Assembly (NCBI GenBank): GCA_964487165.1 | Contig: CAZARO010000001.1 | Coordinates: 1 to 31,228, forward strand | Direction of reading: 5' to 3' | Source: an uncultured Solibacteraceae bacterium | Lineage (GTDB): Bacteria; Acidobacteriota; Terriglobia; Bryobacterales; Bryobacteraceae | Length of the DNA: 31,228 bases | In this document: positions 1 to 31,228 of the stretch, piece by piece | Layout: the number at the start of each line of letters is the position of its first letter | Position numbering within the stretch: position 1 is the first letter of the stretch | The notes under the pieces: generated by a model | The model's database searches: none | What the model saw: the letters and a program-made list of their open reading frames with translations, nothing else | Told to the model about the DNA's origin: nothing | Made by a program: the position numbers and the translations under genes

Positions 1-912
1 TACCGCTTCCGCGTGAAGGCCTGCAATAACAGCGGGGTGTGGAACGAGGCCGGCGCATCCTTCGATTTCTCCATCGATCCGGCATACTATCAGACCGCTT
101 GGTTCCAGGCATCGTGCGTGGCCGCTTTTCTGGGATTGCTCTGGGCGCTATACCGGTACCGCCTCCACCAGATTGCGCAGCAATTTGACGCGCGCCTGGA
201 CGAGCGTACACGCATCGCCCGCGAACTGCACGACACGCTATTGCAAGGTTTTCACGGCGTGATATTCCGCTTTCAGGCGGCTCGCAACATGCTCCCCCGG
301 CGCCCGGAAGAAGCGATCGAAGCTCTCGATGGAGCCCTGGAGCGCGCGGAGCAGGCGCTCGCCGAGGGCCGCGATGCGATACACGATCTACGTTCCTCGA
401 CAGTGGTCACGAACGAACTGGCGCAGGCGGTGACAGCCCTCGGTAAGGAAATGAGCCACGAACTGGCCTCCCAGGATTCGGCCCATGGCTTAGCGAAGTA
501 CCATGTGGTGGTGGAAGGGCCGCCGCGAGACCTGCATCCCATCCTGCGGGACGAGGTCTACGCGATTACCCGTGAGGCGGTGCGAAATGCTTTCCGCCAC
601 GCACAGGCGCGCGATATCGAAGTGGAAATCCGGTATAGCGGAAATTCCTTCCAGGTGCGCATCCGGGACGATGGAAAGGGTATCGATGCGGGAATCGTAG
701 CGGAGGGACGGGCCGGCCACTACGGCGTGCCCGGAATGCGCGAGCGCGCCCGGCGGATTGGCGGGAAGCTGGACGTGTGGACTGCGACCGGCGCAGGCAC
801 GGAGATCGCGTTGAGCATCCCTGCATCGATCGCATTCGGGACATCTCCCGGCCGCGGCGTTCTGGGGATATTCCGTAAGGCGCGTGGACGTGCGAAGGTG
901 GCGAACTCATGA
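1..912 (+). CDS. Sensor histidine kinase, HisKA_3/HATPase_c type, C-terminal part (Y_Y_Y domain end, TM helix, kinase core); 5' end lies outside the window
   Basis: Frame is open from base 1 (YRFRVKACNNSGVWN, typical end of a Y_Y_Y domain). It is followed by a hydrophobic helix (WFQASCVAAFLGLLWALY), the H-box ERTRIARELHDTLLQG, the N-box EAVRNAFRHA, and the G-boxes DDGKGI and GHYGVPGMRERA. Confidence 0.92.
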   Translation, partial: YRFRVKACNNSGVWNEAGASFDFSIDPAYYQTAWFQASCVAAFLGLLWALYRYRLHQIAQQFDARLDERTRIARELHDTLLQGFHGVIFRFQAARNMLPRRPEEAIEALDGALERAEQALAEGRDAIHDLRSSTVVTNELAQAVTALGKEMSHELASQDSAHGLAKYHVVVEGPPRDLHPILRDEVYAITREAVRNAFRHAQARDIEVEIRYSGNSFQVRIRDDGKGIDAGIVAEGRAGHYGVPGMRERARRIGGKLDVWTATGAGTEIALSIPASIAFGTSPGRGVLGIFRKARGRAKVANS

Positions 913-1523
913 TTGGGGTTCTTGCCGTGGATGATCATCCCCTGCTGCGCGAAGGAATCGCCGCGCTGGTGAATGCTGAATCCGACATGAAGCTGGTGGC
1001 GGAAGCCGCCAATGGACAGCAAGCGATCGAAAAGTTCCGGCTGCACCGGCCGGATGTGACGTTAATGGATCTCCAGATGCCCGCCATGAACGGCATCGAG
1101 GCAATTATCGGCATTCGCAGCGAATTCCCCAACGCCCGCATCGTCGTCCTGACTACCTACGCGGGCGATGTTCAGGTGTTGCGGGCGCTGAAAGCCGGCG
1201 CCCGGGGTTACGTCTTGAAGGGACAAGTGCGCCGGGAACTGCTGGACACCATCCGCGCCGTCCATGCCGGCCAAAAGCGAATCCCCCCGGAAGTTGCCGC
1301 CGAACTGGCTGACCATGCCGGGGATGACGAGTTGAGTTCACGGGAGACCGAGGTGCTCCGGCTGATCGCGGCCGGGAATGCGAACAAACAGATCGCCGGC
1401 CGGCTTGGCATTGCGGAGGAGACCGTCAAGAGCCACATTACGAACATCCTCGCAAAGCTGGGCGCTACTGACCGGACCCATGCCGTCACCACCGCCCTAA
1501 AACGCGGGATCATCGAATTGTAG
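909..1523 (+). CDS. NarL/LuxR-family response regulator (REC + LuxR HTH)
   Basis: VLAVDDHP, phospho-acceptor motif LMDLQMP, GARGYVLK, and LSSRETEVLRLIAAGNANKQIA...ETVKSHITNILAKL HTH. ATGA overlap with the kinase stop at 909-912. Confidence 0.96.
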   Translation: MIGVLAVDDHPLLREGIAALVNAESDMKLVAEAANGQQAIEKFRLHRPDVTLMDLQMPAMNGIEAIIGIRSEFPNARIVVLTTYAGDVQVLRALKAGARGYVLKGQVRRELLDTIRAVHAGQKRIPPEVAAELADHAGDDELSSRETEVLRLIAAGNANKQIAGRLGIAEETVKSHITNILAKLGATDRTHAVTTALKRGIIEL

Positions 1524-1524
1524 A

Positions 1525-1540
1525 TCCCCCAAAAGTCGGA
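1525..1540. promoter_or_regulatory. Candidate NarL-type 7-2-7 operator upstream of the DoxX-like gene
   Basis: TCCCCCA-AA-AGTCGGA resembles TACYYMT-NN-AKRRGTA. A near copy (GATCCCCCWAAAGT, 13/14 identical) recurs at 2006-2019. Confidence 0.4.
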
Positions 1541-1607
1541 TCGCCCGGCCACAGTTTTGGGTGTTTCGATACTGTTGCGAATCCCTTACACTCAAAACGG
1601 AACGATC

Positions 1608-1994
1608 GTGCAACGGCTATTTTCGAGCTTCGCTGACGGTTGGCCAGGCCTGGGTCTTCTTCTCTTGCGGCTACTAACAGCCGCAGCACTTATCTATTTT
1701 GGGATTGCCAGCGTGCGTGCGTCACCTCCGTTGACGACTATCGTATTGCAGATCATCGGGATCGCTGCCGGTATACTCCTTCTGATCGGTCTGTGGACCC
1801 CGGTGGCGGGCGGGCTGGCGGCCATCGTGAAGGTCTGGATCGCCTTGTCACGGTATCTGTCGCATTCCGGCGATCCGTGGATTGCCTTCACTCAGGCGGT
1901 ACTCAGCGCGGTTTTGGCGATGGTCGGACCTGGCGCATGGTCCATCGACGCCCGGCTGTTCGGCAGGCGGCGCATCGATCTGCCGGAACTCTAG
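1608..1994 (+). CDS. DoxX-like small membrane protein
   Basis: ORF 1557..1994. Likely start is GTG 1608 (MQRLFSSFADGWPGLGLLLLR). It has about 4 hydrophobic helices and the DoxX-type C-terminal motif GPGAWSIDARLFG. Confidence 0.75.
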   Translation: MQRLFSSFADGWPGLGLLLLRLLTAAALIYFGIASVRASPPLTTIVLQIIGIAAGILLLIGLWTPVAGGLAAIVKVWIALSRYLSHSGDPWIAFTQAVLSAVLAMVGPGAWSIDARLFGRRRIDLPEL

Positions 1995-2007
1995 AGGTGC
2001 TTTTTGA

Positions 2008-2047
2008 TCCCCCTAAAGTTGTAGCGTCAGATCTCACTAACCGGGTA
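2008..2047. promoter_or_regulatory. Two tandem candidate NarL-type 7-2-7 boxes
   Basis: TCCCCCT-AA-AGTTGTA (2008-2023) and TCTCACT-AA-CCGGGTA (2032-2047). Both are preceded by GA, like the box at 1525. Confidence 0.35.
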
Positions 2048-2149
2048 ATCGGTTGCCCGACTATTTAGCCAACACATGATTGGACTATCCAGGGTTGGCG
2101 CCAGACGGGAACTGATCCACAATCAGTCCATAACAGCGAGGAGGGAACA

Positions 2150-2251
2150 ATGAGCAGGACTGAAGTGGACCGATTTCGAGCCGCTCTCGCGGTTTGTGAC
2201 CTCGGCGCCGACCTGACGCTGGCGGTGGGAACACGTTGGCTTTGGAATTAG
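2150..2251 (+). pseudogene. 33-aa ORF with strong RBS; possible internally deleted TraR/DksA-family remnant
   Basis: GAGGAGGGAACA-ATG start. MSRTEVDRFRAALAVCDLGADLTLAVGTRWLWN*. The first 11 aa and ALAVCDL resemble, from recall, two separate segments of acidobacterial TraR/DksA proteins. No zinc finger is present. Confidence 0.35.
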
Positions 2252-2262
2252 TGAGGACAAGT

Positions 2263-3354
2263 ATGGCTTCGGACAATATATCTGTTATCAGCAGTTGCTT
2301 CCAAAACTCATTCTTGGCTGGCCGGCATGAAACCGCTTTCGAGCAGCCAAGCGGAAACCTGGTGTATCTTAATCCCGCGCTGCGCCTTAAGTACCCTGAC
2401 GGCATTGTCGGCGAGAGCGACGCTCTGAACGATATGGTGACTCAAATCAGAATGGTCGCCCCCACCGTTACTACCGTGCTTATCGAAGGAGAAACCGGCA
2501 CTGGCAAGGAACTCGCCGCTCATGCTATCCACCGCCACAGTCCGCGAAGCGCGCAGCCATTCGTCAAGATGAATTGCGCCGCCATTCCGGCAGCGTTGTT
2601 GGAGAGCGAGTTATTTGGCCATGAGAGGGGTGCATTCACCGGCGCTTTAATCCGGCGAATGGGACGATTTGAGGCCGCGCACAATGGCACGCTGTTTCTG
2701 GATGAGATCGGCGACATGCCCCTCGAACTCCAGGCGAAGCTCCTCCGCGTACTGCAGGATCACGAGTTCGAGCGCTTGGGGAGCAGCAGCACCGTCAAAG
2801 TGGACGTTCGCGTCATCGCGGCAACCAATCAGGATCTCGAGCAGCTTGTGGTCGAGAAGAAATTCCGTATGGATTTGTTCTACAGGCTGAATGTGTTTCC
2901 CATCTCCCTGCCTCCTTTACGCCGGCGGACAAAAGACATCCCCTTGCTGGCGGAGCATTTCATTGGTCTGTTTAACGAGCGTATGAACAAGCGCATCAAC
3001 AGGATTCCGGCAGATGCCTTGGATGCGCTGCTGCGCTATCACTGGCCGGGCAACATCCGCGAGCTACAGAACGTAATCGAGCGTTCTGTATTACATACTC
3101 CGGACGAGGTCCTGCGGCTTTGCCACCTACCCACCGATAACCGGACGGAACCAGTAACCCTGGAGGATGCCGAACGCGAACATATTCTGAAGGCGCTGCG
3201 GGAGACCAACTGGGTTGTGGGCGGACCGGCAGGAGCAGCAACTCGGCTCGGAGTGAAAAGGACCACCCTGATTCACATGATGCGCAGGCGGGGGATTTCG
3301 CACGGCGCGGCCAGCCTGCGACAGGCAGTTCAGGAAAAGTATTCAGTAAGGTAG
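2263..3354 (+). CDS. Sigma-54-dependent transcriptional activator (FhlA/NtrC-like AAA+ plus Fis HTH) with no N-terminal sensory domain
   Basis: RBS GAGGA 5 nt before ATG 2263. Walker A GETGTGKE, ESELFGHERGAFTGA, Walker B LFLDEIG, RVIAATN, DLFYRLNVFP, WPGNIRELQNVIER, and the FhlA-type HTH NWVVGGPAGAATRLGVKRTTL. Confidence 0.92.
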   Translation: MASDNISVISSCFQNSFLAGRHETAFEQPSGNLVYLNPALRLKYPDGIVGESDALNDMVTQIRMVAPTVTTVLIEGETGTGKELAAHAIHRHSPRSAQPFVKMNCAAIPAALLESELFGHERGAFTGALIRRMGRFEAAHNGTLFLDEIGDMPLELQAKLLRVLQDHEFERLGSSSTVKVDVRVIAATNQDLEQLVVEKKFRMDLFYRLNVFPISLPPLRRRTKDIPLLAEHFIGLFNERMNKRINRIPADALDALLRYHWPGNIRELQNVIERSVLHTPDEVLRLCHLPTDNRTEPVTLEDAEREHILKALRETNWVVGGPAGAATRLGVKRTTLIHMMRRRGISHGAASLRQAVQEKYSVR

Positions 3355-3384
3355 CATCGCTCAGATGCCCGCCATGGGCCGCGC

Positions 3385-3411
3385 CCGCCGCCATCGCGCG
3401 AATGGCGGCGG
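3385..3411. terminator. GC-rich hairpin between convergent genes (terminator- or REP-like)
   Basis: CCGCCGCCAT-CGCGCGA-ATGGCGGCGG gives a 10-bp stem and 7-nt loop. There is no clear U-tract. Confidence 0.4.
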
Positions 3412-3436
3412 TCGACGCGGCCTTACGTTCACTCTG

Positions 3437-4273
3437 TTATGCGGCCATCTGCTGTTTCTGCAGAAAAGCGAGCAGTTCCTGATTGATGACATCCGCGTGC
3501 GTGGTGCAGAGCCCGTGGGGGGCGCCGGCGATCACTTTCAGGGTGCCGTGCTTGACAAGCTTGGAGCTCAGCTTCCCCGAGTCGTCGAGCGGCACGATCT
3601 GGTCGGCATCGCCCTGAATCACGAGAACCGGGACGTCGATTTTCTTCAGGTCTTCCGTTTGGTCCGTTTCGGAAAAGGCCTTGATGCAATCGTAGGAACC
3701 GACGACTGAGGATTGCATCCCCAGTAGCCAGAATGTCTCCCGAACGCCCTCAGAGATTTTCGCGCCGGGCTTGTTGTAACCGTAAAACGGAAGGCTCAGG
3801 TCTTTATAAAACTGCGGGCGGTCCTTGACGACCCCGGCGCGGATATCGTCGAAAACGGACAGCGGTAAACCGCCCGGATTCTTCTCGGTCTTGAGCATCA
3901 GCGGGGGAACGGAGGAAATCAGCACCACCTTCGCGACACGCTTCTGGCCGTGGCGCGCGATGTAGCGGACCACTTCGCCCCCACCAGTGGAATGGCCGAC
4001 CATGGTGGCATCTTTAATATCGAGGTGATTCATCAACTCGGCAAGATCGTCGGCGTATTGATCCATGTTGTTGCCTTGCCAGGTCTGTCCCGAGCGGCCA
4101 TGGCCGCGGCGGTCGTGGGCGATGACGCGGTAGCCCCGCTGTCCGAGGAACAGCATCTGCGCATCCCAGGCATCGGCGCTGAGTGGCCAGCCATGCGAGA
4201 AAGTTATGACCGGGCCGGTGCCCCAGTCCTTGTAGTAGATCGAGGTTCCATCTTTCGTAGTAAACGTATTCAT
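3437..4273 (-). CDS. cpo: Non-heme chloroperoxidase / perhydrolase-type alpha/beta hydrolase
   Basis: N-terminus [36 protein letters not shown], nucleophile elbow [14 protein letters not shown] (Asp) and GAPHGL (His). RBS GAAGGAGA. Confidence 0.9.
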
Positions 4274-4319
4274 TGTTTTTCTCCTTCGACTGCTTTTGGT
4301 CTATGAAAAGCGCCTGCCA

Positions 4320-5354
4320 TCAAATGGCGGCAGGAACGTACGGGAAGGTTTTCGACGGCTTCGAAGTGACTGACTCCTTGCCGATCCCAAGGTTTACGGG
4401 AGTGTTCGCGGCAATCGAGAACATGACATCCGGCGCGTTGTCCGTTAGCGAGCGGCCGTTCCACGCCGCAAAACCGAACACCGCCGGCGTGCCGACTTCG
4501 TAAGGGAGGATATTGGGGAAGAAGCGGTGCGCAACGGTCTGCGCATACGCTTTCGGATCTTCCGCGGTGCCGATGGCCGACACGGCGCGGCAGATCGACG
4601 TGGTAACAGCCTCGCCATAAGTCGCGAAGTCATCTCTGGGATGCCCGGCATTGAGGCGGTTGCCGAGATCTTCGTTGAATTGCGTGAACAGCGGATGGAT
4701 CATGGGTAGGCCCACGCGATTGATGGAGCGCCATCCGCCGGCATCGGTAGCCAGCGTCGACACCGCCCACACTCCGATTCGGCGCTTGCCGCCGGCGCCC
4801 GCGAGCAACTCGGCATCGGGCACTTCCAGCACGATCGAATAGACGGTATGGCCGGCGAAGAGGTTCTTCGCGCGACTGGGATCCCAGCCGGACAGGTTCA
4901 CGACCGTGCCGTCCTGAAAAGCATGCCCCACCGCGTGCAGCACATCGGGCTCAATCCAGAACGGGTCGCTGGCTTTGCCCGCCCACACGCGCAGACCGGA
5001 TGGCGCGATGACGGTGTCGCCAGTGGTCCCCTGCGCGACGATAACGCCAGGCGCGTGCGGATCCACCGCCTCCGCACCCCTGATGCAGCGGACGACGTAG
5101 CTTTGTTTCCCGTGTTGGTCACGTTCGTTGAATGTAAGGCGGTAGGTGACATCCTCCACTGAGTCACCGTTGAGATCAGCCTTGAACTCATACATGCCTT
5201 CCGGATGATAGCCGGGAGCAGGGATGGGGCCGAAAATGGAGTGACAGACATTGATGACAAACACGGTGCCTGTTTGGCCCCGGAACACATAGAGATCCGT
5301 GATATCGAGGCGGATATCCTGCCGAGCAATGGGCGAATCGAGATGATGCGACAT
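4320..5354 (-). CDS. DUF4331-family protein
   Basis: Characteristic MSHHLDSP...DITDLYVF start, DPFW motif and C-terminal NGRSLTDNAPDV...FPYV. RBS AAGGAG. Confidence 0.8.
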   Translation of the reverse strand: MSHHLDSPIARQDIRLDITDLYVFRGQTGTVFVINVCHSIFGPIPAPGYHPEGMYEFKADLNGDSVEDVTYRLTFNERDQHGKQSYVVRCIRGAEAVDPHAPGVIVAQGTTGDTVIAPSGLRVWAGKASDPFWIEPDVLHAVGHAFQDGTVVNLSGWDPSRAKNLFAGHTVYSIVLEVPDAELLAGAGGKRRIGVWAVSTLATDAGGWRSINRVGLPMIHPLFTQFNEDLGNRLNAGHPRDDFATYGEAVTTSICRAVSAIGTAEDPKAYAQTVAHRFFPNILPYEVGTPAVFGFAAWNGRSLTDNAPDVMFSIAANTPVNLGIGKESVTSKPSKTFPYVPAAI

Positions 5355-5379
5355 AGAGCTCCTTTCTTTGCGATGGTGT

Positions 5380-6420
5380 TTAGGGTTTCAAGGCCTCGCG
5401 GATGGCATCGCTCGCCTGCCTGAGCGCGGCTTCCACGCCAGGCACCCCGCGAATCGCGTTGAGGGTCACGAAGTCGTGGATCATTCCGTTGTAGCGAGTG
5501 GCGGTAACCACAACGCCGGCATCCTTGAGCTTGCGTGCGTAAGCTTCCCCCTCGTCGCGAAGCGGATCGTTCTCGGCGGTGATCACCAGGGCCGGCGGCA
5601 ATCCTTTCAGCTCTTCGTTGCCGGCTCGCAGCGGCGACACATACGGGCTGTTGCGCGTCTTCTCATCCGGCACGTAAAGGTCCCACCCGTACTTCATGAA
5701 CGCGCGCGACAGGAACCGGCCAGTGGCGAACTCGTGGTAAGAGGCAGTGTCGACACTGGCATCGGTGGCGGGGATTAAGAGCACCTGGTAGGCGACTTTC
5801 GGGCCACTTCGATCCTTTGCCATCAGCGTGAGGGCAGCCGTCATGTCGCCGCCCACCGAGTTCCCCGCGATGGCGATGCGGTTGCCGTCGGCGCCGAATT
5901 CACCGGCATGCGCCGCCGCCCACTTCAACGCGGCGTAGCATTCCTCGGGTTGCGTGGGATATTTGGCCGCCGGCAGCGGAGTGTACTCGACGAACACGCC
6001 GATCTGGCCCGAGCCGACCACGAGATCGCGCAGCAGTCTCTGATGGTTTTGGAAGTTGCCGACAATCCAGACGCCACCATGGACGAAAAACAGAATACCA
6101 GGCGTACCCGTCACGTGCTCCGGCGACATGATGTATAGCTTCAGCGTGCGCCCATCCTGCGTGATGGTCTTCTCGACCGTGGTTACGCCCGACATGTCGA
6201 CAGGCGTCTTGTTCTGCAAAGCGGTGAGGATCTCCTGCGGCTTCGGTTGGGGCAGTTCCCAGAACGGGCTGCTGTCTTTGTTGAGGACCGCGAGAAAGGC
6301 CCGCACTTGCGGATCGATTCGCGGATCGGTGGCCGCATCAGGAGTGCCGGCCAACGCCGTCTGCATGAGGACAATCATTCCTCCGAGAGCTATGGAGACT
6401 AACTTGCCGTAACGTTTCAT
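5380..6420 (-). CDS. HSL-family (abhydrolase_3) esterase/lipase with predicted signal peptide
   Basis: Signal-like MKRYGKLVSIALGGMIVLMQTALA, oxyanion motif HGGVW, GNSVGG nucleophile, AENDPLRDEG (Asp) and GMIHDF (His). Confidence 0.9.
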   Translation of the reverse strand: MKRYGKLVSIALGGMIVLMQTALAGTPDAATDPRIDPQVRAFLAVLNKDSSPFWELPQPKPQEILTALQNKTPVDMSGVTTVEKTITQDGRTLKLYIMSPEHVTGTPGILFFVHGGVWIVGNFQNHQRLLRDLVVGSGQIGVFVEYTPLPAAKYPTQPEECYAALKWAAAHAGEFGADGNRIAIAGNSVGGDMTAALTLMAKDRSGPKVAYQVLLIPATDASVDTASYHEFATGRFLSRAFMKYGWDLYVPDEKTRNSPYVSPLRAGNEELKGLPPALVITAENDPLRDEGEAYARKLKDAGVVVTATRYNGMIHDFVTLNAIRGVPGVEAALRQASDAIREALKP

Positions 6421-7037
6421 TAACTGAATCCTTTCTTATTTGCCTTGGCGCAGGGCGCCATCGGACTGCCGATTCTAAATTGGGTTTAGCTGCTGAAGAC
6501 CATGGTCGCTGGTTGTGTTTCGCATCGAGCACTTAAGTGTAGAAACGAGTCACATTTCGGAGACCTCACTACCGAGCGAGGGCTTCGGCTCATGCCGCAC
6601 AGCAATACGAGACAATTGCGAGCATCAGAGCTTCGCCTCATCGAAGGGTGTCTGTATCGCAGATAAACGATGCAAACGGCGGACCATTATTCAAGCGTTG
6701 ATTCTCCAAGGGATAGTCCAACGCCGAAACTGTCTTCTGTCATTATGCGAACACCGATGTCATGGAGATGCCATCGCGTAAGGAAAGCCGGCGGCAATTG
6801 GGGTATGCCGAAACTCATCGGCTTGGCGCAGATCACCATCTGACGTGACAAGGGATTTCTGTGCGAGTCCGATGGAGACCGGAAGAAAAGGCCGCGCTTG
6901 GTTGCCCGGGGTGGAATGACGGCAGTGGGAGGTCTCCCAGGGCGGCGATAGCGACCATCTTGAGACGATGGCTGCCGCAGAATCGGACAAGATCCGGACC
7001 CCGGCCATGCTGCCGTCTTCATTGAGACTCGATGCGT

Positions 7038-8087
7038 TCAGTAATACCCTTGGTTGTCCCGCACGACACTTACTTTTCCCGCATAACGCCGCGAGATGAA
7101 GACGAAATAAGCCGTCGCCAGTACAAAGCCTAAGGGCCACCAAACAGATGCGAGAAGGAGCGACTCCGCGCTGGAAGACGCGTTGTAAGCGGTCAGTGAA
7201 TTCCCCGGATCGAGCGTCGAGTAAAGCATCACGGGGAAAAAAGCTGCACTTCCGGTGACCAGCAGGCCGGCCAGCAGTAAATTGGATCCCACGAAAGCCC
7301 GCCCTTCCTGACCCTTCGCAAGGCCCGAAACCAGGGTGCAGGCCGCAATGACGATCAAGAGCAATCCGATCCAGCAGAGAGGACGCTTCGTCGCATAATC
7401 GGCCAGTCCCGGACGAACGTTCCACGATTCAATCGAAATTGCGACGAAGAGCGGAACAACTGCCGTCCAGGCATGCCTGGCCCACTTTGCGCATCGATCG
7501 TGCACCGGGCCTTCTGTTTTGAGCGTGAGGTATGTGGCGCCGTGAGCCACCAGCACCGCAACGGTGAAGACGGCAACCGAGACGGTGTACCAATCGAGCA
7601 AACCAACATACCCGCGCGCCATGAAATTGGTGAAAAAGGCCATGGAGAAGTTGCCCTGGGCATCGAGAGGAACACCGCGCACCTGGTTGCCCGCCGCGGC
7701 ACCGAAAAGAACGGCTAGCAGAAAGTTGGCGAACGCGAAAACGAAGTCCCAAAATCCCTGCCAGAGGGAGTCATCGATTTGCCGACTGACTTCGATGGAA
7801 ATGCCGCGCAGAATCAGAGCCCATAAGATCAGCATGAGAGCAAGATAATAGCCGGCAAAAGCCGACGCCATCAGACGCGGGAATACCGCCAGCAGGGTGC
7901 CACCGAAGCCCACCAGCCATACTTCATGCCAAGACCACAGCGGCCCGATCGCGGCAATCACCTGTCGCCGCTCATCGGGCGTCCTGGACACAAAGCGTTG
8001 CAGCATTCCCGCGCCAAAATTCCGCCCATCCAACACCACATAGATCACGAGCATGAGACTGACGATGGCGTACCAGGTGGCAATCAT
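7038..8087 (-). CDS. cydB: Cytochrome bd ubiquinol oxidase subunit II
   Basis: YVVLDGRNFGAG, IGPLWSWHEVWLV (GPxWDGNEVW-like), FP..A..F..YY motif, polytopic membrane pattern. ATGA overlap with cydA. Confidence 0.93.
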   Translation of the reverse strand: MIATWYAIVSLMLVIYVVLDGRNFGAGMLQRFVSRTPDERRQVIAAIGPLWSWHEVWLVGFGGTLLAVFPRLMASAFAGYYLALMLILWALILRGISIEVSRQIDDSLWQGFWDFVFAFANFLLAVLFGAAAGNQVRGVPLDAQGNFSMAFFTNFMARGYVGLLDWYTVSVAVFTVAVLVAHGATYLTLKTEGPVHDRCAKWARHAWTAVVPLFVAISIESWNVRPGLADYATKRPLCWIGLLLIVIAACTLVSGLAKGQEGRAFVGSNLLLAGLLVTGSAAFFPVMLYSTLDPGNSLTAYNASSSAESLLLASVWWPLGFVLATAYFVFISRRYAGKVSVVRDNQGYY

Positions 8088-9493
8088 ACGAACGATTCCT
8101 TTCCATTGACGGGCAGTTGCGCGGCGCCATGAGCCCCCTCCTCTTGACGGCCGGCAACCGGTTCAGCCTCCGGACCGCGGTCAATCTGGCGTCCGGCCAG
8201 GACGAGAAATAGCACACCGAGCACGAAATAGAGTCCGACAAACCCGATTAGTGTGAACACGGTATCTCCGCCGCTGACCACTTTGCTATAGCCGTCCCGC
8301 GTATGAAAGAGGCCGTAGACAAGCCATGGCTGTCGTCCCAACTCAGCCGTCGCCCAGCCGAGCGTGTTAGCGATATACGGAAAGGGGAAGGCCAGCATCA
8401 GACCCCAAAGGAGCCACGTGGTGGTTTCGAGGCGTCCGCGCCATCTCTGGAAGACGGCGCAGGTCATGAGCAGGATGAAGATCGTGCCCAGAGTGATCAT
8501 GAGGTGAAACGAATAGTACAACAACTCCACGTTGTCCGGCCAGACTTCCACGGGATATTCATCCAGCCCATGAACGAAGCTCTGAAATGTGCCGTAGGCA
8601 AGAAAACTGAGCGCATCAGGCACTTCGATGGCATTGTCAAGCCGGTGCATACTGACATTCGGCTGTCCGATAACGGCGATACCGGCTCTCGATCCGCCCT
8701 CGAACTTACCTTCCATCGCGGCCAGTGTTACCGGCTGGTATTTGCCGACCATCTTGGCTTGCTGGTCGCCCGTCGGAAAAGCGACCAGAAGGGATGCGAT
8801 GAGTGCGGTCAGTGTCCCTGCCCGCAAATAGAGCCGCGCTTGGGTTGGATGCAGCTTTCGCAGCGTATAGAAGGCACCTATAGCACTCACGACGAAAGAG
8901 CCGGTTACCAGCGCGGCCACCTGGTTGTGAAAAAACTGCACCCAAACCCAACGATTCAGCAAAAAAGCACTTAGACTCGCGATGCCAAGCGAACCATCGG
9001 GCCGGATCTGGTAACCGGCAGGATGCTGCATGAAGGCGTTCGTGGCCAGGATGAAGAAGCCGGAGAGCCAACTCCCCAACGCGACGGCCAAGGCAGCCAC
9101 GAAGTGATACCTAGGGCCTAAGCGTTTCTCGCCCCAGATCAGCGCTCCGACGAATGCGCTTTCCAGAAAGAAAGCGAACATGCCCTCCATCGCCAGAGTC
9201 TGGCCGACCACGCCACCGGCGTAGCGCGAAAAGTCCGCCCAGTTGGTTCCGAACTGAAACTCCATGGGAATGCCAGTGACCACCCCCACGGCGAAATTCA
9301 GGCCGAAGATCTTCGCCCAGAACCGGGCGGCCTGGTTGTATTTTTCATCGCCGGTGCGAAGCGCGCGCCATTTCCAGTACACCAGGAACCAAGCCAGTCC
9401 CATGGTTAGCTGTGGGAACAGGTAATGGTAGGTGAGGGTGAAGCCAAACTGGAGTCGACTCCAAAATGCCGGATCGGAGAGATTCGCGTTCAT
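8084..9493 (-). CDS. cydA: Cytochrome bd ubiquinol oxidase subunit I (short Q-loop type)
   Basis: SRLQFGFTLTYHYLFPQLTMG (His ligand), GIPMEFQFGTNW, LAMEGMFAFFLES, NAFMQHP, LAAMEG, FHLMITLG (Met ligand) and AELGRQPW. Confidence 0.96.
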   Translation of the reverse strand: MNANLSDPAFWSRLQFGFTLTYHYLFPQLTMGLAWFLVYWKWRALRTGDEKYNQAARFWAKIFGLNFAVGVVTGIPMEFQFGTNWADFSRYAGGVVGQTLAMEGMFAFFLESAFVGALIWGEKRLGPRYHFVAALAVALGSWLSGFFILATNAFMQHPAGYQIRPDGSLGIASLSAFLLNRWVWVQFFHNQVAALVTGSFVVSAIGAFYTLRKLHPTQARLYLRAGTLTALIASLLVAFPTGDQQAKMVGKYQPVTLAAMEGKFEGGSRAGIAVIGQPNVSMHRLDNAIEVPDALSFLAYGTFQSFVHGLDEYPVEVWPDNVELLYYSFHLMITLGTIFILLMTCAVFQRWRGRLETTTWLLWGLMLAFPFPYIANTLGWATAELGRQPWLVYGLFHTRDGYSKVVSGGDTVFTLIGFVGLYFVLGVLFLVLAGRQIDRGPEAEPVAGRQEEGAHGAAQLPVNGKESFV

Positions 9494-9522
9494 GGTGAAG
9501 ATCCTCTCTACCGGTTAGAAGC

Positions 9523-9882
9523 TTACTTTGCGTCCGGTACAAACTGAGTGTTCGCGCCCGGTTTGAAAATCACGTAAGCCCGTTTCCACGGTTCGTCATT
9601 TACCAGGCGCCACTTGTGACCCGAGCCGGTGTGATCCTCTGCCACCAGCACATCCCCTGGACGAATGGTAAACGTCTCACCGCCAACGGTCACAAATTCG
9701 AGCACACCGGCCAAGGTAAGGACGTACTGAGGAGTCGGGTCATTGTGCCAGTCAAAACTGGAATGCGGAGCCGTCTCCTTAAACTGGATTGACTCGGCAT
9801 CCACTAACTTGCCATTCACAGAGCCGGGTATTACATGCGAGTTTCCATCAGGCCCCGTGTAGAGCCGGTATGCGCGAATCAT
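9523..9882 (-). CDS. Small cupin-fold protein
   Basis: [11 protein letters not shown] start, [19 protein letters not shown] and [14 protein letters not shown] cupin-like motifs. RBS AAGGAGA. Confidence 0.8.
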
Positions 9883-11410
9883 TTGTTGTCTCCTTGGTGT
9901 TTATGTTGTCGATCTTCAAGATGGCCGCTGTTTCAGCCCGAAGCTGTTGGCACAATGCCGGGTTGTCGATAAGAGACTGCCCGTAGGAAGGGATCATTTC
10001 CTTCAGCTTGTTCGCCCATCCTTTTCGGGTCAGGTTGTCCCGGAAGCAGCGCTCAACCACTTGCAGCATGATCCAGACTGCAGTTGAAGCGCCAGGCGAT
10101 GCTCCCAGCATCGCAACGATAGAGCCGTCCGACGCGGTTACAAGTTCCGTACCGAATTGCAGGACCCCGCCGTGTGCCGGGTCCTTTTTGATGATCTGCA
10201 CCCGTTGCCCGGCCACTTCGACCTTCCAATCGTCCTCTTGTAAGTTCGGATAGAACTCCCGCAGCGCGCCGAAACGCTCCTCAGGGGACTCCAGGACCTG
10301 GCCGACCAGATACTTTTCGAGAGCGAGATTGCTTTTACCAACTGCCAACAGCGGGAGGAGGTTTTCAGGATCGATGGAGCCAAACAGATCCAGATAAGAC
10401 CCGTGCTTTAGAAACTTTGTCGAGAAGCCCGCATATGGCCCGAAAAGCAGAGAGACTTTGCCCTCGATGTGGCGCGTGTCAAGATGAGGCACGGACATGG
10501 GAGGCGATCCGACGGAAGCTTTGCCGTATACCTTCGCATGGTGACGAGAAGCAACTTCGGGGTTATCGCAGCGAAGCCAGATTCCGCTCACTGGAAATCC
10601 CCCATACCCGCGGCCTTCGGGTATCCCTGATTTCTGCAACAGGGGCAGCGATCCGCCTCCGGCGCCCATGAAAACAAACTTGGCCTGGATATAACGGTGC
10701 TCGCCGGTTGTCTCGTCCCTGATCTTCAGTCTCCAGGTGTCCCCGTCGCGCTCCAGATCTTGCACCCGGCTGAAGAAATGAATGGAAAACTCATCCTTAC
10801 CGCGAAGCGATTGAAGCAAATCCTTTGTGAGCGCACCGTAGTCCACGTCGGTACCGGTCGCCATGCGCGTTGCTGTGACCACATCGCCAGGATCGCGCCC
10901 TTCCATGATCAGGGGCAGCCATTGCCCAATCTGTTTCGCGTCCTCCGAATACTCCATCCCGTAATAGAGAGGATGGTTCGAAAGCGCCGCGTAGCGCTTC
11001 CTCAGGAAATTGCGATTCTCGATCCCGCGCACGAAACTGAAATGGGGCACAGGATGAATGAACGACTCGGGGTCCCGGATAGCTCCCTTTTGCACCAGGT
11101 AGGCCCATAGCTGCCGCGAGAGATCGAACTCCGTGTTAACTTGCAGCGCCTTTGAAATGTCGACGCTACCGTCAGCCTGCTCCGGAGTATAGTTGAGTTC
11201 ACAAAGTGCCGCATGGCCGGTTCCAGCGTTGTTCCAGGCATTTGAGCTTTCCTGCGCCTCGCTGCCCAGCACTTCATGGATCTCTATGTTCAGCCTGGGA
11301 TCGAGTTCCTTCAGTATTACCGCGAGTGTAGTGCTCATGATGCCGGCGCCGATGAGAACGACATCCGGGAACGATGAATCTTTCGCTGCAGTGTTGATAG
11401 AGCTGGTCAT
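9848..11410 (-). CDS. mqo: Malate:quinone oxidoreductase
   Basis: [18 protein letters not shown]-binding motif, [62 protein letters not shown] and [11 protein letters not shown]. Confidence 0.97.
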
Positions 11411-11788
11411 AAAACGGTCTCCTTAGTGTTTTCTACCTAAGACGGTCGCGCACTTACAAAGGGCAAGCGTGATTCCAAAACAGACCCCCACTGGAAGCAA
11501 ACGGCGTAGACGCCGAAAGCGTTGCTGTTCGGTGTTCCTCCTACGCCGCGTGGTGTCAACATATCGCCGCCACACGTTCAAGCAGAGTTGAGGCCGCCGC
11601 CCACCGTAAACAAAGCGGCACGAGCTACTGCGTTACCTGTGCTGGTTTCACGGTCTGCCCAAATATTGACACGAGTGTCGAGTGCCGAACTCGATTTGGG
11701 GCAGTTGGACCAATTGCGGTTGCGCTCGTCCCGTCCGGCAGGAGGGCTTTTTCGATGTGGCGGATTAACTGCATAAAAGGGTGCCGAA

Positions 11789-13246
11789 GTGATGCGGAAT
11801 CATAAACGCGCGCCCCGGGTGGGAGCACGAAGCGCAGTCATCCTGTTGGCAGCGGTCAGCCGTCTGTTCGCCCAATCGCCGCCCATATCGCCTGATGTTC
11901 CGTGGCATTCGCGCGAGGAACGGCAAGCAATCAGCGACGCGCACCGTTTTCGTTCACCGGCCCTGCACATAGAGCCCGATCGAGTCTATTCGTTGGCCGA
12001 GTTGATCGACCTGGCCGAAGCGCACAATCCGGAAACGCGGGTCGTCTGGGAAAGTGCGCTTGCCCAAGCCGCCGCGCTCGGGGTCGCCCGCAGCGAATTA
12101 TTTCCCACGCTCGCCGCGGTAGCGCTAGCGGGCGTCGATCGGCAGGATGCCGGCCTGGGTTCGCAGTTCTATCGGCAGACGATCCCGAGCTTTCAGATCT
12201 CGCTCAATCTCAACTACACGGTCTTCGACTTCGGTGCTCGCCGAGGCCGGATCAATGCCGAAAGCGCGCGGCTTCTGGCCTCGAACTTCGGTTTCAACGA
12301 TGTTCACAGGCAGCTGATCTATGACGTTTCGCTGGCTTATTACCGTTTGCTCAATGCGGCGGGGCAGGAAGAAGCGGCCGGGGCAAGCCTGGTAAACGCG
12401 CAGAATGTGCAGCAGGCTGCTGAAGAACGGCTCCGTAACGGTTTGGCGACTTTGCCGGACGTATTGGAAGCGCGCAGCGCCACGGCTCAGGCGCAATACG
12501 ATTTACAGGCGGTCTTGGGAGCGGAGCAGATCGCGCGTGGCGACTTGCTGACCGCGTTAGGGGCGTCCGCTTCCACCGCGATTCGTGTGCAGCCCTTAAG
12601 TGAGGTTCCGACGCCGGAAGCGGTGGCAGACACTGTCGAAGCCGCGATTGCACGCGCGCTCGACCAGCGCCCCGACCTTCAGGCGCAGTTCGCCGCGGTT
12701 CGCGCTGCGCAAGCAGAACGACAAGAAGCGCGGGCCGTGTTTTATCCCAACCTGAGCCTGACAGCAAACCCGGGCGCACAATCCCTTTATCTCCTGCAGC
12801 AGGCGCTTCCTTGGGGGCACACTGCGGACCTGACTGGTGGGGTGGCGTTCAGCCTCAACTGGACGGTTTTTGACGGAGGCGCCCGGCGCAACCGACTGGC
12901 GCAAGCGGAGGCTCAGATCCGCCAAGCCAAGGCGGAAGTCAGCGCCGCGCGCGATAGGATTGAGGACCAGGTTTGGACTGCCTATTCGAACTTGAACACC
13001 GCATTCCGCCAACGGCTGGCTGCAATTGAGTTGGTGAACGCCGCGACCCAATCTTATAGCGCTGCGCTTGCATCTTACAACTACGGCGTTAGGAACCTAC
13101 TGGATGTCACCAACGCTCAGAAGGTCCTGGCCGAGGCGCGCTCGACCGAGGTGTTCGCGCGGACCCAGGTGCTCGCGGCGCTGGCGGATCTGGCATACCG
13201 GGCCGGCGATGCGATTCAGGCAAATACGAGGAAGACTCACCCATGA
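11789..13246 (+). CDS. TolC/OEP-family outer membrane efflux protein
   Basis: Signal peptide (GTG 11789 or ATG 11792, cleavage near LFA-Q), SLAELIDLAEAHNPET, FDFGARRGRI, ALDQRPDL and FDGGARR: two OEP repeats. Confidence 0.9.
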   Translation: MMRNHKRAPRVGARSAVILLAAVSRLFAQSPPISPDVPWHSREERQAISDAHRFRSPALHIEPDRVYSLAELIDLAEAHNPETRVVWESALAQAAALGVARSELFPTLAAVALAGVDRQDAGLGSQFYRQTIPSFQISLNLNYTVFDFGARRGRINAESARLLASNFGFNDVHRQLIYDVSLAYYRLLNAAGQEEAAGASLVNAQNVQQAAEERLRNGLATLPDVLEARSATAQAQYDLQAVLGAEQIARGDLLTALGASASTAIRVQPLSEVPTPEAVADTVEAAIARALDQRPDLQAQFAAVRAAQAERQEARAVFYPNLSLTANPGAQSLYLLQQALPWGHTADLTGGVAFSLNWTVFDGGARRNRLAQAEAQIRQAKAEVSAARDRIEDQVWTAYSNLNTAFRQRLAAIELVNAATQSYSAALASYNYGVRNLLDVTNAQKVLAEARSTEVFARTQVLAALADLAYRAGDAIQANTRKTHP

Positions 13247-13500
13247 GCAAGACTTTTCGAAACTTGGGCCTGGCGTTCTTTCCACTGGTTTTGACGAGCT
13301 GCAGCCGTGCCCCGTCGTTTGATATCTTCGGTTCCTTTTTTCCCGCGTGGCTCTTTTGCGTGTTGCTGGGCCTGTTGCTCACGGCTGCAACCCGTCAGGT
13401 ATTTGTGCGCGTCCATGTTGTACTCGCCGTCCCCGTATTGACGTATCCTTGCCTCACCGCAATGTTCACATTTGCGATCTGGCTCGCGTTCTTTAGTTAG
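13243..13500 (+). CDS. ytcA: YtcA-family small lipoprotein/membrane protein
   Basis: Lipobox-like LTSC followed by SRAPSFDIFGSFFPAWLFC, the YtcA pattern. ATGA overlap with the OMF gene, and it sits directly before an MdtN-like gene. Confidence 0.75.
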   Translation: MSKTFRNLGLAFFPLVLTSCSRAPSFDIFGSFFPAWLFCVLLGLLLTAATRQVFVRVHVVLAVPVLTYPCLTAMFTFAIWLAFFS

Positions 13501-13511
13501 CGAGGAGCCTT

Positions 13512-14726
13512 ATGGAACCCACGAGTGGCAATAAGACCGGAATCCGGGTTGGCCGAATTCTAAGCATTCTTATCGTGACCGCGGCAATCGTATTAGGTCT
13601 CGCGGTGGTTCATCATGCGGGCCGCTACCCGCGGACCGACGACTGCGAGGTTCTCGCGAATTTTATCGGGATTGCGCCGCAAGTCGAAGGCCCTCTCATC
13701 CGGCTAAATGTGCAGGATAATCAGTTTGTGAAAAAAGGAGATCTCCTTTTCGAAATTGACGACCGGCCGTATCGGTACATGCTGGAGAAAGCAATCTCCG
13801 AACAGTCCACGCTGGAGGGGCAGATTTCCGATGAGCGCCGGAAGATCGCGGCCCTGGTGAGCGCAGTCTCAGTTTCGGAGGCAAACATCCACAGCACGGA
13901 AGCTGACGTGATTCGATGGGCGGCCGCAGTCGATCAAGCCACGGCAGATGTTGCCGTCGCCGAGGAGGCTGTCAGCCGTGTGAAGGCCGAGTGGACTTAT
14001 GCCAACAACAACCTGCATCGAATTGAGCCGCTGCTGGTGAAGCAGTTTGTCACCGTCGATCAGGTTGACCGCGCCAGGACCTCAGAGGTCGCGCAGTCAC
14101 AAGCCTTGAAGCAGGCCGAGTCTCAACTATTACAAGCCAAGGCCGCGCTCAAGTCCACAGTCGCGCAGGAACAGCGCTCAGAGGCGATGGTCGCGCAGAG
14201 CAGGGCCCAGCATGAGCAGTCTCAGAACGCCGTCACTACACTGGAGCCACTCATCAATCAGCGGGGCGGGCGGGCTTCAGCCATCGAAACTGCTCAGTAC
14301 AATCTCACCAACTGTCGAGTGTACGCTCCGTTTGACGCCCGGGTGACGAATCTTACGATTGCCGAGGGCGCGTATGCGCACGTCGGCCAGCAAGTGTTCA
14401 CGCTAATCGACGCACGGACGTGGTGGGCGGTTGGGAACTTCCGCGAAGGGCAACTGCAGCACATCGTGCCGGGAATGCGGGCAGACGTTTACCTCTTGTC
14501 CAAACCGGACATTCGCTTTTCCGGCGTAGTGGATAGCGTTGGCTTCGGTGTGACACCGGACGCGGACGTGGTGGGCCGGTTCGAACAGGGTCTACCGGAT
14601 GTGCAGAGAACGCTGAACTGGGTACATCTCGCATCCCGCTTTCCGGTTCGCGTGCGGGTTGAACACCCTTCGCCGGATCTGTTTCGCGTGAGTGAGTCAG
14701 CCGTGGTAGTAATTCGCGGGCGCTGA
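13512..14726 (+). CDS. HlyD-family periplasmic adaptor (MdtN-like)
   Basis: N-terminal TM helix, PRTDD, IAPQVEGPL..L.VQDNQFVKKGDLLFEID lipoyl half, long coiled coil, VYAPFDARVTNL, and GLPDVQRTLNWVHLASRFPVRV. Confidence 0.9.
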   Translation: MEPTSGNKTGIRVGRILSILIVTAAIVLGLAVVHHAGRYPRTDDCEVLANFIGIAPQVEGPLIRLNVQDNQFVKKGDLLFEIDDRPYRYMLEKAISEQSTLEGQISDERRKIAALVSAVSVSEANIHSTEADVIRWAAAVDQATADVAVAEEAVSRVKAEWTYANNNLHRIEPLLVKQFVTVDQVDRARTSEVAQSQALKQAESQLLQAKAALKSTVAQEQRSEAMVAQSRAQHEQSQNAVTTLEPLINQRGGRASAIETAQYNLTNCRVYAPFDARVTNLTIAEGAYAHVGQQVFTLIDARTWWAVGNFREGQLQHIVPGMRADVYLLSKPDIRFSGVVDSVGFGVTPDADVVGRFEQGLPDVQRTLNWVHLASRFPVRVRVEHPSPDLFRVSESAVVVIRGR

Positions 14727-14742
14727 CGGAATCGAGAAAGTT

Positions 14743-15306
14743 ATGACCGTAATTCAGGAAAAGAAACAATTCGAGCATGTTGACGCAGGCAACGCAGTCT
14801 TCCGGGCGATCGTGCTGGCGATCTCATGTGTGATTACCTTCCGGCTCATCACCCATATTCTGGCTAGTGTGTACTCTATTTCCAGGGACGACAATCTTCT
14901 GGGAGGGATGTGGGCCGTGGTAGCTACGATTTTCGTATTCCGGCAAAGTCACGCGGAGAGTGTACACGCAGCCTTGTCGCGCATGTCCGCTACATTAATG
15001 AGCTTCGCACTCTGTTTTGTTTATTTGCTGATCCTCCCATTTCATGTTTGGGGGATGGCAGGGCTGATCGCGATCGGCGCAATCGCGCTGGCGATGATCG
15101 GCCGCGCGGAGGACATTATGACGACGTCGATTACAACGGCGGTGGTTATGGTTGTGGCTGCGATAGGTCCTGAAAACGCCTGGCGCGAGCCTATTCTGAG
15201 GCTTGTCGATACGGCGTTTGGAGCCGCGATCGGTGTGGGAGCAGCCTGGATTTGCGCCTTCAGCCCTCGCGCTGTAACCGGCGCAGTGTCGGATGGTCAG
15301 GAATAG
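14743..15306 (+). CDS. Small FUSC-like (FUSC_2/ArAE-type) membrane protein
   Basis: About 6 hydrophobic segments, GGMWAVVATIFVF...S..AALSRMSAT, and the ITTAVV...RLVDTAFGAAIG pattern typical of FUSC-type cores. Confidence 0.7.
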   Translation: MTVIQEKKQFEHVDAGNAVFRAIVLAISCVITFRLITHILASVYSISRDDNLLGGMWAVVATIFVFRQSHAESVHAALSRMSATLMSFALCFVYLLILPFHVWGMAGLIAIGAIALAMIGRAEDIMTTSITTAVVMVVAAIGPENAWREPILRLVDTAFGAAIGVGAAWICAFSPRAVTGAVSDGQE

Positions 15307-17454
15307 ATGGCGTCAATTGCACAAGCGCTTCCAAGCGCGGACAGCCGGGTCACCTGGTTCTCGGAGTTTCTGAAAGAGGAACTCGCCCCGTACCGGGGAA
15401 GGGCCCTGCTCGTGACGCGAATGGTAGTGGCGTCAACGCTCGTCATGATCGTCACTATGACGTTCCGGCTTCCCTATGGCGCATATGGCGCGATTTATGC
15501 GTTGATTCTTTCCCGGACAAGCTTGGAAGCTACTGCGAGCGCCGTTCGCATGATTGCCATTGGCTTCCTGCTGGCTGGAGCATACATCATCCTTGGACTC
15601 ATGGTCGCGCTGGCCGATCCGATCCTGCGCTTCGCATGGATCACCGCGGGATTCTTCGGCGGTTTCTGGGCGATGAGTGCCCTCAATAACTATGCCGCAT
15701 CGGGCCGATTCGGCTATTTGATCGCGATCACCGTCACGTTGTGGGACCGGCCCATATCTCCGGCCCCAAAGGTAGAGAGCACTCTTTGGGCAGTAGGAGT
15801 GATCACACTCGCGAGTATTATCGCCCTGCTGATGGAGATCGCGTTTGCAGCGTTCAGGACGTCCGACGATTTGGCCGAGGGCATGACAGAACGGCTGACG
15901 TGCGTAGAAGAACTGCTGACGCAATACGTGACCGGCGAAGCGGCCACTGCTTCCATCCGGACGACGCTCGCGCGCCTGGCGATGACTGGCACATCGCGAA
16001 TGCGGCTAATCCTCCGCCGTTCCGGCTTTGACCCGCAGTACGCGGCGCAAATGGGCGCCGTAGTGGCGCTAACCGGCCGGCTCGTGGACCTGGCCGCGAA
16101 CCTGCCGTATTTCTCCGGCCTCGTGCCGGAGGGCGATCGTGAGCGCGTTGCCAAAGTCGCGACTCATATACGAGAAATCCGCGACGGCGTCGCCGGAGGC
16201 TCGGTTCCGCAGGTGTCTGAATTCGAAGCTGGAGGCGGGGCTCCGTGCAGTCTTCCCCTCTTCGCCGAAATTGAACAAACCGTCTCGCTGATAGTGCAAG
16301 CTCTCGCGGGATCTAAGTTCCCGAGCGTGTTTGCGCCATCCCCGGATCTCGGCGCGGGGAGGGTTAAAACTTATCTCAGCGGCAAGCTGCTGGATCCTGA
16401 ACATCTTAGATTCGCCCTGCGAGGCTGTCTCGCGGCAACCAGCTGCTACGTGATCTTCAACGTTCTGTTTTGGCCGGAGATTTCCACCGCGGTGACGACT
16501 TGTTTCGTCACGGCTCTCACCACCATCGGAGCGTCCCGGCAGAAGCAGGTGTTACGCTTCGCGGGTGCCCTTGTCGGCGGTTTCGGTATCGGTTTCGGTG
16601 CTCAAATATTCATACTTCCCTACATCGACTCGATCGCCGGGTTTACGGTGCTGTACATCGCCGCCATCACCATCGCGGCCTGGATTGCGACATCGAGCCC
16701 GCGTCTCTCTTACTTCGGCGTGCAGTTGGGAGTGGCTTTCTGCCTGATCAACTTGCTGGAATTCAAATTTCAAACCTCGCTCGCTGTGGCTAGGGATCGT
16801 GTGGTCGGGATTCTGCTCGGGCTGTTCATGATGTGGCTGTTTTTCGATCACCTTTGGAGCACGCCGGCCGGTTTGGAGATGAAGCGGACATTCACTTCTG
16901 CCTTGCGGTTGCTGGGACGGCTCGCTCGGGGACCGGTTTCGAACGATCTCCGGAAGGCAATTGAGGACAGCTATTTGCTGCGCGAGGAAATCAACGATAA
17001 GTTCGACCGCGTGCGATCGCTCGCAGACGGAGTGCTTTTCGAACTCGGTCCCTCACGGAGCAGCGATCTCGAATTGCGAGCTCGGATTCGTCGCTGGCAA
17101 CCTCAACTCCGCGCCCTCTTCGTGATGCGGATTGCATTGCTCAAGTACCGCCTCCAGGCGCCCGGGTTCGAGTTGCTGGGTGCAGTTCGCCTGCGCCAGG
17201 AAGCGTACGACGATGTCTCCGCCAGGGCACTGGAGGAAATGGCGGATCGCATCGAGAGTCAGGTCCCGGGGATCGGAAGCCGCGTCGAACATAGGGACGA
17301 GTTGAAGCGGAGGCTTTACGAGGCCGAAGCCGAAGCGTCCCGGGATTTGCCGCATCCGCAGGCGCAGTCGTTCCTTACCTTGCTCCGCGGCGTAGACGCA
17401 CTAACAGACTCTCTCGCGGCGGAAATCGCGGAAGAGTCCCTCGCTCCGTCTTGA
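15307..17454 (+). CDS. FUSC-family inner membrane efflux component (MdtO-like)
   Basis: FLKEELAPYRGR start and two TM bundles. The second bundle has HLRFALRGCLAA...WPEISTAVTTC...STIGASRQKQVLRFAGAL.GG and VARDRVVGILLG. Its ATG directly follows the upstream TAG. Confidence 0.85.
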   Translation: MASIAQALPSADSRVTWFSEFLKEELAPYRGRALLVTRMVVASTLVMIVTMTFRLPYGAYGAIYALILSRTSLEATASAVRMIAIGFLLAGAYIILGLMVALADPILRFAWITAGFFGGFWAMSALNNYAASGRFGYLIAITVTLWDRPISPAPKVESTLWAVGVITLASIIALLMEIAFAAFRTSDDLAEGMTERLTCVEELLTQYVTGEAATASIRTTLARLAMTGTSRMRLILRRSGFDPQYAAQMGAVVALTGRLVDLAANLPYFSGLVPEGDRERVAKVATHIREIRDGVAGGSVPQVSEFEAGGGAPCSLPLFAEIEQTVSLIVQALAGSKFPSVFAPSPDLGAGRVKTYLSGKLLDPEHLRFALRGCLAATSCYVIFNVLFWPEISTAVTTCFVTALTTIGASRQKQVLRFAGALVGGFGIGFGAQIFILPYIDSIAGFTVLYIAAITIAAWIATSSPRLSYFGVQLGVAFCLINLLEFKFQTSLAVARDRVVGILLGLFMMWLFFDHLWSTPAGLEMKRTFTSALRLLGRLARGPVSNDLRKAIEDSYLLREEINDKFDRVRSLADGVLFELGPSRSSDLELRARIRRWQPQLRALFVMRIALLKYRLQAPGFELLGAVRLRQEAYDDVSARALEEMADRIESQVPGIGSRVEHRDELKRRLYEAEAEASRDLPHPQAQSFLTLLRGVDALTDSLAAEIAEESLAPS

Positions 17455-17590
17455 GGGTTTGACGGTGGTTGGTACAGTGCGGCAAGTGTCGAAACCCCGT
17501 CGAAGTGGCTGCAGTTCGCCCAGCTAGAAATCAAGACTCTGGCAAGACTTTTCATCTAACTCGATCATTTTCAAGCGGAGCCAGCCAACC

Positions 17591-19270
17591 GTGAAAACGG
17601 AACGCCAGGTGCACGACACTGGCCGAAAGGTAATGGCTTATGTCGACTGCGAAGCCGTCGCCAGTGGAACCGAAGGGGCTTGCTCTTCTTTACCCGGACC
17701 CGCTGAACGCCCCGCAACAGGGCCTTGGGGTCCACGAGTGAGCGGTAACGGCAATTCCAGCGCTGTCCCGCCCTTTCCGCAAGATTATCGGGCATCCGGT
17801 CTTCTGTTGCATGTTACATCCCTGCCTTCACCCTACGGCGTGGGCGATCTCGGACCGGCGGCATTCGCGTGGATCGATCGCTTGCACGACGCCGGCCAAC
17901 GATGGTGGCAGGGGCTGCCGATCGGTCCGACCGGATACGGGAACTCGCCGTATCAGGCGCTGTCATCGTTCGCCGGCAACAGCCTGCTAATCAGTCCTGC
18001 CGCGCTTGTTGCCGACAAATTCCTGCAGCAGGCCGACTGCGATTGTCACTTCCCGGCGGATGCAGTCGATTTTGACGGGGCGACTTCGTTGAAGCAGCGT
18101 CTGATCGCGAAAGCGTGGGAGAACTTCACTTCCGGCACTCGTCACGATCTGTGGCCGGCATACCAGAAGTTCTGCGAGGAGCAGTCGCATTGGCTCGATG
18201 ACTACGCGCTCTTTCGCGCGCTGAAAGACAAGTATCGGGGGGTCCGTTACCTGGATTGGCCGGCCGCACTTACCCGGCGCGAACAGAATTCGCTCACGCA
18301 AGCACGGCGTGAGTTGGCGATGCAAATCGACCAGGTTTGTTTTGCGCAGTTCCTGTTGTTCCGCCAAGCAGACAAGTTGAAAGAGTACGCTCATTCTCGT
18401 GGTGTCGGGCTGATTGGCGATTTGCCGTTTTTCGTCTCGCCCGATTCCGCGGACGTTTGGGCCAACCCGGAATTCTTCCTTCTGGACGAACAGCGCAAGC
18501 CGCGTGAGGTTGCCGGCGTTCCTCCCGACTATTTCAGCGCGCAGGGTCAATTGTGGGGAAATCCGGTCTACAACTGGGATGCTCTTCGCGCCACCGGATA
18601 CCGTTGGTGGATCGATCGCGCGCGTGCCTTGCTGGCGCATGTCGACGTGATTCGCCTGGATCACTTCCGAGGATTTTCTGCAGCGTGGCACGTACCGGCG
18701 GGATCGGCAACTGCGGAGTCCGGACAGTGGGTGCCGGGTCCGGGCGCGAATCTATTTTGTGCGGTGAAAGCCGAAATCGGCGGCTTACCGTTCATCGCCG
18801 AGGACCTGGGAACCATTACCGCCGATGTTCAACAATTGCGCGACCAGTTCCACGTTCCCGGCACGCGTGTCTTGCAATTTGCGTTCGACGGCCATCCGGA
18901 CAATCCGTACCTTCCGCCCAATTTTGTATCGAATGCCGTGGTCTACACGGGTACGCACGACAACGCTACTACGCGGCAATGGTACGAAGAGTTGCCCGAT
19001 GATCGAAAACAAATTCTTTGGAGCTATGCGAAGCGAAGTCCGGCCGATAGCGCAGAAGCTGCTCCGGAGCTGTTGCGTCTGGCGTGGACGTCCACTGCCG
19101 CCTTGGCGATTGCACCGTTGCAGGATCTGCTCAATCTGGGCCGCGGCGCCCGGATGAATGTCCCCGGCCATGCCGATGGCAACTGGCGCTGGCGTTGTCC
19201 GGAAGACTTGCTGTCCGGGCCGGCATTTCCGTGGCTGCGGGAGTTGACGGCAGCGTCTAAGCGTTCCTGA
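17591..19270 (+). CDS. malQ: 4-alpha-glucanotransferase (amylomaltase, GH77); true start uncertain (17591, 17633 or 17738)
   Basis: RASGLLLHVTSLPSPYGVGDLG, SPYQALSSFAG, IGDLPFFV, AGVPPDYFS..GQLWGNP, catalytic RLDHFRGF / IAEDLG / TGTHDN, and MNVPG...GNWRWR. Confidence 0.96.
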   Translation: MKTERQVHDTGRKVMAYVDCEAVASGTEGACSSLPGPAERPATGPWGPRVSGNGNSSAVPPFPQDYRASGLLLHVTSLPSPYGVGDLGPAAFAWIDRLHDAGQRWWQGLPIGPTGYGNSPYQALSSFAGNSLLISPAALVADKFLQQADCDCHFPADAVDFDGATSLKQRLIAKAWENFTSGTRHDLWPAYQKFCEEQSHWLDDYALFRALKDKYRGVRYLDWPAALTRREQNSLTQARRELAMQIDQVCFAQFLLFRQADKLKEYAHSRGVGLIGDLPFFVSPDSADVWANPEFFLLDEQRKPREVAGVPPDYFSAQGQLWGNPVYNWDALRATGYRWWIDRARALLAHVDVIRLDHFRGFSAAWHVPAGSATAESGQWVPGPGANLFCAVKAEIGGLPFIAEDLGTITADVQQLRDQFHVPGTRVLQFAFDGHPDNPYLPPNFVSNAVVYTGTHDNATTRQWYEELPDDRKQILWSYAKRSPADSAEAAPELLRLAWTSTAALAIAPLQDLLNLGRGARMNVPGHADGNWRWRCPEDLLSGPAFPWLRELTAASKRS

Positions 19271-19339
19271 TGATGCTGAATGTCACTTGCCGATGACGAG
19301 TCATTCCGGCTTGCCTGGAAACGGCGAGAATAGACTAAG

Positions 19340-21424
19340 ATGCCGTCTGTGAGACACACTCAACCAACCCGATCGTGGGGGAGCATTGAGGGCACGCCCT
19401 TACCCATGGGCGTCTCCTGGATCGAGACCGAGCAGGCCTTCAACTTCGCCCTTCATGCCGAGCATGCGGAGAGTGTCACGCTGCTGTTCTTTTCTGCGGC
19501 CGACCTGGTGAACCCCGTCGCGATCTTCCGCTTCGATTACCTCCACAACAAGTCGGGACGCATCTGGCACTGCCGCATGCCGGCCTCTCAGATCGGCGAG
19601 GCGCGCTACTACGGGTACTCCGTATCGGGGCAGGATCTGCCACAACTTCATACCTTCGATCAGCAGAAGGTGCTGCTGGATCCCTACGCCAGGGCCGTCT
19701 TCTTCCCACCCGATTTCGACCGGGAGGCAGCCATGCGCGAAGGCCCGAATGCAGGCCGGGCACCCCTGGGGGTGCTGAATGCCTACCGGAAAGGCTTCGA
19801 TTGGGCCGAAGACCGCGCGCCCCATCATGAGTCGGACGCTATCGTCTATGAGTTGCACGTGAGAGGATTTACCAAGAATTCCAATTCCGGAATCGATCCG
19901 GCGCGTGCGGGAACCTACGCCGGTCTGGCCGAGAAGATCCCGTATCTCAAGGAACTCGGAATCACGGCTGTCGAACTGATGCCGGTGTTTCAGCGGGACC
20001 CGCAGGAGGGCGATTACTGGGGCTACATGCCGCTGAACTTCTTCGCACCGCATGCGCAATACGCCAGCACACAGGGCAACGACGCGCAGCACCAGGAATT
20101 CAAGGAGATGGTGAAGGCGTTTCACAAGGCCGGGATCGCCGTGATCCTGGACGTTGTCTACAACCACACCTGCGAAGGCGATCACCGCGGCCCGATTTAC
20201 AGTTTCAAGGGGCTGGACGCCGCCACATACTACATGCTTTCCGGCGACCCGGCCAGCCCGTACGCCAATTACTCCGGCACCGGAAACACACTGAATTTCG
20301 GCCAGGGCCACGTACGCAAGATGGTGATGGATAGCCTGCGCTATTGGAAGCGGGAGATGCACGTGGATGGATTCCGCTTCGACCTGGCCTCTGTGTTCAG
20401 CCGCAACGCGGATGGCTCCCTCAACTGGGGAGATGCCCCCATCTTCAGCGAAATCGCCGCCGATCCGGAGTTGGGCCGCGTGCGCCTGATTGCGGAGCCC
20501 TGGGACACGGCAGCCTATCAGTTGGGCCGGGGATTCCCGGGCCTGACGTGGCTCCAGTGGAACGGCAGGTTTCGCGACGATATCCGCCGCTTCGTCAAAG
20601 GCGACCCGGGAATGGTCCCCGACCTTATGCGGCGAATCTATGGCAGTGACGACTTCTTCCCCGATGACCGCGCCGGCGCCTATCATGCTTACCAGAGCGT
20701 CAACTACATCGTCTCTCACGATGGCTTCACTCTGTATGATCTGGTTTCCTTCAATCTGAAGAGGAATTCGGCCAACGGCCACGAAAACCGGGACGGCATG
20801 GATGACAACTTCAGTTGGAACTGCGGTTACGAAGGGGTTGAAAGCGTACCGCCCGAGGTGATGGCGCTGCGGCGCAGGCAGGTAAAGAACTTTTGTTGCC
20901 TGCTCTTCCTCTCCAACGGTACCCCGATGTTTCGAGCCGGGGACGAATTCCTGAATACCCAATTCGGCAATAACAATCCTTACAACCAGGACAACGGGAT
21001 CAGTTGGCTGGATTGGGACCAGCTCCGCGAGAACCAGGACATGTTTCGCTTCTTCCAGAAAATGATTGCCTTTCGGAAGGCGCACGCCAGCCTCGCCCGG
21101 AGCCGATTCTGGCGGGAAGATGTTTCCTGGTACGGGACTGGCCCGGCTGCCGACCTCTCCCAGGATTCCCATAGCGTGGCATTTTGCCTTCATGGCGCTT
21201 CCCAGGCGGACGACGACCTCTATGTCATGATCAATGCCTACTGGGAACCCGTGACCTTCGGCCTGCAAGAGGGAGCGCCCCACGAGTGGAAGAGGATAGT
21301 GGACACCGCCTTGCCCAGTCCGCAGGACTTCGCGGAGGGCGGCGTGGCCTTCGAAGACATGGCGTATGCCGTCGCGCCGCGATCCATTGTTGTTTTACTG
21401 CGTCCGTGCCGTTCGACGCAATAG
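19340..21424 (+). CDS. glgX: Glycogen debranching enzyme / isoamylase (GH13_11, CBM48 N-terminus)
   Basis: LLDPYARAV, VYELHVRGFT, GITAVELMPV, YWGYMPLNFFAP, VILDVVYNHT, YSGTGNT, catalytic DGFRFDLA / IAEPWD / VSHDGFTL, and AGDEF..TQ.GNNNPYNQDN. Confidence 0.93.
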   Translation: MPSVRHTQPTRSWGSIEGTPLPMGVSWIETEQAFNFALHAEHAESVTLLFFSAADLVNPVAIFRFDYLHNKSGRIWHCRMPASQIGEARYYGYSVSGQDLPQLHTFDQQKVLLDPYARAVFFPPDFDREAAMREGPNAGRAPLGVLNAYRKGFDWAEDRAPHHESDAIVYELHVRGFTKNSNSGIDPARAGTYAGLAEKIPYLKELGITAVELMPVFQRDPQEGDYWGYMPLNFFAPHAQYASTQGNDAQHQEFKEMVKAFHKAGIAVILDVVYNHTCEGDHRGPIYSFKGLDAATYYMLSGDPASPYANYSGTGNTLNFGQGHVRKMVMDSLRYWKREMHVDGFRFDLASVFSRNADGSLNWGDAPIFSEIAADPELGRVRLIAEPWDTAAYQLGRGFPGLTWLQWNGRFRDDIRRFVKGDPGMVPDLMRRIYGSDDFFPDDRAGAYHAYQSVNYIVSHDGFTLYDLVSFNLKRNSANGHENRDGMDDNFSWNCGYEGVESVPPEVMALRRRQVKNFCCLLFLSNGTPMFRAGDEFLNTQFGNNNPYNQDNGISWLDWDQLRENQDMFRFFQKMIAFRKAHASLARSRFWREDVSWYGTGPAADLSQDSHSVAFCLHGASQADDDLYVMINAYWEPVTFGLQEGAPHEWKRIVDTALPSPQDFAEGGVAFEDMAYAVAPRSIVVLLRPCRSTQ

Positions 21425-21458
21425 TCCGGATCGGAATCCAAATGAATCGCCTCTCAAA

Positions 21459-24400
21459 CTACCAACCGATCGCTACCAGCAGCGTCTCCGGATTCTGGCA
21501 TGAGACATCGCTCGAATAGCCGCCGGCATCGTTATAGGGGAACGCATATTGCTGGCCATTGATGGCGATGGATGAAATGAATTGCGCGTAATGGTCATAG
21601 GGTTCCGTCTGGAAGAAATACGCGGGGTTCCCCCAGATACCTTGCGAGACCAGCGTACCGTTCGGATTGAACGTTCCGGGGCCGGCTGCGTGCCGGTAGA
21701 TAGCGGCGGAAAGATCGGGATAGGAACCCAGGCCCGATCCGTTCGCGCCCGCTTCCGGTATCGTCAGGCCGTTGGTTGACCAGACTTGGCTGATATAGGC
21801 GTTGTAATAGTTGGCGTACGGCCCGCCGGCGTTGAATCCGCCCGTACCAGGTTCGACGATCCGGTAAGGAGCATAGGGCGGTTGAGCTTCGGCCTGAAAA
21901 TCCGCCGGAACCTGGTTCAGATAGCGCGCGAACGTGGTCGCGCGGCTCTCGGCGAACGTCTCGGCATTTTCACCGACAGCCACATCGGTCCCGTCTCCAC
22001 AGGTCAGCCGCGCGGCCAGCTTGATGCCCAGCGCGTCCACTCGCGTGGTGTCGAAGTTGATCGACGTCGGCCCGATGGTGTACTCGATAAAGTCGTAGTA
22101 GTTGGTGCTGCCCTGGCCTACTGAGCCCAGATAGAAGTACATGCGTCCGGCGGAGTTCGCGGGCATATCGAACGTCGGCTGTGCCGCGATCGAGTTCGTG
22201 GTGGTGGTGCCGTTCAGGTTCACACTCCAGAAGACCTGGCCGTCCGCATAGACGCCGTTGGTGCGGTTCAGGAACTTGAACATCATCACGTTCTGCGCGG
22301 GAGGGACGTTGCTGGAATCCCAGAAGGGCGGATTCGATCCCAGAGGCGCGGTGGCAGCGCTTACTATAGGGGAAGCCAGCGAGGTACCGGAGGAATTACT
22401 CGCCTCGACTACGTAGTAGTAAGTCGTACTTGCGTTGGCCAGTACGTCCTGGAACATGTTGGCTTTGGTGGTGCCGATCTGATTGCTGCTCGCGGGTGCG
22501 AAGCCTGGGGTCGTTGCTCGGTAGACGCGATACGTCACAACGGCCGTCCCGGAGCTGGTGGCGGTGCTGGCATTCCAGCTCAGGTCGATTTCGTTGGCTG
22601 ACGCCGCTGTCGCCGTCAGGCCGGTCAACTCTGCGGGAGTGCCGGCCGTGGAGACGCCAAGCGTGGTAACCCCAACCGGGCCCGCAGGGGTCGATGTTAC
22701 CCCAGAGGCGTTGATCGCTTCCACCAGGTAGTAGTAGGTGGTGGAAGCTTCGAGCGGCGCGGCGCCGCCGTTGTCCGCAAAGTAAGTCATCGACCAAGTG
22801 GTGCAGACCTGGTAGGGGCTGCTCGCGGCGGTGAGGTTCGAAGACTGCGAGGCTGTGCACACCAGGTTCGAGGTGCCGGGCGTAAAGTTCGGGGTGGTGC
22901 TGCGGAATACCAGGTAGTTCACTCCCGCGGTCGGGCTCGCGGCCCAGTTCAAATAGGTCTGGGAACTGGTGGATGCCACCGCCGTCAAAGACGTCGGCGC
23001 CGCTACCGGGCCTCCTGTCCCACCCGTATTGATCGTGTAAGCTGCCGAGGCCACTGCGCTGTTGGTGTAGCCAGGCGCCACCGCGATCGCCTGGATGGTT
23101 TCGTTCGAGCTCACCGCGATCGCTGAGCTATAGACGGCTGACGACGTGGTCGGCGTCGAGCCGTTGGTAGTGTAGTAGATGGTTGCGCCCGTCGTGGTAT
23201 CGCTGAGCGCGACACTCTGTGCGGATGTATAGGTTCCTGCTGGAGGCGTGAAACTGGGAGCCGCGGCAACGGGCGGTGGCGGAGGCGTCGTGCTCAAAGA
23301 TTGCACCTCGATGCCCGCGATCTCCGCGTTGTCCTTGACGGTAGCGAGTGCAATCACAATCTGGCCGGATGCATTGGCCGTCACCGCGAATTGCTCCACC
23401 ACTGCTTTGTCGGGCCCGCCGGCAGCCTGGATGATATCGAAGTTAGTCAGCACCTGCGTGCCGTTGATGGTCACGTTGAACACGCGCTGCCCCACTTGCG
23501 TCCAGTAGTATTCGCTGAAGTGCAGCCGCACCGTATAACTCACTCCCGCTGTGAACCCGGGGATGGTGTAAGTGAAGTTGCCGAAGCGCTGTGTCTGGTA
23601 CACTGCTTCCGGCGCTGGATTGGTGACGCCGGCGGTACTGATGGTCGCGGTGTTGTTGGACGTAGAGCCGCCGGTGAAATATTCATCGGCCACAAAGTTC
23701 CCCACCGCGCCGCCGCCGGCGTGGATCGCGATCACGTCGGTAGAAGTTCCGGTGGCCGCGCTCTGGGTGGTAGCGCTGGCCTGTGCCGAAGGCGTCGACG
23801 CCCCCGCCGAACTGCTGGCTTCCACTACGTAGTAGTAAGTAGTGGCAGCGGTCAAGCCGGTATCGGCATAGTTCGTGCCATTGGTGCTGGCGATCTGATT
23901 CGTGCTGGCAGGCGTAAAGCCCGAAGTGGTGCTTCGAAACACCAGGTAGCCGGCGCCGCTGGTCGCGCTGGCGGTCCAGCTCAGGTTGATCTGGCTGGTG
24001 GAGGCCGGCGTAGCCGTCAGCCCGGCGGGCGCTGCCGGCGGCGGTGTGGATTGGGAGCTGGCCTGCTCGATCTCGATGCCATTGATCTCCGCGTTGTCCT
24101 TCACCGTAGCGAACTGAATCACGATCTGGCCGGAACTGTTCGCCGTCACCGGGAACTGCTCCACCACCGCCTGTTCGGGCTTGCCGGCGGCCTGAATGAT
24201 GTCGAAGTTAGTGAGCACCTGCGTACTGTTGATGGTGACGTTGAATACGCGCTGCCCCACTTGCGTCCAGTAATACTCGTCGAAATGCAAGCGGACGGTG
24301 TAACTGCCACCGGCCGTGAATCCCGGAATCGTGTAGCTGAAATTGCCGAAGCGCTGCGTCTGGTACACAGCTTCCGGAGCGGGATTCGTTACCCCCGCCG

Positions 24401-27400
24401 TGCTGATGGTCGCGGTGTTGGCCGATGTAGAACCGCCGTTGTAATACTCATCGGCGACATAACTACCGACAGTTCCGCCGCCGGCGTGAATATCCAGCAC
24501 ATCCCTGGAAGTGCCGGTGGACGCGCTCGGAGTAGTGGCGCTCGCCTGCGCCGAGGGCGCCGAGGCACCTGCCGAATCGCTGGCTTCCACCACGTAATAA
24601 TAAGTCGTGGACGCTGTCAGGCCGGTATCCGCGTAGGTCGTGGTGTTCGTGCTGGTGATCTGATTCGTGCTGGAAGGCGTGAAGCCTGAAGTCGTGCTCC
24701 GGAACACCAGGTAGCCGGCGCCGCTGGTCGCGCTGGCGGTCCAGCTCAAGTTGATCTGGCTGGGCGAGCCCGCGGCCGCAGTCAGGCCCGTGGGCGCGGC
24801 TGGCGGCACTACCGATTGTCCGCCCCCTTGCTCGATCTCGATGCCATTGATCTCCGCGTTATCTTTCACCGTGGCGAATTGAATCGCGATCTGGCCGGAA
24901 GCATTGGCTGTCACCGGGAACTGCTCCACCACCGCCTTGTCCGGCCCGCCCGCGGCCTGGATGATGTCGAAGTTGCTGAGCACCTGCGTGCCGTTGATGG
25001 TGACATTGAACACGCGCTGCCCTACTTGCGTCCAATAGTACTCGGCGAAGTGCAGCCGCACTGTGTAGCTGCCGCCCGCTGTGAACCCGGGAATAGTGTA
25101 AGTGAAGTTACCGAAACGCTGCGATTGGTAAACAGCTTGCGGCGCTGGATTCGTCACGCCCGCCGTGCTGATGGTCGAGGTCGTGTTTGAGGTAGACCCG
25201 CCGTTGTAGTATTCGTCGGCGGCGTAACTTCCTACCGCTCCTCCGCCGGCGTGAATGTCCAGCACATCGGTGGAACTGCCGGTGGCTGCGCTCTGGGTGG
25301 TGGCGCTTGCCTGCGCGGAAGGCGCGGAAGCGCCGCTCGAATCCACTGCTTCCACCACATAGTAGTAAGTAGTGGCAGCCGTCAACCCGCTATCCGAGTA
25401 TGTGGCCGTGGTTTGGCCGGACACCACCTGATTGCTTGCGGCCGGAACAAATCCCGCGGTTGTGCCGCGGAAGACGCTGTAGCTCACCGAACAAGGCGTG
25501 CCGGCTGTACTCGCTCCCCAAGCGAGAGCGATCTGGCTGAAGGATGTCGCTGTCGCAGACAGACTTCCCGGTACGGAGGGAGCCGCGGCGCAGGTGGCGG
25601 TCGTCACCGTGAGCAATACCGAGTTACTCAGTACGCTTCCACCGGCGTTGGTCACTCCCACGCTGAACTGCGCCCCGTTGTCGGTAGCGGCAGTCGCCGG
25701 CGTCGTGTAACTGCTGGCGGTCGCGCCGGTAATAGCTGTCCCGTTTCTGTACCACTGGTAAGTAAGAGTTCCCGGGCCGTTGGCGGCCACCGTAAAGCTG
25801 GCGGTCTGCCCCGCCGCGACGGTCTGCGGAGCGGGCTGCGTGGCGATCGTGGGAGGCATAATCGACGCTCCCGTGTCGCACACCACTCCGCCGGGGAAGT
25901 TATTGGCAACCTGCCAGCTCGATTGTCCCGCATAGGTGACGAAAGCGGCGTTGTTGCTGTCCGCAGGATCGGGGGTTGAGGTCCAGGTGCTCCAGGGCTG
26001 GGGGAATGCGCAGGAGGCCGAGTTAGTTCCGCTGATGCCGAGCGCTTCCGCTTGTGTCGGCAGCCGCATGCTCTGGCTGCTGCAATACGCTTGCGCAATC
26101 GGTTGAGTGTATTGCGCTCCCTGGCTATTCGCACCGGTGTAAGTGTTTTCCGCCCGCTGCCACGTCAGGCCGCTGACGTTGTCGCGCACTGTTGAGGAAC
26201 TCAGGATGGTATAACGCTCCGTGGCGCCGCCGCACTGGGGCACGTTGTAAACCTGCATTTCGTATAACGAATATCCGTACTGGGTGGCGCGCTGTTGGCC
26301 GTACATGCGGACATAGCGGCCATGCACCGTCGGAAAGGTAAGATTCTCTACTCCGCCTGCGCCGTCGCTGTTGCTATAAGCGAAGTTCCAATTAGTGTTG
26401 TCGGTGGAGTATTGAATCTGGTATTGCGTGGCGTATGCATTCTCCCAGTAGAGAATCACGTTGTCAAAGGGTTGAACCGAACCGAGGTCGATTTCCACCC
26501 AGGACGGGTCCACGCCGATCGCGGAGCCCCAGCGAGTAGTCAGGTTCCCGTCGTTGATATAGTTTGGCGTCAGTCCGCCGTTCTGCGAGGAACTGGCGGT
26601 GGCCGGCTGATTGAGAGCCAGGTTGACGCCCGGAGGAGCGATGGTCAACGTGGTCACATTGCTGGTGACGTTGCCCGCAGCGTTCGTCACTACCACGGTA
26701 TAGTTGCCGGCATTAGTCTGCTGGACTTGGAAGATACTATAAGACGCGGCGTTAGCACCAAGAAGGTTGACGCCGTTCAGTTGCCATTGATAGGTGAAGG
26801 GGGCAGAGCCGGAGACTCCGACCGTAAATGTTGCCGGGTCGTTCGCCAGTACGGAGAGACTTACCGGCTGTTGTGTGATTCCTGGCGCGACCGCGGCGGC
26901 TACCGTCAGCACCGCGGCCGTGGAAGTCACCGAATTGACCGGATTGGTAATGGTGACCACATAACTGTCGCCATTATTGCCCGCCGCCAATTCGGGAGTG
27001 GCATAAGTGGAGGCTGTGGCGCCACCGATAGAGGTGCCGTTTCTGTACCACTGGTAGGTGAGTACCGGCGAGCCGGTGGCGGCGACCGACAACTGCGCTG
27101 TCTGCCCGACATACACCGTCTGGCTAGCCGGCTGGGTGGTAATCGCCACGGCAGCCGGCAGATCTACCGTAAGCGTGGCGGCAGTCGATGTGGCCGAGCC
27201 CAGGCCATTACTCACGGTCATGGTAAAAGCGCTGTTATTGTCGCTGGAAGCCGTCGGGAGAGTTGTATAGCTCGCACCGGTGGCGCCAGTGATCGCACTG
27301 CCGTTCTTGTACCACTGGAATGTCAGGGGCGCGGTGCCGGTCGCGGTAACCGTGAAAGTCGCCGGCTGGCCCGCTGTTACGGCGGTGTTCACCGGCGGCA

Positions 27401-30092
27401 AGACGATTGCCGGTGCGGCGGGCGGAGGAAGGAACGAGGGAACGGGCTGGATGGTATACGTCGCCGATCCCGAAATCAGGCCGGGCCCGGTGGCCGTCAC
27501 CGTGACGGTTCCAGCGGTGAATTGGCTCATCACGGCGATTTTGGTCATGCCGCCCTCTACCTGCAGTTCGGGATCTCCAGGCGCATGGTAGTTGAACGCA
27601 CTATTGCCGGCAGCTGTGGAGTAGGCATCGGAGCCGTTTGCCACATACTGTTCGGTGCCACCCAGGTAGGTGGCCGGTCCACTTACGGAGAAGGTCAGCG
27701 TGTCGGCTGCGGTGGGAACCACCACTCCATTCGCATCCTGCACCTGGGCCGTGACGAACGCCACGTCGGACCCGTTAGCCGTCACAGCAAAGCTGGTTTC
27801 GTCCGGTTTCACCAGCTCGGGCACCACAGAAAGCACGATTTTGCTCTCTGCGCCGGCCGTAGTCTTGGTGTCCGTCGCTAAGACGTCCCCATACTGATCG
27901 AGACAATCCGCCTCTACCGTGCCTGCCTGCCAGTTCACCGCCCATGAGGTTTGAAACGGCATTATGGTGGTGCTTTGAGTCAAGTTAGCACTGGAGTTGG
28001 AGTCCCAACTATTCGGCGTTTGGATGGCGCCCTGTTGAACGCCGTTAATCAACAGGCGAACCGCCGGGCAATTACTGAAGGCGTTCACCTGAATGGGAGC
28101 CGATGCCTGGTAAGCACGGTTCCAGTGATGCGCCAGATGAACTACCGGCTTGATGGAGAAGGGCGTCCACGCCGCTTCATAGATGTAATACAGCAACTTG
28201 GGGAAGCGATTCATGTCCACCATGGAAGCGCCCAGAGCGCGCACGCTGGCCTGGTAGGTAGCCTGCTGCGCTGTGTTCAAGTACTGCTGATATTCCGCGT
28301 ACAGGCCGTTCTCGCCGGGCGAATCGGCAAAGTACCATTGCGCCATTCCAAAGGCATTGGCCTGCCTCCCTTGGCGCCAGTTATCCAGGAACGGAGCGGC
28401 GAACGCAAGCTCGTAATCGTAGGCCAAGCCACGGGCAGTGCCGTTCCCCCAATACTCCGCGCCCCACGCCGGATTATTCGGGAACTGGTCCTTGACCCCC
28501 ACTTCACAACCCTGCAGCGTGCACCCCAGCATATATCCGTTCGCGGGGTCAGGTGTGCGATCCGCGGCGACGCGCGTATTGATAGGATCCCAAGCCTGAT
28601 CGATTGCCAGAAGAGCTGCCCCGATAGTCTCGTCCATCGTGCCATTATTCGACTCCCAGTCCAGAATTGAAGGATGGCTACGATCGCGGACGATCATGTC
28701 GCGATGCAATTCTTCCTTCAGAGTCACATCGTCGGCGGGCGGCGTGGAGAAAGCATCTTCACCGTCGCCGCTTGGCTGATCGATCATGATGCCATAGGCG
28801 TCGGCCGCGTTCACGAACTCCTCGCTGGTAGTGGAGTGACCCGGACGCCAGATACTTCCACCGGCTGCGGCAAGTTGCGCCAGGTCGCGCCACTGCTGCT
28901 CTTCCGGAACCGAGGATCCGAGCGCGGGATAATCGTAACGTCCCGAAGCACCCCATAAGTACATTGGATGACTGTTGAAATAAGGGAAGTTATGATCCCA
29001 GGTAATTATTCGGATGCCGAGCGGGCTTTGGGCCGAATCCACCACCGCGCCGTTCACGCTGACGATATGGTAGACCTTATACATATAAGGTGTCCCATAA
29101 GTGCTATTATTCGGGTACCAGAGCGTGGGATTGTCTACCGTAATCTGCTGATCGAACATGGGGGTCGCCGCGGATGGGTAAGTGCTCGGAGTCATCGGCG
29201 GCACTGTTTGCGTGACGGGCGCCGCGGATGCCACAACGTTGCCGTTGGCATCCACGATTTGGGTAGTCAGAGTAACCTGTTGCGTCGCCGCCGTCTCATT
29301 AAGTACATTCGTCTGCACTTCCACCACGGCTGATGCCGCCTGCGCCGTGCTGTTAGGCGCCGGCGTCTCGGATACCGTGGCTACATAGGTGCCCCACGTT
29401 TTTTGATTGGAATACACGTTCACCGGGATATGCACCTTATTCGTGATGAACATGTACGCCGGGCGGAACAAGCCTGCCTCCGCCTGTCCGAATCGATAAT
29501 CTCCCGAGAAGGTCGGTTGTTCGAAGAACGAATTGTTCCTCGAAACGCGCACGGCCAGCACATTATCGGTCGCTCCGTCGGCGTGAAGGTATGGGGTCAA
29601 ATCGACGAGGAACGGTATGAAACCAATCACATGCGATGCGCTGGCGTTGGCGGATACGGCACTGATACCCGGCAGGAGGGTGCCATTGATATAAACTTGA
29701 GCGCCCGTGTGAGCGCCCTCAAACTCCACCATTACCTTGCTGTTCGCGTACTGCGTGCCAAGCGTGAAGTGCAGTCGATACCAGATGTTGCCGCCGTTCA
29801 GATCGCCGTCACCGCCGCCTGATTGTACATTGAGAAAGGATGTGAAATAATTCGCGCCGTGTGGAATGCCTACCGCGGTCCAACTGGAATCGCTAAAGGA
29901 AGGCGTGGCAAACGACGGCGAGTCCTGGTCTTTGACATACAGCCATTGGCGTTGTCCCGGCATGCCAGACGATAAGTTGATAGTAATCCTGTCGGAAGTA
30001 GGTAGCGTTGTTTCTACCTGTTGGGCACTAATATTGCCCGTGAACAACCATGCCGCCAAAAACACTGTTATAGTCAAAAGTAGACGATTCAC
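21459..30092 (-). CDS. Giant secreted modular glycoside hydrolase: SP - GH2 - DUF4982/Ig-like - Ig x3 - CBM32 - DUF1566(Lcl) - Ig - (FN3-malectin) x3 - chitobiase-C-like (Fn3-associated) - FN3 x2 - GH64
   Basis: 2877-aa ORF, RBS GGAGG 6 nt before GTG, signal peptide ending ISA-Q. GH2 motifs VEFEGAHTGAQVYING, LGIRIITWD and RDRSHPSILDW. Ig YQWYRNG motifs; CBM32 NLALNQPATASS..DGNLTTRW..YSLYEMQVY; Lcl VRDNVSGLTWQR..MRLPT; malectin YTVRLHFAEYY..GQRVFNV; APSFTPPAGTY..TIYYTTNGSTP; GH64 DFIEYT..TRVD and YAFPYND. Confidence 0.9.
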   Translation of the reverse strand: MNRLLLTITVFLAAWLFTGNISAQQVETTLPTSDRITINLSSGMPGQRQWLYVKDQDSPSFATPSFSDSSWTAVGIPHGANYFTSFLNVQSGGGDGDLNGGNIWYRLHFTLGTQYANSKVMVEFEGAHTGAQVYINGTLLPGISAVSANASASHVIGFIPFLVDLTPYLHADGATDNVLAVRVSRNNSFFEQPTFSGDYRFGQAEAGLFRPAYMFITNKVHIPVNVYSNQKTWGTYVATVSETPAPNSTAQAASAVVEVQTNVLNETAATQQVTLTTQIVDANGNVVASAAPVTQTVPPMTPSTYPSAATPMFDQQITVDNPTLWYPNNSTYGTPYMYKVYHIVSVNGAVVDSAQSPLGIRIITWDHNFPYFNSHPMYLWGASGRYDYPALGSSVPEEQQWRDLAQLAAAGGSIWRPGHSTTSEEFVNAADAYGIMIDQPSGDGEDAFSTPPADDVTLKEELHRDMIVRDRSHPSILDWESNNGTMDETIGAALLAIDQAWDPINTRVAADRTPDPANGYMLGCTLQGCEVGVKDQFPNNPAWGAEYWGNGTARGLAYDYELAFAAPFLDNWRQGRQANAFGMAQWYFADSPGENGLYAEYQQYLNTAQQATYQASVRALGASMVDMNRFPKLLYYIYEAAWTPFSIKPVVHLAHHWNRAYQASAPIQVNAFSNCPAVRLLINGVQQGAIQTPNSWDSNSSANLTQSTTIMPFQTSWAVNWQAGTVEADCLDQYGDVLATDTKTTAGAESKIVLSVVPELVKPDETSFAVTANGSDVAFVTAQVQDANGVVVPTAADTLTFSVSGPATYLGGTEQYVANGSDAYSTAAGNSAFNYHAPGDPELQVEGGMTKIAVMSQFTAGTVTVTATGPGLISGSATYTIQPVPSFLPPPAAPAIVLPPVNTAVTAGQPATFTVTATGTAPLTFQWYKNGSAITGATGASYTTLPTASSDNNSAFTMTVSNGLGSATSTAATLTVDLPAAVAITTQPASQTVYVGQTAQLSVAATGSPVLTYQWYRNGTSIGGATASTYATPELAAGNNGDSYVVTITNPVNSVTSTAAVLTVAAAVAPGITQQPVSLSVLANDPATFTVGVSGSAPFTYQWQLNGVNLLGANAASYSIFQVQQTNAGNYTVVVTNAAGNVTSNVTTLTIAPPGVNLALNQPATASSSQNGGLTPNYINDGNLTTRWGSAIGVDPSWVEIDLGSVQPFDNVILYWENAYATQYQIQYSTDNTNWNFAYSNSDGAGGVENLTFPTVHGRYVRMYGQQRATQYGYSLYEMQVYNVPQCGGATERYTILSSSTVRDNVSGLTWQRAENTYTGANSQGAQYTQPIAQAYCSSQSMRLPTQAEALGISGTNSASCAFPQPWSTWTSTPDPADSNNAAFVTYAGQSSWQVANNFPGGVVCDTGASIMPPTIATQPAPQTVAAGQTASFTVAANGPGTLTYQWYRNGTAITGATASSYTTPATAATDNGAQFSVGVTNAGGSVLSNSVLLTVTTATCAAAPSVPGSLSATATSFSQIALAWGASTAGTPCSVSYSVFRGTTAGFVPAASNQVVSGQTTATYSDSGLTAATTYYYVVEAVDSSGASAPSAQASATTQSAATGSSTDVLDIHAGGGAVGSYAADEYYNGGSTSNTTSTISTAGVTNPAPQAVYQSQRFGNFTYTIPGFTAGGSYTVRLHFAEYYWTQVGQRVFNVTINGTQVLSNFDIIQAAGGPDKAVVEQFPVTANASGQIAIQFATVKDNAEINGIEIEQGGGQSVVPPAAPTGLTAAAGSPSQINLSWTASATSGAGYLVFRSTTSGFTPSSTNQITSTNTTTYADTGLTASTTYYYVVEASDSAGASAPSAQASATTPSASTGTSRDVLDIHAGGGTVGSYVADEYYNGGSTSANTATISTAGVTNPAPEAVYQTQRFGNFSYTIPGFTAGGSYTVRLHFDEYYWTQVGQRVFNVTINSTQVLTNFDIIQAAGKPEQAVVEQFPVTANSSGQIVIQFATVKDNAEINGIEIEQASSQSTPPPAAPAGLTATPASTSQINLSWTASATSGAGYLVFRSTTSGFTPASTNQIASTNGTNYADTGLTAATTYYYVVEASSSAGASTPSAQASATTQSAATGTSTDVIAIHAGGGAVGNFVADEYFTGGSTSNNTATISTAGVTNPAPEAVYQTQRFGNFTYTIPGFTAGVSYTVRLHFSEYYWTQVGQRVFNVTINGTQVLTNFDIIQAAGGPDKAVVEQFAVTANASGQIVIALATVKDNAEIAGIEVQSLSTTPPPPPVAAAPSFTPPAGTYTSAQSVALSDTTTGATIYYTTNGSTPTTSSAVYSSAIAVSSNETIQAIAVAPGYTNSAVASAAYTINTGGTGGPVAAPTSLTAVASTSSQTYLNWAASPTAGVNYLVFRSTTPNFTPGTSNLVCTASQSSNLTAASSPYQVCTTWSMTYFADNGGAAPLEASTTYYYLVEAINASGVTSTPAGPVGVTTLGVSTAGTPAELTGLTATAASANEIDLSWNASTATSSGTAVVTYRVYRATTPGFAPASSNQIGTTKANMFQDVLANASTTYYYVVEASNSSGTSLASPIVSAATAPLGSNPPFWDSSNVPPAQNVMMFKFLNRTNGVYADGQVFWSVNLNGTTTTNSIAAQPTFDMPANSAGRMYFYLGSVGQGSTNYYDFIEYTIGPTSINFDTTRVDALGIKLAARLTCGDGTDVAVGENAETFAESRATTFARYLNQVPADFQAEAQPPYAPYRIVEPGTGGFNAGGPYANYYNAYISQVWSTNGLTIPEAGANGSGLGSYPDLSAAIYRHAAGPGTFNPNGTLVSQGIWGNPAYFFQTEPYDHYAQFISSIAINGQQYAFPYNDAGGYSSDVSCQNPETLLVAIGW
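21462..22310 (-). other. GH64 (beta-1,3-glucanase, thaumatin-like) module of the giant protein
   Basis: FKFLNRTNG, GRMYFYLG, YYDFIEYT-x-DTTRVD (Glu2670/Asp2686, 16 residues apart) and YAFPYND near the C-terminus. Confidence 0.75.
23300..25594 (-). repeat. Three tandem 765-nt (255-aa) FN3 + malectin units inside the giant gene
   Basis: TCTCCGCGTT starts at 23321, 24086 and 24851. ACCAGGTAGCCGGCGCCGCTGGTCGCGCTGGCGGTCCAGCTCA starts at 23941 and 24706. All offsets are exactly 765. Confidence 0.95.
28150..29990 (-). other. GH2 module (sugar-binding, Ig-like and TIM barrel domains) of the giant protein
   Basis: GH2-type sequence order and motifs. Putative nucleophile Glu546 lies in AWGAEYW (28455-28457). 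The acid/base position reads WESNNG instead of WxxxNE. Boundaries are approximate. Confidence 0.75.
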
Positions 30093-30605
30093 GGAATTCC
30101 TCCGATTAGTGTATTTAGATTGACTTGGTGTACATCCAGTTCTAACAGAGACGGTCGTCCAGACACTTACGCACTCGACGACCGAAGCCCGATTTCTCTC
30201 TCAGATGGCCGTTGCCGAAAGCTATTGTATGCCCAGTACTAACCTCGCTAAAGCGGTAAATCCTCAGTTGTAGTACTGCTAACAGGACGACAGGTAGAAC
30301 AATCCGTCCTTCGGCAGTATGGCGCATTCAACCTTAGTTAACTTATCTCACATCGCGGCACAGGCTGAAATAGTTCTGTAATAGAGGTTTATAACCCCTG
30401 GCCACCTAGAGAGTTTAGCCCACTTACAGAACGAACGCGTGAGGAATGTGCGACTTATCGGATGATATCGCACAGATCGGAAGGGCTCCAGCCGGCCGGA
30501 GCATCGCGAGGTTGAGGCTTGGTTGGGAAACTCGCGACGATCTGCGCCATTTCGCGGCCAAATGGCGCGAGTTGCGTAGATAGCAGTACCGCCTACGAGA
30601 GGGGC

Positions 30606-30704
30606 TCAAGCGGAAGACGGTCGATTCGATCGCTCGCGTGGTAATCGCCAGCGTGTTAAAGAGTTCTTATGAGGCAGTTCGTATGTAACGATGTTGGTTT
30701 TCAT
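30606..30704 (-). CDS. 32-aa small ORF of unknown function
   Basis: Very strong purine-rich RBS (GGGAGGAGAAAAGGACCGACC-ATG). MKTNIVTYELPHKNSLTRWRLPRERSNRPSSA*. No recognisable domain. Confidence 0.3.
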   Translation of the reverse strand: MKTNIVTYELPHKNSLTRWRLPRERSNRPSSA

Positions 30705-31178
30705 GGTCGGTCCTTTTCTCCTCCCGCGTCGGTTTGGAGAAGGGCTGAGTCCGCAAGGGAATGCGCCATTGCGACGGTTGGAAGCGGCCTGCCCGAACCG
30801 GATGCGGGTGGAAGTGCAACGGCGATTCTCCGGGTCCTCTGTCGCAGTTAATGCGCCACATGGAGCAGGATTTGCAAACCCTAATGCTTGGAAAAGAAGG
30901 CGGAAAAAATCCGGGACGGCGTCAAAAGTGGAATCTTCGCCGAGGACACCCCTGGCAGCCGCATTTGTAGATCCCGGATCGGCAGATTCCGCACTTTCAA
31001 GTGCAACTTTTGCATTTCGGCCCCGGTGAAGTCCCGGTTGCCGACACTGCTCCGGGCCGCTTTGGGGTTCGAAACAGCGGAGCTTATTATGGAGCATCTC
31101 GTGCTTATGATGAGGCGAAGCGCGGGGCTAATGGAGTGTTTCACCTCTGTTTATCCGTATAGGTTGAGGTGCGAGCCG

Positions 31179-31228
31179 ATGCCAAGTTCGACACAAGCTC
31201 AATGGTTCAGCGACTACGATTTGTATTT
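31179..31228 (+). CDS. 5' end of a gene running off the window; possibly 1,4-alpha-glucan branching enzyme (GlgB)
   Basis: RBS GAGGT at 31166-31170, ATG 31179. MPSSTQAQWFSDYDLY(F/L) resembles the DxDLYLFxEG start of short GlgB proteins. Only 16 codons are visible. Confidence 0.45.
   Translation, partial: MPSSTQAQWFSDYDLY

Follow-up and report, generated by a model that had tools for sequence, protein, structure and literature searches.

The window, as the whole analysed stretch of DNA of 31,228 nucleotides is called here, contains on its minus strand a single uninterrupted frame of 2877 codons (21459..30092, GTG start), and the question raised by this locus is what a protein of 2877 aa with a catalytic head at each end may do and whether its architecture is new. 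Stop codons make up ~3% of random codons at ~60% GC, and for this reason the calculated probability of 2877 codons without a stop is ~1e-41; the GC content was ~0.52–0.63 over 1-kb windows of the stretch. No Rfam family, tRNA or sigma70-like promoter was found in the region upstream of the giant gene, and an exact look-up in the contig collection found neither the giant protein nor GlgX on record. Kyte-Doolittle analysis showed that the N-terminal stretch MNRLLLTITVFLAAWLFTGNISA, followed by QQ, is the sole hydrophobic stretch of the protein; no hydrophobic segment was found beyond residues 1–23 in the whole sequence, and a lipobox Cys is absent from these 23 residues. These N-terminal features suggest that the 2877-aa protein may be exported by Sec.

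Dockerin, cohesin, autotransporter barrel, PEP-CTERM and T9SS tail were not found in the whole protein using Pfam and NCBIfam (for cohesin and dockerin, whole-protein Pfam at E ≤ 0.01). The C-terminus (...VAIGW) is a natural GH64 end, and solved GH64 chains end alike. The first-pass annotation had noted no C-terminal anchor or autotransporter barrel, and Pfam, NCBIfam and hydrophobicity agree with this. Its description of the protein as "cellulosome-like" can be kept only as a loose analogy, namely several modules on one chain, because cohesin and dockerin are absent.

The order of the modules was determined as the GH2 head, three Ig modules, CBM32, Lcl_C, Ig, three FN3-malectin repeats, CHB_HEX_C, two FN3 modules and GH64 (Table 1). 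Thus, 15 modules lie between the two catalytic heads, and the module list proposed in the first-pass annotation was recovered almost one by one using Pfam and internal homology.

Table 1. Features of the giant gene and its product in the window.
Feature	Position	Strand	Details
Ribosome-binding site region	30093..30110	(-)	GGAGG 7 nt upstream of GTG; read from sequence
Signal-peptide-like N-terminus	30024..30092	(-)	aa 1-23, MNRLLLTITVFLAAWLFTGNISA; predicted from Kyte-Doolittle peak
GH2 head	27438..30023	(-)	aa 24-885; sugar-binding domain, Ig-like domain, TIM barrel, DUF4982, GH2_C5
Three tandem Ig-like modules	26643..27425	(-)	aa 890-1150; Ig_3 and I-set, E ~1e-8 to 1e-10 each
F5/8 type C / CBM32-like module	26238..26630	(-)	aa 1155-1285; PF00754, 6.5e-27, 94.6 bits
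Lcl_C (DUF1566-type) module	25878..26222	(-)	aa 1291-1405; PF07603
Fourth Ig-like module	25599..25877	(-)	aa 1406-1498; closes family-conserved core
Three tandem FN3-malectin repeats	23298..25598	(-)	aa 1499-2265; period 255 aa / 765 nt
CHB_HEX_C_1 / Fn3_assoc module	23037..23261	(-)	aa 2278-2352; 3e-22
Two further FN3-like modules	22338..23012	(-)	aa 2361-2585; weak fn3 match and internal homology
Short-type GH64 module	21462..22337	(-)	aa 2586-2877; E2670 (DFIEYT), D2686 (TTRVD); C-terminus ...IGW

The scaffold modules were recognised with different reliability. The malectin profile PF11721 matched three copies (236.6 bits together in the whole-protein Pfam analysis), which is a malectin/CBM57-like profile match. 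The Lcl_C match was marginal, as PF07603 passed its cut-off of 34.9 in a scan of the module alone (37.3 bits) but fell short of it in the context of the full sequence (32.6 bits); this module is kept at the same position in nearly all relatives. Pfam detected three of the five FN3 copies, two of them above the cut-off singly (61.2 bits at residues 1766–1852, and FN3a with 25.8 against 25), and the other two were recognised by internal homology to the Pfam-detected copies (E 1e-12 to 1e-19). In the FN3-like pair adjoining GH64 (aa 2361–2585), the second module showed a weak fn3 match (20.4 bits), and the first one, which had no Pfam match, contains an insertion of ~25 aa with two Cys. The FN3-malectin repeats share 73–84% protein identity and 82–84% DNA identity among themselves. 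They were detected by a general repeat search; the output of Tandem Repeats Finder was blank because the 765-nt period exceeds its limit.

HMM support for both heads, suggested as a check in the first-pass annotation, was obtained. In the whole-protein Pfam analysis, the GH2 head was represented by PF00703 (52 bits), DUF4982 and GH2_C5. PF16483 was missing from the whole-protein table; scanned against the last 278 aa alone, it gave an E-value of 3.5e-22 (79.6 bits, cut-off 27). A search with the GH64 module against PDB revealed similarity to 9vp9 (1.5e-26), on which no literature was found, and 5h9x (2e-24). E2670 (general acid) aligns with the Glu mutated to Ala in 5h9y, D2686 (general base) is located 16 residues downstream, and all 44 homologs compared keep this pair unchanged. 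Modeling of the module using AF2 led to a pLDDT of 82.8, and the significant Foldseek matches of the model were GH64 structures only (TM 0.55–0.67, normalised to the query), including 5h9x (E 3.5e-18, TM 0.67).

The fold of the GH64 module is that of PbBgl64A (5h9x/5h9y), the Clostridium beijerinckii GH64 (5h4e) and the Streptomyces matensis LPHase (3gd0), with Foldseek E-values from 3.5e-18 to 1e-8. All three are laminaripentaose-producing beta-1,3-glucanases with the catalytic Glu and Asp at the same positions. However, the identity to these characterised enzymes was only 15–24% in Foldseek structural alignments, and the module is ~90–100 residues shorter. This short GH64 type forms a separate, abundant soil clade, mostly of stand-alone proteins of 300–500 aa (none longer than ~610 aa was listed by the search), and no characterised member of the type was found. 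A fusion of CBM32 to GH64 (PF00754 and PF16483) also occurs in actinobacterial proteins of ~600 aa (for example, P0219, P0223 and P0233), but these have one catalytic head, contain neither GH2 nor malectin and reach roughly one fifth of the length.

The GH2 head could be aligned end to end with PDB 6hpd, a GH2 enzyme of Formosa agariphila (2e-66, residues 25–883). At E ≤ 1e-3, 98 solved chains matched, and all those listed were GH2. The beta-galactosidases 7cwd, 4ypj and 8q2h also matched the head, and partial matches to GalA and GalB were found in NCBIfam. Two profiles remained slightly below their cut-offs, namely PF02837 (27.5 against 28) and the TIM barrel profile PF02836 (19.6 against 21, scanned alone); the homologs of the TIM barrel themselves carry PF02836. 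The DA-type-5 beta-galactosidases BgaD-D (4ypj), 7cwd and 8q2h are five-domain GH2 enzymes that include DUF4982 and end in an Ig-like domain (PMC5145203), and the head studied here has the same five-domain layout as these enzymes and 6hpd. In contrast to the 2877-aa protein, none of the four solved enzymes carries GH64. Nothing was found in the literature on the activity of the 6hpd enzyme.

The nucleophile E546 (GAEYW, "AEY" motif) corresponds to the G-x-E stretch of 4ypj/7cwd in the profile alignment and to SEY of 6hpd. The canonical acid/base Glu ("NE" after beta-strand 4) is absent, and its position is occupied by Gly484 (WESNNG instead of WSIGNE). The 6hpd enzyme likewise lacks the "NE" acid/base, with WEGGNW there, WESNNG here and WSIGNE in the others. 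E480, which belongs to a "WE" motif common to 6hpd and is located four residues upstream of Gly484, is a candidate for a substitute acid/base. All 73 relatives compared (47–81% identity) keep E480, N483 and E546. The AF2 model of the TIM barrel (pLDDT 48.5, built from 25 fragmentary homologs) was unusable for the geometry of E480 and E546. Given the sub-threshold TIM barrel match and the Gly at the canonical acid/base position, this head may lack activity or may work by an unusual mechanism.

To place the protein among its relatives, 80 related loci in GTDB species genomes were surveyed. Nearly all of them contain ORFs of 1700–3400 aa with the core GH2-Ig3-CBM32-Lcl-Ig, and at 59 of the 80 loci GH64 ends the same ORF as GH2. 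Such single ORFs are present in finished chromosomes (NZ_CP132941.1, NZ_CP132944.1, NZ_CP064032.1 and CP085323.1), including those of Tunturiibacter and Dyella. The carriers belong to Acidobacteriaceae, Dyella, Luteibacter, Rhodanobacter and Silvimonas, as well as to the genera Andreprevotia and Amantichitinum. Judged by the closest GH2 relative and the GC content, the source of the window would probably be a member of Acidobacteriaceae, but this indication is weak, as the giant gene moves between phyla. The family is widespread and horizontally shuffled. Its members differ in the array of binding modules and in whether GH64 is long or short, and some relatives (L001, L005, L007, L008 and L036) have no GH64 at all. 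The view of the first-pass annotation that the full architecture had not been described was therefore not confirmed as regards occurrence: GH2 and GH64 in one ORF are common, complete chromosomes included. On the other hand, no paper on a GH2 + GH64 protein and no enzymatic data for any family member were found in the literature, so that the architecture is common but not characterised. We therefore regard the window protein not as a novel architecture but as one more ordinary ortholog in a family that has been sequenced and not studied.

Both ends of the window protein align collinearly with giant ORFs that combine GH2 with short GH64 (L014, L018, L054 and P0302). This group was found in Tunturiibacter psychrotolerans X4BP1 (L018, NZ_CP132941.1), T. 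lichenicola (L033), an uncultured Acidobacteriaceae (L014) and Terracidiphilus (L054, L037), and also includes P0302 (2823 aa). Like the window protein, its members contain the GH2-Ig3-CBM32-Lcl-Ig core, an FN3/malectin array and the FN3-FN3-short GH64 end; the collinear parts comprise ~1600 N-terminal residues (53–59% identity) and ~860 C-terminal residues (47–50%). The middle modules differ, with three FN3-malectin repeats in the window protein and one malectin with extra Ig/FN3 modules in the relatives. In addition, the Tunturiibacter ORFs contain odd internal segments of hydrophobic, basic and lipobox-like character, which the window protein does not have. A second type, from Dyella, Rhodanobacter, Luteibacter, Silvimonas and many Acidobacteriaceae (for example, L021, L043, L016 and L064), has the same core and two heads (GH2 identity 47–66%) and arrays of CBM32/Ig or FN3/malectin, but its C-terminal GH64 is canonical (~390 aa, full-length PF16483, E ~1e-80), unlike the short module of the window.

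The closest GH2 head (80% identity) was found in Granulicella sp. S156 (L003, NZ_LMUH01000026.1), where the GH2 and GH64 parts are encoded by separate neighbouring genes and both products have a signal peptide, whereas the window has one ORF. The first gene, encoding the GH2 part (2143 aa), is 71% identical to window residues 5–1862, and the second (1529 aa) ends in short GH64 and is 51% identical over residues 2019–2877. The giant gene of Silvimonas has as its neighbour a separate gene for a GH64 lipoprotein of the short type. As this lipoprotein gene and the Granulicella S156 GH64 gene adjoin giant genes, the GH2 and GH64 functions appear to be tied together. The window neighbours GlgX, FUSC, HlyD and Mqo were not found beside the gene in other genomes by synteny analysis, and the matches were limited to MalQ at one locus (L059) and OEP at one (L049). 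No conserved operon partner or neighbouring substrate-indicating transporter was found at the family loci.

All these characteristics allow us to assume that the protein is probably a bifunctional glycoside hydrolase of many modules that is exported by Sec and carries no anchor, and whose enzyme pair, tethered to the substrate, acts on a beta-1,3-glucan-containing wall or matrix. The secreted two-headed GH2...GH64 enzyme on a binding and spacer scaffold, as envisaged in the first-pass annotation, is supported, and both heads keep family-invariant catalytic carboxylates. Its further ideas, namely a fungal or algal wall as the target, a role in antagonism and a rigid rod between the heads, are plausible suggestions. 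The analysis shows the ORF, the module map, the conserved catalytic residues, the GH64 fold and the spread of the family; export, substrates, ecological role and any joint action of the heads are inferred. The C-terminal GH64 module would make inverting endo-cuts in beta-1,3-glucan, and the N-terminal GH2 head ("DA type 5", beta-galactosidase-like) could trim a beta-linked terminal sugar of the same composite substrate. CBM32, Lcl_C and the three malectin modules would provide multivalent binding and hold the protein on insoluble glycan, with the Ig and FN3 modules as presumed spacers. The likely substrate would be a wall or matrix containing beta-1,3-glucan, most probably a fungal or lichen cell wall. 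Andreprevotia, Amantichitinum and Silvimonas are chitinolytic, and Luteibacter is fungus-associated. Bacteria of the Acidobacteriaceae and Rhodanobacteraceae dominate in acidic soils, in peat and in tundra. A conserved secreted GH2 + beta-1,3-glucanase of 2000–3400 residues, common to several phyla, is a good candidate for the use or attack of fungal biomass, or of beta-glucan matrices generally. As for CAZyme research, three features are of interest, namely the change in the acid/base motif of GH2, the short GH64 clade with its many members and the exchange of modules in the binding array and at the GH64 tail.

A bolder extension of this reading, which we regard as speculative and rather unlikely, is that the family is a horizontally mobile, single-gene "wall-lysis cassette". 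It would combine a GH2 with a non-canonical WE acid/base and an undescribed GH2 specificity with a short GH64 that represents an uncharacterised subfamily, both acting jointly on decorated beta-1,3-glucan, and the swappable lectin array would tune the target wall. If so, an example of the substrate would be a fungal or lichen wall with beta-linked galactose, galactofuranose or uronic acid, and the lectin array would set whose wall is attacked.

It is also conceivable, but unlikely, that the protein remodels or degrades the bacterial exopolysaccharide (EPS) or biofilm matrix of its own cell or of a competitor, with the heads cutting a heteropolysaccharide and the lectin-like modules binding the matrix. 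Acidobacteriaceae are EPS producers, and the specificities of CBM32 and malectin are broad; however, to our knowledge, GH64 activity is known on beta-1,3-glucan only, and beta-1,3-glucan is not known to occur in the EPS of acidobacteria. Outside the acidobacteria, the carriers Dyella, Rhodanobacter, Silvimonas and Amantichitinum are the genera reported to be abundant in cultures on Granulicella EPS (PMC7265232), but this overlap of taxa may simply reflect habitat, because the same cultures contained 14.5% Ascomycota sequences (PMC7265232).

The Ig/FN3 arrays, the four lectin-type modules plus Lcl_C, the non-canonical GH2 acid/base motif and the label "trimeric autotransporter adhesin" given by JGI to some fragments would fit a protein that serves chiefly for attachment to hyphae, plant or lichen surfaces, as an adhesin or surface lectin, with the heads as degenerate binding domains. 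This appears quite improbable, since even distant relatives keep the GH64 Glu/Asp pair and E480/E546 of GH2 without change, as expected if catalysis is retained, and neither an anchor nor a barrel or sorting signal was found using Pfam, NCBIfam and hydrophobicity.

Finally, a fusion of neighbouring GH2 and malectin-GH64 genes by mis-assembly across the FN3-malectin repeats, which is suggested by the three 765-nt repeats of the window and by the two ORFs of the Granulicella relative (the second with its own signal peptide and the break in the repeat region), is highly improbable, as the repeats, at 82–84% DNA identity, are too diverged for easy collapse, single-ORF GH2...GH64 genes occur at 59 other loci, finished chromosomes among them, and the window protein is collinear with single-ORF loci through the junction (residues 2019–2877). 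The Granulicella locus also contains a third gene upstream, which is malectin-rich and encodes 1263 aa.

The giant gene consists of one ORF with 2877 codons (21459..30092, minus strand) that begins with GTG, and GGAGG can be read from the sequence 7 nt upstream of this start. Since the calculated chance of so long an open frame at ~60% GC is only ~1e-41, the long ORFs of the opposite strand, e.g., 26295..27881 (plus strand), are taken to be putative shadows of the giant ORF. Residues 1-23 of the protein (MNRLLLTITVFLAAWLFTGNISA) were the sole hydrophobic stretch found when the whole protein was checked. The C-terminus reads ...VAIGW and the solved GH64 chains end likewise; cohesin, dockerin, autotransporter barrel and sorting tail were not found in the protein using Pfam and NCBIfam. 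The module order was determined by Pfam analysis of the whole protein and of cut-out pieces. Of the two C-terminal FN3 modules, Pfam matched one weakly and missed the other, and each shows homology to the remaining FN3 copies (E 1e-12 to 1e-19). With this internal homology, the Pfam map bore out the inventory of the first-pass annotation, namely four Ig-like, one CBM32, one Lcl, five FN3, three malectin and one chitobiase-C module.

Modules of the 2877-aa protein and the evidence for each
Module	Position (aa)	Evidence
GH2 head: sugar-binding, Ig-like PF00703, TIM barrel, DUF4982, GH2_C5	24-885	Pfam, PDB alignment
Three Ig	890-1150	Pfam on pieces
F5/8C (CBM32)	1155-1285	Pfam, 94.6 bits
Lcl_C	1291-1405	37.3 bits against a cut-off of 34.9, scanned alone; marginal
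Fourth Ig	1406-1498	Pfam on pieces
Three FN3-malectin repeats	1499-2265	Pfam, repeat alignment
CHB_HEX_C_1	2278-2352	Pfam, 3e-22
Two further FN3	2361-2585	Internal homology
GH64	2586-2877	Pfam on tail alone

For the GH64 head, PF16483 gave no match in the whole-protein table, and the tail scanned alone matched it with 79.6 bits (E 3.5e-22). A PDB sequence search with the tail returned GH64 entries only (9vp9, 1.5e-26; 5h9x/5h9y, ~1e-24). E2670 (DFIEYT) aligns with the residue that distinguishes 5h9x from its Glu->Ala mutant 5h9y, D2686 (TTRVD) follows 16 residues later, and neither residue varied among 44 aligned homologs. Modeling from this alignment led to a pLDDT of 82.8, and Foldseek matched the model with GH64 structures only (5h9x, E 3.5e-18, TM 0.67). 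Characterised GH64 enzymes are ~90-100 residues longer than this module. The short clade to which it belongs abounds in soil metagenomes, where most members are stand-alone proteins of 300-500 aa, and no characterised member of the clade was found.

The GH2 head matched PF00703 and aligned over its whole length with 6hpd, the solved GH2 of Formosa agariphila (2e-66); its alignment with four beta-galactosidases (7cwd, 4ypj, 8q2h and 4cu6) was in two blocks. NCBIfam showed only partial GalA/GalB-type matches, far below the equivalog cut-offs. The layout with DUF4982 and C-terminal extensions corresponds to GH2 'DA type 5', a class in which most of the characterised enzymes are beta-galactosidases (PMC5145203). 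In alignments with 4ypj and 7cwd, GAEYW (E546) falls on the nucleophile stretch, and its counterpart in 6hpd is SEY. Glu is absent from the canonical acid/base position: the motif reads W-E-S-N-N-G (28650-28664, codons 477-484), and 6hpd, with W-E-G-G-N-W, likewise lacks the canonical Glu, whereas other GH2 enzymes have W-S-I-G-N-E (W-S-x-G-N-E). E480, N483 and E546 did not vary among 73 relatives (47-81% identity), which indicates that selection acts on the GH2 site; the obvious candidate for the acid/base is E480. The predicted model of the barrel reached a pLDDT of only 48.5.

The GH2 head was scanned against one genome per GTDB species, and 80 of the 88 relatives found were kept. The first-pass annotation had not recognised the full architecture as described; it proved to be recurrent in public genomes, including those of type strains, with GH2 and GH64 in one ORF in 59 of the 80 loci. 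These comprise 53 tails of the long type (~390 aa), which were missed by window-derived probes and are full-length GH64 (PF16483, E 1e-80 to 1e-86), and 6 of the window's short type. GH64 lies in a downstream ORF in 3 loci, contig ends truncate ~10 loci, and about half a dozen (L001, L005, L007, L008, L032, L036) have no GH64 and end with CBM32. Nearly all ORFs are 1700-3400 aa long and have in common the core GH2-Ig-Ig-Ig-CBM32-Lcl-Ig, after which comes a CBM32/Ig or FN3/malectin array that varies. The window protein is one more member of the family, its own array being three FN3-malectin units and CHB_HEX_C; three loci (L014, L018, L054) and the representative P0302 (2823 aa) are collinear with it at both ends. 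A literature search revealed no paper describing or assaying this family, which is of moderate interest for three features: a non-canonical GH2 acid/base motif that 6hpd shares, a short GH64 clade that is uncharacterised, and modular, cross-phylum evolution.

Many carriers belong to Acidobacteriaceae (Granulicella, Tunturiibacter, Terracidiphilus, Edaphobacter, Bryocella), and others to Rhodanobacteraceae (Dyella, Luteibacter, Rhodanobacter), Silvimonas, Andreprevotia, Amantichitinum and MAGs labelled Kofleriaceae, Cellvibrionaceae and Aliidongia; several sequences are finished chromosomes. In a neighbour-joining tree of GH2 heads, the Dyella/Rhodanobacter clade was nested inside Acidobacteriaceae and short-type tails were scattered among long-type tails, a pattern that points to the gene having moved between phyla and to tails having been exchanged repeatedly. 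The closest GH2 head is that of Granulicella sp. S156 (L003), where the halves are separate adjoining genes with one signal peptide each. Three large secreted FN3/malectin-rich genes follow one another there (5980-21054), encoding 1263 aa, a 2143-aa GH2 protein and 1529 aa ending in short GH64; this run is a split version of the single gene of the window. In Tunturiibacter psychrotolerans (L018) and T. lichenicola (L033), the middle of the otherwise continuous giant ORF contains two segments, each with a hydrophobic helix, an RRKRR/RKKR cluster and a lipobox-like LLTGCG/LLSGCG, as if a sorting signal had been joined to the signal peptide of a lipoprotein. Nothing like them was found in the window protein.

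The window protein combines a Sec-type N-terminus, no anchor and two heads with conserved catalytic carboxylates on a scaffold of four or five lectin-type modules and nine Ig/FN3 spacers. It would be exported and bind an insoluble glycan multivalently; GH64 would make endo-cuts in beta-1,3-glucan and GH2 may act on the same composite substrate by removing a terminal, beta-linked sugar. Beta-1,3-glucan is the most defensible target because two GH64 types recur together with the GH2 core, whether within one ORF, in the ORF that follows or in an adjoining gene. Some carrier genera are chitinolytic or fungus-associated and, together with the carriers' habitats, this makes a fungal or lichen wall the most likely glucan source. 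Degradation of bacterial EPS or biofilm is a less likely alternative: Dyella, Rhodanobacter, Silvimonas and Amantichitinum, all carriers, were reported as abundant in cultures on Granulicella exopolysaccharide, although these cultures also held 14.5% Ascomycota sequences (PMC7265232). A mainly adhesive role of the giant protein is a further, less likely alternative. Mis-assembly across the FN3-malectin repeats (period 765 nt) is unlikely because they are just 82-84% identical in DNA (73-84% in protein) and many relatives are single ORFs.

The giant gene stands alone in the window, convergent with glgX, their stop codons 34 nt apart. Upstream lies a ~500-nt non-coding stretch (30093-30600) of lower GC (0.52-0.56), in which no Rfam match or sigma70-like site was found, and then a 163-aa ORF (30606..31097, minus strand) with no Pfam match. 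The other genes encode a histidine kinase, a response regulator, a sigma54 activator, hydrolases, cytochrome bd, Mqo, a tripartite FUSC efflux set, MalQ and GlgX. These neighbours are unrelated to the giant gene; in the relatives' loci they did not recur beside it, apart from one hit each for MalQ (L059) and OEP (L049), and no operon partner was conserved across the family, with two local exceptions. In 11 Acidobacteriaceae loci, e.g., L015 (1338-2813, minus strand), a conserved gene absent from the window lies divergently upstream; its 450-550-aa product resembles a regulator in the N-terminal region and is predicted to have one membrane segment. In three Silvimonas loci (L016, 7554-9095, minus strand; L019; L072), a divergent gene just upstream encodes a lipoprotein-like protein of 458-513 aa with Ig and short-type GH64, and the giant gene itself ends in long-type GH64. 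In the window, the sigma54-dependent activator (2236-3354, plus strand) has an AAA+ domain from residue 57 without a receiver or other sensory domain. The efflux set (11789-17454, plus strand) consists of OEP, an HlyD-type adaptor and a FUSC-family inner-membrane protein, the last in two ORFs of 187 and 715 aa, with the stop of the first at 15306, the next from 15307 and a one-base overlap given.

Follow-up and report, generated by a model that had tools for sequence, protein, structure and literature searches.

Within family GH2, three subfamilies, GH2_16, GH2_19 and GH2_21, are already accepted as departing from the rule that the 'NE' motif of loop 4 supplies the acid/base Glu (PMC12243196). 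In GH2_16, the exo-beta-glucosaminidases (CsxA, 2X09), NE is changed to SD, the Asp at the same position acts as acid/base and the enzyme is active. In GH2_19, a group of furanosidases, some members (e.g. 7XYR) have TV, NA or NQ in place of NE; here the natural loss is sporadic, and no compensating Glu is known. All four characterised members of GH2_21 are beta-glucuronidases, and members of this subfamily are ~960 aa long, have no extra modules and come mostly from Bacteroidota and fungi (PMC12243196). One of them is P17_GH2, the ulvan beta-glucuronidase of Formosa agariphila (UniProt T2KN75, structure 6HPD; Reisky 2019 as cited in PMC12243196), whose key residues are listed in Table S3 of PMC12243196 as E509, N446, W447, R382, H385 and W571. 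In the same source, E402 of T2KN75, highly conserved and near the catalytic site, is hypothesised to replace the lost Glu.

The window analysed here, a stretch of 31,228 nucleotides from an uncultured Solibacteraceae bacterium, carries on its minus strand, as do all features given below, a single intact ORF of 8.6 kb with a GTG start (21459..30092). It encodes a giant multidomain glycosidase of 2877 aa that is predicted to be secreted. A probable Sec signal peptide (residues 1-24, MNRLLLTITVFLAAWLFTGNISAQ; 30021..30092) was read from the sequence; the AF2 model starts with a helix and then a linker of low confidence, and homology to 6HPD begins at residue 25. Residues 25-890 (27423..30020) form a GH2 head, recognised by Pfam, phmmer, AF2 and Foldseek, composed of a sugar-binding beta-sandwich, an Ig-like domain, a TIM barrel, DUF4982 and a GH2 C5 domain. 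Its GH2 domain architecture is seen in matches to PF02837 (weak), PF00703, PF16355 and PF18565. The catalytic (beta/alpha)8 barrel (residues ~362-660; 28113..29009), placed by AF2 and PF02836, is divergent and scores 19.5 bits against PF02836, under the Pfam cut-off of 21. The AF2 model of the head has a pLDDT of 87.2 and a pTM of 0.90, and its top Foldseek matches are all GH2 structures (TM 0.66-0.77).

Behind the head, Pfam places a non-catalytic middle region (residues 891-2531; 22500..27422) with four Ig/I-set domains, F5/8 type C, Lcl_C and CHB_HEX_C domains, further fn3 domains and three tandem 255-aa fn3-malectin modules that are 67-84% identical to each other. The C-terminus (residues 2532-2877; 21462..22499) is a GH64-like (beta-1,3-glucanase) domain, matching PF16483 above cut-off (E 7.7e-22) and 9VP9 and 5H9X in the PDB (E ~1e-25), with 'FIE' and 'RVD' kept. 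Glu2670 and Asp2686, its putative catalytic residues, have the 16-residue spacing of the GH64 catalytic pair.

In the head, the GH2 motif WxxxNE reads WESNNG (W479-E480-S-N-N483-G484; 28641..28658), at the end of beta4 and in loop 4, as placed by codons, HMMER, conservation and DSSP; residues 469-484 of the ORF are RDRSHPSILDWESNNG. The codons were checked: Glu480 is GAG (28653-28655), the retained Asn483 is AAT (28644-28646) and Gly484, at the Glu position, is GGC (28641-28643). Because GGC is two substitutions away from GAA or GAG, the preliminary description was right to consider a single base error unlikely. That the motif reflects a pseudogene or an error of sequencing or assembly is as good as ruled out, given the intact 8.6-kb ORF, the two substitutions and the presence of WExxNG together with xEYW in 80 of 80 related genome loci. 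The alignment by HMMER with the canonical GH2 structures 7CWD, 4YPJ and 8Q2H is gapless ('ildWEsnNGtmdet' over 'iimWsigNEiydtt'), so that Gly484 sits at the acid/base position. Among 121 sequences (the query and 120 homologues), this residue is Gly in 114, Ser or Ala in the remainder and Glu in none, and Asn483 is kept in all 121. The absence of the canonical acid/base Glu, as first noticed in the single sequence, is thus borne out, and is a real, conserved signature of a whole GH2 branch.

The other landmarks of a GH2 active site are in place. Glu546 (AWGAEYW, strand beta7, codon GAG; 28455..28457), previously proposed as the catalytic nucleophile, aligns with E509 of 6HPD and is present in 121/121 sequences, which upholds that proposal. 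It is joined by the beta2 Arg expected of GH2: Arg416, which is invariant, matches R382 of 6HPD and R388 of E. coli LacZ (GH2_10), and His419 in loop 2 matches H385 and H391 of these two proteins (Arg416 to His419, 28836..28847); N460 of LacZ aligns with Asn483. Trp586 in loop 8 (28335..28337), which forms the aromatic wall of subsite -1, corresponds to W571 of 6HPD, and N446 and W447 of that structure map to Asn483 and Gly484. Across more than 100 sequences from several phyla, Glu546, Arg416, His419, Asn483, Trp586 and many further residues of the barrel do not vary. Around beta5, the alignment further marks the segment from Arg507 to Arg512 (28557..28574), whose two Arg occur only in clades without the canonical Glu.

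The closest solved structure by both sequence and fold is 6HPD (full-length phmmer E 1.2e-66; Foldseek TM 0.77). Like the query, it has a five-domain head and lacks the acid/base Glu. The query further has in common with it and with GH2_21 the nucleophile, Arg on beta2, His in loop 2, Asn of the NE motif, Trp in loop 8, a Glu in loop 3, the Glu at W+1, Arg507 and Arg512. The canonical position is non-acidic in both, being Gly in the query, Trp447 (WEGGNW) in 6HPD and Gln, Trp, Tyr or Gly in the clade B representatives, while loop 3 reads PSGDGE in the query and PGV[SD]GE in GH2_21. In an NJ tree the two form separate clades that group together, apart from canonical GH2. The query clade is only ~28-30% identical to GH2_21, with a mean of ~28% to the GH2_21-like clade as compared with 25% to canonical GH2. 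It also departs from the ~960-aa single-module layout, with the 2877 aa of the query including Ig, F5/8C, Lcl_C, malectin, fn3, CHB_HEX_C and GH64 domains. CAZy delimits GH2_21 by a sequence-similarity-network cluster. Judged by the NJ tree rather than by such a cluster, the query clade is placed as a deep sister clade of GH2_21 that has no characterised member. The earlier proposal of a GH2 subgroup with an unusual mechanism therefore holds in part: a non-canonical catalytic arrangement does define a subgroup, but the phenomenon is not new, being shared with 6HPD and GH2_21.

The query clade consists of giant, secreted multidomain proteins of soil bacteria, mostly with a C-terminal GH64 domain, from Acidobacteriaceae, Dyella/Luteibacter, Silvimonas and Kofleriaceae; relatives in the 80 genomes are mostly 1,700-3,400 aa long. 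Its loss of the acid/base differs from the other known cases. GH2_16 retains an acidic residue at the same position, whereas the query has Gly there and a candidate from a different loop. In GH2_19 the loss is sporadic, whereas in the query clade it has become fixed, with new acidic residues co-varying.

The candidate is Glu445 in the loop between beta3 and alpha3 (D443-G444-E445 of PSGDGE; 28758..28766), identified by HHalign and other alignments. Retrieval of T2KN75 established that its residue numbers equal the 6HPD index minus 9 and that E402 is the Glu of 'PGVSGE'. HMMER, MAFFT and HHalign (the last with probability 100%, E 1.4e-39) all pair E402 with Glu445, whereas BLASTP moves the loop-3 alignment by two residues and places E402 on Asp443; a substitute Glu near the catalytic site, as in GH2_21, is thus found by three aligners, with BLASTP differing. 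Glu445 is present in 120 of the 121 sequences and invariant across 68 sequences from the query and GH2_21 clades, and a regular expression for PSG[DE]GE matched in 79/80 genome loci. AF2 places Glu445 in the loop that follows beta3 (436-440) and Asn483-Gly484 in loop 4. When the family HMM was aligned with the verified LacZ sequence, Asp443 fell on E416 and Glu445 on H418. In LacZ these two loop-3 residues and the acid/base E461 bind the same Mg2+, which would put Asp443 and Glu445 beside the canonical acid/base site. LacZ itself keeps E461 as acid/base, its loop-3 residues only ligating the metal. Among 87 representative domains, 48 combine the W+1 Glu and the loop-3 Glu with absence of the canonical Glu, and 22 of the 23 that have the canonical Glu lack both. 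Taken together, these alignments suggest Glu445 rather than Glu480 as the best candidate for the substitute acid/base. The preliminary description had let its reading stand as long as structural alignment put no other Glu at the acid/base site; for the homologue 6HPD, such a Glu has in essence already been reported.

We therefore favour, with somewhat more confidence than doubt, a reading in which the head (residues 25-890) is a complete retaining exo-glycosidase module, probably active, of a sister clade of GH2_21, its acid/base relocated to Glu445. According to this model, the loop-4 position, now Gly484, would no longer provide the general acid/base. Glu445 would most likely reach into the space freed by Gly484 and serve in its stead, Glu546 on beta7 would stay the nucleophile, and Arg416, His419, Asn483 and Trp586 would function as they usually do. 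Glu480, Arg507 and Arg512, which appear to have been gained in the same lineage, probably shape the site or tune it electrostatically.

The Glu at W+1 was the carboxylate to which the preliminary description had drawn attention, and one may suppose that Glu480 is the relocated acid/base and Glu445 merely supports it. We consider this unlikely. Glu480 is invariant in all 121 sequences and in GH2_21, and among the 87 representative domains the W+1 Glu and the canonical Glu never co-occur (0/57 and 0/23). By DSSP on the AF2 model, beta4 (476-480) stops exactly at Glu480, at about the barrel height of Arg416 and Glu546, and the pattern before it, in which small residues at 478 separate the conserved Leu477 from the conserved Trp479, suggests a side chain that points into the barrel. 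However, Glu480 precedes the canonical position by four residues and would sit deeper in the barrel. Moreover, a third clade ('GWQ' and 'WExSE') keeps the W+1 Glu, has no loop-3 Glu and apparently retains an 'SE'-type acid/base, a pattern suggesting that the W+1 Glu has another role, older than the relocation. Those who inspected the crystal structure of 6HPD picked out E402 and not E434, its W+1 Glu (PMC12243196). Glu480 thus probably plays a role other than acid/base, and Glu445, through its alignment with E402, is the better candidate.

The loss of the canonical Glu from every member can also be read as the loss of any acid/base from the enzyme itself, with help coming from the substrate (e.g. 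a uronate carboxylate), from an exogenous cofactor or from a metal-bound water on Asp443, Glu445 and Glu480. Myrosinase, a plant GH1 enzyme, is likewise a retaining enzyme of clan GH-A without the acid/base Glu. It has Gln at this position, no known substitute carboxylate and an excellent leaving group, and uses ascorbate as base; the query, by contrast, has a conserved substitute Glu available, which makes the myrosinase-like cofactor dependence raised earlier superfluous. The known relatives act on glucuronides, which bring their own carboxylate, and Asp443 and Glu445 align with Mg2+ ligands of LacZ. Such a mechanism is nevertheless speculative, and we consider it very unlikely: the crystal structure of the homologue had already drawn attention to a conserved Glu close to the site (PMC12243196), and a direct catalytic role is the simplest account of the strict conservation of Glu445. 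The missing catalytic residue, the many binding modules, the second catalytic domain in the same protein and the sub-threshold score of the barrel would also suit a lectin-like GH2 relic, a non-catalytic binding module for the C-terminal GH64 enzyme. But the relatives that share the loss are active enzymes, and many family members are stand-alone heads of ~900 aa without another catalytic domain. Nor is the remaining catalytic machinery relaxed, as would be expected of a pseudo-enzyme: the nucleophile and every other landmark residue, including Arg on beta2, His in loop 2, Asn of the NE motif and Trp in loop 8, show no variation. The lectin role once suggested for this head is thus highly improbable, and the head appears to be an unusual enzyme variant, largely described already, rather than a dead or lectin-like domain.

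With regard to substrate, Arg507 and Arg512 may bind an anionic (uronic acid) group, and their occurrence in both the query and GH2_21 is the one, indirect hint of beta-glucuronidase activity; we infer a beta-glucuronide-like substrate with corresponding caution. Neighbouring genes and fused modules in the relatives point to beta-glucan (GH16, GH64, GH1) and not obviously to glucuronides. It is conceivable, if quite unlikely, that the clade represents a new subfamily of GH2 with a truly different catalytic apparatus, built from Asp443, Glu445, Glu480 and Gly484, for a substrate other than beta-glucuronides. Two carboxylates might work there as a dyad, or protons might be relayed through a metal or water at the former Mg2+ site of LacZ. 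The protein would then be a giant two-headed GH2-like and GH64 enzyme of soil bacteria, directed against fungal or exopolysaccharide cell-wall glycans.

The giant gene is a single uninterrupted minus-strand ORF (21459..30092) that starts with GTG and encodes 2877 aa. In direct translation, residues 469-484 read RDRSHPSILDWESNNG, with Trp479 (TGG), Glu480 (GAG, 28653-28655) and Asn483 (AAT) preceding Gly484 (GGC, 28641-28643); the putative nucleophile, Glu546 (GAG, 28455-28457), lies within AWGAEYW. Against the canonical GH2 beta-galactosidase structures 7CWD, 4YPJ and 8Q2H, HMMER placed 'HPSILDWESNNG' over 'EPSIIMWSIGNE' free of gaps, and Gly484 therefore occupies the position of the acid/base Glu. 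Codons and the alignment to these structures thus agree with the preliminary description, in which the canonical acid/base Glu was replaced by Gly484 and the nucleophile Glu546 was kept.

A homologue search across 5.8 billion proteins yielded hundreds of close homologues, some of them stand-alone proteins of ~900 aa, for instance in Chitinivibrionales and Polyangiaceae. When the query was aligned with the best 120 of these, Glu480, Asn483 and Glu546 were each present in 121/121 sequences, while position 484 was Gly in 114/121, Ser or Ala in the remainder, and Glu in none (0/121). The count of WExxNG homologues suggested at the outset was extended to genomes by a scan of one genome per species, and all 80 loci recovered encode both WExxNG and xEYW. 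A single base error had been thought unlikely, and it is so: GGC is two substitutions from either Glu codon, and the motif recurs at every locus. As judged from these sequences, loss of the canonical Glu is a fixed trait of the family and not an accident. Taxa represented among the loci are Acidobacteriaceae (Granulicella, Tunturiibacter, Terracidiphilus), Dyella, Luteibacter, Rhodanobacter, Silvimonas, Andreprevotia, Amantichitinum, Kofleriaceae and others; the top genome match (81%) is on a partial contig of a 'Candidatus Melainabacteria' bog MAG, and the top match within a named genus is Granulicella sp. S156 (79%). Cys524 and Cys529 (LGCTLQGCE, in the loop preceding beta7; about 28506-28523 on the minus strand) are likewise invariant in the query's family and are not found in 6HPD; this pair may make up a disulfide or bind a metal close to the active site. 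Five distant or fragmentary WExxNG representatives (P0269, P0273, P0275, P0262 and P0258) have no Glu in the nucleophile column of the HMM alignment, and could be either misaligned or truly inactive members.

Pfam matched the GH2 sugar-binding, Ig-like, DUF4982 and C5 domains on the head, the TIM barrel (PF02836) scoring slightly below the cut-off. The best solved relative across the whole head (query residues 25-884, E 1.2e-66) is 6HPD, entitled a GH2 beta-glucuronidase, which is P17_GH2 of the Formosa agariphila ulvan locus. An AlphaFold2 model built from 68 sequences (pLDDT 87.2, pTM 0.90) also retrieved 6HPD at first rank in Foldseek (TM 0.77, rmsd 3.3 Å), with canonical GH2s of the BgaD/BgaA type behind it. 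Where the query has WESNNG, 6HPD has WEGGNW. In the 2025 division of GH2 into 23 subfamilies, 6HPD belongs to GH2_21, whose characterised members in the available text are all beta-glucuronidases (4/4; PMC12243196). The residues listed there for 6HPD in Table S3 (E509, N446, W447, R382, H385 and W571; PMC12243196) agree exactly with the 6HPD sequence rebuilt from our alignment, and correspond by alignment to query Glu546, Asn483, Gly484, Arg416, His419 and Trp586. The same source gives further exceptions to the GH2 motif, namely SD in GH2_16, SE in GH2_14, and TV, NA or NQ in some GH2_19 (PMC12243196). It treats acid/base relocation in GH2_21 as a hypothesis, and its account of E402 as the relevant Glu is second-hand, the original being Reisky 2019 (Nat Chem Biol). 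Loss of the acid/base is not mentioned by Talens-Perales 2016 (PMC5145203), and our literature search on P17_GH2/6HPD found nothing beyond PMC12243196 and no description of the giant GH2-GH64 family.

In P17_GH2 (UniProt T2KN75, 981 aa), whose residue numbers run 9 below those of 6HPD, E402 belongs to 'MPGVSGES', and both HMMER and MAFFT align it to Glu445 of the query ('QPSGDGED'). HHalign, comparing the profile of one clade with that of the other, gave the same pairing (probability 100%, E 1.4e-39). BLASTP shifted loop 3 by two residues (E402 against Asp443, Glu445 against E404), in disagreement with the ungapped HMMER, MAFFT and HHalign alignment, and we rejected this register because E404 of T2KN75 is variable in GH2_21 whereas Glu445 is invariant. 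Within the query's family 120/121 sequences have Glu445, and over both clades together it is invariant; position 443 is Asp or Glu in every sequence of the query and its best 120 homologues. The geometry was checked by aligning the family HMM to an E. coli LacZ fragment, 100% identical to the PDB LacZ. This alignment is weak (21 bits); it sets Arg416, His419 and Asn483 on R388, H391 and N460, and Asp443 and Glu445 on E416 and H418. In LacZ, E416 and H418 share a Mg2+ with E461, the acid/base. For this reason the Asp443/Glu445 stretch of loop 3 would directly adjoin the canonical acid/base, a placement that at 21 bits is suggestive only. We lean, at an even chance or slightly better, towards Glu445 as the candidate substitute acid/base. 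According to this model, the acid/base would have moved from beta4/loop 4 to loop 3, with Glu445 as the substitute and Glu546 as the nucleophile.

Co-variation across GH2 was followed in a HMMER scan of the barrel (residues 341-680) against 1.84 billion cluster representatives, which gave 1471 matches at E ≤ 1e-3 and 51 at E ≤ 1e-30. The best 150 of the 1471 were aligned to the family HMM, and four motif classes emerged. Class A, the query's clade, has PSGD[GN]E in loop 3 and WExxNG at beta4/loop 4; class B, with P17_GH2 among its members, has PGV[DS]GE and WEGGN[QWY]; class C, the canonical GH2s, has no conserved Gly-Glu in loop 3 and has WSxxNE; and class D, a further GH2 clade, has GWQ and WExSE. 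Among the 87 domains spanning the region, the Glu following the motif's Trp (W+1) and the loop-3 Glu occur without the canonical Glu in 48/87, and the canonical Glu occurs without either of them in 22/87. The loop-3 Glu is present in 48 of the 57 domains having a W+1 Glu but no canonical Glu. A neighbour-joining tree makes A and B sister clades, with C separate, at mean barrel identities of 28% (A-B) and 25% (A-C). In class D (P0319, P0330, P0333, P0340, P0385 and P0387; 'GWQ' in loop 3, 'WE[TS]SE[ST]' at beta4/loop 4) the W+1 Glu is kept and an acidic residue stands one position upstream of the canonical one.

The preliminary description had instead drawn attention to the W+1 residue itself, Glu480, the rival candidate for the acid/base. 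This residue is invariant and perfectly anti-correlated with the canonical Glu, the two occurring together in 0/87 domains. In the structure prediction proposed for it, DSSP on the AlphaFold2 model ends beta4 exactly at Glu480, at about the barrel height of Arg416 and Glu546, with Asn483-Gly484 in loop 4. Nevertheless, Glu480 is four residues upstream of the canonical position and would lie deeper in the barrel, and according to the available text of PMC12243196 the 6HPD crystallographers picked E402, not E434 (the W+1 Glu of T2KN75), as the Glu close to the catalytic site. Moreover, class D has a W+1 Glu without a loop-3 Glu and seemingly uses an 'SE'-type acid/base one residue earlier, so that the W+1 Glu probably serves an older and different purpose, for instance tuning a pKa, forming a salt bridge or binding sugar. 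We thus consider it unlikely that Glu480 is the relocated acid/base, and Glu445 the likely substitute of the two. Catalysis without any acid/base from the enzyme appears more improbable still. Least probable is a non-catalytic head: all other landmarks of an active retaining GH2 are retained, which makes lost activity, or the lectin role once proposed, unlikely.

Clan GH-A enzymes have a fixed catalytic pair on beta4 and beta7, and a lineage with its acid/base on another loop is an example of catalytic residues migrating in evolution. The earlier suggestion of a GH2 subgroup with an unusual mechanism holds as regards the non-canonical catalytic arrangement, but for GH2_21 such a loss, and a residue proposed to make up for it, are already published in the available text of PMC12243196. 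What is new is the query clade itself, in whose giant soil-bacterial proteins Gly stands in place of the canonical Glu and a GH2-like head is combined with GH64, together with the comparative evidence that loss of the canonical Glu co-varies, in these alignments, with the loop-3 and W+1 gains. The clade thereby lends independent comparative support to the relocation hypothesis, and Dyella, Luteibacter, Granulicella and Silvimonas are cultivable sources of its proteins for mutagenesis. Our best guess for the head is beta-glucuronidase activity, from homology and from Arg507 and Arg512, which are confined to classes A and B, although GH2_21 shares only about 28-30% identity with the query clade. 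The database labels 'beta-galactosidase' and 'DUF4982 protein' are probably wrong for query-clade proteins.

Besides a probable signal peptide and the head, the protein carries four Ig-like domains, an F5/8 type C domain, an Lcl_C domain, three tandem fn3-malectin modules, CHB_HEX_C and additional fn3 domains. The C-terminal GH64 (beta-1,3-glucanase) domain (residues 2532-2877, window 21462-22499, minus strand; PF16483, E 7.7e-22) matches PDB 9VP9 and 5H9X at E of about 1e-25, and its Glu2670/Asp2686 pair is apparently intact, which gives two putative catalytic heads in one protein. As 58/80 genomic relatives of the head have a GH64-like C-terminal domain, the GH2-GH64 fusion is conserved. Giant size is typical of the family, whose proteins are mostly of 1,700-3,400 aa. 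Genes beside the giant gene in relatives encode GH16-malectin, malectin-GH64, Ig-GH64 and GH1 proteins (L004:3980-7765, L004:14465-18658, L015:5560-7095 and L034:5203-6525, in Granulicella sp. S156, Silvimonas terrae and Andreprevotia chitinilytica), a theme that suggests degradation of beta-glucan, cell wall or exopolysaccharide. The malectin-GH64 assignment is for a truncated malectin/fn3 ORF whose GH64-like tail was recognised by eye in translation, where Pfam has no GH64 match. The conserved fusion in giant secreted soil-bacterial proteins points to an uncharacterised cell-wall or exopolysaccharide degrading system. Window 1-21424 contains no polysaccharide utilisation locus and offers no substrate clue, its genes being ordinary housekeeping ones: a histidine kinase with a LuxR-type response regulator, a sigma-54 activator, two alpha/beta hydrolases, DUF4331, cytochrome bd subunits I and II, malate:quinone oxidoreductase (Mqo), an OEP/HlyD/FUSC efflux set, MalQ (GH77) and a GlgX-type debranching enzyme convergent with the giant gene.

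The fn3-malectin modules (residues 1500-2264, window 23298-25592, minus strand) are 255 aa each and follow one another without gaps at a 765-bp period, with 67-84% identity in protein and 68-80% in DNA; the period is beyond the reach of Tandem Repeats Finder and was measured by script. The triplet looks like a recent internal duplication, and such a tandem is a potential assembly hazard. Long plus-strand ORFs antisense to the giant gene (26295-27881, 27951-28670 and 23301-24689; up to 528 aa) have Arg/Gly-rich, low-complexity translations, and are attributed to the G+C richness of the coding strand rather than counted as genes.
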